Of a DNA stretch of 58,854 bases, positions 1 to 58,854 are shown one piece after another. The stretch comes from Anaeroplasmataceae bacterium. GTDB taxonomy: Bacteria > Bacillota_I > Bacilli_A > Acholeplasmatales > Anaeroplasmataceae. Both the position numbers and the translations under genes were made by a program. A model generated the notes under the pieces. That model worked only from the letters and a program-made list of their open reading frames with translations. It ran no database searches and was not told the DNA's origin. Within the stretch, counting starts at the first letter, position 1; each line of letters starts with the position of its first letter. Where the stretch lies: NCBI GenBank assembly GCA_029051735.1, contig JAIDKZ010000039.1:1-58854 (forward strand). Reading direction: 5' to 3'.

Positions 1-1
1 C

Positions 2-2611
2 CCCTTTGCTAAGTTAAAAATGAAAGACTCTGAACTTATTTTAAAATTAGAAGAGGCAGTAGAATATAAAAAGAATTTGGAATTATACAACCACACTTTA
101 TCAGCTTTACCAGAAGGTTACCGAAGTGTGGATTATGAAGTAATGCTTTTAGATTTGAAATCATTAGCCACATTGGATTTTGATTTGCAAATTACAGATG
201 CAAATTTCTTAAAATTAAAAACTATGATTGTAGATTGCATAACAACATTTAAAAGAAATCAGTTGGATTTAAATGCTTTTCAGACTTTATTTGATGTTGA
301 AGTGTTTGATTTAGTTAATGGGAATATTTCTACATTAGCACAAAGTTTTTCTAAAATGCTTGCTGATGAAGAAATGATTTTTCTTCATGTTGATCGATTA
401 GATGTGTTAAATCAAATCAAAAAATTAAACATTTTAGATTATTTGAATTGTGCTTTAGATCATAATATAGAATTAGAAAGACTTTCTAGTGCATATGAAC
501 GTTTTTTTCTAGAAGCAAATATTTATACTGAAATTGAAAATCGTTTAATATTAAAGGAATTTTCTAGTTTGGGTATTGAACGAATTGTTACCTCCTTTAA
601 GGAATACGATGAATCTCACTTAGAAGCAAATAAGGCTTTTATTATTTCAAAGCTTTCTAAGAAAAGACCAGAGGATAGTATTATGGCTGGTTCTCAATTT
701 TCAGTTTTAATTCGTGAATATAATAAGAGTAGGAAACAAATGCCAATTCGTATGCTTTTGGGAGAAATTAAAAATTTGATTTTTGATATTAAACCAGTCT
801 TTTTAATGAGTCCATTATCAGTTTCTACTTATTTAAATGGAGAGTTAAATTTGTTTGATTGTGTGATTTTTGATGAAGCCTCACAGGTTTTTGCATGGGA
901 TGCATTAGGGGCAATTTACCGTTCAAAACAATGCATTATCATTGGTGATAGCAAGCAAATGCCTCCTACTAATTTTTTCAATAGTATCATGGATGAGGAA
1001 GAGGATGATTATAATGATGTTATGGAATCTATATTGGATCGTGGGACAAGCACATTAGATACGAAACGACTCAACTGGCATTATCGTAGTAGAAGTGAGG
1101 AACTGATTGCATTTTCTAATCAAGAATTTTATGATTCAGGTCTAATTACTATTCCACAGGCTAAAGCACATGAAGAAGGGTTTGGAATAGATTTTCATTA
1201 TCTTTTCCAAGGGTGCTATGAAGTGCATTCTAGAACAAATTATAATGAAGCAAAATATATTTGTGATTTAGTATTTAAGTTTTTTGATTGTTATCCAGAT
1301 ATGTCTTTAGGAGTAGTGGCCTTTTCAAATGCTCAGGCGGAATTGATTTATGATTTAATTGAAGATCGTTTAGACAAACAGCCTATCTATCAGCCATTTT
1401 TTGCTGAAGATAAGGATGAACCATTTTTTGTAAAAAACTTAGAATCTGTTCAAGGAGATGAAAGAGATAGGATTATCTTTAGTATTTGTTATGGTTATAA
1501 CAAAGAAAATAAATTTTATCAACGATTTGGCCCTTTAAACAATTTAGGAGGAGAGCGACGATTAAATGTTGCAATCACTCGTGCAAAATATAATATATGC
1601 ATTGTAAGTTCTATAAAAAATACAGATATTAAAATAGAGAATACAAATTCATTAGGAGTTAAACTTTTGAAAAAGTATTTAGCCTATGCTGAAAATGTAA
1701 AAACTCCTAGCCATAGTATTGCTTTATCTGATGATGGTATTTTAAAAGATGTTGCTCAATTTCTAGAAGGAGAAGGATTCTTGGTTGAATCTAGAATTGG
1801 TTCTTCTAAATTCAAGGTGGATTTAGCTGTTCTTCATCCCATGACAAAGTCATATGTATGTGCAATTATGTTAGATGGAGATTCTTATGTCATTGGGAAT
1901 TGCACAGATGTTAATCGATTACAAGAGATGTTATTAAAACGCTTGGGATGGAAGTTTTATCGCTTATTTTCAACTCTATGGATTAATCAAAATAAAATTG
2001 AAAAAGAAAAATTAGTTGCATTTTTAAATTCAGCTTTTCAAGAAGAGATTACGGAAGAAGAAAAAACAAAAAATTCCTTTTTAATTGAAAATGATGAAAG
2101 CTTTGATGATACTTTTAAAAAGTATGATAAATTATCTGATAATCAGCTGAAAGAAATTTATCAAACGAAATCTACAAGAAAAGCGATTGAAGCAATCATA
2201 TTAAAGGAAGAACCTATTCATAAAGAGTATTTATTAAAAAGAATTTGTTTTATGTATGGAAGAACCAAAGTTACAAATATAGTAAAGAGTTATTTTGAGC
2301 AAGATATACAAGGACTTAATTTGTTGAATCAAAATGATTTTTTATCTTTTCATCAATTTAATGAATTGTCATTACGGTTATCTTTAGATCGGAATATAGA
2401 ATATGTTCATCCTTTAGAATTGCAAGATGCTATATATAAAATAGTAAAGAGAAGTAATGGAATAACAAAAGAAGGGTGTTTTAAAAATGTTGTTCAACTT
2501 TTAGGATACAGTCGTATGACAGAACATGCTATAACTTATTTAGAAGATGCATTAGTCTTTCTAAAACTAGAAGGAAAGATTGTAGAGAAACAGGATTGCT
2601 TATATGTATAA
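2..2611 (+). CDS. SF1 (Upf1/DNA2-like) helicase, C-terminal part; 5' end lies outside the window
   Basis: The frame is open from nt 2 (no stop upstream of the ATG at 20) and no Walker A motif is present, so the N-terminus is missing. Motifs seen: FDEASQ (II), IIIGDSKQMPPT (III), WHYRSRSEELIAFSN, VQGDERDRIIFS (V), GERRLNVAITRAK (VI). These are followed by a Vsr/DUF559-like endonuclease-fold segment (KVDLAV...MLDGDSY...RLGWKFYRL) and a DUF3320-like tail. Confidence 0.85.
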   Translation, partial: PFAKLKMKDSELILKLEEAVEYKKNLELYNHTLSALPEGYRSVDYEVMLLDLKSLATLDFDLQITDANFLKLKTMIVDCITTFKRNQLDLNAFQTLFDVEVFDLVNGNISTLAQSFSKMLADEEMIFLHVDRLDVLNQIKKLNILDYLNCALDHNIELERLSSAYERFFLEANIYTEIENRLILKEFSSLGIERIVTSFKEYDESHLEANKAFIISKLSKKRPEDSIMAGSQFSVLIREYNKSRKQMPIRMLLGEIKNLIFDIKPVFLMSPLSVSTYLNGELNLFDCVIFDEASQVFAWDALGAIYRSKQCIIIGDSKQMPPTNFFNSIMDEEEDDYNDVMESILDRGTSTLDTKRLNWHYRSRSEELIAFSNQEFYDSGLITIPQAKAHEEGFGIDFHYLFQGCYEVHSRTNYNEAKYICDLVFKFFDCYPDMSLGVVAFSNAQAELIYDLIEDRLDKQPIYQPFFAEDKDEPFFVKNLESVQGDERDRIIFSICYGYNKENKFYQRFGPLNNLGGERRLNVAITRAKYNICIVSSIKNTDIKIENTNSLGVKLLKKYLAYAENVKTPSHSIALSDDGILKDVAQFLEGEGFLVESRIGSSKFKVDLAVLHPMTKSYVCAIMLDGDSYVIGNCTDVNRLQEMLLKRLGWKFYRLFSTLWINQNKIEKEKLVAFLNSAFQEEITEEEKTKNSFLIENDESFDDTFKKYDKLSDNQLKEIYQTKSTRKAIEAIILKEEPIHKEYLLKRICFMYGRTKVTNIVKSYFEQDIQGLNLLNQNDFLSFHQFNELSLRLSLDRNIEYVHPLELQDAIYKIVKRSNGITKEGCFKNVVQLLGYSRMTEHAITYLEDALVFLKLEGKIVEKQDCLYV

Positions 2612-2614
2612 AAT

Positions 2615-2642
2615 AAAAAGATTCCTTGAGGGAATCTTTTTT
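2615..2642. terminator. Bidirectional intrinsic terminator between convergent genes
   Basis: 10-bp stem aaaagattcc (2616-2625) / ggaatctttt (2631-2640) with loop ttgag. An A-run lies on one side and a T-run on the other. It sits between the helicase stop (2609-2611) and the U32 stop (2641-2643, minus strand). Confidence 0.75.
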
Positions 2643-4884
2643 ATAATATCTCTTTATTGTAATGACCACGAGTATCAGTTTCTTTATTGAAAAAATTTGT
2701 TTTATTTTTTTGGATGAGTTTGTTTTGATATTTTTTAATGATTTGCGTAGTTTCTTCTTTGGATTCTGTTGTAAATTGTAAACGGAAAACTTGGATATTT
2801 TCAATTTCATTTAATTCATCAATTAAATTAAGAATTTTGCCATTGAGAATAGTGGTTGTACAATCTTCATGGCTTAAAATCGGAAATCTTCCATATTCAT
2901 CCTCAATAAAATAGGATTTTGTTTTACATGTTTTGCAAAGATTCAATTTTTTCAGTGGACAATACTTTGTATATAATAAATGTGCATGTCCATAAACAAT
3001 CATTTCTAAGTTGGGATATCCATCATTTTCTTTTTTATATGCTTCAATTAAATCCGCAATATTTTTTTTGTTCATTTCATAGGATAAGGTAACTCGGTTT
3101 ACATTTAAGGAGTGCAGAAGATGAACAGCTTTTGAATTAACAACGTTAAGTGAAAAGTCTGAAGTAATCTCATTTTTATTTCGGTAGGCATAAATTCCCC
3201 CATATCCACCAACAAGTAGAGGACCTGATTTGTCAGGATAGATGGTATTGTTTCTTCTTATTGTATTATCATTTGTGTATATAATTTTTATTCCACAGCC
3301 TAATGCTGCATCATATTGATCTTTTGTTGTGGCATAAACAGCTAGTACAGGTGAAGATTTTGGAAAAGTTATTTTTTGAATTGGCTTTTGCATTGCCTTT
3401 CCAATTTTATTTCTATTTAACCTTTCTTCATTCATTTGTTTTACAATTGATCTTCTTGCTTCATTTATTAACTTTGCTGGAATAAATACATTATCTGATT
3501 GATATGAGAGAGAAGATAATTGATAAACAGAATCTTTTAACCGATCAAATTGTTGTTGAAATTGTATTTCACTAGTAGGTATAGATTTTGCGGTAGCTAA
3601 TTGCTCCTCAGATTCATAGTAGATATGATGATTTTCACAACTTGCATTAACACAAAGTTTTTGATTTGTATAGGCGTACACTTCTAAAACTAATGGGAAA
3701 CGGCGATATTCCTTTGGATATGTTTTTTCAATAGAAGAATAAAATTCTATATCTTTTGTTTTATAAACAATATCTCCAATACTTAACTCTTCTTTTATTG
3801 CAATAAAACAAGAAGTAGTAGAAGAATGAATATAATTCCCTTTAGCATCATAGAGTTTTGCAACAGTTAAATTGATATCATTATTTTTATGATCAATCCG
3901 AATTATATCATTTTGGTTTAATTTTTGATTGAGATTTATTTCATAACCTATTTTAGTTTTATTTACAATTTTTCCAATTGGATAACCAAAATTATTTGGT
4001 TTTAATATGTTGGTAATGTTTTTTTTGTCTTCAAAAAAGATATACCCTTTTGTAAAGGTGCGGTTAAATGTTTTATTTAAGAGAATCTTTTCAGCAGGAA
4101 CTAAGGTATTGTCTAAAGCGTTTCGATATGTTTTTACAACATTTGCAACGTATGCTGGTTCTTTCATTCTACCTTCTATTTTTAAAGAATCAATGTGTTT
4201 TAAATCATTTATGTAATCTATTGTATTTAAATCTTTCATTGATAAAATATAAATGTCACTTGCAATTTCTTTATTGTTTTCATATAAGGTATAAGGCTTT
4301 CTACAAGAACCTACACATCTTCCACGGTTTCCACTTCGGTAGCCAATGAGCCCCGACATCAAGCAATTTCCTGAATAAGAAACACATAAAGCACCATGTA
4401 TGAAAATTTCTAAAGGTATTTTTGCAATCTTTTTAATTTCTTTGATTGTGTTTATATCTACTTCACGGGATAATACAACACGACTTGCTTTTAGTTCTTT
4501 AAAAAGCAAAGTTCCTTCTAAATCATCAATTCCCATTTGCGTTGAGCAATGGGCTTCTAAATCAGGGTAAGTTGATGTTACATAATGAAATGCGGCAAGA
4601 TCTTGAATAATTATTCCATCAACATTTGCTTCATAAAGTTGGTCTATTCGTTGCTTCATTTCTTCTAACTCATCTTCAAAAAGAATTGTATTTAGTGTCA
4701 CATAAATTTTTACTTTTCTCAAATGAGCATATTGGACAGCCTCTTTTAATGTATTCATATCAAAATTGGAGGCATATGCTCGTGCTCCAAATTTATTCAT
4801 TCCTAAATATATCGCATCTGCACCATTAGAAATTGCAGCAATTAATGCTTCGTAGTTTCCAGCAGGAGCTAAAAGTTCACTCAT
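2641..4884 (-). CDS. U32 family peptidase, long (about 750 aa) form
   Basis: The N-terminus MSELLAPAGNYEALIAAISNGADAIYLG...FGARAYA and the SREV...E.F.HGALC.SYSG.C segment are typical of peptidase U32 (PrtC/YhbU-like). The length and C-terminal half match the long clostridial form. RBS aaggtga lies upstream of the ATG. Confidence 0.9.
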   Translation of the reverse strand: MSELLAPAGNYEALIAAISNGADAIYLGMNKFGARAYASNFDMNTLKEAVQYAHLRKVKIYVTLNTILFEDELEEMKQRIDQLYEANVDGIIIQDLAAFHYVTSTYPDLEAHCSTQMGIDDLEGTLLFKELKASRVVLSREVDINTIKEIKKIAKIPLEIFIHGALCVSYSGNCLMSGLIGYRSGNRGRCVGSCRKPYTLYENNKEIASDIYILSMKDLNTIDYINDLKHIDSLKIEGRMKEPAYVANVVKTYRNALDNTLVPAEKILLNKTFNRTFTKGYIFFEDKKNITNILKPNNFGYPIGKIVNKTKIGYEINLNQKLNQNDIIRIDHKNNDINLTVAKLYDAKGNYIHSSTTSCFIAIKEELSIGDIVYKTKDIEFYSSIEKTYPKEYRRFPLVLEVYAYTNQKLCVNASCENHHIYYESEEQLATAKSIPTSEIQFQQQFDRLKDSVYQLSSLSYQSDNVFIPAKLINEARRSIVKQMNEERLNRNKIGKAMQKPIQKITFPKSSPVLAVYATTKDQYDAALGCGIKIIYTNDNTIRRNNTIYPDKSGPLLVGGYGGIYAYRNKNEITSDFSLNVVNSKAVHLLHSLNVNRVTLSYEMNKKNIADLIEAYKKENDGYPNLEMIVYGHAHLLYTKYCPLKKLNLCKTCKTKSYFIEDEYGRFPILSHEDCTTTILNGKILNLIDELNEIENIQVFRLQFTTESKEETTQIIKKYQNKLIQKNKTNFFNKETDTRGHYNKEIL

Positions 4885-5045
4885 AATTCATCACCTTTTT
4901 TAATTTTATCATATTCTTTTAGTTTTTAAAATTATTTTATAGAAATGATAACTTTTCTTTAAAAAAATAATTTTTCTCTAGTTTGCTTCTTAGAAATAAG
5001 GTATAATGGATTTATGAGGATTTGGTGTGAAGAAAGAGGGATTGT

Positions 5046-5666
5046 ATGAAAGGACTTTTTATTACTTTTGAGGGTGGAGAATGTAGTGGGAAGACTACCA
5101 TTATTCAGCAATTATGTAAGACATTAGAAGAAATGCAAATTCCATATATTTCTACAAGAGAGCCTGGTGGAATTGATATAGCAGAACAAATAAGAAATAT
5201 TATTTTAGATGTGAACAATCAAAAAATGACAGAAGAGACTGAGGCTTTACTTTATGCAGCAAGTCGAATGCAGCATTTGAAGGAAAAAGTAATTCCTGCA
5301 TTAGATGCTGGCTATATTGTCATTTGTGATCGATTCTTAGATTCTTCGCTTGCTTATCAAGGTTATGCTCGGCATTTAGGAATGGAATCAATATTGCAAA
5401 TCAATCATTTTGCGTTATCTCATTTACCTGACTTGACACTTTTTATTGATGTAAAACCTGATGTAGCGTTAAAGAGATTAGAAAATCGTCAAAAAACAGA
5501 TCGACTAGATTTGGAAAATATACAGTTTCATAATGATGTATATCAAGGATATTTAGAGGTATGTAAATTATATCCTGATAGAATTATAAAAATTGATGGG
5601 AATGTGGATTTAGATTTGGTATGTAAACATTGTATTGATAAGGTTTTAGATTTTATAAAAAGGTAG
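5046..5666 (+). CDS. tmk: dTMP (thymidylate) kinase
   Basis: ITFEGGECSGKTT P-loop, REPGG and DRF.DSSLAYQG motifs. RBS agaggga. Adjacent to holB as in Bacillus. Confidence 0.95.
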   Translation: MKGLFITFEGGECSGKTTIIQQLCKTLEEMQIPYISTREPGGIDIAEQIRNIILDVNNQKMTEETEALLYAASRMQHLKEKVIPALDAGYIVICDRFLDSSLAYQGYARHLGMESILQINHFALSHLPDLTLFIDVKPDVALKRLENRQKTDRLDLENIQFHNDVYQGYLEVCKLYPDRIIKIDGNVDLDLVCKHCIDKVLDFIKR

Positions 5667-5676
5667 GTGTGGGAAA

Positions 5677-6636
5677 ATGGATATTAAAAATATGATAGAA
5701 AATCAAAAGCGTATTTTTAATATGCTAAAACAAAATAAACTTAAAGATAGACTTTCTCATGCTTATTTATTTTATGGAGAAGATGGTGTGGGAAAAAAAG
5801 AAATGGCCTATGCTTTAGCTTGTCTATTTTATTGTCAACACGATGCCTGCTTGGAATGTGAGACTTGTAAAACGATATTGTCTGGAAATCATTTAAATGT
5901 GAATTATATTGGAATTGCAGACTCAAAAAAATTAATTTCAAAAGAACAGATTACAAATTTGCAGGAGGAATTTTCTAAAACTTCATTGGTTGATGGATAT
6001 CGTATCTATATTGTTGATGGTATAGATACCGCTTCTGCATCAGCACAGAATAGTTTATTAAAATTTATTGAAGAACCGCAAAATAATACGCCTACCATTG
6101 GAATCTTCATTGCCAAAGAATTGGCAAATGTTGTGTCAACAATTGTTTCTAGATGTGCACTTGTTCATTTTCCTTCTGTTGAAATTAAAAAATTAATTTA
6201 CTTATTATCATTAGAGGGTTTTTCAGAAATGGATGCATCTTTAGCAAGTCTTCTTACGAATAATATTTATGAAGCAAAGAAAATAATGGATTCTGAAGCT
6301 TATCAAACGAGTAAGGCTCTTTTTTTAGAGTTTTTAAATTTAAATAAAAAGAAGGATGCTGTCTTATATTTTATTAAAAATCAAACAAATTTTACCTTTG
6401 ATTTTGGACAAATGTTTTTTAAATGGTTGATAGCCTTTTATGAAGATATCTTTAAAATTGAAGACAAAGAAAGTTTGATTTTCACTGGGTTATATGATAA
6501 AATAATATTGTATGTTAAAAATGATTATAAGGAGCTGAAAATCAAATTTAATCTAGTTTTAGAACTATACTCTAAAATGGAATATAATGTTTCAGCAAAG
6601 AATATATTTCATGAATTAATTTCTAAATTATTTTAG
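5677..6636 (+). CDS. holB: DNA polymerase III delta-prime subunit
   Basis: LSHAYLFYGEDGVGK, Cys-cluster C..C..C, NSLLKFIEEP and SRC motifs of the clamp-loader delta-prime. Synteny tmk-holB-yaaT. Confidence 0.9.
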   Translation: MDIKNMIENQKRIFNMLKQNKLKDRLSHAYLFYGEDGVGKKEMAYALACLFYCQHDACLECETCKTILSGNHLNVNYIGIADSKKLISKEQITNLQEEFSKTSLVDGYRIYIVDGIDTASASAQNSLLKFIEEPQNNTPTIGIFIAKELANVVSTIVSRCALVHFPSVEIKKLIYLLSLEGFSEMDASLASLLTNNIYEAKKIMDSEAYQTSKALFLEFLNLNKKKDAVLYFIKNQTNFTFDFGQMFFKWLIAFYEDIFKIEDKESLIFTGLYDKIILYVKNDYKELKIKFNLVLELYSKMEYNVSAKNIFHELISKLF

Positions 6637-6647
6637 GATGTGATAAA

Positions 6648-7496
6648 TTGAAAGCAATACGTGTTACATTTAAATCTTTAGGCAAACGATATTTTTTTGG
6701 CACTGCTGGATATGATGTAAAGGATAAAGATCAAGTTATTGTCAATACCATTAGAGGAATAGAATTGGGAATTTGTGTTGGTAATGCGTTTGATTTGGAA
6801 GAAAAGGATTTAATTTCAGAATTGAAAGATATTGTTCGTATCGCTACAGATAAGGATAAAGAGCAATATCAAAAAAATAAAATAGAAGAACCTAAAGTTG
6901 TTGAACATACAAAGAAATTTGCTAAAGAACTTGAACTTCCAATTAAAGTTTTAGAGGCAGAATATACTTTGGATAAATCAAAACTGATTATATATTTTGA
7001 ATCTGAAAATCGAGTGGATTTTCGTGAACTTGTAAAAAAGATTGCTGAAATATATCATACTAGAATTGAACTAAGACAGGTTGGTTCTAGAGATGGTGCT
7101 AAGGTTTTTGGAGGAATTGGTCCTTGTGGATTAATTGTTTGTTGTAAAACGTTTATTACTGAATTCGAAAATGTTTCAGTGAAAATGGCAAAAAATCAAA
7201 ACCTATCGCTAAACCCAATTAAAATAAGTGGGAATTGTGGAAAGTTGCTTTGCTGTATAAATTATGAGAATGATTTGTATAAAGAACTTAGAAGATTTGC
7301 TCCAGATATTGGAGATATAGTTAAAACCGCAGATGGGCCTGCAAAGGTACTTTCTTGTGATGTGTTGAATCGTAATTGTAAAGTGAAGTTTATTGAGGAA
7401 GAAAATAAATTTGCTTATTTGAAATTAGATGAAGTAGAGTTTGTTCGTTCAATGGATAAACATAAGGATGAAGACGATGCCGATAGTTTGCAATGA
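6648..7496 (+). CDS. ricT: PSP1-domain protein YaaT/RicT (stage 0 sporulation / RNase Y regulator family)
   Basis: RIELRQVGSRDGAK..GGIGPCG..CC..F...F..VS.KMAK.Q.LSLNP.KISG.CG+LLCC signature of the PSP1 C-terminal domain. TTG start. Position after holB. Confidence 0.9.
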   Translation: MKAIRVTFKSLGKRYFFGTAGYDVKDKDQVIVNTIRGIELGICVGNAFDLEEKDLISELKDIVRIATDKDKEQYQKNKIEEPKVVEHTKKFAKELELPIKVLEAEYTLDKSKLIIYFESENRVDFRELVKKIAEIYHTRIELRQVGSRDGAKVFGGIGPCGLIVCCKTFITEFENVSVKMAKNQNLSLNPIKISGNCGKLLCCINYENDLYKELRRFAPDIGDIVKTADGPAKVLSCDVLNRNCKVKFIEEENKFAYLKLDEVEFVRSMDKHKDEDDADSLQ

Positions 7497-8211
7497 CCTT
7501 TTAGGTAAACCTGGAATTATTATATATCAAGATACTGAGGCATTTCATTTTTCTATTGATTCTATGTTGTTGGCTGATTTTGTATCAATACCAAAGCGAA
7601 CAAAAAAAATTTGTGATTTGTGTAGTGGCAATGCACCTATTCCTTTATATTTATCTAAGCGAACAAAAGCAGAAATTATAGGAATTGAGATTCAGCAAGA
7701 CTCTTATAATTTAGCAGTTCGTTCTATAAAGGAGAACCAATTAGATGAACAAATTGATATGAAATTGGGAAATCTAGTTTCTATTTCTAATCAAATTGGT
7801 AAAAATAATTTTGAAGTAGTCACTTGTAATCCGCCATTTTTTAAATTAGGAGATCATCAGATTAATCCTAATGACAAACTCGCTATAGCAAGACATGAAA
7901 TACATGCAAGTTTAGCAGAGATTGTGAAAGAGGCTTCTTTATTGCTGAATACAAAAGGGCGGTTTGCAATGGTACATAGACCAGATCGGCTTTTAGAGAT
8001 TTTAGAAATATTTAGAATAAATCATATTGAACCAAAACGGTTGCGTTTTGTATATCCTAAAATAGGGAGTGAATGTAACCATATATTGATTGAGGGAATA
8101 AAAGATGGTTCTAAAGGCGGATTAGTAGTTTTACCTCCGCTAATTGTTTATGGTGAAGACAACCAGTGGACAAAAGAAGTTATAAGAATATATAATTGTG
8201 AAAAGGAGTGA
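7477..8211 (+). CDS. tRNA (adenine-N6)-methyltransferase-like SAM-dependent methyltransferase (YabB/TrmN6 family)
   Basis: DLCSGNA (SAM-binding motif I) and CNPPFF (motif IV, NPPF) are present. The ORF opens at 7441, but the ATG at 7477 has AAGG 9 nt upstream and gives a smaller overlap with yaaT (stop 7496). Confidence 0.85.
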   Translation: MPIVCNDLLGKPGIIIYQDTEAFHFSIDSMLLADFVSIPKRTKKICDLCSGNAPIPLYLSKRTKAEIIGIEIQQDSYNLAVRSIKENQLDEQIDMKLGNLVSISNQIGKNNFEVVTCNPPFFKLGDHQINPNDKLAIARHEIHASLAEIVKEASLLLNTKGRFAMVHRPDRLLEILEIFRINHIEPKRLRFVYPKIGSECNHILIEGIKDGSKGGLVVLPPLIVYGEDNQWTKEVIRIYNCEKE

Positions 8212-8216
8212 TTTTT

Positions 8217-8624
8217 ATGTTCTTAAGTTTATTAAATAAAAAGGAAATGCTTAAATTTTTGGATCTTGCAATTTATATGGTGGATATTGATGGTGAGCCT
8301 ACGCAATATGAAAAACGCATTTTAACCAAAATGATGGCAGAATTAGATCAAATTAAGGATGAATATTCTTTTCGTTTAACACAGTCTGTAGAAGAAACAG
8401 TTGAGTTTTTTAAGGGCTGTAATAAAGTAGTGAAAAATGTGGTTTATTTAAATTTAGTTATCATATCAATGGAAGATGATCTTTATAACACTTCTGAATT
8501 GTTATTCTTAGAAAAAATTCAAAAGAAACTAGATATATCTTCAGAAAAAAGACGTGAGTTAATATCTATTGTTTATGCAGAACGTGATTTACGTGAAAAG
8601 GCAAATCGTATAATTAAGAACTAA
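8217..8624 (+). CDS. Hypothetical 135-aa protein, possibly TerB-like helical fold
   Basis: AAGGAG lies 8 nt upstream of the ATG at 8217. Its stop overlaps the rsmI start (TAATG). DLAIYMVDIDGEPTQYEKRIL resembles TerB/DjlA-N type helices. No firm family assignment. Confidence 0.6.
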   Translation: MFLSLLNKKEMLKFLDLAIYMVDIDGEPTQYEKRILTKMMAELDQIKDEYSFRLTQSVEETVEFFKGCNKVVKNVVYLNLVIISMEDDLYNTSELLFLEKIQKKLDISSEKRRELISIVYAERDLREKANRIIKN

Positions 8625-9466
8625 TGAAGATGCGTAGTTTTGATCAAGATAAGGCAATTCTTTATTTGGTTGCAACTCCAATAGGAAATTTAGAAGATAT
8701 CTCTTTTAGGGCAATCTCAATATTAAATACTGTGGATAAAATTTATGCAGAAGATACAAGAAATTCTACGATTTTATTAAAGCATTATCAGATAAGAACG
8801 CCAATAGAAAGCTATCATGAATATAGTCAAGAAATAAAAGAAGAACAAATATTAAAAGAACTAAAAGAAGGGAAAAAACTTGCAGTGATTTCAGATGCTG
8901 GTCTTCCAGTGATTTCAGATCCAGGATATAAGCTTGTACAATTGGCGATTGATCATGAGATTGCAGTATCTACAATCCCTGGCGCTTCAGCTGGAATAAG
9001 TGCTCTTATTGCATCAGGATTAGTACCAATGCCATATACCTTTTTTGGTTTTTTAGACTCAAAGCATACAAAGCGTCTAAAAGAATTAGAAGATTTAAAA
9101 TATATACCACATACATTAATCTTTTATGAAGCTCCTCATCGTATATTGGATATGCTATTGGATATGAAGACTATATTTGGGAACAGAAATATTTGTCTTG
9201 CAAGAGAATTAACTAAAACTTTTGAGGAATATATTCGTGGTTCAATTGACGAGGTCATTTCTTCTTTGCCTTTAAAAGGGGAGATGGTGGTTCTTGTAGA
9301 AGGATATCATGATATGAAAACAATTGATGATCCTCTAATCAAGATTGATGAACTTATTTCTTTGGGAAGTAAACCAAATGATGCAATAAAAGAGATTGCT
9401 AAAATGGGAAATTTAGATCGTAAGGAATTATATAAAGCTTATATAGATTATAAAAATAAAAAATAA
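8624..9466 (+). CDS. rsmI: 16S rRNA (cytidine1402-2'-O)-methyltransferase
   Basis: LYLVATPIGNLEDIS.RA...L, AEDTR, ISDAGLPVISDPGY and FYEAPHR motifs of the tetrapyrrole-methylase-fold RsmI family. Confidence 0.95.
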   Translation: MKMRSFDQDKAILYLVATPIGNLEDISFRAISILNTVDKIYAEDTRNSTILLKHYQIRTPIESYHEYSQEIKEEQILKELKEGKKLAVISDAGLPVISDPGYKLVQLAIDHEIAVSTIPGASAGISALIASGLVPMPYTFFGFLDSKHTKRLKELEDLKYIPHTLIFYEAPHRILDMLLDMKTIFGNRNICLARELTKTFEEYIRGSIDEVISSLPLKGEMVVLVEGYHDMKTIDDPLIKIDELISLGSKPNDAIKEIAKMGNLDRKELYKAYIDYKNKK

Positions 9467-9480
9467 AGGGGGAACTTCCT

Positions 9481-10008
9481 TTGAGTTTTACAAATGATTA
9501 TGAATTGTTAAAGGATCACTTTCATGTTTTTCGAAGTGTTTCTTATGATAAAATGATGAATTTGATTTATAAATTTAAAACAGGTATTTTATATATAGGT
9601 GGTACATGGTGTAAAAATTGTCAAGCCATTATTTCGATATTGAATAAAACTGCCAAAAAATGTAAAATACGTACAATATATCATTATGATCCACATTTTA
9701 TTAATATTTTTAAAGAAGAAACTGATTTAAGAGATTGTAAGGATTTAGAAACTAAATTAAATTATTATTATCTTATAGAAAAGATTGGATATCAATCAGA
9801 GGAATTGGTACAAGATACATTAATCCCAAGATTGCCAGTTCCTGCAATCATCGGAATTAAAAATGGTATATGCGTAGGGATTATTACAGATGAATATGAA
9901 ATGAAGAATGAATGTCTTGTTAAAGATAATGATTCAAAGGATTATACTGAAGAATATACCAATAAATTAGAAGAATTATTTTTGAAAGTAAAAGCAAAAA
10001 GCAAGTGA
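9481..10008 (+). CDS. Thioredoxin-fold protein with a single WCKNC motif
   Basis: TTG start 7 nt after AAGGGGGA. GGTWCKNCQ is a CxxC thioredoxin-like active-site context. Followed by its own terminator. Confidence 0.65.
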   Translation: MSFTNDYELLKDHFHVFRSVSYDKMMNLIYKFKTGILYIGGTWCKNCQAIISILNKTAKKCKIRTIYHYDPHFINIFKEETDLRDCKDLETKLNYYYLIEKIGYQSEELVQDTLIPRLPVPAIIGIKNGICVGIITDEYEMKNECLVKDNDSKDYTEEYTNKLEELFLKVKAKSK

Positions 10009-10028
10009 TGAGCAATCATCACTTTTTC
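10004..10028 (+). terminator. Intrinsic terminator
   Basis: Stem agtgatga (10004-10011) / tcatcact (10016-10023), loop gcaa, then TTTT. The stem includes the TGA stop. Confidence 0.7.
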
Positions 10029-10087
10029 TATGAAAGAAATTATAAAAAATATAGAGTGAATGCAAAAAGGTAAATCTTAAATAATTC

Positions 10088-10116
10088 TTGATATCTATAT
10101 TTTTTTGTGCTATAAT
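10088..10116 (+). promoter_or_regulatory. Sigma-A type promoter of the rpsF-ssb-rpsR operon
   Basis: TTGATA (10088-10093), 17-nt spacer, TGcTATAAT (extended -10; hexamer 10111-10116). Confidence 0.7.
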
Positions 10117-10191
10117 AATTAAGCATTTTTTAGAAATGCCCTTGCCTAGAAGCTATGCTAGGCCAAAAGTCCAAAAGGAGGTAAAACGAAT

Positions 10192-10479
10192 ATGAAAAAA
10201 TATGAAGTTATGTTTATTGTTCGTGCGAACTTAGATCAAGAGGCTATTAAAGCTGAGGTAGCAAATGTATCCAATATTTTTGTGAACAATGATTCTAAGG
10301 TTTTAGAATGTAAAGAATGGGGTTTAAGAGAATTAGCCTATGAAATCGAACATACACGTAAAGGATATTATGTTTGGATGCTTGTAGATGCAACTCCAAA
10401 AGCAATCAATGAATTTAATCGTATTGCAGGTTATAATGAAAATATTATCCGCCATATCGTTGTTGTTGACGGCGAATAA
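10192..10479 (+). CDS. rpsF: 30S ribosomal protein S6
   Basis: MKKYEVMFIVRANLDQEA...WG.R.LAYEI....GYY signature. Strong RBS AAAGGAGG. rpsF-ssb-rpsR order. Confidence 0.97.
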   Translation: MKKYEVMFIVRANLDQEAIKAEVANVSNIFVNNDSKVLECKEWGLRELAYEIEHTRKGYYVWMLVDATPKAINEFNRIAGYNENIIRHIVVVDGE

Positions 10480-10494
10480 TTCGAGGTGCTAAAG

Positions 10495-11007
10495 ATGAAT
10501 AAGGTTCTTTTAATTGGTAGAATTACCAAAGATCCAGAAATCCGATATACACAAACTGGTGTACCTACAGTTACATTTACTTTAGCTGTAGATCGTGGCA
10601 TGAGAGATGCTAGCGGAAATAGACAAGCAGATTTTATCAGTTGTGTAGCATGGAGAGGACAAGCAGATTTTATTTCAGGATTCATTAAGAAAGGATATTT
10701 AATGAGTGTTGAAGGTAAAATTCAAACAAGAAATTATCAAGGTCAAGATGGCCAAACAAGATATGTTACAGAGGTTGTTTTAGATGCTGTAGAAAATTTA
10801 CAGCCAAGAGATCCTAATGCACAACCTACGCAAGGCTATCAGCAAAATCCAAACTATCATCAGAATACTACTTATCAAGGATACAATAATCCTTCCTATG
10901 GTGCAACTTATCAACAAAATAGTAATGCGCCAACTTATGAGGCTCCAGCTGCGGAAGCTCCTCAGAGTTTTTCTGTAGATGTAGCAGATGATGATTTACC
11001 ATTTTAA
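10495..11007 (+). CDS. ssb: Single-stranded DNA-binding protein
   Basis: MNKVLLIGRITKDPEIRYT OB-fold N-terminus, Q/N/Y-rich linker and acidic DDDLPF tip. The ATG at 10495 follows GAGGTG. The ORF-track start at 10486 (GTG) is less likely. Confidence 0.95.
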   Translation: MNKVLLIGRITKDPEIRYTQTGVPTVTFTLAVDRGMRDASGNRQADFISCVAWRGQADFISGFIKKGYLMSVEGKIQTRNYQGQDGQTRYVTEVVLDAVENLQPRDPNAQPTQGYQQNPNYHQNTTYQGYNNPSYGATYQQNSNAPTYEAPAAEAPQSFSVDVADDDLPF

Positions 11008-11025
11008 AATTGAAGGAGGAATATT

Positions 11026-11271
11026 ATGCAACAAAATAAAAGAAACGATCGTGGCGAGCGTCGTGGTCGTAAAAAGGTTTGCTACTTTACTCAAAACCAT
11101 ATTGAACATATTGATTTTAAGGATGTTGATTTATTAAGAAAGTTTGTAACAGATAGAGGAAAAATTTTACCTCGTCGTATTACTGGAACATCTGCAAAAT
11201 ATCAAAGAAAACTAGCTATTGCTATTAAGCGTGCTCGTCATATGGCTTTATTACCATTCGTAAAGGATTAG
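11026..11271 (+). CDS. rpsR: 30S ribosomal protein S18
   Basis: [10 protein letters not shown]....I..IDFKDV.LL+KF....[30 protein letters not shown] signature. RBS GAAGGAGG. Confidence 0.97.
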
Positions 11272-11293
11272 TAAATTAGGATATGATTTTATT

Positions 11294-11328
11294 AGACTAT
11301 TGGTTCAATCAATAGTCTTTTGTTTTTT
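11294..11328 (+). terminator. Intrinsic terminator after rpsR
   Basis: 9-bp stem agactattg (11294-11302) / caatagtct (11310-11318), 7-nt loop, T-rich tail tttgtttttt. Confidence 0.8.
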
Positions 11329-11406
11329 AAAAATAATAAAATAATCCATTTTTACTTTTAATTTTTTCAAAAAGGGTGTATGATAATGAATGGTATGAGG
11401 TGGAAA

Positions 11407-12387
11407 ATGAAAAAATTATTTATATTAATTATTATAATATTTGGATTTGGTTTGGCTTCTTGTGCAGAAGAAAAGGAACAACCAAATCATCAAGATAACA
11501 ATCCTAGTGAAGTTAATATTTATTTACCTGATGGAACACCTGCTTTAGCATTGGCAAACATGCTAGATGAAGGTTTTTCTTATAAGGAAAGTAAAACAAC
11601 ATTTCACATTGTGCAAGCGTCAGAAATTGCAGCTAGAGTATCACAAGACACTTGTGATTTAGCAATTATGCCAACTACAGCAGCAGCACAATTATATAAA
11701 AAAGGAATAAAACTACAGTTGGCAAGTGTTAATGTCTTTGGTAACTTATTTATCACTGGAACTAATGAGATTGCTCGTTTAGAGGATTTAAAAGGGAAAA
11801 GGATATTAACTACTGGAGCCACAACAATTCAAATGGTTGAGTATATCTTAAAGAAAAATAATATTCCATTTGAAGAGGCTGGACAGGTGATTGATGGAAA
11901 AGTTGCCTTATCAGTAGTGAGTGATGCTTCTGAAATTATTCCTCAGTTAAAACAAGCTGTTCAAAAAAATACAGAACTTTATGGTGTTTTAGGAGAACCT
12001 CAAGTAACTAAAGCTCAAAGCATGATTTCAGATTTGAAAATTAGTGTTGATCTTCAGGCAGAATATAAGACAATTACTTCTTATGATGGGTATCCACAGG
12101 CTTGTCTAATTGTAAAACAGGAGTTTGCTAAATCCTACCCACAATATGTGCAGGACTTTTTGAAAAAATTAGAAGGAAATGAATCATATTTAAACGCTAA
12201 ATATTCTTCTTTGCCTGAAGTATTTCAAAAATATGAAAGCAATTTAGCAAATATGAATTTTACATCTGATACAATTAAACGCTGTAATATTCGTCTTGAA
12301 AAAGCAGAATCTGTAAGTGAATCTGTTATTGCGTATGTAAAGGATTTAATTCAATTAGACTTAGAAGAGAATTTCTTTTTAAAATAG
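11407..12387 (+). CDS. ABC transporter substrate-binding lipoprotein (NMT1/ThiY/SsuA-like class)
   Basis: MKKLFILIIIIFGFGLASC is a signal peptide with lipobox LASC. GAGGTGG precedes the ATG at 11407. The general look of the nitrate/sulfonate/HMP-binding family and the SBP-permease-ATPase order support the call. Substrate unknown. Confidence 0.75.
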   Translation: MKKLFILIIIIFGFGLASCAEEKEQPNHQDNNPSEVNIYLPDGTPALALANMLDEGFSYKESKTTFHIVQASEIAARVSQDTCDLAIMPTTAAAQLYKKGIKLQLASVNVFGNLFITGTNEIARLEDLKGKRILTTGATTIQMVEYILKKNNIPFEEAGQVIDGKVALSVVSDASEIIPQLKQAVQKNTELYGVLGEPQVTKAQSMISDLKISVDLQAEYKTITSYDGYPQACLIVKQEFAKSYPQYVQDFLKKLEGNESYLNAKYSSLPEVFQKYESNLANMNFTSDTIKRCNIRLEKAESVSESVIAYVKDLIQLDLEENFFLK

Positions 12388-12402
12388 TTGGAGGATTACA
12401 CA

Positions 12403-13149
12403 ATGAAAAAACTGCTAGTTAATTTAATATATCCACTGGCAGTTGTCCTTTTCGTCTTATTTGTTTGGTATTTGGCGTGTTGGTGGATTGATGTAGATTT
12501 GATTTTGCCTACACCATACCAAGCATTTTCCAATGTGATAAATTATCTAGGGGATTCAGCTTTTTGGATATCTTTAGGATGGACTTATTTAAGATGCATT
12601 GAAAGTTTTTTGATTGCATTAGGAATTGCATTAATTGGTTCAGTTTTAGCCTATGTGTTTCATAATGTTGAAAAGATATTAAATCCATTTATGGCAGTTG
12701 TACGGTCAATACCTACTATGTCAATCATATTGATTTTGATTATCGTGATTCACCCTGAACAAACACCTATTGTTGTTGCTGGAATAGTAATTTGTCCAAC
12801 TTTATATCAAGCCTTTTTGACAGGATTTCATCAAATTGATAAAAGACTAGTAGAGATGGCTAATGTCTATCAAGTTTCTAAAAGGAGTCAAATTGTTCAT
12901 TTTTATATTCCAAGTATGAAACCAGTTATCTTAGAAAATACTGCTACAGCATTTAGTTTAAATATTAAATTAATTATAGCTGCAGAAGCATTGGCACAAA
13001 CTAGAAACAGTATAGGAAAATTAATGCAGTTTGCAAAAGTAAATATTGAGATTGAAAAATTATTTGCTTTAACAATTATAGCAGTAATTCTTAGTATGCT
13101 TAGTGAGTCTTTCATTCGTTTTTTGAAGAAGGTGATATGTCATGATTAA
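12403..13149 (+). CDS. ABC transporter permease (TauC/SsuC/ThiX-like)
   Basis: Six hydrophobic segments and an EAA-like loop (AAEALAQTRNSIGKLM). GGAGGA lies upstream of the ATG at 12403. Confidence 0.85.
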   Translation: MKKLLVNLIYPLAVVLFVLFVWYLACWWIDVDLILPTPYQAFSNVINYLGDSAFWISLGWTYLRCIESFLIALGIALIGSVLAYVFHNVEKILNPFMAVVRSIPTMSIILILIIVIHPEQTPIVVAGIVICPTLYQAFLTGFHQIDKRLVEMANVYQVSKRSQIVHFYIPSMKPVILENTATAFSLNIKLIIAAEALAQTRNSIGKLMQFAKVNIEIEKLFALTIIAVILSMLSESFIRFLKKVICHD

Positions 13150-13819
13150 ATTAAAAAATATCACAAAAAGATATAATGAACAAATCATATTTGAGGATTT
13201 TAATTTGAATATTACTGAAAATCAAATCACTTGTATTTTAGGAGAAAGTGGCGTTGGAAAGACTACCTTATTAAATATAATTGCAGGCATAACTCCTTAT
13301 CAAGGGAGTGTTTCTTTAATTGATAAAGTTTCCTATATTTTTCAAGAGCCAAGACTGATTTTGACAATGACTATTGAAGAAAATTTAAAGTTTACATCTC
13401 CCAATGCAAGTGATGAAAATATTCATTCTATCCTTCAAATGTTAAAGATAGAAGATAAAAAAAGAATGTTTCCTAATCAATTGAGTGGTGGAGAGCAACA
13501 GCGAGTTTCTATCGCAAGAGCATTTTTATTTGATGCACCTATTATTTTAATGGATGAGCCATTTTCTTCTTTAGATCTTTCTTTAAAATATCGCTTAATT
13601 TGCCATTTTGCTTCTTTATGGAAAAAAACAAATAAAACTGTAATTTTTGTTACACACAATGTGGATGAGGCATTATGGTTAGCAAATGAAATTTTGATAC
13701 TATCTAAAGGTAAAATTGTACAACAATATAATGTGGATGAAGACTTGCCAAGAGCATTAACTAATCAAGAGGAATTAAGAAAAAAAATAATAATGAATTT
13801 AATGAAGGATTCAAATTAG
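13142..13819 (+). CDS. ABC transporter ATP-binding protein
   Basis: Walker A GESGVGKTT, signature LSGGEQQRV, Walker B ILMDEPFSSLD, H-loop VTHN. 8-nt overlap with the permease gene. Confidence 0.93.
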   Translation: MIKLKNITKRYNEQIIFEDFNLNITENQITCILGESGVGKTTLLNIIAGITPYQGSVSLIDKVSYIFQEPRLILTMTIEENLKFTSPNASDENIHSILQMLKIEDKKRMFPNQLSGGEQQRVSIARAFLFDAPIILMDEPFSSLDLSLKYRLICHFASLWKKTNKTVIFVTHNVDEALWLANEILILSKGKIVQQYNVDEDLPRALTNQEELRKKIIMNLMKDSN

Positions 13820-13832
13820 GAATCCTTTTTTC
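13805..13832 (+). terminator. Intrinsic terminator after the ABC operon
   Basis: Stem aaggattc (13805-13812) / gaatcctt (13820-13827), then TTTTT. The loop contains the TAG stop. Confidence 0.7.
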
Positions 13833-13869
13833 TAAAATATTTAGGAATGGCATTTTTCATTTCATTGAA

Positions 13870-13898
13870 TTGATTATTTATAAATATTTTGATATAAT
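13870..13898 (+). promoter_or_regulatory. Sigma-A promoter of gdpP-rplI-dnaB-prfA
   Basis: TTGATT (13870-13875), 17-nt spacer, TGaTATAAT (hexamer 13893-13898). Confidence 0.65.
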
Positions 13899-13925
13899 GT
13901 TAAATTAGAAGAGGGGTGAAGTGAA

Positions 13926-16364
13926 TTGAAAAAATTTATAGCTACACTTGTTTCAATTAGTATAACTGTTATTTGCGTTTACTTTACATATTTTTTTCAT
14001 AAAGATGCAGTCTTGTTTTATGTATTTTTAGCGTTATCTATCCTTTTTTTATCTGCATCTATTGTAACAGTAATGCTTTTATTTAATAAAAAGAATATTG
14101 AAAAAATCACTTGGTTAGAAAACAGATTAAATGTTTGGAATTCCATTTCTCATCATGTATCTGCTGCAGGAGATGAAGCTTTTACAAAACTTCCCATTGG
14201 AATCATCGTATATGATTCTAGTATGGAGGTCAAGTGGGCAAATGATTATGCGAAGCAAGTCTTTAAAGATAATTTGATTAATAGTTCACTAGATTCTATA
14301 ACTAGCGGATTCATTGATGAAATTAAAGAAGGAAAAGAGCAAATGCTGATTACAGCTTATGAATCTACTTATGATGTAGTCCATAATGTGGAAAATCAGA
14401 TTTTATATTTTTTTGATGTTACATATCGAGAAGAGACTTTGAGAAAATACAATAATCGCATTACCGCTTTTGCATTAATTGATATTGACAATTTAGAAGA
14501 ATCTTTGAAGCGATATGACATGCAAGAGCAATCTAATATTCGAGGACAAATATTAGGTGTAATTTCAGACTGGTTGAGAAATAATGGATGTTGCTTGGAA
14601 AATTTATCTAGCAATCAAATGTTAGCTGTATTTGATCATGAAGCTTTAAATAAAATGATTGCAGATAAGTTTTCTGTATTGAATTCAGTTCGAGCAATTT
14701 CTGATAAGAATCACTTAAAAGCAAGTATGTCTATGGGAGTTGCTTGTTTTGATGTAGAGGCTTCAGAACTGATAACTTTAGCACAAAATGCAATAGAATT
14801 AGCAGCAAAGCGTGGTGGAGACCAAGTTGTTGTTAATATTCAAAATCAAAAGATACAGTATTTTGGCGGAAATACAAATTCATTAGAAAAAAATACATTA
14901 GTTGAAGCTCGTATTCAAACAATGGCACTTAAAGAAGCAATTGAAAATAGTAGTAATGTTATTATTATGTGTCACAATTTAGCAGATTGTGATGCGATTG
15001 GATCTATGCTTGGTGTTTGGTATTTGGCTAGTACATCTACTAAAGATTGTAAGATGGTTTTTGAACCAAAATTGGCGGATGTCACTGTACAAAAAATTTT
15101 TGAGCAAATAAAAAATCATACCAATAAATCCATTTATAATGGGTTTATTACAAAAGCAGAAGCAAAGGATTTGATTAAGCCAGATACATTGTTAATTATG
15201 ACAGATACTCAATCTCCAAGACTTGCAATGTTCCCTGATATTTTAGATTCTATTAAAAATGTTTCTGTTATTGATCACCATCGTGCATCAGATGCAGGAT
15301 ATAGTGAAACAATATCTTATTATGTGGAAACCTATGCATCTTCTACAGTTGAACTTGTTTCAGAAATGTTCTTATTTTATAACAAAAGTTTTGAGTTAGA
15401 CCCATTTGTTGCTTCAATAATGCTTGCTGGAATTGTAGTTGATACAAATAATTTTACATATCGAACTCGAACAAGAACTTTTGAAGCTGCATCAACTTTA
15501 AATACCATGGGAGCAGATATGGTATTGGTTCGTCGTATGTTAAGAGACTCCTATGAAGAGGAGAAGAGATTGGCTGAGGCAATGGTAAATGCGATGATTT
15601 ATGAAAAACGATTCGCTATCGTTGCTGAACCTAATGATACAATTATACCAGACCGAACAACTTTAGCTAAGATTTCAGATAAACTTTTGACAATTGAGGG
15701 AATTGAAGTTGCATTTACGATTGGTAGAATTGATAAAGATACTGTTGGTATTTCAGCACGTAGTAATGATATTAATGTTCAAATTATTATGGAAGAAATG
15801 GAAGGTGGCGGACATTTTAATGCTGCTGCTACCCAGTTAAAAGGAATTACAGTAGAAAAGGCAAGAGAACGATTATTAGAGATTATCAGACGTGATTATA
15901 TAGATACAGGAGATGGTAAAATGAAGGTTATTCTAATTTCAGATGTTAAAGGCAAGGGGAAAAAGGATGATATTCTAGAAGTTGCAAATGGCTATGGAAA
16001 TTTCTTGATAACAAATAATTTAGCTGTACTAGCAACTGAAGAAAATTTAAAGAAACTTGCTGAAGCAAAAGAAGAAGAAAAAATAGCAAATGAGAATCGA
16101 AGAAATGTTTTAGAAAAATTAAAAGCAGAGATTCAAGATAAATTTATTTCTGTTTATATCAAAGTTGGAGCTGATGGCAAGAACTTTGGACACATTACTA
16201 CAAAGTATATTTGTGAAGAATTTGAAAATCAAACTGGAATTCATTTGGATAAGAAGAAGGTAGAATTGCCTGCTGAAATCAATTCAGTTGGTATATTTAC
16301 TGCAAATGTTCGTTTGGATAAGGATATTGTTGCAACGTTTGAAATTAATGTTATTGAAAAGTAG
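13926..16364 (+). CDS. gdpP: GdpP-type cyclic-di-AMP phosphodiesterase whose reading frame continues, without a stop codon, into ribosomal protein L9
   Basis: TTG start after AGAGGGGTGAAG. Two N-terminal TM helices, a PAS-like segment and a degenerate GGDEF region (SMSMGVACF...[11 protein letters not shown]). DHH motifs ([18 protein letters not shown]) and DHHA1 GGGH ([11 protein letters not shown]). The GdpP-like part is 665 codons (13926-15920) and is followed directly in frame by the L9 sequence. Confidence 0.9.
15921..16364 (+). CDS. rplI: 50S ribosomal protein L9 (nested in frame in the gdpP ORF, with its own RBS and ATG)
   Basis: [30 protein letters not shown] matches the conserved L9 N-terminal domain. 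147 aa is the normal L9 length. GGAGA lies 7 nt upstream of the ATG at 15921. The gdpP-rplI-dnaB order matches Bacillus yybT-rplI-dnaC. Confidence 0.9.
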
Positions 16365-16375
16365 AGGTTAAGAAT

Positions 16376-17722
16376 ATGGAACAGCAATTACCTACTGTGC
16401 CTTGCAACATTGAAGCAGAAAAAGCTTTAATTGGTTGTATTTTAATTGATGAAAATTTAATAGTAGAGCTGTCAGATATTCTCATGCCAGATGATTTTTA
16501 TGATAATAAGAATCGATTAATTTATCGAACGATGTTAAATTTGTTTAAAGAAGGAAAGGGAATTGATGTTACTACTGTAGTATCTTCACTTCAAGCATCA
16601 AACCTTTTAGATCAATGTGGTGGTATGGAATATATTGCTAGTATAGCAGATGTTAGCTATTCCACTTTAAACTTTGAATCCTACAGCAATTTGATTTATG
16701 AGTCATCAATTAAACGTTGTGCAATTCAAAAACTTTCAAAATTGGCTGAAGATGGATATAATCATAAATTAGAAGCATATGATTATGTTGAATTGGTTGA
16801 AAAGGAAATATTTGAATTATCCAAGAGAAGAAAGGTAGATTCTTTTAAGCCAATTTCTGTTGTAAGTAAGAATGTTATGGCAAATACAGAAAATAATGCA
16901 AACCGTAGTACAGAAGTTATTGGTTTAGATACTGGCTTTGGTAGTTTGAATCAGTACACTCAAGGATTTCAGGCTGGACAGTTGATTATCTTGGCAGCAA
17001 GACCAGCAATGGGAAAATCCGCTATGGCAATGAATTTGGCTGTGAATATAGCAAGAAGAAATAAGTCTGGAACAGCTACAGTTGCTATATTTTCTTTAGA
17101 GATGTCTGCTGAACAATTAGTAGAACGTATGGTTGCGTGTGATAGTAATATTAGACTAAATTATATTAAAAGTGGACATATCACAGCTAAAAATGATTGG
17201 ACAAGATTTAATACGGCGTGTACACAATTAGGTAAACTTAATTTGTATTTTGATGATTCATCAAATTCAACAGTTGCCTCTATAAGAGCGAAATGTCGTA
17301 AGCTCGCTAGTGATCAAGCGCTAGATTTTGTCGTTATAGATTACCTCCAGTTGATTGAAAGTGATTCTAGTATGGCTAGAGCTTCTCAGCAGGAGCGTAT
17401 TTCTAAAATATCTAGAAGTTTAAAATTGATGGCTAGAGAATTAGAGGTTCCAGTATTGGCTTTATCTCAGCTTTCTCGTGCTGTAGAACAAAGAGATGAT
17501 AAACGCCCTATCATGGCTGATTTGCGTGATTCTGGAGCAATTGAACAAGACGCAGATATCATTATGTTTCTTTATCGTGAGGATCGATATAATCCGCAAA
17601 CTCCAAGAAAAAATGAAGCAGATTTAATCATTTCTAAGAACCGGTCTGGTTCAACTCATGAAGGATTACCTTTTATTTTTACAGGAGAATATTCACGATT
17701 TAAAGAAAAGAAAGAGGAATAA
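16376..17722 (+). CDS. dnaB: Replicative DNA helicase (DnaB family; DnaC in Bacillus nomenclature)
   Basis: PCNIEAEKALIGCILID N-terminal domain, Walker A ARPAMGKSA, IDYLQLI, SQLSRAVEQR, ADLRDSGAIEQDAD. Confidence 0.96.
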   Translation: MEQQLPTVPCNIEAEKALIGCILIDENLIVELSDILMPDDFYDNKNRLIYRTMLNLFKEGKGIDVTTVVSSLQASNLLDQCGGMEYIASIADVSYSTLNFESYSNLIYESSIKRCAIQKLSKLAEDGYNHKLEAYDYVELVEKEIFELSKRRKVDSFKPISVVSKNVMANTENNANRSTEVIGLDTGFGSLNQYTQGFQAGQLIILAARPAMGKSAMAMNLAVNIARRNKSGTATVAIFSLEMSAEQLVERMVACDSNIRLNYIKSGHITAKNDWTRFNTACTQLGKLNLYFDDSSNSTVASIRAKCRKLASDQALDFVVIDYLQLIESDSSMARASQQERISKISRSLKLMARELEVPVLALSQLSRAVEQRDDKRPIMADLRDSGAIEQDADIIMFLYREDRYNPQTPRKNEADLIISKNRSGSTHEGLPFIFTGEYSRFKEKKEE

Positions 17723-17723
17723 A

Positions 17724-18800
17724 ATGATTGATCGATTGAAAATTATGGATGAAAGATATGAAGAAATTACAAAGCTTCTATCTGATCCAGAAGTTGTTAC
17801 TGATATAAAAAAATTAACAGAGCTTTCTAAGGAACAAAGAGGAATTGAAAAGGCTGTAATGCTATATAGAGAAGAAGTTAAACTTTTAAATTCAATCCCA
17901 GATTTAAAAGAAATGAAAAATTCAGATGATGCTGAAATGGCAGAAATGGCTTCATTAGAATTAGAAGAAGCTACTGCCCGTATTTCTCAAATTGAAGAGG
18001 AAGTTAAAATTCTTTTATTGCCAAAAGATCCAAACGATGAAAAGGATGTTATTGTAGAGATTCGAGGTGCTGCCGGCGGAGATGAAGCAAATATTTTTGC
18101 TGGAGATTTATTTAGAATGTATAATAAATATGCAGAATCTAAAGGGTGGAAAATCACTGTATTAGATGCAATGCCATCTGAAATGGGAGGATATTCTCAA
18201 ATTCAATTTAAGGTTAGTGGAGATATGGTATATTCATATCTAAAATACGAATCTGGTGCGCATCGTGTACAGCGTGTTCCTGCAACAGAAGCACAAGGTA
18301 GAATTCACACATCAACCTCAACAGTTTTGGTTATGCCAGAAGCAAGTGAAATTGACTTTGATTTGGATATGAATGAGATTCGTGTTGATACATTCTGCTC
18401 ATCAGGTCCAGGAGGACAAGGGGTGAACACGACGTATTCTGCAGTACGTGTGACACATGTTCCTACAGGAATGTTTGTTGCTTGTCAGACTTATCGTTCC
18501 CAGCATGAGAATAAAGCTGCTGCTTTAGAATTGTTAAAAACTAGAATGTATGATCAAATCATTCGTGAAAGGGAAGAGGCAGAAGGTGCAGAGCGCCAAT
18601 CCTTAATTGGTAGAGGAGATCGTTCAGAAAAAATAAGAACGTATAATTATCCTCAAAATAGAGTTACAGATCATCGTATAGGATTTACAATTAATCGTTT
18701 AGATGCCATCATTGATGGAAAGTTAGATTTGGTTATTGAACAATTAATAAATGAAGATCAAAAAAGAAAACTTTCTAGTGGTGAAGCAATTCGCTTATAG
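17724..18800 (+). CDS. prfA: Peptide chain release factor 1
   Basis: MIDRLKIMDERYEEI start, PAT tripeptide (RVPATEAQGRIHTS), GGQ motif (SGPGGQGVNTT). The ATG at 17724 lies 1 nt after the dnaB stop. The longer ORF-track start (17658) is inside dnaB. Confidence 0.95.
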   Translation: MIDRLKIMDERYEEITKLLSDPEVVTDIKKLTELSKEQRGIEKAVMLYREEVKLLNSIPDLKEMKNSDDAEMAEMASLELEEATARISQIEEEVKILLLPKDPNDEKDVIVEIRGAAGGDEANIFAGDLFRMYNKYAESKGWKITVLDAMPSEMGGYSQIQFKVSGDMVYSYLKYESGAHRVQRVPATEAQGRIHTSTSTVLVMPEASEIDFDLDMNEIRVDTFCSSGPGGQGVNTTYSAVRVTHVPTGMFVACQTYRSQHENKAAALELLKTRMYDQIIREREEAEGAERQSLIGRGDRSEKIRTYNYPQNRVTDHRIGFTINRLDAIIDGKLDLVIEQLINEDQKRKLSSGEAIRL

Positions 18801-18832
18801 TTAATCTCTATTGAAGGTTATATCATAAAAAA

Positions 18833-18860
18833 AACGAACGGGGAGACTGTTCGTTTTTTA
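18833..18860 (+). terminator. Intrinsic terminator after prfA
   Basis: Stem aacgaac (18833-18839) / gttcgtt (18849-18855), then TTTT. Preceded by an A-run. Confidence 0.75.
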
Positions 18861-19112
18861 AAATATATTTATTATACTTTGTTAAAAATTACATACTTAA
18901 CTTATAAATTTTTTTTCATAAAACATCCAAATGTATTCAATTAAACTTTTTATTTATTAGAATATCATTTTATATGAGCATGATTTTAAAGTCATTATAT
19001 CATCCATATGGTTAAAAGATATACAATGGATTTCTACAGATTATAAATAAATTTTAAAAAAATAAAAAGATTTATTATGTGCTTTGAATAGATCATTCCC
19101 AAAGGAAAGTAT

Positions 19113-19140
19113 TTGAATTTATGAAAAAAAATTGTATAAT
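19113..19140 (+). promoter_or_regulatory. Candidate sigma-A promoter of the GGDEF gene
   Basis: TTGAAT (19113-19118), 16-nt spacer, TATAAT (19135-19140). About 35 nt upstream of the AAAGGAGG RBS. Confidence 0.5.
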
Positions 19141-19174
19141 TAAGTGAAATTGATAATTAAAGGAGGCATTATTT

Positions 19175-20695
19175 ATGGATCTTCAAGAACAATTTGCATA
19201 TTTAGAAGCTCATGATAACGAAAATTCTAAAGCATATTTACGTCTTTTTTTAGAGGATTCAGTAAATGAGGGAATTTTAATTCAAGAATTTTATCCTTTT
19301 TTTAGAAGGATTTTTAAAATAGAGGGTAGTAATCATCTAGCTCAAGTTTTTAAAATCGCATCCAATTATTTAGATTTATTTCCAGATTATGAGAATGGTT
19401 ATCTTTTACTTTACTTAAAGATGAATTATTACTATTCTATTGGTGATTATGTATTTGCGCTACTTTTAATTGATAAATTATCCAAATTAGATATACCACC
19501 TAACTTTAGATTATCTATTCGTATTATGCAACTGATTATTTATCAGTATCAAAATAAGCATAAAGAATTAGATGCGTTATTGAGTTTTATAGAAAATAAT
19601 GAATTTTTTATGCAAGCAAATATCTATATTCGAGGAATCTATTATGTAAATGCAACATGGATTTCTGTCATTCGTAATGATTCATTGAAAGCAAGCGATT
19701 ATTTAACTAAGATGAATCGTAGTTTAAACACAAAAAACATTTCTGCAAACTTTAAAATATATTTTACTACTACAATTAAATGCTTTGTAAATATTTTAAG
19801 TATTCAAAATGAGGCAGTAGAACAAAATATTAATAAGATAGCAACATGTTTTTATAAGTTTGTCATGAATTCTTTTTCATTTACAAATGCTTCAAATGAA
19901 GATAGTGATAACTTTATCTTTGTATTAAAGAAGTTAGCAAACATCTATACTGTGAAAATGGAGTATGAAATTTGTGAAAAAATCATTATGGATATGAAGC
20001 ATCCTATTTTACGTAATTTAATTAACTATTATAATTATTTATATCAAACCAACAACCCTTACTATTTAAAAAATGATCTTATGCGTTCTAAACATATACA
20101 AGCTTTATATGATTTTTATATTGATAATCAAAAGAGTTATGCTTATGCATTAGAAGAAACATTAAAACTTCAGACATTAGAAGAAAAACTAAATCAATTA
20201 GAATCAAAATACAGTTTTGATTTATTAACAAATTGTTACAATCGTAATTATTTAGTAGAGTTAGAAGGAAAAGAAATAGAAAACGCATGTGTCATTTATT
20301 TAGATTTAGATAATTTAAAACAGGTTAATGATACACACGGTCATAATAGTGGTGATGTATATTTAAAGGTTTTTGGAAATATTCTTTTAAAAAGTTTTAG
20401 CAAAGAAAATATGCAGGTATTCCGTTATGGTGGAGATGAATTTGTTGTATTAATTCATGGAGAAAATGAAGATTCTTATATACGATTGGTTCAAAGATTG
20501 ATTGCTTCTGCACAGACTGCTTCTTTGGCAAATTCAAATACGATATCAATAGGATTTAGTTGTGGAATTTATATTATTCGTGAGAAAAGCAAATTAAAGG
20601 ATGCCATTCATTTTGCAGATGAAGCAATGTATGAATGTAAGGCAGCAAGAAAAGAGCATAAGGATGTTTATTATGTAATTAAAAGACAGGAGTAG
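19175..20695 (+). CDS. Diguanylate cyclase (GGDEF domain) with a helical N-terminal domain of about 330 aa and unknown function
   Basis: C-terminal D.D.LK.VND..GH..GD..L and an intact RYGGDEF active-site motif. The N-terminal two-thirds is helical/TPR-like with no recognisable signature. No TM segment. Confidence 0.88.
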   Translation: MDLQEQFAYLEAHDNENSKAYLRLFLEDSVNEGILIQEFYPFFRRIFKIEGSNHLAQVFKIASNYLDLFPDYENGYLLLYLKMNYYYSIGDYVFALLLIDKLSKLDIPPNFRLSIRIMQLIIYQYQNKHKELDALLSFIENNEFFMQANIYIRGIYYVNATWISVIRNDSLKASDYLTKMNRSLNTKNISANFKIYFTTTIKCFVNILSIQNEAVEQNINKIATCFYKFVMNSFSFTNASNEDSDNFIFVLKKLANIYTVKMEYEICEKIIMDMKHPILRNLINYYNYLYQTNNPYYLKNDLMRSKHIQALYDFYIDNQKSYAYALEETLKLQTLEEKLNQLESKYSFDLLTNCYNRNYLVELEGKEIENACVIYLDLDNLKQVNDTHGHNSGDVYLKVFGNILLKSFSKENMQVFRYGGDEFVVLIHGENEDSYIRLVQRLIASAQTASLANSNTISIGFSCGIYIIREKSKLKDAIHFADEAMYECKAARKEHKDVYYVIKRQE

Positions 20696-20700
20696 TAGAA

Positions 20701-21513
20701 ATGATTGAATTTAAGGATGTTTCTTTTAAATATAATGGGAATAAAGAAAAAGCTTTAGATCATGTGTCTTTTCAAGTAGAAGAGGGACAATGGGTTTCTA
20801 TTATTGGTCATAATGGAAGTGGAAAATCAACTATTACAAAACTTTTAATTGGATTGCTAGAACCATTAGAGGGTGAAATTTGGTTTGAAAATACAAAGGT
20901 AGAAGAAAAAACGATTGATTTGATTAGAAGGAAAGTGGGAATTGTTTTTCAAAATCCTGATAATCAATTTGTTGGTTATAATGTGAGATATGATATTGCT
21001 TTTGGATTAGAAAATCGTATGGTACCAAGAGATGAGATGCTAAAAAGAATCGCAGAATTTACAAAAAAAGTTGATATGGAAAATGAATTAGATCGAGAGC
21101 CTCAGACCTTATCAGGAGGGCAAAAACAACGAGTTGCAATTGCAGGAATTTTAGCAATGAATTGTGATGTAATTATTTTAGATGAAGCAACCTCTATGTT
21201 AGATCCAGAAGGAACAGAAGAAATTACAAAACTGATTATTGATTTAAAGAGAAAATATCATAAAACAATTATAACGATAACACATGATTTATCTCTTGCA
21301 AATTATAGTGATTTAATTTTTGTTTTAAAGGATGGTCATTTAATTGAACAAGGAACTCCAAGTGAGGTTTTTCAAAATCGAGATTTGTTACGTAGTTCTA
21401 ATTTAGATATGCCTTTTTCTTTACGTTTTTATAATGAAGCAAAGGATAATAAAATATTAAGCCAGGATGAGAGGTTGATGAATGCTTTATGGGAATATCA
21501 TTTAAAGAAGTAA
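20701..21513 (+). CDS. ecfA1: Energy-coupling factor (ECF) transporter ATPase A1
   Basis: Walker A GHNGSGKST, FQNPDNQ, LSGGQKQRVAIAG, IILDEATSMLD, and the ITHD H-loop. ecfA1-ecfA2-ecfT-truA order. Confidence 0.94.
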   Translation: MIEFKDVSFKYNGNKEKALDHVSFQVEEGQWVSIIGHNGSGKSTITKLLIGLLEPLEGEIWFENTKVEEKTIDLIRRKVGIVFQNPDNQFVGYNVRYDIAFGLENRMVPRDEMLKRIAEFTKKVDMENELDREPQTLSGGQKQRVAIAGILAMNCDVIILDEATSMLDPEGTEEITKLIIDLKRKYHKTIITITHDLSLANYSDLIFVLKDGHLIEQGTPSEVFQNRDLLRSSNLDMPFSLRFYNEAKDNKILSQDERLMNALWEYHLKK

Positions 21514-22349
21514 GCCATCTTTATCCAACAAATAAACGAAAGGTTTATACAGTGGCTTTAGATAAAATTAATTTAAATATAAATGCAACAGGTGAGTTTG
21601 TAGCCCTTGTAGGAAAAACAGGGAGTGGCAAATCTACTTTGATGGAGCATATGAATGCTTTACTTTTACCAACAAGTGGTACAGTGAATATTTTTGAAAA
21701 TATCATTACTCCTCATAAAAATAAAAATCCAAAATTGAAAAATGTTAGGAAAAAAGTGGGATTTGTTTTTCAGTTTCCAGAATATCAGTTGTTTGAAGAA
21801 ACCGTATTAAAGGATATTATGTTTGCAAGCAAAAATTTTGGCTATTCAAATGAAGAAGCACAACAACATGCAGAGCAAACTGCTAGACTTTTAAAAATAG
21901 ATGATAAACTTTTAAAACGCTCTCCTTTCACATTGTCTGGTGGACAAATGCGCAAAGTCGCTATAGCTGGAATTTTAGCATATAACCCAGATATCATTTT
22001 ATTAGATGAGCCTACAAGAGGATTGGATCCTAAGTCAGCAGAAGAAATTATGGAATTATTTCATGAGATTCATCAAAGTACAAATAAGACTTTTATTTTG
22101 ATTTCTCATGATATGAATTTGGTTTATAAATATGCGAATCGCGTTGTTGTTTTAAATCAAAGTAAAATTGTATTTGATGGTGATAAGAAAGAACTTTTTT
22201 CTTCCACAATCTATGAAGAGAATCATTTAACCAAACCAGATGTCTTACATATGATTGATTATTTAAATGAAACTATGGGATATAAATTGAATTACGATAG
22301 TTATGATGAGGTGGAACTACTAGAAAAGGTGGTGAAGCTTCATGAATAA
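21489..22349 (+). CDS. ecfA2: Energy-coupling factor (ECF) transporter ATPase A2
   Basis: Walker A GKTGSGKST, FQFPEYQLF, LSGGQMRKVAIAG, LLDEPTRGLDP, and the ISHD H-loop. 25-nt overlap with ecfA1. Confidence 0.94.
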   Translation: MGISFKEVSHLYPTNKRKVYTVALDKINLNINATGEFVALVGKTGSGKSTLMEHMNALLLPTSGTVNIFENIITPHKNKNPKLKNVRKKVGFVFQFPEYQLFEETVLKDIMFASKNFGYSNEEAQQHAEQTARLLKIDDKLLKRSPFTLSGGQMRKVAIAGILAYNPDIILLDEPTRGLDPKSAEEIMELFHEIHQSTNKTFILISHDMNLVYKYANRVVVLNQSKIVFDGDKKELFSSTIYEENHLTKPDVLHMIDYLNETMGYKLNYDSYDEVELLEKVVKLHE

Positions 22350-23310
22350 TATAATGATAGGACAATATGTTTATGGGAATTCATGGATATATAAGATGGA
22401 TCCTAGAGCAAAGGTGTTATTGACTATTTTACTTATTGTAATTATTTTTTTAATACCAAATCTTTATGGAATGCTAATTGCTTTTTTAGTATTTTTATTG
22501 ATTTTTTTATCTACTAGAGTATCTATTTTGCGGGTGATTAGGGGACTTAAGCCTCTATTGTTTTTGTTAATTTTTACCTTTATTTTGCAGTTGATATATA
22601 ATACTGAAGGAGAGCTTCTTTATACTTTTCATATGCAAATAGGTTTATTTAATTTGCTAATTTTAATTGGTGTTTTAATTTTCTATTTTTTAACAAAAAA
22701 GTTTATAAAATTGAAAATATTATATACGCTTCTTATTTTTGCTGCAGAATTTTTAATTCTTTGGTTTGTGAAATTTGACTTACTATGTTGGGCAAATTTT
22801 GATTTTAATGTTTATGATTCTGGTCTTATGAATGCTAGTTTTGTATTTCTTAGAATTATTATGATGATTGGTATAACCTCTCTTTTAACACTATCTACAA
22901 TGTCTATGGATATAAATAATGGATTGGAGTGGCTGTTAGCTCCACTTAAATTGATTAAAATTCCAGTTAGTGTGTTTTCTATGACAATTGCTTTAACCTT
23001 ACGTTTTATTCCAACACTTTATGAGGAGTCTAAAAAAATTATGAATGCCCAAGCCTCTAGAGGTGTTGACTTTCAAGAAGGAAAACTAAAGGATAAAGTA
23101 ACACAGATTATATCCTTATTGATTCCAATGTTTGTAATTTCTTTTAGAAGAGCAGAGGATTTATCAAATGCTATGGAAGCAAGAGGATATATTATTGGTG
23201 CGAAACGAACAAAACTAGATGAACTGAAATTTCGTTGGCGAGATTATATAGCTTTTGTTGTATGTTTAGCATGTTTAGGCTTGGCGATATGGAGTAATTT
23301 CATTGGCTAG
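22342..23310 (+). CDS. ecfT: ECF transporter transmembrane (T) component
   Basis: YKMDPRAK start region, multiple TM helices and the conserved ARG motif region (NAQASRG...AMEARGY). At 322 aa it is longer than typical EcfT because of an extra hydrophobic insert. Confidence 0.9.
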   Translation: MNNIMIGQYVYGNSWIYKMDPRAKVLLTILLIVIIFLIPNLYGMLIAFLVFLLIFLSTRVSILRVIRGLKPLLFLLIFTFILQLIYNTEGELLYTFHMQIGLFNLLILIGVLIFYFLTKKFIKLKILYTLLIFAAEFLILWFVKFDLLCWANFDFNVYDSGLMNASFVFLRIIMMIGITSLLTLSTMSMDINNGLEWLLAPLKLIKIPVSVFSMTIALTLRFIPTLYEESKKIMNAQASRGVDFQEGKLKDKVTQIISLLIPMFVISFRRAEDLSNAMEARGYIIGAKRTKLDELKFRWRDYIAFVVCLACLGLAIWSNFIG

Positions 23311-24049
23311 ATATAAAATTACATTAAGCTATGATGGATTTAATTATATGGGATTTCAAATCCAAAATGCTCTTCCAACTGTTGAATTAGCATTGAAAAA
23401 GGCTTTTTCAGCTTTGATACATGAGGATGTGAAAATAAATCCATCAGGCAGAACGGATCGTGGAGTACATGCGGTTGGCCAAGTTATCCATGTGGATTTA
23501 AATGTTGACATACCAACAAATGGATTAAAAAAAGGGTTGAATGCTTATTTACCATCTGATATTTTTATAAAGGATGTAGAAATTGTTAATGAGACTTTTC
23601 ATGCAAGATTTAGTGCGGTAAAGAAAGAATATCGATACTATATTAATATAAAAGAATATAATCCACTAACCTGTAGATATAGCCCATATATACCTAATTT
23701 AGATTTAGAACAAATGAGAAAGGCTGCAGATGTGTTTGTTGGAACTCATGATTTTAAAGCATTTGCTTCAGCAAGCATAGATCCACGCAAACCAACCGTC
23801 AAAACGATTTATAAAATTGATATTAATCAAAAAGATGGATATTTAGAGTTTTGTTTTATTGGCAATGCATTTTTGAAATATCAAATTAGAAGAATGATGG
23901 GGATTATTGTTGAGGCGGGTAAGCATAGGTATACCATAGACCAAATCCTTCATATCTTAGAATCCTTAGATCCAAAAGAATCTAAATATATATTAGATGG
24001 ATGTGGATTATATTTATATCAAGTGGATTATGATTATCATAAGGAATGA
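23303..24049 (+). CDS. truA: tRNA pseudouridine(38-40) synthase
   Basis: Y.GF..Q, catalytic GRTDRGVHA, HDF..F, and the F.+.QIRRM.G motif. TTG start overlapping the ecfT stop. Confidence 0.94.
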   Translation: MARYKITLSYDGFNYMGFQIQNALPTVELALKKAFSALIHEDVKINPSGRTDRGVHAVGQVIHVDLNVDIPTNGLKKGLNAYLPSDIFIKDVEIVNETFHARFSAVKKEYRYYINIKEYNPLTCRYSPYIPNLDLEQMRKAADVFVGTHDFKAFASASIDPRKPTVKTIYKIDINQKDGYLEFCFIGNAFLKYQIRRMMGIIVEAGKHRYTIDQILHILESLDPKESKYILDGCGLYLYQVDYDYHKE

Positions 24050-24052
24050 AAT

Positions 24053-24080
24053 GTGAGTTTTTAAAAACTTGCATTTTTTT
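24053..24080 (+). terminator. Weak candidate terminator after truA
   Basis: AT-rich 8-bp stem with two G-U pairs (gtgagttt / aaacttgc), loop ttaa, followed by aTTTTTTT. Confidence 0.35.
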
Positions 24081-24163
24081 AATTTTCTTTTGCTTTTTTT
24101 GATTTTCCTTTTCTACAATTTAATGTATAATTAATATAATGATTTTAATTGGAGGTTTATAAT

Positions 24164-25120
24164 ATGTTGTTTGGTCGAAAGAAAAATTTAAAACAAGAAA
24201 AAATAGAGGATGAAAAAGTAATTGTTCCAGAAGAGGTTAAACAAGAACCTGTCCGTGTAGAAGAACCAAAGCTTGAGAATAAAGAGGAGTTAAGACAACC
24301 AGTTGTTGAAGAAATTACAAAACGATATGTCTATAGTTTTCGAGCTCGATTAATTCAAAGTGAAGATGAAAATGTAAAGGATTTCTACTATACAATGCTA
24401 GAAGCATTCCAAAATTATGGGATAAAGACAAGAGAAAGTTTCCGTCAAATTCGTTGTTATATAGGAAGAGAAGTCTTATGCTTATTGTTATTTAAGGGCA
24501 AAAAGTTAAGTGTAGCGTATGCATTAGACCCCAAAAAATATGAAGAAGGAAAATATAAAATTATAGATGCTAGTGAATCTAAAAGATTTCAAAATACACC
24601 TGTTATTTTGAAATTGACTTCCACTAGAAAAATTAAATATGCTTTAGAATTGTTAAAGACTTTAGCAGAACAACATGAGCTAAACTTTGTTGAAAAAGAA
24701 TTTAAGAAAGAACCAATTCCTTCATGGAGTTTTGATGAGCTTTTAAATCGCAAATTAATCAAGATTGTTTATGGTAAAGGAAAAATAGGAGCTACTATAG
24801 AAGAATTAGAAGATGAATTAGATGATTTAGAATTAGAAGATTTTGATATAGAAACTGAAGTTTCCTCCCCTAAAAGAACTAAGAAAAATCGTAGAATGGC
24901 TATTATCAATTTAGATTCTATTTCAAAATATTTTCAACATGAAGAGGTTATCTCTTTATCTGTTTTACAAGATAAAGGCTTGATTTCCCACAAGTATAAT
25001 GCAGTAAAGGTCCTTGCAAGAGGAACAGTAGATAAGCCATTTACAGTTGAAGCGGACCAATATTCAGCAGAAGCTAAAAGTAAAATAGTAGCTGCTGGTG
25101 GGTCTTTTAAAATAGTTTAA
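24164..25120 (+). CDS. Protein of unknown function with a C-terminal uL15-like domain
   Basis: GGAGG lies 8 nt upstream of the ATG at 24164. K/E-rich N-terminus, then a central domain (YSFRARLIQS...KGKKLSVAYALDPKKYEEGKYKIID). The last 75 aa or so (AIINLDSI...KVLARGTVDKPFTVEADQYSAEAKSKIVAAGGSFKIV) align with the C-terminus of bacterial L15 as I recall it. Confidence 0.8.
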   Translation: MLFGRKKNLKQEKIEDEKVIVPEEVKQEPVRVEEPKLENKEELRQPVVEEITKRYVYSFRARLIQSEDENVKDFYYTMLEAFQNYGIKTRESFRQIRCYIGREVLCLLLFKGKKLSVAYALDPKKYEEGKYKIIDASESKRFQNTPVILKLTSTRKIKYALELLKTLAEQHELNFVEKEFKKEPIPSWSFDELLNRKLIKIVYGKGKIGATIEELEDELDDLELEDFDIETEVSSPKRTKKNRRMAIINLDSISKYFQHEEVISLSVLQDKGLISHKYNAVKVLARGTVDKPFTVEADQYSAEAKSKIVAAGGSFKIV

Positions 25121-25132
25121 AGGAAATATGAT

Positions 25133-25810
25133 ATGAATATCATTTTAAAAATAAAAAGATTTATTCCTTTAATCATAGATATTATTGTATCAATCATTAC
25201 TTTAATCGTTTACTCGCTAACTAGTGAGAAATTAGAATTTTTAGTTTATTTGCAAATATGTATTGGCCCAATTGTTTTGCTAGCATTAGAACTTTTAAAT
25301 AAAACGAAATTGATTCGAATTCCTTTATTTGTGACAGCAATTATTACATCTCATTTAATTATTGCATTAGATTTAGGAAGTGCTTTAAATTTTTATGATA
25401 AAATAGGCTGTTGGGACTTGATAGCCCATGGATATTTTGGATTTGTAGCTAGCTTTTTGGTATTAACAGTTTTATTAAATTTTAATGGAGATAAATTGAA
25501 GTTTATTCTTTTGCTAGGTATTATTTTATTTATTGTTATTGGCTTTGGTGGCTTTTGGGAAATTATTGAGTTTACCTGTGATGCTGTATTAGATTTAGAC
25601 TCACAAAGAATTGAAGAATCTATTGCTTTGGGGCATACCCCTGTGTGGGATACGATGATGGATTTAATTATTACAGTTCCTGGAGTTCTATCCTTTTGGC
25701 TTGTTATGATGATTGATCAGTATTTTGGTGGTAAGCTTTATAACCATTTATTAGTGAATAGTAAAAAAATAGAAAAACAAAACATTTCATCAGTAGAAGA
25801 GACCAATTAA
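25133..25810 (+). CDS. Multi-pass membrane protein, possibly DUF2238/YjdF-like
   Basis: 6-7 hydrophobic helices. WDLIAHGYFGF, WEIIEF and PVWDTMMDL resemble the DUF2238 pattern as I remember it. 12-nt gap to the upstream gene, so probably co-transcribed. Confidence 0.7.
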   Translation: MNIILKIKRFIPLIIDIIVSIITLIVYSLTSEKLEFLVYLQICIGPIVLLALELLNKTKLIRIPLFVTAIITSHLIIALDLGSALNFYDKIGCWDLIAHGYFGFVASFLVLTVLLNFNGDKLKFILLLGIILFIVIGFGGFWEIIEFTCDAVLDLDSQRIEESIALGHTPVWDTMMDLIITVPGVLSFWLVMMIDQYFGGKLYNHLLVNSKKIEKQNISSVEETN

Positions 25811-25827
25811 ATGGGTCTCTTTTTTTG
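25797..25827 (+). terminator. Intrinsic terminator
   Basis: Stem aagagacc (25797-25804) / ggtctctt (25814-25821), 9-nt loop containing the TAA stop, then a T7 run. Confidence 0.75.
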
Positions 25828-25860
25828 TAAAAAAATGCACTATTTTATTTAAAAAATGTA

Positions 25861-25869
25861 TGTTATAAT
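25861..25869 (+). promoter_or_regulatory. Candidate extended -10 promoter of the HD-GYP gene
   Basis: TGtTATAAT at 25861-25869. Only a weak -35 (tttatt) lies 17 nt upstream. Confidence 0.4.
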
Positions 25870-25889
25870 AGAAAATGAGGTGGAATAGC

Positions 25890-27680
25890 ATGCAAACTAG
25901 AATTGATAAATATTTAGAGAATTTGAATAAGATAGTAGCATTAGATGACCAGACAGATTATAAGAATTTATCAATAGATGATTTGCTTGAAGTTTTATAT
26001 CAGAATGCAGTATTAAAAAATAAATTGGCAAATGAAAATAATCAATTAATTCAAGAAGTAATTAAACCTTTAGAATTAAAAAAAGAATTATTAAAAGAAG
26101 AACGAGAAAAGATTGAAGAATTCATTTTAATTCTTCAAACGGGGTATGAATCTAAAGATAATGGAATGTTATTTCGGTTATATCAAATTTTGTTGCATGA
26201 CGCTCTATCAAAAAATAATTTAAATCAAATCATAAAATGTCTTTATTATTGTTCATATTATGATTTTTTAATCCAATCAATGCATCCTAGAAAATATCGA
26301 ACGAGTTCCTTTAATTTGATAGAAAAATATAAAGATTCTTATGATTTGTTATCTGTGGAAGGCAAAAGTTATTTTTTGCGTTGTTATGGAAATCAAACAT
26401 TAATGGAAGATTATTCTTTAACAAAATTTAAAGAGATTCTAGATTTCATCAAATTAAAAAAGGAAACAGAACCCAATGAAAAAATACCTTATGATGCTTA
26501 TATTGTAGCAACCGAAAAAAACATTTGTAATGGATTAGAAATAATTAGAAGTTATACGGATCAAGGAATAGAAGTTCCAACTGAACTAAAGGAAGGAATT
26601 TATGAGGTTGCTTCTCATCTTTATAAAAATTTGGATTCTATTGCAAAAACAAGTTTGCCTATTCGACAAGTATATCTTTATTCTTATTATGCTGCTTGTT
26701 TTCATAATAATAAAATAACAGTTGATGATTTTTTAGATAAGTTAGATAGTTTGACTAAGATAGATGAATCTTATAGTTTGGCGGAAAAATCCACTTGTAT
26801 CATTAAGATGAATAGTGTATATATTTTATATTATATGAAGTATAAAGTTAAAGATAAAAGTACTTTAAAAAAAGATTTGAAAGATAGAATTGAAATGATT
26901 TTATCCTTTGTTAAAACCATTAAAGCTTCTGAGTATACTAGAAATATGAATTCAGATTTAATATCCTTTATTCAAATAGCTTCTAAATTTTATCCGTATG
27001 AGGATTTAGAACCACTATTAATTCAAGCTACCGCTAAAAGACATACACCAACTGCAATTCATTCTCAGTCTGTAGCTGAGCTTTGTAGAATTGTTCTTGA
27101 ATATATGTTAGATACAAATCCTGAATTCTTTTTGGGAATATTAGATAATTATAGTTTGAGTGAAATATTACTTCATCGAGAGGATTTAATGAAACTCATT
27201 TATCGAATGGGAATGATTCATGATATTGGAAAATATTATTGTATTCCATATATTTCTATTAATTACCGGAAATTAGAAGATGCAGAATTTGAAGCAATTA
27301 AATTTCATCCGATTTTGGGCTATGATATGCTAAATGGAAATTTCCCTGATGCTTTATGTGATGCAGTACTTTATCATCACGTATGGCATGACAATACAAA
27401 GGGATATCCTTTGGATTATAAACATACAAATAACTTACCACTGATTGATATTTTATCCGCTTGTGATACTATAGATGCTGCTGTTGATTTTTTAGGACGC
27501 AGTTATGTCATGTCAAAAACATTTAGTCAGTTATTAGTAGAGTTTAATGAATTTAAAGGAACGCGTTATTCAAAAGAGATTGTAGAAGCTTTAAATTCTG
27601 AAGTTTTGCGTGCAAAAATTGAAAGTTATTTAAAAAACAGAAGAAAACAAATTGTTTATCAGGCATTTATATTAGAATAA
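25890..27680 (+). CDS. HD-GYP domain protein (putative c-di-GMP phosphodiesterase) with a large N-terminal domain of unknown function
   Basis: C-terminal H...MIHDIGKYY (HD) and HHVWHDNTKGYP (GYP) motifs. The ATG at 25890 follows GAGGTGG. The N-terminal 380 aa or so is helical with no signature I recognise. Confidence 0.85.
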   Translation: MQTRIDKYLENLNKIVALDDQTDYKNLSIDDLLEVLYQNAVLKNKLANENNQLIQEVIKPLELKKELLKEEREKIEEFILILQTGYESKDNGMLFRLYQILLHDALSKNNLNQIIKCLYYCSYYDFLIQSMHPRKYRTSSFNLIEKYKDSYDLLSVEGKSYFLRCYGNQTLMEDYSLTKFKEILDFIKLKKETEPNEKIPYDAYIVATEKNICNGLEIIRSYTDQGIEVPTELKEGIYEVASHLYKNLDSIAKTSLPIRQVYLYSYYAACFHNNKITVDDFLDKLDSLTKIDESYSLAEKSTCIIKMNSVYILYYMKYKVKDKSTLKKDLKDRIEMILSFVKTIKASEYTRNMNSDLISFIQIASKFYPYEDLEPLLIQATAKRHTPTAIHSQSVAELCRIVLEYMLDTNPEFFLGILDNYSLSEILLHREDLMKLIYRMGMIHDIGKYYCIPYISINYRKLEDAEFEAIKFHPILGYDMLNGNFPDALCDAVLYHHVWHDNTKGYPLDYKHTNNLPLIDILSACDTIDAAVDFLGRSYVMSKTFSQLLVEFNEFKGTRYSKEIVEALNSEVLRAKIESYLKNRRKQIVYQAFILE

Positions 27681-27691
27681 TAAAAAAATTT

Positions 27692-27720
27692 GGAAGCTGA
27701 ATGGCTTCCTAATTTTTTTA
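27692..27720 (+). terminator. Intrinsic terminator after the HD-GYP gene
   Basis: Stem ggaagc (27692-27697) / gcttcc (27704-27709), loop tgaatg, then taaTTTTTTT. Confidence 0.5.
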
Positions 27721-27740
27721 TTTTTTTCATACGATTTTTC

Positions 27741-27769
27741 TTGACTTGTTTGACTAATTCTATTATAAT
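27741..27769 (+). promoter_or_regulatory. Sigma-A promoter of rpoBC
   Basis: TTGACT (27741-27746), exactly 17 nt, TATAAT (27764-27769). A second overlapping TTGACT at 27750 has the wrong spacing. Confidence 0.7.
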
Positions 27770-27840
27770 AATAAAATGCGTATTGTTGCATTTTTGAGGC
27801 AAAGTTATGCTTTAAAAATATATATTTTTATATAAATTTC

Positions 27841-27939
27841 ATCGCATTTTGCGATTGATATACATTTTTCGTGGGGATCATGAGGAAGGCTATGAGACAA
27901 GCCGGATTGCGTAATTTACGAAGCCTTAGGGTAGCCTCA
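27841..27939 (+). promoter_or_regulatory. Structured 5' leader of rpoB (two candidate stem-loop elements)
   Basis: Hairpin atcgca-ttt-tgcgat (27841-27855). Composite helix tgagg+aaggct (27881-27891) pairing with agcctt (27922-27927) and cctca (27935-27939), enclosing the hairpin cgta-att-tacg (27910-27920). Confidence 0.4.
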
Positions 27940-27965
27940 AATAAAGAAAGGAAATTTAAGGGAAT

Positions 27966-30900
27966 ATGAATTACAAAAATGTGAATTATGGTAAAAAATC
28001 TGTTAGACGAAATTATTCTAAAATTCGTACAGAAGTAGAATTGCCTGATCTTATTGAAATTCAAACGAAATCCTTTGATTGGTTTGTTCAAGCAGGACTT
28101 GAAGAATTATTTAAAGATATTTCACCTATTACCTCCTTCAATGGTGATTTAAAATTGTTCTTTGGTGAGCATCATTTTGAAAATCCTAAATTTTCCATTG
28201 TGGATTGTAAACTAAGAGATGTCAATTATGCACGTCCTTTAAAAGTGAATGTTCGTTTGGAAAATGCCCAAACAGGAGAGGTTTTAGAGCAGGAGTTGTT
28301 TATGGGAGACATTCCATATATGACACCTGTTGGTACATTCATTATCAATGGTGCAGAACGTGTAATTATTAGTCAGATTGTTCGTTCTTCTGGTGTTTAC
28401 TATGCAAAAGAAATTGACAAAAAGACTGGTGATACGAAATTTACTGGTACAGTTATTCCTACACGTGGAGCTTGGATTGAGTATGAGATGGGATCTAAAA
28501 ATGTTTGGTATGGTAAATTAGATCGTTCTAAGAAGATACCTTTGACTACAGTTTTACGTTCTTATGGTTTGTCTACAAATGAGCAAATTGTTGATTTGTT
28601 TGGTGATAGTGAATATATGCAGGCTACTTTTGAAAAGGACACTACAACAAATTCAGAAGAGGCAGCAATTGAAGTTTATTCTAAATTACGTCAAGGTGAA
28701 AAGGTTCCTGTTGAGGGTGCGCGTGCTTTAATTGTTCAGCGTTTATTTGATGATAGAAGATATGATTTACAAAAGGTTGGTCGTTTTAAATATAATGCCA
28801 AACTTGATGTTTTACAAAGAGCAAAGGGATTAGAATTAGCTCAAGATGTTATTGCAAAAGAAGACATCATTGATGATCAGACTGGAGAACTTGTATTTGA
28901 AAAGGGAACTAAGATTGCTTCCTATGGAGATGTTATTCAAGGTGAGGTTTATAATCGTTTAAAGGCTGGTAGAGCAGCATATAGACAGAAGATTGATTTA
29001 GGAAACACATTATGTGAAGATCCTGAAAATGAAATCTTAATGGTAAATGTAGTAAGACATGATGAATCTCAAACTGTAAAGGTAATTGGTAATGATCAAA
29101 GAGAAACATGCCTACATATTACAATGTCTGATATCATTGCAACTGCAAGTTATTATTTGAATCTTTATCAAAATGTTGGTACTTTAGATGATATAGACCA
29201 TTTAGGAAATCGTCGTTTAAGATTGATTGGTGAATTATTGAAAAATCAGTTTAGAATTGGTTTTGCTAAATTAGAAAAGAATATTATTGACCGTATGTCT
29301 ACAGTAGAGGTTCATGAAGCAACTCCACAGAATTTGATTAATATTAAGCCACTTACTTCTTCATTAAAAGAATTCTTTGGTTCAAGTCAGTTATCTCAGT
29401 TTATGGATCAGATTAATCCACTTGCTGAAATTACACAAAAGCGTCGTATTTCAGCTTTAGGTACTGGTGGTATTGCTCGTGATCGAGCAGGTGTAGAAGT
29501 TCGTGATGTTCATAACTCTCACTATGGCCGTATGTGTCCTATTGAAACTCCAGAAGGTCCTTCAATTGGTTTGATTACTTCACTTGCAACCTATGCAAAG
29601 GTAAATGAATATGGTTTTATTGAAACACCATATTTTGTTGTTAAATTAGATAAAAATGGAAAAAAATATGTTTCTACAGAGCAGGTTTATCTTTCTGCTG
29701 ATAAAGAGGAAGGATTGGTTATTGCATCTGCATCTACTAAACTTGATGCAGAAGGACATATTATAGAAGAACGTGTTATTGGTCGTCGTAATGGTGAAAC
29801 AGAAATGGTGGATCCAGAAGAAGTAGACTACATGGATGTTTCTCCAAAACAAATCGTATCTGTTGCTGCTGCTTGTGTTCCTTTCCTTGAGCATGATGAT
29901 GCTACTCGTGCACTAATGGGTGCAAACATGCAACGTCAGGCAGTTCCTATTATTAATCCAGAAAGTCCTATTGTTGGTACTGGTATGGAATATAAGGCTG
30001 CTAAGGATAGTGGGTCTGCTTTAATTGCAACTATGCCAGGTATCGTTGAATATGTTGATGCTAAGAAAATTGTGATCAAAGAAGATAGCGGAGAGATGCA
30101 TAAATATGATTTATATCAGTTCTTGCGTTCTAACTCTGCAACAGCAATAATGCAGCGTCCAATTGTAAAGCCAGGGGAAAGAGTTGATCGTGGCGATATC
30201 ATTGCAGATGGTCAATCCATGAAAAATGGAGAACTAGCTTTAGGAAGAAATGTTCGTATTGCATTCATGACTTGGGAAGGATATAACTTCGAGGATGCTG
30301 TTATCATGAGTGAAAGAATGGTATATGATGATGTATACACTTCTATTCATATTGATGAATTTTCTGTTGAATGCCGAGATACGAAACTTGGTAAGGAAGA
30401 ATTCACTTACGAAATACCAAATGTAAAAGAAGAAACCAAGAAGAATCTTGATGAACGTGGTATTGTTATTCCTGGTACAGAGGTTAAGGAAGGAGATATC
30501 CTTGTTGGAAAAATTACGCCTAAGGGTGTTACTGATCCAACTCCAGAGGAAAGATTGCTTCTTGCCATTTTTGGTGAAAAGAGTAGAGATGTTCGTGATA
30601 CCTCATTACGTGTTCCGCATGGTGGTGGAGGTGTTGTTCAGTCTATTCAACATTTCTCAAAAGCTAAGGGCGATGATTTAGCTCCTGGTGTAAATGAAGT
30701 TGTTCGTATTTATATTGTTCAAAAGCGTAAGATTCAAGTTGGAGATAAGATGGCTGGTCGTCATGGTAATAAAGGTGTTATCTCTAATATTTTACCTTTA
30801 GAGGATATGCCATTTACAGCTGATGGAGAGCCTATTGACATTATGTTGAACCCTCAGGGTGTGCCTTCTCGTATGAATATCGGACAGGTATTAGAATTAC

Positions 30901-31481
30901 ATTTAGGTATTGCTGCTAAAAAACTTGGTATTAAGGTTGCTACTCCTGTATTTGATGGTGCATCCATTGAGGATATTGAGGCAATCATGGCTGAAGCTGG
31001 TATGAATAAAGATGGAAAAGAAGTTCTTTATGATGGAAGAACTGGTGAACCATTTGAAAATAAAATTACAGTAGGTATAATGTATTTCGTAAAACTAAGC
31101 CACATGGTTGATGATAAATTACATGCTCGTAATGTTGGTCCGTATACTTTAGTTACACAACAACCAATGGGTGGTAAGGCTCAAAATGGTGGTCAGCGTT
31201 TTGGTGAGATGGAGGTTTGGGCACTTGAAGCTTATGGTGCAGCAAACACATTGCGTGAAATGCTAACAGTTAAATCAGATGACTTAGTTGGTAGGGATCG
31301 TGTATTTGATGCGATTGTTGATGGAAAACCAATTCCAGAATCCTCAATTCCAGAATCTTTCAGAGTATTAACTCGTGAGTTGCAGGCTTTAGGTATTCAC
31401 GTGGAATTGATGAATGATAAGGATGAGAATGAAGTTAATCGTTCTATCGTTGATTTAAAAATAAGGGAAACAGTTCGATAA
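27966..31481 (+). CDS. rpoB: DNA-directed RNA polymerase beta subunit
   Basis: Full-length beta with hallmark segments ([69 protein letters not shown]). Confidence 0.99.
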
Positions 31482-31494
31482 TGGAGGGAATGCT

Positions 31495-34400
31495 ATGAGT
31501 ACACAATACAAATATATTAAAATTGGTTTAGCCTCTCCAGAAGAAATTTTATCATGGTCTCATGGTGAGGTATTAAAGCATGAAACAATTAATTATCGTA
31601 CTTTAAAGCCTGAACCAGATGGACTATTCTGTGAGAAGATTTTTGGTCCAATGAAGGACTATCAGTGTGCATGTGGAAAATCAAAGCGTAACACGGATAA
31701 AGGTAAAATCTGTGACAAATGTGGTGTAGAGATTACTGAATCTAAGGTTCGTAGAGAAAGATTAGGACATATTACTTTAGCAAGCCCAGTAGTTCATACT
31801 TGGTTCTTAAGAAATAGTACCTCTCCTCTTGCAACATTATTAGATATTAAAACAAAGGATTTAGAGGAAATTGTATATTTAGCTTCTTATATTGTTATTT
31901 CAGCAGATAAGGATACAGGATTAGTAAAAAAGCAAATTTTATCTGAAAGTGAATACTCAGTTAAGAGTGAACAATATCCTTCTAAATTTAAGGCTTTAAC
32001 TGGTGCAGAAGCAGTTAAAACTTTATTAAAAGAAATTGATTTAGAAAAAGAAGAAAAATTATTAAGAAAGAAACTAAAATCTTCTTCTAAACAAAGACGT
32101 GATCGAGTGATTAAACGTTTAGAGGTTGTAGAATCTTTCCTTCGTTCAGATAATAAACCTGAATGGATGATTTTAGAGGTATTACCAGTAATACCACCAG
32201 ATTTACGTCCAATGGTGCAATTAGAGGGAGGACGTTTTGCAACAACAGATTTAAATGATTTATATCGCCGTATTTTAAATCGTAACAATCGTTTAAAGAA
32301 GCAATTTGAACAAAATGCTCCTCATTTAATAACAAAGAATGAAAAGCGTATGCTTCAAGAAGCAGTAGATGCTTTAATTGATAATTCAAAACGTGGTAAA
32401 AAAGCAGTTGTTGAAAAGAATCATCATTTAAAGAGTTTATCTGACATGCTTCGTGGTAAGCAAGGACGCTTCCGTCAAAATTTACTTGGTAAACGTGTAG
32501 ATTATTCAGGACGTTCTGTTATTGTTGTTGGCCCATCTTTGAAAATGTATCAATGTGGTATTCCAAAAGAAATGGCTTTAACTTTATTTAAGCCATTCGT
32601 ATTAAGAGAATTAATTAAAGCAGGAAATAGTATTGCAGTTGCATCTAAGGCTTGTGATAACCAAGATGATAGCGTATGGTCTATTTTAGAAGAAGTTATC
32701 CGTGAGCATCCAGTATTATTAAACCGTGCACCTACACTTCACCGTTTAGGTATTCAGGCATTTGAGCCAGTACTAATTGAAGGTAAAGCGATTCGTTTGC
32801 ATCCATTAGTTTGTACACCTTTTAATGCAGACTTTGATGGTGACCAAATGGCTGTCCATGTTCCACTATCCTTAGAGGCACAAGCAGAGGCACGTTTACT
32901 AATGCTTGCTTCAAACAATATCTTGAACCCTAAAGATGGTAAACCAGTTGTTACTCCTTCTCAGGATATGATTTTAGGAAACTACTATTTAACTCTTGAA
33001 AGAGCTAATGAACCTAACGAAGGACATTTCTATAAAGATTTTAATGAAGCTTATATGGCTTATAAGAATGGTAACATATCTTTACATACTCGTATTTTTG
33101 TGGATCCTTCTTATTTGCCAGAAGAAAAATTTACAAATAGTAAGGGACATGGAAAATATCTATTTACTACACTTGGTAAAATGATTTTTAATAGTATTTT
33201 ACCAGATGAGTTCCCTTATTTAAATGAACCTACAGAAGATAACTTATGTGTAGCAACACCTAATCGTTATTTCTTAGATTCTAAAAACCCTAACAATACA
33301 TATGAAGCATTACTTGCTCATGAAGAAGTTTCTCCTTTTAAAAAGAAGAATATTGCAAGAATCATTGCAGAAGTATTTAAAAGATTCCATATTACAGAAA
33401 CTTCTAAAATGCTAGATCGAATTAAAGATTTAGGATTTAAATATTCAACAATTGCTGGATTGACAATTTCAGCTGCTGATGTTCTTGATTATAGAGGTAA
33501 GCAAACTCGTATTGCAGAAGCTGATAAAAAGATTGACCAAATTACTATGATGTATGAATTAGGTCAATTGACAAATAAAGAACGTAAAAAGTTAGTTGAA
33601 AAGGAATGGGGAGATGCTCGTAATGAAATTCAAGAAGGATTGTGGGCAGAGCTTTCTAAGCAAAAAGATAACCATATCTTCATGATGGCTGACTCAGGAT
33701 CTCGTGGTAATGCATCTAACTTTGCTCAGCTTGCTGGTATGCGTGGATTAATGGCCAATACAGCTGGTGAAACAATAGAGGTTCCAGTAAAAGCAAATTT
33801 CCGTGAAGGTTTGACAGTATCTGAATTCTTTATTTCTACCCATGGTTCTCGTAAGGGATCTACAGATACAGCATTAAAAACAGCAGAATCAGGATATTTG
33901 ACACGTCGTTTGGTTGATGTTTCTCAAGATGTCATTATTTCTACTGTAGATTGTAAAACTGAAAAAGGAATGTATGTTGAAGATATTATTGATGATGGTG
34001 GCAAAGTTGTTGTAACTGTAGCTGATCGTGTAATTGGACGTTTTGCAGCAAAGGATTTGATTCATCCAGAAACTGGTGAAATTATTACTAGAAGAAATGA
34101 ATTATTTACTGAGGAAACAGCAGCTATTATTGCAGATGCAGGAATTAAACAAGTATGTATTCGAACAAATTTAACCTGTGATGCAAAATCTGGTGTATGT
34201 ATGATGTGTTATGGCCGTAACCTTGCTACAAACAAAGTTGTTGAAGTTGGAGAAGCAGTTGGTACTGTAGCTGCACAATCCATTGGTGAACCAGGTACTC
34301 AGTTAACCATGCGTACTTTCCATACAGGTGGTGTTGCATCTGCTGCTGATATTACTCAAGGTCTTCCACGTGTTCAGGAGTTATTTGAAGCACGTAAGCC

Positions 34401-35220
34401 TAAAGGTAAAGCAACCATTTCTGAAATAGATGGTGTTGTTCAAAGTATAGAAAAAACGAAGAATGGTCTTGCAGTTTCTATCAAGAATGAAACAGAAGAA
34501 AAGACATACACTGTTGATGCTACTTCTGAATTATTAATTAAGGTTGGAAGTCAAATTCAACGTGGTGATAAGTTGATGAAGGGCTCTATACATCCTAAAG
34601 AACTTCTACGCATTAAAGATGCAGAAGCTGTTCAAAAATATATCGTTGAAGAAGTACAAAAGGTTTATCGTTCTCAGTCTGTTGAAATTTCTGATAAACA
34701 TATTGAGATTATTGTTAGACAAATGATGCGTAAATTAATTGTTGTACAAGAAGGCGATACAACTTTACTTCCAGGAAGAGATGTATCTGTAAATGAGTAT
34801 TGCGATGCAGTTGCAGAAGTTATTGCGAATGGAGGAAAATTGCCTGTTGCTAAGCAGCTTTTATTGGGTATTACAAAAGCAGCTCTTGCTTGTCAATCTT
34901 TCTTGTCTGCATGTTCTTTCCAGGAAACAACAAGAATATTAACTCAAGCTGCAATCCAATCTAAAACAGATAATTTAGTAGGTCTAAAGGAAAATGTTAT
35001 TATTGGTGGATTGATTCCTGCTGGTACAGGAGTACTATTAGAGGATGAATTTGAATGTGAACATCGTCCTGAAGAAAATATTTATCAAGAAATCAATGAT
35101 TCTTTTGAGGAGGATGAATCAGAAGATGATTTTGAAGATGATGAAGAATTTGATGGTGATGATATGACTGATGAGTTTGATGAAAATTCAGATTCATATT
35201 CTGTAGAAGAGGAAGAATAA
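31495..35220 (+). CDS. rpoC: DNA-directed RNA polymerase beta-prime subunit with an acidic C-terminal tail
   Basis: Zn-finger CACGK...[17 protein letters not shown] catalytic motif, bridge helix and trigger loop segments. The last 60 aa or so are D/E-rich. Confidence 0.99.
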
Positions 35221-35227
35221 AACAGAT

Positions 35228-35266
35228 AAGCTTATCCTAAGGTATAGCCAAAGGATAAGCTTTTTT
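35228..35266 (+). terminator. Intrinsic terminator after rpoC
   Basis: 10-bp stem aagcttatcc (35228-35237) / ggataagctt (35253-35262), 15-nt loop, T-run. Confidence 0.8.
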
Positions 35267-35292
35267 GTTATTTTGGTGGTTAATTGTTTTTC

Positions 35293-35321
35293 TTGACATT
35301 TTATGTTTTGTTTTCTATAAT
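35293..35321 (+). promoter_or_regulatory. Consensus sigma-A promoter of the LtaS-family gene
   Basis: TTGACA (35293-35298), 17 nt, TATAAT (35316-35321). Confidence 0.75.
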
Positions 35322-35371
35322 GTACAATGGATTTATATGAATTCATAGATGAATGTATTGAGGTGAATGAA

Positions 35372-37351
35372 TTGAAAAAGCATATATTTTTATGGATATC
35401 TATCATATATTTTGTATTAAATCTTTTAAATACTTTATTTCTGACAGCAAATGGTTTAAATCAATATGTAATTCCATTTAATTTAACTTTTGGATCTTTA
35501 GTATTTTCATTTTTAGGAAATTTTGCTATTTTAGGAATATTTTATTTGATTGGTATTATTTGTATTAAAAGAGAAAAATGGATAACTGTTTATTTATTGT
35601 CAATTACATTACTTCTAAATGTAGCAATTATTGTTTTACAGTATTATATAAAAAATTATAAATTAGCTTTCTCAATATTTAATTTTAGCTTGATTAAGAA
35701 CCCAACAGGTGGATTTGGAAAAAATGTTTTTTTAGATTGGGTATTTGAATTGTTTATCAATTATAGAATCATTTGTATCATTCCATTTGTTGTTTTACTC
35801 ATTTGCTTTATAGTAAACCGAAAGGGATTTATTAAGGAAAAATGCAGTATTTCTTGGAAAAAAGTATTTTGTATGTTTATTTTATTGATTGGTTTTTCAA
35901 TAAGTTCTTATTCTTATTATCGTTCTTCTTTAAAGAAAAATTGGCAATATTCTACTGAATATGCACAATATGGATGTCAATATGCAGGCGTATATAATTA
36001 CTATGTTGGAGAATTTGTTTTCCACATTGATAATCGTATTTTAACTCCAGAACAAGATGATAAGGATATAGAAGAATATAATAAAAACAAAGAATCCTAT
36101 GTAAATGTAATGGATGGAAAAACTTATTCCAATAAAGATAATCAAACAGGAATTTTAAAAGGAAAGAATTTATATGTCATTCAAATGGAATCAACAATGT
36201 CATTTTGTTTTGAACATAGCTATAATGGTATTGAAGTTACTCCTTACTTAAATTCATTGTTTCAAAAAGAGAATTGTTTTTATTTTGACCATGTATATAC
36301 AACTGTAGGTGTTGGAAATACTTCAGATGCAGAATTTTCATTTTTTACAGGACTATATCCAACTGGAGATATGACTATTGTTTGGGAATGGGAAGAATAT
36401 GATTTTGAGTTATTAACACTAGGAAATTATTTTAAAGATTATAAAACCTATTCCTATAACGGCACAAATGAAAGTTTTTATAATCATAATAATTTTCATG
36501 AGAGTGCTTATGGTATTGATAATTTTAGAGGCTTAGAAACTTTTGAAACAGAATACCCAAGAGAGAAATATCCTGAAAAGTATTTGGGATACTGGATTAG
36601 TGATTCTGAAATTTTAAAATGGGCAGCTCAAACTGCAAAGCAAGAACATCAAAATGGATACAATTCGTTTTCTTTCGTTGAAACAATAACTCCCCACAAC
36701 CCTTTTTATGATTTATCTGCTGCTTTGCCAGGATATATAAAAGATGATTTTGATTTAGGTATGACTTATTATCAATTAGAAAATTATATCAATCAGGTAA
36801 AGTATGATGATAAACTTTTATATGATTTTTTAATGGATGCAAGTAACCCAAATAGTGAAAATTATCTTGAGAATACAGTTTTCATTTTATATGGAGATCA
36901 TGGAAATGGATTATCAAAAGGCGCTTATGAATCTTTATTCAAACGTAAGTTGACTGCATTAGAATATCGTCAATTGCTTTTGAATATTCCAGTTATATTT
37001 TATGATCCAACAGGTACAATTGAAGCATCTACTAAAGGAATGGATCCTAATATTCTTTCAATGACAAAATCAAATACAGATCTACATCGTACAGTTGTAA
37101 ATTTATTTGGTTTTGAAGAGACTTATCCATACTATGGAGTAAATATGTTTAGTGGAGAACCTTCTTATTCTTATGATCCTAAAAACTTTGATATCATTAC
37201 AGATGATTTTATTTACAATGCAAAGAATGAAGAATTTTCACTCTTTAAAGCAGCCACATTAAATATGGATATTGTTAATCATATTTGTGAAAAAAGAAAG
37301 GTATTAGACGGATACTTAAATCAGTTGGTTTATACAAAAGAAAAAAAATAA
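35372..37351 (+). CDS. LTA synthase family protein (polytopic membrane anchor plus extracellular sulfatase-like domain)
   Basis: Five N-terminal TM helices, then MESTMSF...VGNTSDAEFSFFTGLYP...GDHG typical of LtaS/phosphoglycerol transferases. I prefer the TTG start at 35372 (GAGGTGA 6 nt upstream, MKKH... N-terminus). The ORF-track ATG at 35327 lies only 6 nt after the -10 box. Confidence 0.85.
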   Translation: MKKHIFLWISIIYFVLNLLNTLFLTANGLNQYVIPFNLTFGSLVFSFLGNFAILGIFYLIGIICIKREKWITVYLLSITLLLNVAIIVLQYYIKNYKLAFSIFNFSLIKNPTGGFGKNVFLDWVFELFINYRIICIIPFVVLLICFIVNRKGFIKEKCSISWKKVFCMFILLIGFSISSYSYYRSSLKKNWQYSTEYAQYGCQYAGVYNYYVGEFVFHIDNRILTPEQDDKDIEEYNKNKESYVNVMDGKTYSNKDNQTGILKGKNLYVIQMESTMSFCFEHSYNGIEVTPYLNSLFQKENCFYFDHVYTTVGVGNTSDAEFSFFTGLYPTGDMTIVWEWEEYDFELLTLGNYFKDYKTYSYNGTNESFYNHNNFHESAYGIDNFRGLETFETEYPREKYPEKYLGYWISDSEILKWAAQTAKQEHQNGYNSFSFVETITPHNPFYDLSAALPGYIKDDFDLGMTYYQLENYINQVKYDDKLLYDFLMDASNPNSENYLENTVFILYGDHGNGLSKGAYESLFKRKLTALEYRQLLLNIPVIFYDPTGTIEASTKGMDPNILSMTKSNTDLHRTVVNLFGFEETYPYYGVNMFSGEPSYSYDPKNFDIITDDFIYNAKNEEFSLFKAATLNMDIVNHICEKRKVLDGYLNQLVYTKEKK

Positions 37352-37359
37352 AGAAATTT

Positions 37360-37384
37360 AGCATACGATTGTATGCTTTTTTTC
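37360..37384 (+). terminator. Intrinsic terminator
   Basis: Stem agcatac / gtatgct, loop gatt, T8 run. Confidence 0.7.
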
Positions 37385-37462
37385 TTAGAATTGTCTTTAA
37401 TCTTTCTTGTGTTTCTTCTTATTTAGTTGTATAATTATATGAAATAAAGAAAGGAATATTAT

Positions 37463-40348
37463 ATGAAAAATTATACAAAAATAATAACGAAGTATATTGA
37501 TGATATACACTCTAATGTTACAATTTATAGTCATAATAAAACAAAGGCTAGAATTTGTACTATTGAAAATGATGATAACAATAAAGTTTTTTCAATTGCT
37601 TTTAGAACGCCACCTATTAATAATGGAGGACTTACACACATTTTAGAGCATTCTGTACTATGTGGATCAAAGAACTTTCCAGTTAAGGATCCATTTGTAG
37701 AATTGTTAAAAAGTTCATTAAATACTTTTTTAAATGCTTTTACATTCCCAGATAAAACAATGTATCCTTGTGCAAGTCAAAATGAACAAGATTTTAAAAA
37801 TTTAATGCATGTCTATATGGATGCAGTATTTTATCCACAAATTTATAGTCATGAAGAGATATTTATGCAAGAAGGATGGCATCATCATATTTTAGATGAA
37901 AATGATCCAATTGTGTATAATGGTGTTGTATACAATGAAATGAAAGGAGCATTTTCTGATCCACAACAAATTTTATTTAGAAACCTAATGCATTCTTTAT
38001 ACCCAGATACTGCTTATGGATATGAATCTGGTGGAGATCCTGATTATATTCCTGATTTAACTTATGATGAATTTAAGAATTTCCATTCTAAATTTTATCA
38101 TCCAACAAATTCTTATATCTTTTTATATGGAAATTGTGATATGGAAGAAAGAATGAATTGGTTAGATGAAGCATACTTATCCAAATTTGAAAAAATTGAA
38201 TTTAATACAGAAATTAAATATCAAACGCCTTTTAAAGCGCCAATTTCTCAAACTGGTTACTATCCAGTAGCAAAAGAAGTACCGCTAGAAAATAAGACAT
38301 TCCTATCCTATAATGTGGCTTTTCCTTCAACTTTAGATACTAAGCTTATGATAGCAACTGGTATTTTAGTTGATGTATTATTAAATAATTTAGGAGCTCC
38401 TTTAAAACAAGCTTTGATTGATGCGAAGTTAGGTGCTGATGTTATGGCTGCGTTTGATGATGGATTATTACAGCCTCTTTTAGGAATTGTCGTAATAAAT
38501 TCTAATGAAAATAGAGAAAAAGAATTTATTCAGTTGATTGATGAAAAACTAAAGGAAATTTTAGATAAGGGATTAGATCATGATGCTTTACGCTCTTTAA
38601 TAAACTATAATGAATTTAAGGTAAGAGAAGGAAAATTCAGTTATATGCCTAAAGGTTTAGAAATTGAAATGACTTGCTTAAATTCTTGGTTATATAGTGA
38701 GGATTTACCTTTTGCAAAATTAGAGAATTTAAAGTATTATGAAGAATTAAGAAAAGACTTAGACAATGGTTATTTTGAAAAAATTATTACAGATTATATT
38801 TTGAACAATCCACATAAATCCTTTGTGAAACTTGTACCATCTTATACAATAGCTGAAGAAAAAGAAGCAAAACTACAAAAGAAACTAAAAGATTATAAAG
38901 CATCTTTATCTAAAGATGAATTATTGAAATTAATTGAAAAGAATAAGAATTTACAAGTTTATCAGTCTACTCCTTCTACTAAGGAAGAAATTGCTACTTT
39001 ACCTGTTTTAGAGTTGAAAGATTTAAATCCAAAACCTGAAAAATTACATTGTGAAGCAAAAGAAGGAAAGTACGTATCATTATTTAGTGATTATCATACA
39101 AATGGAATTGACTATGTTCAGTATACTTTTGATATTTCTGGTATAGGAGAAGACCGTATAAAATATGTACAATTGCTTTGTGATTTGTTGGGAAGTCTTT
39201 CTACTGAAAAGAGAAGTTTTGTTGAAATTAGTCAGTTTATTCAAAATCATAGTGGTGGATTACAATTCAAAGTAGCCACTTCTAGAACAATAGAGGGTGA
39301 AACTAAAGTTCGTGTTAGTTGTTCATTTAGTGCTTTAGAGGAAAAATTAAAGTTGGTTTCAGATTTGGCCTTAGAAATTATTCACCAAACAAAGTTTAGT
39401 GATGGGAAGCGTTTGTTTGAACGATTGAGTGAATTAAATGCTGGACTAGAAATGAGTGTTGCAAATCGTGGACATGTGGTAAGTTTAAATCGTGCTACTT
39501 CATATTTTGATGAGGCTGCAAGATTAAATGATGCAATAACAGGTATTGCATACATTGATTTTATAAAAGATTTCTATCAAAATTATGAAAGCAAGAAAGA
39601 TGAAGTTCTTTTAGAATTGAATTGTTTGATTCAAGATATATTTGTTAAGAATCGCTTTATGCTTCGATTTACAGGGAATTTAGAAGCATTCCAAAAAGCT
39701 ACTACTGTAAATGAGGCTTTCTATGAGGCTTTATCAGATAAAAAATCTGAATTTAAATCTAACTTTAAAATGAATTTATTAGAAGAAGGATTTAAAACCC
39801 AGTTTGATGTTAACTTTGTTGCAAGAAGTGGAAAATACACTGCACCATTTACAGGAGCAATGTATGTTTTAAAGAATGCATTAAGTTTAGATTATTTGTG
39901 GATGCAAGTACGTGTTCATGGTGGGGCATATGGTTGTATGATTAATACACCTATAGCAGGAGGCATTATTGGTTTTACTTCTTATCGTGATCCTAATATT
40001 GTAAGAACAGATTCTGTTTATAAAGATGTTATTCAATATATTAAGAATTTCAATCCAAGTGAAGAATCTTTATTGAAATATAAGATTGGAGCAATAGGAG
40101 AACTTGATCCAGTACTTCATGTAAGTGATAAGGGAATTGAAGCACAAAATCAATATTTAAATGGTAATACTTATGAATTCCAATGTAAACTTCGCAAGGA
40201 ATTATTAAATGCTACTAAAGAAGATTTGGTAGGATTGGCATCTTGTTTTGAAGAGGCTTTGCATAATTCAGGTTTATGTGTTATTGGAAATGCGAATAAA
40301 ATAGAAGAAAATTCTAAAGAATTTAAGAATATTAGAAATTTAAATTAA
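37463..40348 (+). CDS. M16C (insulinase/PreP-like) zinc metallopeptidase
   Basis: Inverted zinc motif HILEH (GGLTHILEHSVLCGS) with downstream E (YNEMKG). The length of about 960 aa is typical of the PreP/M16C subgroup. Confidence 0.92.
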   Translation: MKNYTKIITKYIDDIHSNVTIYSHNKTKARICTIENDDNNKVFSIAFRTPPINNGGLTHILEHSVLCGSKNFPVKDPFVELLKSSLNTFLNAFTFPDKTMYPCASQNEQDFKNLMHVYMDAVFYPQIYSHEEIFMQEGWHHHILDENDPIVYNGVVYNEMKGAFSDPQQILFRNLMHSLYPDTAYGYESGGDPDYIPDLTYDEFKNFHSKFYHPTNSYIFLYGNCDMEERMNWLDEAYLSKFEKIEFNTEIKYQTPFKAPISQTGYYPVAKEVPLENKTFLSYNVAFPSTLDTKLMIATGILVDVLLNNLGAPLKQALIDAKLGADVMAAFDDGLLQPLLGIVVINSNENREKEFIQLIDEKLKEILDKGLDHDALRSLINYNEFKVREGKFSYMPKGLEIEMTCLNSWLYSEDLPFAKLENLKYYEELRKDLDNGYFEKIITDYILNNPHKSFVKLVPSYTIAEEKEAKLQKKLKDYKASLSKDELLKLIEKNKNLQVYQSTPSTKEEIATLPVLELKDLNPKPEKLHCEAKEGKYVSLFSDYHTNGIDYVQYTFDISGIGEDRIKYVQLLCDLLGSLSTEKRSFVEISQFIQNHSGGLQFKVATSRTIEGETKVRVSCSFSALEEKLKLVSDLALEIIHQTKFSDGKRLFERLSELNAGLEMSVANRGHVVSLNRATSYFDEAARLNDAITGIAYIDFIKDFYQNYESKKDEVLLELNCLIQDIFVKNRFMLRFTGNLEAFQKATTVNEAFYEALSDKKSEFKSNFKMNLLEEGFKTQFDVNFVARSGKYTAPFTGAMYVLKNALSLDYLWMQVRVHGGAYGCMINTPIAGGIIGFTSYRDPNIVRTDSVYKDVIQYIKNFNPSEESLLKYKIGAIGELDPVLHVSDKGIEAQNQYLNGNTYEFQCKLRKELLNATKEDLVGLASCFEEALHNSGLCVIGNANKIEENSKEFKNIRNLN

Positions 40349-40354
40349 AAATTT

Positions 40355-40386
40355 AGTCACTGATACTTTGTCAGTGACTTTTTTTG
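40355..40386 (+). terminator. Intrinsic terminator
   Basis: 9-bp stem agtcactga (40355-40363) / tcagtgact (40371-40379), then T7. Confidence 0.8.
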
Positions 40387-40469
40387 CTTAAAATTGGAAA
40401 TTATAAATAAATATTTATACTTTTGTCGAAAAATATCTTAAGTTGGTCATATTTTTACTCTTTAAACCA

Positions 40470-40498
40470 TTGACAACCATAGGTTAGCATGGTATACT
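40470..40498 (+). promoter_or_regulatory. Near-consensus sigma-A promoter of the giant-lipoprotein island
   Basis: TTGACA (40470-40475), 17 nt, TGgTATACT (extended -10; hexamer 40493-40498). It lies inside the 5' extension of the ORF-track call, which argues for the start at 40570. Confidence 0.75.
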
Positions 40499-40569
40499 TA
40501 AAAATGTATCGTAAAGCGTTTTCATTAAAGTGGTTTGATGTGAATACTTTATATAGAAAGGGTGAAAAT

Positions 40570-43500
40570 ATGAAAAAGAAAAAATTTTTTCTAGGGGTAG
40601 CACTTGCCGCAACAGCATTAGGGTTAGCAGCTTGTAGTGGTAAAAAGGACCCAACGCCAAATCCAGGGGATGATAATCCACCAGTAGTACAAGAATTTGT
40701 TGTACAATTCAATACAGGAACAGGCGGATCCAGTGTTGCTTCTCAAACAGTAAAAGCAGGGGAGAAAGTAAAGAAACCTGCACAAGATCCAACTAGAGAA
40801 AACTATGTGTTTGATGGTTGGTATAAAGATTCTGGATATGTGACAGAATATGATTTTAATTCTGAAGTGAACAAAAGTTTTACTATTTATGCTAAATGGA
40901 AACCAGTTCAGCAAGAAGTTAATAAATATAGTGTAACATATAATAAAAACAATCATGGAGCAGATACAGCTTCATTAACAGATGTTACAGCATTACCAGC
41001 AGAGTTACCAGTATTAAGTGAAGAAGGCTGGATTTTTGGTGGCTGGTATTATGACACTAATTTTGACAATAAAGCAAATGGTGGAGATGAAATTTCAGCA
41101 AACACTATTTTGTATGCGAAGTGGACAAAAGATGGATCAGATACTCCAGAACCAGTTACAAAATATAGTGTAACATTTGATAAGAAAGGTCATGGAGCAG
41201 ATACAGCTTCATTAACAGATGTTACAGCATTACCAGCAGAGTTACCAGTATTAAGTGAAGAAGGCTGGATTTTTGGTGGCTGGTATTATGATTCAAGCTT
41301 TGACAATAAAGCAAATGGTGGAGATGCCATTACTAAGAATACCACTTTATATGCGAAGTGGAGTGAAGAAGTTGAGGGACCAATTGAGCTTACTCAAATT
41401 CAAATTAGTCCTGAGTCCGTTTCTATAGTTCAAGGTCAAACCAGTCAGTTATCTGTTTTATATACACCTCATAATGCACAAGACTCTGATAAAGTAATTA
41501 CTTGGTCAAGTTCAAATGAGAATGTAGCTACTGTTGATCAATCAGGACTTGTTTCTGCAGTAGCAGTAGGAAATGCAACTATCACTGCAACTTCTGCAAA
41601 TGGAAAAGTTTCTACTTGTTCAGTTACAGTTACAGAGCAAAGTGTTCCTCTTAGAGATTTTACAATTCAAGTAGGTGATGGTAACACAGATCGTGTTACA
41701 TTAACTCCTACACATAGCACAGAGACTTTAGTTGCAAAATTGAATCCATCTAATGCTACAGGAGTAAAAATTGTTTGGACTTCTTCTGATCCTGCAATTG
41801 CAAAGGTTACTCCAAATGATGAAAATGGGTTAGAAGCAACTGTAGAAATGTTGTTACAAGGCACAGAACAAATTACAATCACTGCAACTGTTGTTGGTGA
41901 TGAGACTAAAACAGCTTCTGTATTCTGTACAGCAGATACTTATTATGGAACAATTATTAAGGAAGAAAAAGCTCCATTAATTTTAAATGAAACATTTGTA
42001 AACTATGATGCAAACGCTAAATTGCCTGAATGGAGTGGCGCTTGGGGAACTAAGGGTGTTTATGGTGCTGCTGGAGATGGAGCAACATATGATACACACT
42101 ACGTTAGTATTTTACATAATGATCAAAACGGAAATAACAGAGCTACACTTGTAGATCCAGATGGTTCAAGTGTTTCTGGTGGTTCTGCAAGATTAGTGGT
42201 AGATTATGGCAAAGTTGATGGAACAATTATTGGTTATGCAAATGTAAGATTCTCTAATCCAGGTACTTCATGGGCATTTATGCAATTCAATGGTGTAAGT
42301 GCTAATAAATCTGGAGAGGTTTTAGGATTAAGATTAGCTGAAAAAGTTAAGAATGATAAAAAATATTTAGTTCATTATCGTTTAGATGGTGGCACTGATA
42401 CATTACCACAAGATGCTTCAGGTCAAGATATTGCATTACAAGTAGTTGATGGTGGTACACTTCGTATTTACTATGAGTTCACTTGGGATGAAACAAAAGA
42501 GGTTTATTTAGCATCTATCATTATCAACGGAACACAATATTTAAAAGATGTTGAAACATCAATTAAAGAATTTAGAGGTATTCAATTTGTATCAAGTAAT
42601 AAGGCTAATAAGAGTGTATCTGTGGATAATATTGCAGTAGCAAATAATCCAGTTGGTCTTGATAAAACACAAGAAAAACTTACAGCTTCAATAACTGATT
42701 TATATAATCAATTAACTGCAGTTGAAGAAACTTATACAGAAGAGAATAAAGCTCTATTAGATGAAATGTTTGCAAAAGCTAAAGCAGACATTGCTGCAGT
42801 AGCAGTTACAGACACTGTAACACTTTTAGAAGCTAAAGCACAGGCAAATGAAATTTATTCATTAGCTGTTCAAGCTATGAATGCTGTTGAAACAAAAGCA
42901 GATACAGCTTTAAATGATGCAAAGGCAGCTGCAACTGATGAATTGAATGGTTATGTTAATTCTTCTGATTATACAATTAATAAAGTAGAATATGATGCTG
43001 CAATAGAGGCAGGTTTAACTGCAATTGCAAATGCAAAAACAGAAGATGCAGTTGCATTAGCATTAGTTAATGCAAAGGCAGTAATTGATGAAATACAAAA
43101 TGATGCAACAGCATTAGATGCGATAAAGACTGCTGCAATAGAAGAATTAAGTTCTTTTGAAGGTGGATCAGATAACTTTACAATTACCACAACTTTACAA
43201 TTGAAACAATCTGATGGCACAACACATTCTACTCAGTATTCTAATGTATCTACTTATCAAAATGCTTATCAAGAAGGTGTTCGTTTAATTACAACTGCTT
43301 CAGAAAAGCCAGCAAATCAAACTGCATCTTATTTAGAGGCTGTTGCTGAAATAGAAGCACAGTTGGCTAGTGCTAAAGAACAAATCACAAGATGTAGCAA
43401 TAATGATGAAATGTTGGCAGAAATCAAATCTGTAGCTCAAAATCACATTAATCGTTATAGAGCTGATGAAAGAACAGCAGATAAGATTGCAGATTGTGAA

Positions 43501-45789
43501 GTTGAGCCTGGTCAACCAGGATATTATGATAAGGATGTCATTTTACAAGAATTAGCAAACGAAATCAAATTAGGTTATGATAATATTGAATCCTTTGTGG
43601 TTTATGACAGAATTCAAGCAGAAGTAACTAAAATAGAGGATGTTATTGATACATTTATTAAGTCTTTTTCTGATGTACCTTTTGATGATTTAAAATCTGA
43701 TTTGTTAAATGAATTACAAACTTATTATAATGATAAGATTGATGGTCAAACAAATGCAGAGATGTTAGCAGAGGTTGAAGAAGCTTATAATGCTGGAGTA
43801 TCTGCAATGAATGCTATAACTTCTGGTAAAGCAGTTCTAAGTAATGCATATTCTAAAGCTAAAGATAGTATTGATGTGCATTTTGACAAATATGTAAGAT
43901 TTGCTGAATTAGAGTTAGAAGCAGAAACTCAAAAAGCTTTAATTCAAAATGATACAGTAAAAGCCGAAATTGATTCAATCTGTACTGAAGCAAAAGCTCA
44001 ATTAACTGTAAAAGTTGAAGAAGATAATTGCCAAATGAATGATCTTGCTGCAATTACAAATCAAGCTAAAGCAGATATGGCAGAAAAAGTTGCAACGCTT
44101 AAGGCAACAAAATATACAATTACTTTAAAAGATACCAATGGTAATGTATTAAAAGATAACCTAATGGTATTATATGGTGAAGATTTCTCTTTAGCAGATT
44201 TACATGTAACAGCAAAGACAATTGTTCGTGCAACTTATATGGTAGAAAATGTGGAAACTGAAATTGATGATTCAACTGAAATTACTGTTTATGATAATAT
44301 GGAAATTACAGTTACTACACAGGATATTGATGCTTTCGAAGGTAAGATTAATTGGACTTCTCCACTTGAAGTTACTGAACAATTAGGTGATCCTTTTGAT
44401 GGTATAAACAATTCATTATTCTCATTGAGTATTCCTAATGCTTTATATGTGAATGGTACTACTCATATGGATACTAGTGGTAAAACATTAGCTAATGGTA
44501 AAATAACAATAAATAATAAAGAATTTACTTCAGCTATACGTATGCAGGCACTTGCTTCTGAAAATACTGATATGATTAAATTTGTTGTAAAAGACAATCT
44601 TTCTTCATTATCTTTAGATGTTAAAAAATCAGAGAATAATGGTGCAGGAAATAGAACAGGTCATTTATATTATAATATTAGCAATATTGTAGATGATGCG
44701 AAACTTCCAGTTGATGTAGAGTGGACTGAAATTTCAAGTGATAAAACAGTGGATGTATTAGCTATGTTTACAAATGTAGCAGCAGGAAGTGTAGTTCGTA
44801 TTTATTTTGCAAATACTTCAACAAAGAGTGATGGAACTCCACAAGGAGCAAACTTATTCATTGGTGGTATTGATGCAGTAGTTGCAGAAGATAGAGTTAA
44901 TCAAGATGTTACTATTCATTGGAATGATTTAGATATAACAGAGAATTATCGTTATTTTGAAATTGTAAATGTTCCAGCTGACGTTCCAGCAGTAGGTGGT
45001 AAGTTTGTTAATTGGTACTATATGAATGGTTCTGAAAAAGTAGTTTATACTGGTGGAGAAACATTTGCTTCAGGATCTACAATTGAGATGATGCCAGAAT
45101 ATCAAACATCTAATGTAACAATTACATTGATGAATGGTGATGTGGTATTTAAAGAAATTAAAGATTATATTGAACCAGGTTCTACAGGTATTGAGGCTCC
45201 AATTCAAACTCCTGAGGCTCCAGATGAGAACCATAAATTTGAATATTGGTATGAAACTGATGAGGCAGTACCATTTGATTGGTCAAGTGTTGCAGCAGGA
45301 GATAACAAAACGCTTTATGCACATTTTGGCGAAATTGAAGCTGTTGCAGACCAAATTTTAGCCACTTCATATCCAAATATTTCTAAAGCAACATTAAATC
45401 TTACAAGTGAAGAAAACTATTTCACACTAGTGAGTGGTGGAGGATCATTCACTTATAATGCAGCAGGTGCATTAGAAGCAGGTGGAAGTAGCAGAACTGT
45501 TACTATAACTGCAAACGATAATGTTAAATCTATGACAGTAATTGTTGAACTTTCAATTGGTGATTCATCTGGTTTAACTTCTAAAAATGGTAATATAACA
45601 GTAACAGGAACTGGACAGATTAAGATTGGTACTGATTTTGTAGCAATTTCTAGTCAAGCTGTAGCAGTTGCAAAAAATAAGGTTTCCATAGAGATAACAT
45701 TAACTGCAGGTCAAACTGTTACATTTACACCAAGCACTTCAAGATTGAATTTCTATAGTGCAGTTGCTTCAGTTATGCCAAAGGCTTAA
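40570..45789 (+). CDS. Giant surface lipoprotein 1 (1739 aa): Flg_new repeats, two Big_2 domains, LamG-like domain, helical stalk, CBM-like modules; no catalytic domain recognised
   Basis: MKKKKFFLGVALAATALGLAAC is a signal peptide with lipobox LAAC. AAGGGTGA RBS. Flg_new modules (GWYKD...IYAKW) x3 N-terminal and x2 C-terminal. Big_2 signature ITWSSSNENVATVDQSGLVSAVAVGNATITATS and VWTSSDPAIAKV. Confidence 0.9.
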   Translation: MKKKKFFLGVALAATALGLAACSGKKDPTPNPGDDNPPVVQEFVVQFNTGTGGSSVASQTVKAGEKVKKPAQDPTRENYVFDGWYKDSGYVTEYDFNSEVNKSFTIYAKWKPVQQEVNKYSVTYNKNNHGADTASLTDVTALPAELPVLSEEGWIFGGWYYDTNFDNKANGGDEISANTILYAKWTKDGSDTPEPVTKYSVTFDKKGHGADTASLTDVTALPAELPVLSEEGWIFGGWYYDSSFDNKANGGDAITKNTTLYAKWSEEVEGPIELTQIQISPESVSIVQGQTSQLSVLYTPHNAQDSDKVITWSSSNENVATVDQSGLVSAVAVGNATITATSANGKVSTCSVTVTEQSVPLRDFTIQVGDGNTDRVTLTPTHSTETLVAKLNPSNATGVKIVWTSSDPAIAKVTPNDENGLEATVEMLLQGTEQITITATVVGDETKTASVFCTADTYYGTIIKEEKAPLILNETFVNYDANAKLPEWSGAWGTKGVYGAAGDGATYDTHYVSILHNDQNGNNRATLVDPDGSSVSGGSARLVVDYGKVDGTIIGYANVRFSNPGTSWAFMQFNGVSANKSGEVLGLRLAEKVKNDKKYLVHYRLDGGTDTLPQDASGQDIALQVVDGGTLRIYYEFTWDETKEVYLASIIINGTQYLKDVETSIKEFRGIQFVSSNKANKSVSVDNIAVANNPVGLDKTQEKLTASITDLYNQLTAVEETYTEENKALLDEMFAKAKADIAAVAVTDTVTLLEAKAQANEIYSLAVQAMNAVETKADTALNDAKAAATDELNGYVNSSDYTINKVEYDAAIEAGLTAIANAKTEDAVALALVNAKAVIDEIQNDATALDAIKTAAIEELSSFEGGSDNFTITTTLQLKQSDGTTHSTQYSNVSTYQNAYQEGVRLITTASEKPANQTASYLEAVAEIEAQLASAKEQITRCSNNDEMLAEIKSVAQNHINRYRADERTADKIADCEVEPGQPGYYDKDVILQELANEIKLGYDNIESFVVYDRIQAEVTKIEDVIDTFIKSFSDVPFDDLKSDLLNELQTYYNDKIDGQTNAEMLAEVEEAYNAGVSAMNAITSGKAVLSNAYSKAKDSIDVHFDKYVRFAELELEAETQKALIQNDTVKAEIDSICTEAKAQLTVKVEEDNCQMNDLAAITNQAKADMAEKVATLKATKYTITLKDTNGNVLKDNLMVLYGEDFSLADLHVTAKTIVRATYMVENVETEIDDSTEITVYDNMEITVTTQDIDAFEGKINWTSPLEVTEQLGDPFDGINNSLFSLSIPNALYVNGTTHMDTSGKTLANGKITINNKEFTSAIRMQALASENTDMIKFVVKDNLSSLSLDVKKSENNGAGNRTGHLYYNISNIVDDAKLPVDVEWTEISSDKTVDVLAMFTNVAAGSVVRIYFANTSTKSDGTPQGANLFIGGIDAVVAEDRVNQDVTIHWNDLDITENYRYFEIVNVPADVPAVGGKFVNWYYMNGSEKVVYTGGETFASGSTIEMMPEYQTSNVTITLMNGDVVFKEIKDYIEPGSTGIEAPIQTPEAPDENHKFEYWYETDEAVPFDWSSVAAGDNKTLYAHFGEIEAVADQILATSYPNISKATLNLTSEENYFTLVSGGGSFTYNAAGALEAGGSSRTVTITANDNVKSMTVIVELSIGDSSGLTSKNGNITVTGTGQIKIGTDFVAISSQAVAVAKNKVSIEITLTAGQTVTFTPSTSRLNFYSAVASVMPKA
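40924..41362 (+). repeat. In-frame tandem duplication (period 237 nt = 79 aa) inside lipoprotein 1
   Basis: Unit 1 is 40924-41125 and unit 2 is 41161-41362. A 101-nt stretch is identical in both (40954-41054 = 41191-41291, catggagcagatacagcttc...ggctggtattatga). Confidence 0.95.
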
Positions 45790-45811
45790 AATTAAATAAA
45801 ATTATTAGTAA

Positions 45812-45850
45812 TTTAAAGGAATGACCAATTGATCATGGCATTCCTTTAAA
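45812..45850 (+). repeat. Perfect 12-bp inverted repeat (hairpin) between lipoprotein genes 1 and 2, lacking a U-tract
   Basis: tttaaaggaatg (45812-45823) / cattcctttaaa (45839-45850), 15-nt loop. The downstream sequence is tgctattcttt, not a T-run. Confidence 0.8.
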
Positions 45851-45883
45851 TGCTATTCTTTAAGAAAGAGAAAGGAATAAAAG

Positions 45884-48800
45884 ATGAAGAGAAAGAAGTA
45901 TTTCCTGGGAGTATTATTGTTGGTTTTATCTCTTTGTCTTTTTGCCGCATGTAGTGCAAAAGACAAGGATAAAGATAAAAATCCAGATACACCAGTTGTA
46001 TATGAGTATGTAGTATCTTTTGATACTTTAGGCGGAAATACGATTGCTAGTAAAAGTGTCAAAGAAGGAAATAAAGTGGAAAAACCTACTGATCCAGTAA
46101 GAAGCGGCTATACATTTACGGGTTGGTATAAAAATAAAAGTTGTACAGAGGAATTTGATTTTGAAACAGAAATACGTTCTAATACAATTTTGTATGCTGG
46201 ATGGATTGCTGCAAGTCACACTGTAAGTTTTGAAAGTAATGGTGGAAGCAGCGTTGCTCCAGTTACTGTTGAACATGGTAAACATTGTCCACGACCAGAA
46301 AATCCAACAAGAAGTGGTTATAATTTTGTTGGATGGTTTAAAGATAGTGAATGTACAATCCCATGTGATTTTATTAATGGTATTATTATTTCAGATTTAA
46401 CTTGTTATGCGAAATGGACAGCTAAATCTGTAGATCCTAATCATTTAACTGTAGAATTTAATTCTAAAGGTGGATCAATTGTTGCTGATATTACAGATAT
46501 TGTTTCTGGAAGCAAAATTCAAAAGCCTGCTGATCCAGTGAGAAAGGGTTATACATTTGTTGGTTGGTTTAAGAATGAGGATGGCACATTAGATGATCCA
46601 TTTGATTTTGAAAATGAACCAATTGTGGAAAGTATGACTTTATTAGCAGTATGGAGTCCAAATAGTGTTACCATCACTTTAAAAGATTCATTGTCTAAAG
46701 CTACCATTGGGACAATTTCTACTAAATATGAGCAATTATTAGAAAGACCAGAAGATCCTAAAAAGAGTGGATATAAATTTGTTGGTTGGTCTACAAAGGA
46801 AGATGAATATGATCCATTTGATTTTGATTCAAGTGTTGTAACAGATTTGACTATCCTTTATGCATTCTTTACTGTGGATTCATCTGCTCCTATCGTTAAT
46901 TGTACAGTACAATTTAAAAATGGTGAAGAGGTGTATGATACAAAAACAGTACAACAGGGATTTAGAGTTGAACAACCTACAACTCCTACAAATGGTGATT
47001 TGAAATTTACAGGTTGGTATACAGACCCTGATTGTAAGTTATCTTCAAAATTTGATTTTAATAGAGTTATATCAGATGATTTAATTTTATATGCTGGTTG
47101 GGTTAATGAATCTGTTGGTCCAGTCAATGAATATATTGTAAAATTTGATACAGATGGTGGTACTACGATTGTAGCTCAAAAAATTACAGTAGGTGGAAAA
47201 GTTACTAAACCAGAAAATCCAATAAAATATGGTTATGATTTTGTTGGTTGGTTTGAACATGAAAGTAGTATAGAATATGATTTTAATTTAGTTGTGAATC
47301 ATTCTTTTACATTGTATGCGAAGTGGGAAAAGAATAATCAGCAAGATGATGTTATTACAACATTTAATTTTGCTGGATTTAATACATTAGCTTCAAGTAA
47401 TTTAGATTCTAGCACTGGAAAAACAAATAAAGATTTAACAATTGATCAGTTTAAAGTTTTAATGGGCGTAAAAGCAACAGCAACAACTTTAAATACACAA
47501 GGAAAAAATATTGAATTTACATTAACTGGTAAGATTACAAATAGTATTAAGGTTGTTGGTTCTGGTGGTTCAACAAATAATACTACTACAGTAACCTTAA
47601 TGAAATGGAATGGAACAGAGTATGTTCACTATGCTGATTTAGGATCAACTGGCAATAAGGTTTCTAAGATATTTGAGGCTGTTGATTTAGAGGCTGGTAA
47701 TTATCGCTTGGATACAGATAAATCATTAGTTATAACAGTTTTCACTTTGACTGAAATAAATAAAGAAGCTGCAATAAATACTTATACAATTACTTTTAAT
47801 AGTTTAAAAGGTTCTGATATTGACTCTCAGATTATTGCTGAAGGAAAATTCGTGCAGAAACCTATTGATCCTGTTCGTGAAGGTTATGATTTTAAAGGTT
47901 GGTATACAGATCCTGGTTGTAATACAAAATTTGATTTTTCAACTCCTGTTACAAAGGATTTAGAATTATATGCTTTATGGGAAGAGGCTGCAATTCCTGA
48001 TGATGTTACAAAATATACAGTTCATTTTATAACTGGCTTTGAAACAACTTTACCAGATAAGGTTGTTGCAGAAGGAAGAGGATTTATTGCTCCTGAAATT
48101 ACAAGATTTGGATATACTTTAGAAGGTTGGTATACAGATACAAACTTTAATCATGTTTATAATTTTTCAACCCCAGTTTATGGTGATTTAACTTTATATG
48201 CACATTGGGCAATTGCTGAATATAAAGTTACTTTAATTGGTACAAGTGATTCTATTATGGTCACTCATGGTCAAAAAGTTCCTACTTTAGCAAATCCATC
48301 TAAAATTGGATATACATTTGGTGGTTGGTATACAGATAATTCTTATAGTGAATTATTTGATTTTAATACAATTGTAACTTCTCCAATCTCTATTTTTGCT
48401 AAATGGGTTAAAAATGATTCTAATAATGATGAATTAGATACAGGAGAACTTGAAGGTGGAGAAGGTCAAATTGGTCAGGTTGGTGCTGTGCAAATTGTTG
48501 ATGTGGTTGGACAAATTGAGGCAGCATATATTACCTTTAAAAAGGTTTCAAGTGTATTAAATATAAGTGATTATACAGTGACTATACGTAATACAGATAG
48601 TGCTACAGCACAGGTATTAGATGAGAAGAATTTATATTTTAGAGAATACAATGGCTTATTACGTGCTGATATTATGGGATTACCAGCAGGTACTTATGAG
48701 GCGGTTCTTACTCCTAAGGATAATACATCTGCAGCACCATCAAGCTGTGTGTTCAAGGTTGGTGCATATGACCGTTCTGGTTATGCTCACTTTAATTATA

Positions 48801-51613
48801 CAGATGGTGTAGGTGCTTACCATGATGATGGTTCCTTAAAAGAGAATGCAATCGTTCTTTATGTTACAGATGAAAATAAAAATACAGTTGAGTTATCTTA
48901 TAAAGGTACTACAGTTAAAGGTATTGGAAATATTTTAAATTCTGTTGGTGCTGATGTTGGTACTGGATTGGCTGCAAATGGTGGAACGGCAAATACGAAC
49001 CAAGGTATAATTAAAAAATTAGCAGAAGATAATATTCCACTTGTAGTGCGTTTTGTAGGTTGTGTTTCTGATTCTGGTTTGAAAAAGAAAGCTCCATTTA
49101 GTGCTGCTAGTACTCCATTAATTGAAGGCTTAACTATATATAATTCTACAGGAAATGGTGGAACAGCTGGAGATAACGGACATATGGCTCGTATCAAGTC
49201 TGGTAAGGATGTTACATTAGAAGGATTAGGAGAAGATGCTGTAATTGATGGATGGGGATTCCATTATATGGCTGAAAGCTCAAGCCCAACTTTAGGTAAG
49301 AGTTTTGAGGTTCGTAATTTAACATTTATCAATACGCCAGAGGATGCGATTGGTATGGAGGGTGTTCAAGCTTCTAAAAATGCTTCATCTACTTTAACAG
49401 CAAGTGTTGAAAGATGTTGGATTCATAATAATGAATTCTATGGACCTAATATTTTAAATCCTGCTGAAAGTGACAAAGGTGAAGGAGATGGATCATGTGA
49501 TTTCAAGCGTGGTCAATATTTCACTTGTAGTTACAACTATTTTGAAGGATGTCACAAGACAAATTTAGTTGGTTCTGCAGATTATTCATTACAGTTTAAT
49601 TTAACTTATCATCATAATTATTGGAAATTATGTAAAGCTAGAGGTCCTTTAACTCGTAGAGCAAATGTACATATGTACAATAATGTATTTGAAGGACAGA
49701 CTGATTATGCGATGAATACACGTGCAGATGCTTATATTTATTCTGAATACAATTTATTCTATATGTGTAAAAGCCCACATGGAGTAGAGGGTGGAGCTAT
49801 AAAGAGTTATAATGATTCTATTTCTAGTGCACTTTATAATAAAGGCTCAGCAGCAACTGCTGTAACAAATAAATCTCAAAAGGTAGCAAACAATTGTCAG
49901 TTTAGTGCTGAAAATATTGACTATAGTTCTTTTGATACAGATTCTAAATTATCTTATATTCCAGACAATAAATATATGTTACAAACAAATGTTACAGACG
50001 CGAGAAAGGTTATTGCAGCTATTGGTGGTGTAAGAAAAGATTCATCTTTATCTGCAAAAGATATAACAATGTCACAATTGTCTTATAAACCAAGTTCTGT
50101 TACACCAGTTAAGGTTACAACATATCCTACAACTTTAAATCCAGGAAAATTAAGTAAAACAGTTTATGCGTTTACCTTAGATAAGTCCGCAACTGTAACA
50201 GTATCTTATCCAAGTGATACATTCTCTACAACAGGTGTTTTGGTAAATGAGGCTGGAGAGTGCTTATTAACTGCTAGTGGTAGTGTTGTTTTAAAACCTG
50301 GTACATACATGATTCAACCTGTTAATTTCCAACCAGGTGATAGTAAGAATTTAACAAATGGAACATTTAAAGATTTAAATGTGAATTCAATTCAAATTGA
50401 AGAATATAAATCTGATGAATTTGATCAGCAATTGATTGACGATTATGATGCAAAAGCAGCTTCAATTCCATCAACGATAACCTATTCAAATGAATGTTAT
50501 AAGGCACTTTTAGCTGCAAGATTGGCTTATGAATTATTAAGCGCAGATTTAAAAGAAAGAGTAACAGTTCCTTATGAAACTGTCGTTACTGCAAGAGAAC
50601 GTTATATTGCTTTAGGAAAAGAACATGTAGAGGGATTGATTGATGCGATAGGAACTGTGAATAAAGATAGTGGTGGAAATATTGCAGCAGCAAGAAGGGA
50701 ATATGAGAGTTTAAAGGCAATCGTTCCTGCTATTTTAATTTCAAATTACAATGTTTTAACAGCTGCAGAAACTGCATTTAAAGGCTTTGCAGTTGAATCT
50801 TGTATTGAAAAGATCAATGCAATAGGAATAGTCACACTTGCATCAGGTCCAGCAATCCAAGCTGCTAGAAATGAATTTGATAGTTTAAATGATGAACATA
50901 TTCCATTGATTACTAACTATCAAGTTCTTCTAGATGCTGAAGAGAAATATGAAAGTCTTCTTGCAGTTCAAAATGTTATTGAATTATTAGATGATGTAGA
51001 TTTGACAAATTTAAATTCTTTAAAAACTACTATGAATGCTTACAATGCATTAACGACAAGTGAAAAAGCTCAAGTACCTAATACAAGCAAATTATCAGAT
51101 GTGAAGGTTGCTTATGCAAGTTTACTTATTGATGCAATTGGAACTGTTTCAGTAACCTCAGGTGTTGCAATAACAGAAGCAGAAGCAGCATACAATGCTT
51201 TAGATACTGCTGAAAAAGCAAAAGTAACAAATTATGCTAAATTAGTTGATGCTAAGGAAGCATATGCAGATTTATTAAATCGTCAGATTGAGTGTACATT
51301 TATTGGTGGCTCTCCATCAAATAGCATGATAAGTGTTAGCGGTGGCTCTGCTAAAAATACAAGTGTAACAATCGCAGGTAAAACATATGAAAGTGGTGTG
51401 AAAATTAATTCTAAGGTAACGATATCCTTTACTACTGAGGTGGCAAGAAAATTAGTTTTACATATTGCTGCTGGTGGTTCTTTAGGATTAGATGGAACAC
51501 AATACACAGATAGTGATAATGATGGAGTAATTGAGATAGAGCTTTCTGCAGGTTCTCATGAAATTAAGAAAAATGGTTCAGAAACTGCATTATATGCTTT
51601 AATCCTTCAATAA
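45884..51613 (+). CDS. Giant surface lipoprotein 2 (1909 aa): nine Flg_new repeats, CBM-like module, FN3-like plus PL1 pectate-lyase beta-helix, helical repeats, C-terminal CBM-like module
   Basis: MKRKKYFLGVLLLVLSLCLFAAC lipoprotein signal. Nine GW[YF]...LYA.W modules. PL1 signature: CWIHNNEF, GDGSCDFKRG, FTCSYNYFEGCHKTNLVGSAD, LTYHHNYW...ARGPLTRRANVHMYNNVF. Confidence 0.9.
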   Translation: MKRKKYFLGVLLLVLSLCLFAACSAKDKDKDKNPDTPVVYEYVVSFDTLGGNTIASKSVKEGNKVEKPTDPVRSGYTFTGWYKNKSCTEEFDFETEIRSNTILYAGWIAASHTVSFESNGGSSVAPVTVEHGKHCPRPENPTRSGYNFVGWFKDSECTIPCDFINGIIISDLTCYAKWTAKSVDPNHLTVEFNSKGGSIVADITDIVSGSKIQKPADPVRKGYTFVGWFKNEDGTLDDPFDFENEPIVESMTLLAVWSPNSVTITLKDSLSKATIGTISTKYEQLLERPEDPKKSGYKFVGWSTKEDEYDPFDFDSSVVTDLTILYAFFTVDSSAPIVNCTVQFKNGEEVYDTKTVQQGFRVEQPTTPTNGDLKFTGWYTDPDCKLSSKFDFNRVISDDLILYAGWVNESVGPVNEYIVKFDTDGGTTIVAQKITVGGKVTKPENPIKYGYDFVGWFEHESSIEYDFNLVVNHSFTLYAKWEKNNQQDDVITTFNFAGFNTLASSNLDSSTGKTNKDLTIDQFKVLMGVKATATTLNTQGKNIEFTLTGKITNSIKVVGSGGSTNNTTTVTLMKWNGTEYVHYADLGSTGNKVSKIFEAVDLEAGNYRLDTDKSLVITVFTLTEINKEAAINTYTITFNSLKGSDIDSQIIAEGKFVQKPIDPVREGYDFKGWYTDPGCNTKFDFSTPVTKDLELYALWEEAAIPDDVTKYTVHFITGFETTLPDKVVAEGRGFIAPEITRFGYTLEGWYTDTNFNHVYNFSTPVYGDLTLYAHWAIAEYKVTLIGTSDSIMVTHGQKVPTLANPSKIGYTFGGWYTDNSYSELFDFNTIVTSPISIFAKWVKNDSNNDELDTGELEGGEGQIGQVGAVQIVDVVGQIEAAYITFKKVSSVLNISDYTVTIRNTDSATAQVLDEKNLYFREYNGLLRADIMGLPAGTYEAVLTPKDNTSAAPSSCVFKVGAYDRSGYAHFNYTDGVGAYHDDGSLKENAIVLYVTDENKNTVELSYKGTTVKGIGNILNSVGADVGTGLAANGGTANTNQGIIKKLAEDNIPLVVRFVGCVSDSGLKKKAPFSAASTPLIEGLTIYNSTGNGGTAGDNGHMARIKSGKDVTLEGLGEDAVIDGWGFHYMAESSSPTLGKSFEVRNLTFINTPEDAIGMEGVQASKNASSTLTASVERCWIHNNEFYGPNILNPAESDKGEGDGSCDFKRGQYFTCSYNYFEGCHKTNLVGSADYSLQFNLTYHHNYWKLCKARGPLTRRANVHMYNNVFEGQTDYAMNTRADAYIYSEYNLFYMCKSPHGVEGGAIKSYNDSISSALYNKGSAATAVTNKSQKVANNCQFSAENIDYSSFDTDSKLSYIPDNKYMLQTNVTDARKVIAAIGGVRKDSSLSAKDITMSQLSYKPSSVTPVKVTTYPTTLNPGKLSKTVYAFTLDKSATVTVSYPSDTFSTTGVLVNEAGECLLTASGSVVLKPGTYMIQPVNFQPGDSKNLTNGTFKDLNVNSIQIEEYKSDEFDQQLIDDYDAKAASIPSTITYSNECYKALLAARLAYELLSADLKERVTVPYETVVTARERYIALGKEHVEGLIDAIGTVNKDSGGNIAAARREYESLKAIVPAILISNYNVLTAAETAFKGFAVESCIEKINAIGIVTLASGPAIQAARNEFDSLNDEHIPLITNYQVLLDAEEKYESLLAVQNVIELLDDVDLTNLNSLKTTMNAYNALTTSEKAQVPNTSKLSDVKVAYASLLIDAIGTVSVTSGVAITEAEAAYNALDTAEKAKVTNYAKLVDAKEAYADLLNRQIECTFIGGSPSNSMISVSGGSAKNTSVTIAGKTYESGVKINSKVTISFTTEVARKLVLHIAAGGSLGLDGTQYTDSDNDGVIEIELSAGSHEIKKNGSETALYALILQ

Positions 51614-51631
51614 AATTATAGGTAAAGAAAT

Positions 51632-54600
51632 ATGAAAAAAAGAAAATTTATTATAGCAGGGCTAGCTTTATCAGCCCTGCTAGGCTTTACTGCTTGTAAA
51701 GCTGAACCAGAAGAAAAGCCTGATGTGCCACCTATTATTGATCCAACTTCAACTTTTGAAGTTGAGTTTGATACAAATGGTGGAACCAATATTTTATCAC
51801 AATGGATTTCAAAAGATAATACAGTTGCAGTGCCATCTGAACCAACCAAAGAAGGATTCATTTTTGCTGGTTGGTATAAGGATAAAAATTGTACTGAACA
51901 ATTTGATTTTTCAACAAAAGTAACAGAAAAATTGACTCTTTATGCAAAATGGGAGGAAATAGGAGAACTCTTTTATTTAAGTTTTAATTCAAATGGTCAT
52001 GGAAAGAATCCAAACACAATTGAGGTTAATAAAATAAACTCATTACCAGAATTGAAGGATGATGGGTATACATTTGTTGGTTGGTATTATGACCAAGAGT
52101 TTAAGAATAAGGTGAATATTGGAGATCGTTTAACAGAAAATAAAACTATATTTGCAAAATGGGAAATAAAGAAATTCACTGTTCAATTTGATACGAATGG
52201 CGGAACCACAACTGCTTCTCAAATTATAGAATATGGTAAGCTTTGTCCAAGACCAGCTAACCCTACAAAAGAAGGATTTATTTTTGCTGGTTGGTATAAG
52301 GATAGTGATTTTACTCTTCCATGTGATTTTATCAATGGAGTAATCATATCTGATTTAATTTGTTATGCAAAATGGTTGCCAAAATCAGCTGAGGGAGAAA
52401 CTTTAACTGTAGAATTTAATTCTAAATTGGGGACTAAGGTTGAACCAATTACAGGAATTATTGCAGGATCTACAATTGAGGAGCCATCACAACCAACAAG
52501 AACAGGTTATACGTTTGATGGTTGGTATAAAAATATTGATGGAACATTATCTGTCCCATTTGATTTTGAAAACGATCTAGTAACAGAGAATATGGTTCTA
52601 TTAGCTAAGTGGATTCCAAATGTAGTTAAAGTAACTTTGAAAGATTCTTTGACAGATGAAGTCATTGAAGAATTAGAGGGAAGATATGAACAATTTTTGA
52701 TGCAACCAGCAATTCCTGCTGATAAGGAGAACTATCGTTTTGTTGGTTGGTCTGTTCAAAAAACAAATTTTGTAGAATTTCACTTTACATCGTTATTAAC
52801 AGAAGATATCACAATATATGCTTTCTATGAAGCTGTCTCTCCTGATCAAACATTTGAAGTTAAGTTTATTTCAACAGGGACAACAGTTTTTTATTCGACT
52901 CACGTAAAACAGAATGGATTAGTTACAGAACCAACTCAAAAACCTGTAAGAGATGGTTATAATTTTGTTGGTTGGTCTACTAGTGCCTCTACATATGTAG
53001 CATTTAATTTTGCCACTTCTAAAATAACATCTGATATTCTAATCTATGCTTATTGGACTAAGAGTGATGAACCAGATGTTGAGAAGTATACAATAACATT
53101 CTATAGTAGTGCGGATATAGTATTTAAAACAGAAACCATACAAAAAAATGAGCAAGCACAAGAACCAACACCAGCTCCTAAAAAGGAAGGATATAAATTT
53201 GCAGGTTGGTACACAGATGCTCTATTGGATACAAAATATAACTTTTCTACACCTGTAACTAGTAATTTGAATTTATATGCGAAGTGGGAGGAGGACCAAT
53301 CACAAGAAGATATTGTAACACCTTTTGACTTTGTAAAATTCAATACAGAAGCTAGTGCCCATTTGACTTCTGGAAAAACAAACATAGCTATAACAATAGA
53401 TAAGTTTACTGTAAGTCAAGGCGTAAAATGTGATGATAAGATGCTAAATACGCAAGGTAAGACAATTTCCTTTACTTTGAATGGAACGATTACAAATTCA
53501 ATTAAACTAGTTGGTACTGGAGGTTCTACTACAAAGGATACAATTGTAAAATTATTAAAGAGTAATGGGACTTCTTATGTTGAAGTAAAAACTCTAGGAA
53601 CAGTTACAAATGGCGTTGCTTTAAATGTAACAGAAAGTAATTTAGAAGCAGGAAATTATCAGTTGACTACATCTGCTGCTTTAAAAATTACTGAATTTGT
53701 TTTAACTGAAAGTAGTAAACCTACTGCACCTACTTCCTTTACAGTTTCCTTTGACTCTTTAGGTGGATCCACTGTGTCTTCTATAGAAGTTGCAAATGGA
53801 TCTAATGCTATAGAGCCTACTGCACCTACAAAGGATGGATTTGAATTTAAGGGATGGTTTACAGATAAAGAATGTACAAAGGCATTTGATTTTTCAACTC
53901 CAATAAAAGAAGATATGTTGTTATATGCGAAGTGGGAAGAAGAGGTTATCCCGCCAGATGCAATAACATACGTTGTATCTTATGTAACCAATTGTAACAC
54001 TACAATAGAAGATAAAATTGTTAGAGAAGGCAGAACAATATCTGCACCAACAAATTTAACAAAAGATGATCATAAATTTGGTGGGTGGTATACTGATGCA
54101 CAATTTACAAACGCTTATGACTTTACAAAACCTATTTATTCTAATTTAACTTTATATGCAAAATGGATTGAGGTTATAACTTATACAGTAACATTTGATG
54201 TAAATGGTTATGGAGATCAGCCAGCAGCATTAACAAAGGTTACAGAATTGCCAGAATTACCTAAATTGATTTCATCTGAACGTAGTTTTGGTGGTTGGTA
54301 TTATAATGCAGCATGTACAGAGAAAGCTTTTGTAGGCGATGTATTAGAATCAGATGTAACATTATATGCAAAGTGGAATGATAAATCTATAGTAGAAGTA
54401 ACTGCTGCTGAAGGACATTTAGAAACTGCTTATTTAGAGTGGAAAGAACTAGATGGTGCAAAAGATTATAATGTTTATTACAAAAAGTCTAATGAAACTG
54501 ATGGAAAATATATAGCATTAGACCAGATGCTCATTCGAGAATATCCTAATAATTATCGTGCAGATGTTTTGGGATTAGCAGCTGGGAAGTATACACTTAA

Positions 54601-55945
54601 GGTAGTTCCAGTAGTTGGAACTGATGAAGATGGAAGTGCAGCCGCTATAGAAGATGTTATAGTTTCAGCTCATGACAGAAGCGGTTTTGGATTCTCTCAA
54701 AATTCTTTATTAAAAACTTCATCAGGAGCTTATAATGAGGATGGTACACTTCGTGCAGGCGCACAAGTCATTTACGTTACTGCAAAGAATGCAAAGACTG
54801 TAACTGCTCAAATTACTAATGGTGGCACAACAACTACAGTAACTGGTTTCCAATCTATTCTTGATGCAAAACAAAAGAAAGGCAACACAGATATTTTAGA
54901 TTTCCGAATTATTGGTGAAATAAAATTATCCGATTTGGATAAGATTTCTAGTAGTGCTGAAGGAATTCAAATTAAAGGAGCAGCTAATTATCAAGATATG
55001 AGTATTACAATTGAAGGTGTAGGAGAAGATGCCACAGTTAATGGCTTTGGATTCTTAATCCGTAATTGTGGTAATGTGGAAATGCGAAACTTTGGTATTG
55101 TTAACTTTATGGATGATGGTATCTCTATAGATACAAACAATTGTAATTTATGGATTCATAATATAGATTTCTTTTATGGTTCTCCTGGTGGAGATTCAGA
55201 TCAAGCTAAAGGAGATGGATCTTTAGATATAAAAGGACACTCTAGATATATTACAGCTTCTTATAATCACTTTTGGGATTCAGGTAAATGTAATTTAATG
55301 GGTATGAAGAGTGAGGCAACAGAGGATTACATCACATACCATCATAACTGGTATGATCATTCTGACTCTCGTCATCCAAGAATTCGTACTTGTAGTGTTC
55401 ATGTATATAACAACTATTTTGATGGGAATTCTAAGTATGGAGTTGGTGTTACAATGGGAGCTTCTGCTTTTGTTGAAAACAATTACTTCAGAAATTGTCA
55501 TAATCCTATGCTAAGTTCTAATCAAGGTACAGATGCTTTAGGTGATGGAACATTCTCAGGTGAAACTGGTGGTATTATTAAAGCTTACGGAAACTATATT
55601 GAAGGTGGAAATCCAACAATATGGTATAGTCAAAACAATACAAGTTTTGATGCTTATCTTGCTTCATCTAGAGATGAAATTGTACCTAGTACAGTTAAGG
55701 CTTTATCAGGAGGTACAGGTTATAACAACTTTGATACTTCTTCAGATTTTTATTCTTACAATGTTGATACGGCAGAGGTTGCTAAAGAAAATGTAATGAA
55801 ATATGCTGGTCGTATTAATGGTGGAGATTTGCAGTTTGTATTTGATAATTCTAAAGAAGATACAAACTATGGAGTTATCCCTGAACTAAAACAAATGGTT
55901 GTTTCTTATAAAACAACACTTGTAAGAATATTAGGCGAAAAATAA
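51632..55945 (+). CDS. Giant surface lipoprotein 3 (1437 aa): ten Flg_new repeats, CBM-like module, FN3-like plus PL1 pectate-lyase domain
   Basis: MKKRKFIIAGLALSALLGFTAC lipoprotein signal. Starts 18 nt after gene 2. PL1 signature: LWIHNIDFF, GDGSLDIKGH, ITASYNHFWDSGKCNLMG, ITYHHNWYDHSDSRHPRIRTCSVHVYNNYF. Confidence 0.9.
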   Translation: MKKRKFIIAGLALSALLGFTACKAEPEEKPDVPPIIDPTSTFEVEFDTNGGTNILSQWISKDNTVAVPSEPTKEGFIFAGWYKDKNCTEQFDFSTKVTEKLTLYAKWEEIGELFYLSFNSNGHGKNPNTIEVNKINSLPELKDDGYTFVGWYYDQEFKNKVNIGDRLTENKTIFAKWEIKKFTVQFDTNGGTTTASQIIEYGKLCPRPANPTKEGFIFAGWYKDSDFTLPCDFINGVIISDLICYAKWLPKSAEGETLTVEFNSKLGTKVEPITGIIAGSTIEEPSQPTRTGYTFDGWYKNIDGTLSVPFDFENDLVTENMVLLAKWIPNVVKVTLKDSLTDEVIEELEGRYEQFLMQPAIPADKENYRFVGWSVQKTNFVEFHFTSLLTEDITIYAFYEAVSPDQTFEVKFISTGTTVFYSTHVKQNGLVTEPTQKPVRDGYNFVGWSTSASTYVAFNFATSKITSDILIYAYWTKSDEPDVEKYTITFYSSADIVFKTETIQKNEQAQEPTPAPKKEGYKFAGWYTDALLDTKYNFSTPVTSNLNLYAKWEEDQSQEDIVTPFDFVKFNTEASAHLTSGKTNIAITIDKFTVSQGVKCDDKMLNTQGKTISFTLNGTITNSIKLVGTGGSTTKDTIVKLLKSNGTSYVEVKTLGTVTNGVALNVTESNLEAGNYQLTTSAALKITEFVLTESSKPTAPTSFTVSFDSLGGSTVSSIEVANGSNAIEPTAPTKDGFEFKGWFTDKECTKAFDFSTPIKEDMLLYAKWEEEVIPPDAITYVVSYVTNCNTTIEDKIVREGRTISAPTNLTKDDHKFGGWYTDAQFTNAYDFTKPIYSNLTLYAKWIEVITYTVTFDVNGYGDQPAALTKVTELPELPKLISSERSFGGWYYNAACTEKAFVGDVLESDVTLYAKWNDKSIVEVTAAEGHLETAYLEWKELDGAKDYNVYYKKSNETDGKYIALDQMLIREYPNNYRADVLGLAAGKYTLKVVPVVGTDEDGSAAAIEDVIVSAHDRSGFGFSQNSLLKTSSGAYNEDGTLRAGAQVIYVTAKNAKTVTAQITNGGTTTTVTGFQSILDAKQKKGNTDILDFRIIGEIKLSDLDKISSSAEGIQIKGAANYQDMSITIEGVGEDATVNGFGFLIRNCGNVEMRNFGIVNFMDDGISIDTNNCNLWIHNIDFFYGSPGGDSDQAKGDGSLDIKGHSRYITASYNHFWDSGKCNLMGMKSEATEDYITYHHNWYDHSDSRHPRIRTCSVHVYNNYFDGNSKYGVGVTMGASAFVENNYFRNCHNPMLSSNQGTDALGDGTFSGETGGIIKAYGNYIEGGNPTIWYSQNNTSFDAYLASSRDEIVPSTVKALSGGTGYNNFDTSSDFYSYNVDTAEVAKENVMKYAGRINGGDLQFVFDNSKEDTNYGVIPELKQMVVSYKTTLVRILGEK

Positions 55946-55950
55946 AAATT

Positions 55951-55979
55951 ATAGCGTGCTAAAGCGCGCTATTTTTTTA
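55951..55979 (+). terminator. Intrinsic terminator closing the lipoprotein island
   Basis: 9-bp stem atagcgtgc (55951-55959) / gcgcgctat (55964-55972) with one G-U pair, loop taaa, then T7. Confidence 0.75.
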
Positions 55980-56093
55980 TTTTAAGAAAGAAGAATATTT
56001 TAAAAATCCAGTTGAAAACTAACATAAGCAAATTGTTTTTTTGAAATTGTTTTTGACAAATTATTGAAAAAGTAGTGTGCGAATTTAAAAATG

Positions 56094-56102
56094 TGATATA
56101 AT
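56094..56102 (+). promoter_or_regulatory. Candidate extended -10 promoter for NUDIX-prmC-tsaC
   Basis: TGaTATAAT at 56094-56102. No good -35 at 17 nt. A TTGACA at 56053 is too far away. Confidence 0.4.
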
Positions 56103-56129
56103 TCTACTATGTGAGATGTAGGTGAGAAA

Positions 56130-56609
56130 ATGAAGAATACAACTTTATGTTATATTTGCAAGGATAAAAAAATTCTAATGCTATATAGGAATAAAAAGAA
56201 GATTGATGTAAATAAAGGGAAATGGATTGGTGTAGGAGGCCACTTTTTAGAAGGAGAGACAGCTGAGGAATGTTTATTAAGGGAAGTCTATGAAGAAACA
56301 GGATTGATGTTGACACAATACAGGCTTATGGGAAAATTAAATTTTTTTATTGATGACATAGAAGAAGTTTGTTTTTTATATAAGGCATATGATTTTACAG
56401 GAGAAATCATAGATTGTGATGAAGGAATTCTTGAATGGATTGATGAAAGTAAGATATTGGAACTTCCTTTATGGGAAGGAGATTATTTGTTTTTAAATAG
56501 ACTTCTTCATGAGGATGATTATTTTGAAATGACATTAATATATAAAAAAGATAAAATGATTGAATGGAGGATAGAAAATGACATATCAGAAATTAATTCA
56601 AATTGCTGA
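56130..56609 (+). CDS. NUDIX hydrolase (MutT/8-oxo-dGTP diphosphatase-like)
   Basis: Nudix box GGHFLEGETAEECLLREVYEETGL (GX5EX7REUXEEXGU). RBS AGGTGA. Confidence 0.88.
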   Translation: MKNTTLCYICKDKKILMLYRNKKKIDVNKGKWIGVGGHFLEGETAEECLLREVYEETGLMLTQYRLMGKLNFFIDDIEEVCFLYKAYDFTGEIIDCDEGILEWIDESKILELPLWEGDYLFLNRLLHEDDYFEMTLIYKKDKMIEWRIENDISEINSNC

Positions 56610-57432
56610 GCAGATGGCAATAGATAATGAAAAAGAAGAAAGTGCAGCTGTCCTTTTATTAGAACATGTTACCAAATTAGAAACCAATGCATTATATCTG
56701 AAAATGCATAGTGAAGTAGAAGAAGCAATATACAATGAATTTATGGAAACATATAATAAATATTTAAAAGAGAATCTGCCAATTCAGTATCTTATTGGGT
56801 ATAGTTGTTTTTATGGTTATAATTTTATTGTGAATGAAAATGTTTTAATTCCTCGATTTGAAACAGAAGAATTGGTTGAAAATATTTTATACCGTTATGA
56901 TCAATATTTTAAAAACAATAAAGTTGATGTATGTGATTTGGCAACTGGATCAGGGTGTATAGCAATTTCTTTAGCATTAGAAGAACCCAATATGAACGTC
57001 ATTGCAAGTGATATATCAAAAGAAGCATTAAAAGTTGCAAGAAGCAATAATGATGCATTAGGAGCAAATGTAAAGTTTTTAGAAGGGGACATGCTAGCAC
57101 CATTTAAAGATATGAAATTTGATATCTTTGTTTCAAACCCTCCTTATATACCAGATGATGAAATCATTATGCCTTTGGTAAAGGATAATGAACCAGATAT
57201 TGCATTATACGGTGGTAAAGATGGGATGAAGTTTTATCGTATTATTTTAAGTGGATTACGTCCTTTATTGAAAGAAAAAGCCTTAGTATGTTTTGAACAT
57301 GGATATGATAAAAAAGAGGAAATGATTGCTCTTGCACATCAATATTTTCCAGAAGCAAAAGTTGAAGTTCTCAAAGATTTAGAAGGAAAAGATCGAATGA
57401 CATTTATATATGTAGGTGAATTTGATGAATAA
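56578..57432 (+). CDS. prmC: Release-factor glutamine N5-methyltransferase
   Basis: PIQYLIGY..F.G......VLIPR.ETE, DL.TGSGCIAISLA, VSNPPYIP. GGAGGA RBS. 32-nt overlap with the NUDIX gene. Confidence 0.93.
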   Translation: MTYQKLIQIAEQMAIDNEKEESAAVLLLEHVTKLETNALYLKMHSEVEEAIYNEFMETYNKYLKENLPIQYLIGYSCFYGYNFIVNENVLIPRFETEELVENILYRYDQYFKNNKVDVCDLATGSGCIAISLALEEPNMNVIASDISKEALKVARSNNDALGANVKFLEGDMLAPFKDMKFDIFVSNPPYIPDDEIIMPLVKDNEPDIALYGGKDGMKFYRIILSGLRPLLKEKALVCFEHGYDKKEEMIALAHQYFPEAKVEVLKDLEGKDRMTFIYVGEFDE

Positions 57433-57973
57433 AGTAATAATTTTTCCAACAGACACCGTTTATGGCATTGGGTGCTCTATTTATGATTTAGAAGGTATGA
57501 ATCATATTTATGAGATTAAACATAGAAGTAAGGATAAGCCACTGGCTTGCCTATGTTATGATTTAGAACAAATAGAAGACATTGCAATAATCAATGATAA
57601 AGCAAAGAAACTTATTCAAGCTTTTTTACCAGGGCCCTTGACATTAATAGTAAAAACGAATGGTAATGTCAAAGAAAAAATTGGATATGAAACAATTGGT
57701 GTTCGAATTCCTGATCATCCAGTTGCTTTAAAATTATTGAAGACATATGGTCCCATGCTTACTACTTCAGTAAATGAAAGTGGTGAGCAACCAATAAATA
57801 CGTATTTAGAAGTAAAAGAAAAGTATGGCGCAGTGGTAGATGAAGTGATTGAAAACCAGTATCCCTCATCTAACTTATCTTCTACAGTTGTCTCTTTAGT
57901 AGAAGATGAGATTAAATTATTAAGAGAAGGGGCCATTACAATTGATATGATAAAAAATGTAATTCATGTATAA
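57425..57973 (+). CDS. tsaC: L-threonylcarbamoyladenylate synthase (TsaC/YwlC, YrdC-domain only)
   Basis: FPTDTVYGIGC, KHRSKDKPLA, PGPLTLIV, GVRIPDHP, TSVN.SGE motifs. The ATG at 57425 lies 5 nt after AGGTGA. The alternative GTG at 57416 cannot be excluded. Confidence 0.9.
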   Translation: MNKVIIFPTDTVYGIGCSIYDLEGMNHIYEIKHRSKDKPLACLCYDLEQIEDIAIINDKAKKLIQAFLPGPLTLIVKTNGNVKEKIGYETIGVRIPDHPVALKLLKTYGPMLTTSVNESGEQPINTYLEVKEKYGAVVDEVIENQYPSSNLSSTVVSLVEDEIKLLREGAITIDMIKNVIHV

Positions 57974-58020
57974 AGTGTTTCCCCCTAGGGTATGATATGC
58001 CTATAGGGGGGAATTTTATT

Positions 58021-58509
58021 ATGAGAAAGTTATTGTTCATTGGAATCATCATAATGGTGATTATCGTGGCGATTTTAAATATAAAGGATGATAAAAAAGA
58101 AATTCGTGTTCGTGTTATACCAAATAGTGATGAGGCATTCGATTTAAGGATAAAAGAAAAAGCAAAAGATATTACTACATACTATTTGAAAGAAGCATAT
58201 GACAAGGATTATAATACTTTTGAAAATAATATTAGAACTACGATGAAAAAATTTGAAAGTACATTAAAAAAAGAATTAAAACAGAATGTTGAAGTTAGTC
58301 TTAGTAATCATACCTTATACAATAAAACATATAATAATAGTGCAGTTAAAAATACTTCGGAATTAACTTTATATGTTATCTTAGGAAGTGGAAATGGTTC
58401 CAACTGGTGGGGGACAGTGTATCCTGAATTTCTTTTAGTAAATAGTAGTGAAGAAGTGAAATATGAAAGTTTAATTTTAAGTATTTTTAATAAATTAAAA
58501 GGAGAATAA
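58021..58509 (+). CDS. spoIIR: SpoIIR-like protein (stage II sporulation signalling protein family)
   Basis: N-terminal TM/signal helix, IRVRVIPNSDEAFDLRIKEKAKD (compare IRLRILANSDS..DQ.LK) and LGSGNGSNWWGTVYPEF (compare GANWWCVLFPPLC). Neighbour of ywlC/tsaC as in Bacillus. AGGGGGGAA RBS. Confidence 0.75.
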   Translation: MRKLLFIGIIIMVIIVAILNIKDDKKEIRVRVIPNSDEAFDLRIKEKAKDITTYYLKEAYDKDYNTFENNIRTTMKKFESTLKKELKQNVEVSLSNHTLYNKTYNNSAVKNTSELTLYVILGSGNGSNWWGTVYPEFLLVNSSEEVKYESLILSIFNKLKGE

Positions 58510-58510
58510 A

Positions 58511-58854
58511 ATGATTAGAGTTGAAAAAATCAACAAAGATATTTTTCCAAATGCGATAGAATTTCTAACTTCGGTTCCTTCAATAGAAAAAATTGATGAA
58601 AATATTTTGAATAATGCGTGTTTGGCTTTTGATGAAAATAAAATTGTTGGTTGCATATCTTTTGAGGAGTTTTCAGATAAAGGATTAATCCGTTATTTTG
58701 TTTTTAAAAAAGTTTTATCTATAGAATACTTAGAAATGCTTCTAAGTTGTTTAGAAGAAAATGCAATGGAAAAAGGAATCCATATGCTGGTTTGTATTGC
58801 AGAATGTAATCAAATAGAAGAATTATTTTCTTCTTTGAATTTTAATGTTTTAGA
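58511..58854 (+). CDS. Hypothetical protein, 3' end outside the window (possibly a small acetyltransferase-fold protein)
   Basis: The ATG at 58511 lies 5 nt after GGAGAA and 1 nt after the spoIIR stop. The frame stays open for 114 codons to the window edge (MIRVEKINKDIFPNAIEFL...). The function guess is weak. Confidence 0.6.
   Translation, partial: MIRVEKINKDIFPNAIEFLTSVPSIEKIDENILNNACLAFDENKIVGCISFEEFSDKGLIRYFVFKKVLSIEYLEMLLSCLEENAMEKGIHMLVCIAECNQIEELFSSLNFNVL

Follow-up and report, generated by a model that had tools for sequence, protein, structure and literature searches.

Does a bacterium in which gdpP runs into rplI without a stop codon make one protein, a membrane phosphodiesterase ending in ribosomal protein L9, or two? 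And is such a frame real, or a slip confined to one genome? The locus lies in a 58,854-nt stretch of DNA from an Anaeroplasmataceae bacterium (the window, by which we mean the whole stretch analysed).

The fused reading frame

An earlier note had described gdpP as lacking a stop codon and reading in frame into rplI, and the translated frame agrees. GdpP occupies codons 1–665 of a single 812-codon ORF and, from its last base at 15920, continues stop-free into the ATG at 15921. In our reading of the window sequence, no TGA, TAA or TAG interrupts the frame anywhere across gdpP-rplI, so the choice of genetic code (table 4 or 11) is irrelevant. The read-through from gdpP to rplI is a genuine gene fusion. 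Its parts are as follows.

13926..16364, + strand: gdpP-rplI fused ORF (812 codons, TTG start, TAG stop at 16362–16364)
13929..14084, + strand: two N-terminal transmembrane helices (aa 2–23 and 28–53; AF2 helices and hydrophobic sequence)
14160..14420, + strand: PAS_GdpP domain (aa 79–165; PF21370, 66.6 bits)
14478..14852, + strand: degenerate GGDEF_GdpP domain (aa 185–309; PF24898, 83.3 bits)
14955..15887, + strand: DHH/DHHA1 phosphodiesterase catalytic module (aa 344–654; Pfam)
15921..16364, + strand: bL9 coding part (147 codons plus TAG; Ribosomal_L9_N, Ribosomal_L9_C)

All six Pfam domains of the fusion protein exceed their gathering scores, which upholds the description of a complete GdpP (665 codons) followed by a full-length, 147-aa L9. 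The GdpP half has the order TM-TM-PAS-(degenerate GGDEF)-DHH-DHHA1, as read from Pfam and the AF2 helices, with DHH at aa 344–503 and DHHA1 at aa 577–654. The catalytic motifs DxD, D, DHH and GGGH of the DHH/DHHA1 module are all present. Their residues (D354/D356, D427, D450-H451-H452 and G627-G628-G629-H630) are invariant in 42 diverse fusions, down to 26% identity. Among known structures, the cyclic-di-AMP phosphodiesterase 9n0l matches residues 76–659 (E 8.5e-84) and 5xsi also matches (E 2.8e-61). By domain order and catalytic motifs, the GdpP half is a predicted phosphodiesterase of the c-di-AMP type.

The L9 half is equally intact. Ribosomal_L9_N (aa 666–711) scores 62.5 bits and Ribosomal_L9_C (aa 730–810) 69 bits; the L9 equivalog TIGR00158 scores 99.8–104.4 bits against a cutoff of 58.6; the structure 1div aligns over positions 1–147 (E 3e-26); and the Lys/Gly-rich rRNA-binding motif of the N-domain, DVKGKGKK, is conserved. 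Both halves keep every family-defining domain and catalytic motif.

Unfused GdpP (YybT/Pde1) of Bacillus, Staphylococcus and Streptococcus, with structures 5XSI and 9N0L, shares the two TM helices, PAS, degenerate GGDEF and DHH/DHHA1 with its DHH and GGGH motifs. The difference is at the end: unfused GdpPs stop ∼28–30 residues after GGGH, whereas the window frame continues into L9. The L9 part is full-length and two-domain like free bL9 (G. stearothermophilus, PDB 1DIV), but in the longer of the two forms presumed for it, a membrane enzyme would be attached covalently to its N-terminus. In the AF2 model the junction consists of ∼4 coil residues between the last DHHA1 helix and L9 strand 1, and with so few residues linking DHHA1 to L9 it is predicted not to be a flexible tether. 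With a pTM of 0.42 for the whole fusion, the inter-domain geometry of this model is untrustworthy and packing between the domains is not confident.

Operon context

Unfused GdpP has the same operon place as the fusion, directly upstream of rplI and dnaB, and gdpP-rplI-dnaB co-transcription has been reported in S. pyogenes (PMC3711813). The features flanking the fused ORF are these.

13870..13898, + strand: promoter-like site TTGATT-17-TATAAT with upstream TG, 28 nt before the ORF (candidate operon promoter)
13911..13919, + strand: gdpP Shine-Dalgarno (SD) GAGGGGTGA (anti-SD duplex −8.8 kcal/mol)
16376..17722, + strand: dnaB-type replicative helicase gene (DnaB, DnaB_C), the usual downstream neighbour of rplI

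The region holds 40 promoter-like sites against 32.2 ± 5.3 in shuffled sequence, not clearly above, so that support for the candidate promoter is weak. The same scan placed a single, unremarkable site (15703–15730) where an internal rplI promoter might lie. No Rfam family or tRNA was found in the window, so no riboswitch or other RNA element explains the junction.

Two unfused outgroups show the ancestral layout, in which gdpP ends just short of the rplI ATG. One of them (L081) has the same gene order as the window, gdpP-rplI-dnaB, and its gdpP stop, a TAA, is separated from the rplI ATG by 1 nt; in the other (L082) a TAG is followed by 11 nt.

A lineage-typical and catalogued fusion

The earlier note had left three options for the missing stop codon: a lineage-typical architecture, a strain-specific stop-codon loss, or a one-codon assembly error. 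A genome scan seeded with a 12-sequence alignment found L9 preceded in frame by at least 661 codons without a stop in all 80 related species loci, which cover Anaeroplasmataceae, Acholeplasma, Mariniplasma, Ca. Phytoplasma and Izemoplasmatales. The genomes of A. laidlawii, Ca. P. australiense, Ca. P. rubi and Mycoplasmatota zrk7 among them are complete. When the orthologous junctions were searched for a stop codon, as that note had proposed, none was found in 81 loci.

Protein clusters gave the same picture. Of the 120 best clusters, which reach down to 57% identity, 119 contain the fusion and the exception is a frameshift inside L9; the others either bear the full set of six domains or are fragments from contig ends in which L9 is retained. 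Their C-terminal alignment has no indels at the junction. At 50% identity, ∼41 full-length fusion clusters extend down to 29% identity, beyond which come unfused GdpPs of 645–690 aa. The distance from GGGH to the L9 start is 33–36 aa in 78 of 81 loci. The window copy is 96% identical to that of MAG MGBC122639 and 36–42% identical to Acholeplasma and phytoplasma copies. Dozens of independent contigs (NCBI, ENA, Logan) carry copies that are 96–97% identical and share this junction, which practically excludes a one-codon assembly error. The lineage-typical option is the one that stands: judged by these comparisons, the fusion is old, conserved and typical of the Acholeplasma/Anaeroplasma/phytoplasma group.

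Nor is the architecture new, as the earlier note had implied it might be. It has a curated NCBIfam equivalog of its own, NF011110/PRK14538, labelled 'putative bifunctional signaling protein/50S ribosomal protein L9'. With 758.9 bits the protein from the window clears the model's cutoff of 707, and its residues 26–812 align to model positions 50–835 of 838. Members of the model include A. laidlawii ACL_0196, Ca. P. mali ATP_00177, Ca. P. australiense PA0149 and onion yellows phytoplasma PAM012; like the window protein they have the six-domain architecture, ∼810–840 aa and a stop-free junction at orthologous loci. We saw no structural difference between them and the window protein, whose source is an uncultured gut Anaeroplasmataceae lineage. 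Two comparative-genomics supplements likewise mark GdpP-L9 as a 'fusion' or 'bipartite protein' (Grosjean et al. 2014 Table S3; Siewert et al. 2014 supplement). The architecture is already catalogued, and the window adds a further member, from gut Anaeroplasmataceae. Literature searches by protein, gene and organism names found no functional study of the GdpP-L9 fusion and no proteomic, ribosome-profiling or transcript data for any member, and the locus tags ACL_0196, PAM012, PA0149 and ATP_00177 gave no relevant match.

The probable internal L9 start site

If both halves are intact, where might L9 translation begin? As the earlier note had pointed out, an SD motif precedes the ATG at 15921.

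15909..15913, + strand: internal Shine-Dalgarno GGAGA, encoded by linker Gly662-Asp663, 7 nt before the L9 ATG

Its anti-SD duplex (−7.4 kcal/mol) is in the top 2.4% of in-ORF positions and equals those of genuine gene starts in the window. Across relatives L9 begins with ATG or GTG in 80 of 80 loci (70 with ATG, 10 with GTG). The median anti-SD duplex at junctions is −9.2 kcal/mol, compared with −0.7 at in-frame control codons, and the junction duplex ranks within the top 5% in 90% of loci. GGAG or GAGG occurs at −18..−5 in 68 of 81 junctions, against 4.5% of 52,270 control codons. At two phytoplasma junctions (L074 and L075) no SD can be recognised (−1.0 kcal/mol).

The motif appears to be kept at the nucleotide level, since it occurs in all three codon phases: phase 0 in 67 loci, phase 2 in 8 and phase 1 in 2. 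The 81 junctions have 46 different linker pentapeptides before the L9 start. Of the relevant Gly codons, 70% are GGA at the junction, compared with 22% elsewhere (Fisher 9e-27). The segment from −25 to +20 folds at −2.4 kcal/mol versus −4.9 in controls and is less structured in 74 of 81 loci (p 1.6e-13); the 81 loci are phylogenetically related, so these p-values overstate independence. Because the motif is mostly in phase 0 (Gly-Asp/Glu/Gly), its conservation could partly reflect a preferred Gly-acidic linker rather than initiation. Ribosomes elongating from gdpP could also interfere with internal initiation.

Taken comparatively, an in-frame start codon, an SD and an accessible ribosome-binding site are conserved at the junction beyond what the protein sequence needs. 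The ATG at 15921 is a probable internal translation start, and free L9 is very probably still made from it. This conservation lends weight to the earlier note's suggestion that the locus could yield both free L9 and an 812-aa fusion.

AGGTGA-type SDs precede the N-terminal start in related loci. We considered whether the weak TTG start seen in the window keeps the fusion rare; this is not general, since 36 of 48 relatives start gdpP at an ATG preceded by a good SD.

Two proteins from one frame through internal initiation are known from infB (IF2 alpha/beta), cheA (long/short) and clpB. By analogy, gdpP-rplI has an in-frame internal SD and start, and its long and short products would share a C-terminus. 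It differs from those genes in that its short product would be a whole protein that once had a gene of its own, and in being known here by comparison only.

Proposed explanation and alternatives

We interpret the locus as an ordinary Firmicute gdpP-rplI-dnaB operon in a fused form typical of its lineage, which gives two products and in which the fusion is kept by selection; we hold this reading with a probability of roughly 0.8. The gdpP stop codon would have been lost in an ancestor of the Acholeplasmatales/Anaeroplasmataceae/phytoplasma/Izemoplasmatales, placing gdpP and rplI in one frame. Initiation at the gdpP start would then yield a membrane-anchored GdpP that always carries a C-terminal L9 (∼92 kDa), and initiation at the internal SD and ATG/GTG would yield free 16-kDa L9, supplying the ribosome. 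Ribosomal proteins are required at a far higher copy number than membrane signalling enzymes.

The case for selection comes from the absence of reversion. Within the last 10 codons, a single base change could create a stop in 7.3 ways on average, and a stop occurs in 0 of 81 loci. One base change could restore two genes, yet no species has it, which suggests that the fused form itself is under selection; the argument assumes enough neutral divergence between loci.

What L9 on GdpP might do is a separate matter. It may dock the phosphodiesterase dimer at the L9 site of the 50S subunit, or compete with free L9 there, although we consider this quite improbable. A functional L9 on GdpP would account for the fact that no lineage has regained a stop codon. 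That the fusion ties ribosomes to the membrane is speculation.

The alternative that survives best, though we still think it unlikely, is that the fusion is no more than a neutral by-product. A genome-reducing lineage would have lost the stop in a tight operon; free L9 and GdpP would meet every need, and L9 would ride on GdpP as a harmless, functionless passenger. The 1- to 11-nt gaps between stop and rplI in the outgroups imply that one small mutation was enough; genomes of the lineage are reduced and compact; AF2 finds no confident inter-domain packing; and no reported function for the fused L9 was found. Against a functionless passenger, however, there is indirect evidence: no reversion is seen in 81 species despite ∼7 single-base stop routes per locus and extensive turnover of linker residues, and linker length has stayed within its narrow range after GGGH.

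Less probable again, and in our view very doubtful, is that only the 812-aa fusion is translated and that L9 acts either within the membrane-bound fusion, on membrane-tethered ribosomes, or after proteolytic release. The frame is open throughout, and the fused gene is the sole RPLI homologue listed in four complete genomes, each with one entry marked 'fusion' (Grosjean 2014 Table S3). Some Mollicutes have lost L9 or can dispense with it (Grosjean 2014 main text), so a supply below ribosome stoichiometry might be enough, and the two phytoplasmas without a junction SD would fit a single product. But that explanation would not predict an internal ATG or GTG in every related locus, and it offers no reason for the SD, the preference for GGA or the lack of structure around the start. 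A ∼4-residue coil linker with so many different pentapeptides is unlike a conserved protease site, and ribosome-stoichiometric amounts of a membrane signalling enzyme seem unlikely.

The remaining possibility, an assembly or sequencing error or a stop-codon loss specific to this single genome, is negligible: errors do occur in such contigs, as in P0102 (locus L083), an apparent unfused close relative that looks split, but P0102 has a frameshift in the Lys/Gly-rich run of L9 and no stop at the junction, and the same junction recurs in 80 of 80 species loci, in ∼41 clusters at 50% identity, on dozens of independent contigs and in a curated NCBIfam model.

Significance

As a discovery this is small, the fusion having been catalogued for years in a curated NCBIfam/CDD model and two genome-comparison supplements. 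It does mean that an order-level lineage including plant-pathogenic phytoplasmas retains a ribosomal protein welded to a membrane second-messenger enzyme. Adjacency of gdpP and rplI is conserved throughout Firmicutes, and the fusion therefore hints, in the Rosetta-stone sense, that c-di-AMP turnover and the ribosome are functionally linked. Were L9 on GdpP to act at the 50S site, turnover of c-di-AMP (or pApA/nanoRNA) would be tied to the ribosome pool, or to translation near the membrane, in these wall-less bacteria. The conserved internal start, the lack of stop reversion and the fixed linker length make the question tractable in the cultivable Acholeplasma laidlawii.

The fused reading frame

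The earlier note had described a gdpP without a stop codon running in frame into rplI, and every element of that description was present in the sequence. The genes for the membrane c-di-AMP phosphodiesterase GdpP and ribosomal protein bL9 form one ORF, whose six Pfam domains, all above gathering score, follow in order:

13926..16364, + strand: gdpP-rplI fused ORF, 812 codons, TTG start, TAG stop at 16362-16364
codons 1-665, last base 15920, + strand: GdpP part, frame open into L9
codon 666, ATG at 15921, + strand: L9 part, 147 codons
15909-15913, + strand: internal GGAGA, 7 nt before the L9 ATG
residues 79-165: PAS_GdpP
residues 185-309: GGDEF_GdpP
residues 344-503: DHH
residues 577-654: DHHA1
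residues 666-711: Ribosomal_L9_N
residues 730-810: Ribosomal_L9_C

Judged by sequence, both halves look functional. D354, D356, D427, D450-H451-H452 and G627-G628-G629-H630 were invariant across 42 fusions, down to 26% identity; the L9 part passed the L9 equivalog cutoff and kept the N-domain motif DVKGKGKK. A sequence search of solved structures matched residues 76-659 to the cyclic-di-AMP phosphodiesterase 9n0l (E 8.5e-84), with the S. aureus GdpP catalytic domain (5xsi) also among the matches, and residues 666-811 to G. stearothermophilus L9 (1div, 1-147); none of the solved structures was a fusion. Two N-terminal helices (2-23 and 28-53) in an AlphaFold2 model (mean pLDDT 80) fit the membrane anchor expected of GdpP. 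The model, whose inter-domain geometry is unreliable (pTM 0.42), has only ∼4 coil residues between the last DHHA1 helix (643-660) and L9 strand 1 (665-670), and so short a joint speaks against long, flexible tethering.

The finding is not new, the architecture having been described and curated before. For exactly this arrangement there is a dedicated NCBIfam equivalog model, NF011110 (PRK14538), which the window protein matched at 758.9 bits (cutoff 707) over residues 26-812. The RPLI entry, one per genome, carries the label "fusion" in a published table that covers Ca. P. mali (ATP_00177), Ca. P. australiense (PA0149), the onion yellows phytoplasma (PAM012) and A. laidlawii (ACL_0196) (Grosjean et al. 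2014, Table S3, PMC4014445). The fusion orthologue group has been placed between rpsR and dnaB, under annotations varying from "50S ribosomal protein L9" to "exopolyphosphatase-related protein" and, for ACL_0196, "bipartite protein" (Siewert et al. 2014, supplement, PMC4221730). Searches of the accessible literature found no study of what the fusion does or how it is expressed.

Distribution of the fusion

Three origins had been offered for the missing stop. An assembly error at one codon is contradicted by recurrence of the same junction, both on many independent contigs carrying 96–97% identical copies of the window fusion (NCBI, ENA, Logan) and among the best 120 protein clusters (down to 57% identity), where all but one joined GdpP and L9 domains in a single polypeptide, mostly of 809–818 aa, with no indel at the junction. 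The sole exception, metagenomic cluster P0102, is not a genuinely unfused close relative: it has a frameshift within a Lys/Gly-rich run of L9 and no junction stop. At its DNA locus (L083, 1501-3938), on a contig of a 67%-identical relative, the fusion appears as a 684-aa GdpP and a 113-aa L9 C-terminal fragment, because the frame shifts within the AAAGG-rich Lys/Gly stretch of the L9 N-domain; this is probably a sequencing error.

Strain-specific loss of the stop fails on breadth. Scanning a single genome for each GTDB species gave 80 loci; in every one the frame had no stop over at least 661 codons preceding the L9 start, and the junction stop sought in orthologues was found in none. The best match to the window locus was the uncultured Anaeroplasmataceae MAG MGBC122639 (96%), which makes a gut Anaeroplasmataceae the most likely source of the window; names included Anaeroplasmataceae, Anaeroplasma bactoclasticum, Acholeplasma laidlawii, A. 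oculi, A. equifetale, Mariniplasma and Paracholeplasma, and also several Candidatus Phytoplasma species, Izemoplasmatales and Mycoplasmatota bacterium zrk7. An exhaustive HMMER search over 1.84 billion 50%-identity representatives found about 41 full-length fusions (805–877 aa) to 29% identity, with ordinary unfused GdpPs (645–690 aa) appearing below about 35%. The third origin, that the fusion is lineage-typical, is thus confirmed.

The nearest unfused relatives were Mycoplasmatota bacterium WC44, Turicibacter and Bacillales. WC44 has the order rpsF-ssb-rpsR-gdpP-rplI-dnaB, with gdpP and rplI as separate genes where the window has one continuous frame; its gdpP ends ...AAAGAGGACTAA, followed by one base and the rplI ATG. 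At a second outgroup junction the gdpP TAG is followed by an 11-nt spacer, and the two genes are likewise separate neighbours in Mycoplasma bovis (PMC10720645).

Gene neighbourhood

The fusion is flanked by:

10486-11007, + strand: ssb
11380-13819, + strand: three-gene ABC transporter (weak SsuA-like binding protein, permease, ATPase)
13870-13898, + strand: promoter-like site with extended -10, just upstream of the fusion ORF (scan overall not above chance)
16376-17722, + strand: dnaB, downstream of the fusion
17658-18800, + strand: prfA (release factor 1; NF001859, 491 bits), downstream of dnaB
19175-20695, + strand: GGDEF diguanylate cyclase protein, 506 aa, canonical domain (TIGR00254, 101.9 bits)

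The unfused outgroup locus L081 (1435-4468) has the order rpsF-ssb-rpsR-gdpP-rplI-dnaB, whereas in the window (10486-13819) the ABC transporter sits between ssb and the fusion. As listed, prfA overlaps the dnaB end by 65 nt; because RF1 models match only from residues 21–28, its translation probably begins further downstream. We rejected a frameshift-containing prfB here; the gene is RF1. The GGDEF protein, three genes downstream of the fusion, suggests from its sequence that this wall-less lineage uses c-di-GMP as a signal.

Three tandem giant ORFs (40489-55945, +; 1766, 1909 and 1437 aa) contain numerous Listeria-Bacteroides repeats (Flg_new) together with a Big_2 domain, with a pectate lyase domain in two and a CBM77 pectin-binding module in one; they resemble surface enzymes for pectin degradation in a gut or rumen Anaeroplasmataceae. 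An 863-aa protein (20-2611, +) that combines AAA_11/AAA_12 superfamily-1 helicase domains with a REase_MTES_1575 nuclease domain at its C-terminus possibly serves defence or repair. The stretch is strongly leading-strand-biased: GC skew was positive in all 2-kb windows of 1-58854 (about 30% GC), and 33 of 37 ORFs of at least 100 aa lay on the + strand, three of the four others inside longer + strand ORFs. Whole-window searches found no Rfam family and no tRNA.

A probable internal L9 start

Four comparative observations (start codon, Shine-Dalgarno (SD) sequence, codon bias and RNA structure) indicate that translation can still initiate at the L9 start. Its codon was ATG in 70 of 80 species, GTG in 10 and a non-start codon in none. 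The GTG loci (L044-L046, L048, L050-L052, L058, L062, L036), mostly Mariniplasma and Acholeplasmataceae MAGs, have GGAGGTGGAGA-type SDs upstream, encoded as Gly-Gly-Gly-Glu.

Anti-SD pairing of positions -20..-4 with the 16S 3' end had a median of -9.2 kcal/mol at the junction versus -0.7 for in-frame codons taken as controls from these ORFs, placing the junction within the top 5% in 90% of loci. GGAG/GAGG occurred at -18..-5 in 68 of 81 junctions versus 4.5% of 52,270 control codons. The motif is maintained at the nucleotide level, since the junction peptide is unconserved (46 different pentapeptides, from TGDGK to LEAEK, KEDVN, GGGEP and GDNTP) and all three codon phases are used (phase 0 in 67 loci, phase 2 in 8, phase 1 in 2); a preferred Gly-acidic linker could contribute to the signal, given the phase-0 bias. 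GGA made up 70% of Gly codons preceding a G-initial codon at the junction versus 22% elsewhere in the gene (Fisher 9e-27), and RNA at -25..+20 was less structured than controls in 74 of 81 loci (-2.4 versus -4.9 kcal/mol, Wilcoxon 1.6e-13), significance being overstated in these junction statistics by treating related species as independent. In the window this RNA scored -0.5 versus -4.7 kcal/mol for controls, and the internal SD (-7.4 kcal/mol) is on a par with the SDs of real starts nearby (dnaB -6.5, gdpP -8.8).

Loci of Ca. Phytoplasma rubi (L074, about 4870-4900) and potato purple top phytoplasma (L075, about 4828-4858) had no recognisable SD before the internal ATG (aaagaaagtttaaaaaat ATG; -1.0 kcal/mol). 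This may reflect either SD-independent L9 initiation or the fusion as sole product.

Two products from one frame is the most economical reading, a mechanism well supported by comparison. The internal start would supply free L9 for the ribosome, and the gdpP start would give a membrane-anchored GdpP always bearing a C-terminal L9, because translation of gdpP meets no stop ahead of L9. Across the clade a good SD also precedes the gdpP start, whose codon is ATG in 36 of 48 relatives, so synthesis of the long form probably reaches the level normal for GdpP. The earlier note's proposal that the locus could make both free L9 and the 812-aa fusion finds comparative support. A promoter scan of the region, not above chance in total, gave no support for an internal rplI promoter.

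Possible selection on the fused form

L9 may instead be a neutral passenger, appended to GdpP without a function of its own. Against this, one substitution could restore the ancestral two-gene layout, the last ten codons offering a mean of 7.3 single-base routes to a stop per locus, yet a junction stop occurred in 0 of 81 species despite repeated turnover of linker residues. The distance from GGGH to the L9 start was also held to 33–36 residues in 78 of 81 loci. Together, the absent stops and narrow spacing suggest purifying selection on the fusion itself. The L9 moiety might serve to dock GdpP onto the 50S subunit or to sense how abundant ribosomes are; it might also do no more than stabilise the enzyme. 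Tethering of ribosomes to the membrane enzyme, as raised in the earlier note, is speculative. The fusion points to a neglected, experimentally accessible question, whether c-di-AMP turnover is linked to the ribosome.

Follow-up and report, generated by a model that had tools for sequence, protein, structure and literature searches.

A likely surface pectin-binding and pectin-cleaving operon of giant predicted lipoproteins in an Anaeroplasmataceae bacterium

The window analysed here is a stretch of 58,854 bp from a gut bacterium of low GC content affiliated with Anaeroplasmataceae, and it carries three consecutive genes for giant proteins (Table 1). A first-pass annotation read these as a lipid-anchored surface set, in which a non-catalytic partner and two PL1 lyases act on pectin, and we ask here whether that reading holds. 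It fits every available computational test, and from the sequences we consider it likely that the operon encodes a surface system that binds and cleaves pectin; the host probably eats plant pectin.

Table 1. Features of the three-gene cassette, with positions in the window.
Feature	Position	Strand	Basis
Sigma-70-type promoter, TTGACA-17-TATACT with TG extension	40470..40498	+	11/12 match, best site of the region
Cre-like / LacI-type operator-like box GTAAAGCGTTTTC, 5' leader	40511..40523	+	Sole exact match in window
Gene 1, predicted lipoprotein, 1739 aa, mature 186 kDa, pI 4.4	40570..45789	+	No recognised catalytic domain
Gene 1 signal peptide, lipobox LAAC (Cys22)	40570..40635	+	Lipobox pattern
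Gene 1 three Flg_new repeats, aa 41-265	40690..41364	+	Repeat search
Gene 1 two Big_2 Ig-like domains, aa 275-455	41392..41934	+	Pfam
Gene 1 concanavalin-type jelly-roll, aa 456-705	41935..42684	+	AF2 model and Foldseek, conserved domain
Gene 1 Pro/Gly-poor, Ala/Glu/Lys-rich region, presumed helical stalk, aa 706-1180	42685..44109	+	Composition only
Gene 1 beta module, aa 1266-1470	44365..44979	+	Homologous to C-terminal module, hhalign 96.9% to aa 1616-1739
Gene 1 fourth Flg_new repeat, aa 1521-1587	45130..45330	+	Repeat search
Gene 1 C-terminal module, distantly CBM77-like, aa 1616-1739	45415..45786	+	hhalign 82.8% probability, E=9e-6
Hairpin AAAGGAATGaCCA-loop-TGGCATTCCTTT	45815..45847	+	26 nt past gene 1 stop codon, conserved
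Gene 2, predicted lipoprotein PL1 pectate lyase, 1909 aa, mature 206 kDa, lipobox FAAC (Cys23)	45884..51613	+	Pfam, PDB matches
Gene 2 six Flg_new repeats, aa 40-482	46001..47329	+	Repeat search
Gene 2 middle CBM-fold module, aa 486-630	47339..47773	+	AF2 pLDDT 78, Foldseek
Gene 2 three Flg_new repeats, aa 632-842	47777..48409	+	Repeat search
Gene 2 Ig/FN3-like beta-sandwich and PL1 catalytic domain, aa 865-1330	48476..49873	+	Pfam PF00544 4e-19, PelC alignment
Gene 2 beta module after catalytic domain, aa 1331-1500	49874..50383	+	Part of conserved family architecture
Gene 2 repetitive region, I..IG.V...Y..L motifs, presumed helical, aa 1501-1795	50384..51268	+	Read from sequence
Gene 2 CBM77, aa 1796-1909	51269..51610	+	Pfam PF18283, 8e-17; PDB 5fu5, 2.4e-5
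Gene 3, predicted lipoprotein PL1 pectate lyase, 1437 aa, mature 157 kDa, lipobox FTAC (Cys22)	51632..55945	+	Pfam, PDB matches
Gene 3 seven Flg_new repeats, aa 40-553	51749..53290	+	Repeat search
Gene 3 middle CBM-fold module, aa 554-690	53291..53701	+	Similarity to gene 2 copy, structure match
Gene 3 three Flg_new repeats, aa 701-916	53732..54379	+	Repeat search
Gene 3 Ig/FN3-like beta-sandwich and PL1 catalytic domain, aa 920-1437	54389..55942	+	Pfam 1.5e-22; PDB 3vmv 1e-26
Intrinsic terminator, 9-bp stem and T-run	55951..55972	+	Sequence

The three open reading frames were recovered on one strand at the lengths first described, the reading frame of gene 1 offering a start at either 40489 or 40570. 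The ATG at 40489 was rejected because it lies inside the promoter -10 region, and since a GGGTGA ribosome-binding site precedes 40570, the sequence context places the true start there. The near-consensus promoter, the 18-nt gap between genes 2 and 3 and the single strong terminator are all present as described, and the closest relative (L011) keeps both promoter hexamers. The hairpin that follows gene 1 is separated from gene 2 by 36 nt, a distance too short for a promoter, and it is likely that promoter, leader box, gene 1, hairpin, genes 2 and 3 and terminator form one operon. The flanks are housekeeping genes, as noted in the first pass, but the term 'island' was too strong: the GC content does not deviate, the closest relative has the cassette at the same locus (72-88% identity), and it is not a recent compositional island.

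All three proteins have a lipobox cysteine that fits the PROSITE-type pattern and none contains LPXTG, in agreement with the initial reading; a lipobox signal peptide is present in all gene-1 homologues too. We propose that the products are exported and lipid-modified at this cysteine, which would keep them anchored on the outside of the cell membrane. The host had been described as a Gram-positive gut anaerobe; it is a gut bacterium, but its grouping with Anaeroplasmataceae is not that of a typical Gram-positive. In a wall-less host one would expect LPXTG and SLH to be missing and anchoring to rely on lipid alone; that the host is wall-less is assumed from its affiliation, and the SpoIIR-like and LtaS-like proteins encoded in the window speak against taking it for granted.

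Much of each protein consists of elements that may act as spacers keeping the working modules off the cell, namely arrays of ~70-aa Flg_new repeats, Ig-like domains and Pro/Gly-poor, presumed helical segments. The repeat counts given earlier stand for genes 2 (9) and 3 (10), whereas gene 1 has four solid repeats and a marginal fifth (aa 1448-1501, E=0.06) rather than five. Its two Big_2 domains were found as predicted. The helical stalks proposed for genes 1 and 2 are presumed from composition: the gene 1 region has no match in Pfam or PDB, and that of gene 2 is moderately enriched in helix-favouring residues, a weakly suggestive profile in which no 60-aa window reached the helix flag and no family match was found. 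The 'FN3-like' domain of genes 2 and 3 gives a weak Ig-like Pfam match as its one indication.

The assignment of PL1 domains to genes 2 and 3 is well founded, with Pectate_lyase_4 matches in both, pectate lyases as the best PDB matches, and the motifs WIHN, GDGS.D.K and R.P..R present as quoted. Alignment shows the catalytic and Ca2+ residues to be intact in both modules. The equivalents of PelC D131, E166, D170, K172, K190, R218 and R223 are invariant in the families of gene 3 (n=121 sequences) and gene 2 (n=117), with the E166 position occupied by Asp in the latter. R245, kept by PelC, three other solved pectate lyases and all 117 members of the gene 2 family, is replaced by Thr in gene 3 and by Thr or Ala throughout its family, and the classical vWiDH motif reads W[IV]H[NH] family-wide in both. 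Genes 2 and 3 would thus encode Ca2+-dependent PL1 pectate lyases that cleave homogalacturonan by beta-elimination, a conserved Arg serving as base. Because no close solved structure and no characterised member was found in either subfamily (PDB searches gave at best E=1e-26 for gene 3 and 4e-20 for gene 2), this activity is extrapolated from distant enzymes. Both modules belong to very large families represented in Lachnospira, [Bacteroides] pectinophilus, Ruminococcus and Treponema (55-72% identity); that of gene 3 has at least 8000 homologues, and the 120 listed cover 94-100% of the module. Since the families are large and lipobox versions are already common (50/102 full-length members of the gene 3 family), the two catalytic modules are, judged by sequence, ordinary enzymes of a common gut type.

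The first-pass annotation also described one CBM-like module shared by all three proteins. Modules of CBM type do occur in each, but they are three separate things: a true CBM77 at the C-terminus of gene 2 (62 bits against a Pfam cutoff of 25), a distantly CBM77-like pair in gene 1, and a separate CBM-fold module within the repeat arrays of genes 2 and 3. The two copies of the last share 53% identity, and its best Foldseek matches are 8wc1 and 8x8h ('carbohydrate binding domain of a putative pectate lyase'), followed by CBM6/32/35. These modules and the CBM77 may hold the polymer for the lyases. The beta module that follows the catalytic domain of gene 2 has no Pfam match.

Gene 1 is most likely a surface glycan-binding partner, which would use its jelly-roll and its two CBM77-like modules and lacks a catalytic signature. 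Its C-terminal module has no Pfam match and was related to CBM77 by hhalign against a profile of 197 sequences. The domain called LamG-like is partly verified, as a concanavalin-type jelly-roll in an AF2 model (pLDDT 67, pTM 0.74), and characterises a small family of lipoproteins (129 representative clusters); of its 113 members that look full-length, 102 have a lipobox, and some members also contain CBM77, PL1 or GH88. A point against a non-catalytic gene 1 is that the top structural neighbours of the modelled jelly-roll are polysaccharide lyases: the best Foldseek matches are PL28 ulvan lyase, PL7 glucuronan/alginate lyases, PL18, GH131, Cip1 and lectins. The domain could then be an unrecognised polysaccharide lyase or hydrolase and the cassette a set of three enzymes, and it fits this idea that the polar residues Q, E, R, Y, R and D reach 90% conservation or more in 48 family members at ~20% identity and that most members have no other candidate catalytic domain. 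However, the model is of moderate quality, the TM scores are 0.4-0.54 with lectins and sialidase CBMs scoring nearly equally, there is no conserved His, the PL7 motifs RxELR, QIH and YFKAG are absent, and a few members have the jelly-roll next to PL1 or GH88 catalytic domains, in the manner of an accessory module. We consider an enzymatic gene 1 unlikely and retain the binding partner.

The same surface architecture could instead have a substrate other than dietary homogalacturonan: another alpha-1,4-galacturonan-type polymer, such as a Vi-antigen-like microbial capsule, or an acidic glycan from the host or from other microbes. Among the structures matched by gene 3 is VexL (6fi2, 2e-7), a lyase of Vi antigen that has a PL1-like fold, and the lack of R245 in gene 3 points the same way, as does the finding that the 58.9-kb window contains no genes for uronate catabolism. 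That the window has no transporter for oligogalacturonides and no regulator either counts against the pectin operon. Anaeroplasma bactoclasticum, moreover, is bacteriolytic. Set against this, pectate lyases make up all of the best structural relatives and outscore VexL by far, and it is in pectin-associated taxa, among them Lachnospira and [Bacteroides] pectinophilus, that the nearest homologues occur. CBM77 is a module family named for pectin binding (PMC13501991), and an Anaeroplasma-related 16S band increased in rats on a diet with 7% apple pectin (PMC2822772). A substrate other than pectin is thus improbable. That the proteins are mainly adhesins or internalin-like host-interaction factors with secondary lyase domains is hardly credible: NCBIfam internalin models match, database relatives are named 'InlB B-repeat-containing protein', and Big_2 domains and long stalks are present, but the internalin matches are confined to the B-repeat region (187 bits against a cutoff of 1050), Pfam finds no LRR domains, and the catalytic residues are conserved family-wide.

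As a pectin operon the locus is of interest for the Anaeroplasma lineage, and it is not a new kind of system. Its lyases share both catalytic-module families with clostridial multimodular PL1 enzymes (the cellulosomal PL1/CBM77 protein of Ruminococcus flavefaciens, 5fu5, and relatives in Lachnospira, [Bacteroides] pectinophilus and Oscillospiraceae), at 45-72% identity across all of the 518-636-aa module, its N-terminal beta-sandwich included. Those relatives are usually joined to CBM77 and many have a dockerin, whereas genes 2 and 3 have an N-terminal lipobox and 9-10 Flg_new repeats and lie in a conserved cassette with a giant, apparently non-catalytic partner. Classical PL1 enzymes (PelC, 1air; BsPel, 1bn8; Bacillus sp. 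N16-5 Pel, 3vmv) share the Ca2+ ligands (D131, E166/D, D170), K172, K190 and catalytic R218 and R223, but are distant (phmmer E between 1e-26 and 3e-14, with 120-240 residues aligned) and differ in the vWiDH and R245 positions and in the 157-206 kDa protein that surrounds the domain here. The surface layer of Bacteroides PULs, including those for pectin, likewise has lipid-tethered binders and endo-enzymes encoded together that capture and cut at the surface; unlike these, the cassette lacks a SusC/SusD pair and has neither a regulator nor a transporter next to it, its proteins are much larger and share no sequence relationship with theirs, and a host that is wall-less would also lack an outer membrane, which would place the anchor in the cytoplasmic membrane. 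The repeats belong to the Listeria InlB B-repeat family (Flg_new, PF09479), here without the LRR internalin domain, in arrays of 4-10 that are probably spacers.

What is new is the Anaeroplasmataceae host, the gene 1 family with its recurring unit, and the conserved hairpin with the preceding cre-like box. The unit of a gene-1-like gene, a hairpin and one or more PL1 lyases occurs in three diverged lineages, in differing neighbourhoods and with the lyase order swapped. In L085/L086 a gene-1-like gene (38% identity) is followed by gene-3-like (54.5%) and gene-2-like (52%) genes in a different neighbourhood, and in L104 a gene-1-like gene and the hairpin precede a gene-3-like gene (53%). A Pel9A-like protein lies directly upstream of the gene-1 homologue in L083, and the homologue P0124 (L081/L082/L084) has no adjoining lyase. 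Conservation of the cassette across diverged lineages argues that the genes work together.

The hairpin is single-copy in the window and has zero occurrences in shuffled sequence. Its arms are identical after every gene-1 homologue, its outer stem covaries between homologues, and the intergenic regions that contain it fold with RNA dG of -16 to -23 kcal/mol (z -2.5 to -5.7). It probably acts at the RNA level, as a partial terminator or 3'-end stabiliser, and so controls the proportion between gene 1 and lyase transcripts. The leader is ~95% identical to that of L011, and the box, which lacks the outer TG/CA of the cre consensus, has a core (TAAARCGYTTWC) that lies no more than ~100 nt ahead of each gene-1 homologue (L011, L081-86) and occurs at few other loci. 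The box probably ties expression to carbon source.

Three long open reading frames on the forward strand, genes 1, 2 and 3, follow a near-consensus promoter and end at a terminator, and scans for ORFs and transcription signals confirm what the first-pass annotation had described in this respect. In a genome of about 30% GC, frames of 4.3–5.7 kb cannot have arisen by chance. The first ATG of the gene 1 frame falls within the -10 region of the promoter, and a GGGTGA ribosome-binding site precedes the ATG at 40570, so that the gene 1 product is taken as 1739 aa, the length proposed previously. Genes 2 and 3 are separated by 18 nt. With one promoter, one end terminator, no internal promoter or strong terminator, and linkage that is kept in L011 (the closest relative locus, from a mouse-gut Anaeroplasmataceae MAG), in L085/L086 and in L104 (other loci with gene-1-family genes), the three genes are predicted to constitute a single operon.

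Coordinates of the cassette genes, cis elements and related features in the window and in other loci
Feature	Locus	Position	Strand	Remark
Gene 1 ORF	window	40489-45789	+	ATG taken as start, 40570; 1739 aa
Gene 2 ORF	window	45884-51613	+	
Gene 3 ORF	window	51632-55945	+	
Promoter, TTGACA-17-TATACT with TG extension	window	40470-40498		best promoter-like site of the region
Terminator	window	55951-55972		9-bp stem and T-run
Second terminator	window	40355-40379		closes the M16 peptidase gene upstream
Hairpin, AAAGGAATGaCCA-loop-TGGCATTCCTTT	window	45815-45847		26 nt past the gene 1 stop codon
Hairpin	L011	18349-18381		
Hairpin	L081-L084	15501-15531		
Hairpin	L085	15739-15770		
Hairpin	L086	6049-6080		
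Hairpin	L090	2223-2255		
Hairpin	L104	9656-9688		
Hairpin	L105	45-77		
cre-like box, GTAAAGCGTTTTC	window	40511-40523		gene 1 5' leader
Box core, TAAARCGYTTWC	L011	13057-13068		
Box core, TAAARCGYTTWC	L081/82/84	9946-9957		
Box core, TAAARCGYTTWC	L085	9949-9973		two copies
Box core, TAAARCGYTTWC	L083	9909-9920	-	
Post-hairpin comparison	L081 and L082	15564-18720		compared with L104
Post-hairpin comparison	L104	5308-9624		compared with L081 and L082
LtaS-like (sulfatase family) gene	window	35327-37351		
SpoIIR-like gene	window	57997-58509		

The key result is the recurrence of this three-gene unit. At this same locus L011 carries both gene 1, with 72% identity, and gene 2, with 88%. In L085/L086 a gene 1 homologue (38%) stands before a 1441-aa gene-3-like lyase (54.5%), after which comes a 2086-aa gene-2-like lyase with a CBM77 module (52%), the lyases being in swapped order relative to the window and the surroundings unrelated, and in L104 a third gene 1 lineage precedes an intact 1438-aa gene-3-like lyase (53%). 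That the linkage has outlasted such divergence and rearrangement argues that the cassette genes work together. In L081–L084 the gene downstream of the gene 1 homologue and hairpin is a 417-aa stump containing only Flg_new repeats, with a DDE transposase gene beyond it in L081 and L082, and some strains have probably lost the gene-3-like lyase or retain it truncated. A Pel9A-like protein is encoded directly upstream of the gene 1 homologue in L083. The cassette is absent beside the M16 peptidase gene in more distant Anaeroplasmataceae, and is thus variable over longer timescales. The region had been called an island, a term that goes too far in view of GC content and related genomes: recent horizontal acquisition is rejected, as the GC content of 0.32–0.35 lies inside the window range (0.26–0.37) and the closest relative is syntenic.

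Both gene 2 and gene 3 score well above the PF00544 cutoff of 24 bits (69.4 and 80.7 bits; Pfam Pectate_lyase_4, 4e-19 and 1.5e-22), which places them by family model as predicted members of polysaccharide lyase family 1 (PL1), and their best PDB matches are all PL1. A Pfam Beta_helix match in gene 3 is weak (E=0.0065). When the two lyases are aligned with the classical PL1 structures PelC (1air) and Bacillus Pel (3vmv), equivalents of PelC D131, E166 (as Asp), D170, K172, K190, R218 and R223 are kept in both, and the Ca2+ triad D131/E166/D170 reads D, D, D, the gene 2 equivalent of D131 being assigned through the motif EDAIGME across an insertion of about 12 aa. The kept active-site and Ca2+ positions are invariant among 117 relatives of gene 2 and 121 of gene 3; the catalytic Arg (R218) sits in ARGPLTR in gene 2 and SRHPRIR in gene 3, and R218, K190 and R223 do not vary in either family. 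The vWiDH core motif (PelC W142, D144, H145), which in PL1 lies away from the active site, is absent, both genes reading WIHN and the two families W[IV]H[NHD], and where PelC has R245 the gene 2 family has Arg and the gene 3 family Thr or Ala. We rejected WIHN as the mark of an inactivated enzyme, since the motif is shared across the family and the active site keeps its residues. The vWiDH change would be a subfamily trait that does not imply lost catalysis, and judged from the alignments both this and the R245 difference from classical PL1 are traits of the families and not lesions.

As enzymes the two lyases appear very ordinary, being predicted new members of very common families and close to thousands of known gut sequences. 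The gene 3 module (518 aa) has at least 8000 homologues, the best 120 of which have 54–79% identity across 94–100% of the module and come from Lachnospira, other Clostridia, Treponemataceae and Anaeroplasmataceae; among these 120 CBM77 is usual and dockerin frequent. The gene 2 module (636 aa) has at least 791 homologues (44–72% identity), with hosts that include [Bacteroides] pectinophilus, Lachnospira, Ruminococcus, Oscillospiraceae and Candidatus Coproplasma. Identity to clostridial proteins is 55–72% for the lyase modules versus about 40% for the housekeeping M16 peptidase, which points to catalytic modules having been swapped between lineages.

Genes 2 and 3 share a module order: a Flg_new array, a middle module of about 140 aa, three Flg_new repeats, an Ig/FN3-like beta-sandwich, and PL1. 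Beyond PL1, gene 2 has an extra beta module, a presumably helical repetitive region, and at its C-terminus (aa 1802–1904) a predicted CBM77 module that scores 62 bits with PF18283 (cutoff 25; 8e-17) and matches PDB 5fu5 at 2.4e-5. Flg_new is found by Pfam in all three proteins; counted with a repeat HMM made from the three, there are nine in gene 2 and ten in gene 3, as reported earlier, and of the five ascribed to gene 1 four are solid and the fifth marginal. The two Big_2 domains described in gene 1 are both matched by Pfam, and the "helical stalks", a description based on composition, are presumed. Pfam searches at E<=1 of nine segments outside the first matches and of the Ig/FN3-like segment of gene 3 gave nothing usable, and the only NCBIfam matches, to internalin and neuraminidase models, are driven by repeats and fall far under their cutoffs.

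A single CBM-like module had been thought to recur in all three proteins, and this resolves into three related-looking but distinct things: the middle module, two C-terminal modules of gene 1, and CBM77. The middle module is 53% identical between genes 2 and 3, matches no Pfam family, and its profile finds no match among PDB sequences. Its AF2 model (pLDDT 78) best matches 8wc1 (TM 0.64) and 8x8h (TM 0.56), both annotated as "carbohydrate binding domain of a putative pectate lyase", followed by CBM6, CBM32 and CBM35, with CBM77 (5fu5) only at rank 50. The gene 1 modules are homologous to each other (hhalign 96.9%) and distantly like CBM77 (82.8%), and the middle module gives 28% with CBM77. 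BLAST finds no link among the middle module, the gene 1 modules and CBM77, which are connected by hhalign and fold comparison only.

A word-indexed search with gene 1 outside its repeats yields only five homologues, each with a lipobox. Its most conserved part, a 245-aa domain (aa 456–705), is modelled by AF2 as a jelly roll (pLDDT 67, pTM 0.74), and a full profile search of 1.84 billion representative proteins recovers only 129 clusters. In the 48 members scanned, the domain co-occurs with Flg_new (25), Big_2 (10), CBM77 (3), GH88 (2) and PL1 (2). Foldseek places PL28, PL7 and PL18 lyases, GH131 and Cip1 on top, as might be seen for a cryptic enzyme, and lectins near them, all at TM 0.4–0.54. 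We read the modelled domain as a glycan-binding accessory domain and regard a cryptic enzyme as quite improbable.

All three proteins have a K/R n-region, a hydrophobic core and a lipobox [LVIF][ASTVI][GAS]C within the first 35 residues (LAAC, Cys22; FAAC, Cys23; FTAC, Cys22), and are predicted lipoproteins, in agreement with the first-pass annotation, which had also correctly recorded that none contains LPXTG. The three N-termini were compared by eye with the PS51257 pattern and those of homologues with a PROSITE-like regular expression. Lipobox N-termini are present in 102 of 113 full-length-looking members of the jelly-roll family; of the lyase families, that of gene 3 often has them (50/102 full-length-looking members) and that of gene 2 less often (11/106), and a lipid anchor is common among the lyase homologues. 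No lgt or lsp genes are present in the window. Cultured Anaeroplasma species are wall-less, and if this host is too, lipid anchoring is expected and the missing wall-binding modules are unremarkable; we take a wall-less host as unproven because SpoIIR-like and LtaS-like proteins are encoded in the window. These two genes belong to a genome grouping with Anaeroplasmataceae, a family supposed to be wall-less, and a MAG that bears the label Anaeroplasma bactoclasticum has the LtaS-like gene as well (L005, 61.5% identity).

Two cis elements, a hairpin and a leader box, went unseen in the first-pass annotation, which had the promoter and terminator right. The hairpin lies between genes 1 and 2. Identical 9+3-bp arms follow every gene 1 homologue examined, despite the proteins being only 38% identical, and the distance from the stop codon is 17–27 nt in gene-1-family genes with a known end. 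The loops vary and the outer stem covaries (UUU/AAA versus CAU/AUG), and folding energies of the intergenic RNAs run from -16 to -23 kcal/mol (z-scores -2.5 to -5.7). The arm invariance exceeds the needs of a simple stem. Only three U residues trail the stem and 36 nt remain before the gene 2 start, for which reason an intercistronic RNA element is preferred to a full terminator or a DNA operator, and we favour a partial terminator or 3'-end stabiliser. A DNA operator with its own gene 2 promoter is unlikely only 36 nt before the start codon. A common genomic repeat is rejected, as the hairpin is single-copy in the window (zero in shuffled sequence) and the remaining metagenome hits for the arms belong to unrelated hairpins that are GC-rich and terminator-like.

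The gene 1 5' leader is about 95% identical between the window and L011. Within it, GTAAAGCGTTTTCA agrees with the cre operator TGWAANCGNTNWCA in 12 of 14 positions, the outer TG being reversed, and the core TAAARCGYTTWC precedes every gene 1 homologue and is otherwise rare across the 106 loci fetched. The match suggests a candidate CcpA/LacI-type operator, and thus carbon-source control. An Rfam search of the whole island (E<=1) gave nothing relevant to leader or hairpin. Separately, the block TTTGTCGAAAAATATCTTAAGTTG (40422–40445), 5' of the -35 hexamer, is near-identical in L011 amid diverged intergenic DNA, and overlaps a promoter-like site on the - strand (40429–40400).

Anaeroplasma-lineage gut bacteria are usually seen as small-genome commensals that are minor in fibre breakdown. 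A conserved operon for 157–206 kDa surface lyases would make this lineage candidate primary pectin degraders, and would account mechanistically for the increase in Anaeroplasma that has been reported with pectin feeding. A 16S band with 93% identity to An. bactoclasticum appeared when rats were fed 7% apple pectin (PMC2822772). Homogalacturonan binding by CBM77 is described as cited in PMC13501991. The earlier functional reading, surface pectin binding and cleavage, is a supported inference. We found no paper on pectate lyases or a pectinolytic system of Anaeroplasmataceae, and nothing specific on 8WC1 or on Anaeroplasmataceae CAZymes. What is new here is the host lineage, a cassette that is conserved and includes a giant partner belonging to a small, uncharacterised family of lipoproteins, and two conserved cis elements. 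A broader proposal, which we regard as speculative and rather doubtful, is that the gene-1-family lipoprotein, the invariant hairpin and the PL1 lyase(s) form a portable, self-contained glycan-harvesting module of Anaeroplasmataceae-type bacteria, in which the jelly roll founds a new carbohydrate-binding, possibly lyase, family and the ratio of binder to enzyme is set by a specific factor, RNA-binding or processing, that recognises the hairpin. If true, the module would be a functional counterpart, for lipid-tethered surface proteins, of the Bacteroides layer of surface glycan-binding protein and enzyme. The uncharacterised jelly-roll lipoproteins (sometimes beside PL1, GH88 or CBM77), the CBM-fold module without a Pfam family and the unusually sequence-conserved intercistronic hairpin all merit follow-up.

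Elsewhere the window carries housekeeping genes (rpoB, rpoC, LtaS-like, M16 peptidase, NUDIX, prmC, Sua5, dnaB, prfA, ECF transporter subunits and others). Compared with the flanking M16 peptidase, that of the L011 MAG has 85% identity, those of further MAGs carrying the labels Anaeroplasmataceae, Mollicutes or Erysipelotrichaceae have 60–76%, that of an Acholeplasmatales MAG has 49%, and clostridial ones reach only about 40%. An 812-aa ORF (13926–16364) fuses in frame a GdpP-type c-di-AMP phosphodiesterase (PAS, GGDEF-like, DHH, DHHA1) and ribosomal protein L9 with both its N- and C-terminal domains; these are normally encoded by two adjacent genes. In a 323-aa ORF with a TTG start (24149–25120), the ribosomal L15 (Ribosomal_L27A) match is confined to the last 70 residues; either the N-terminus is much extended or the start has been miscalled. 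An 863-aa protein (20–2611) with AAA_11/AAA_12 helicase and MTES_1575 restriction-endonuclease-like domains may have a role in defence or repair.
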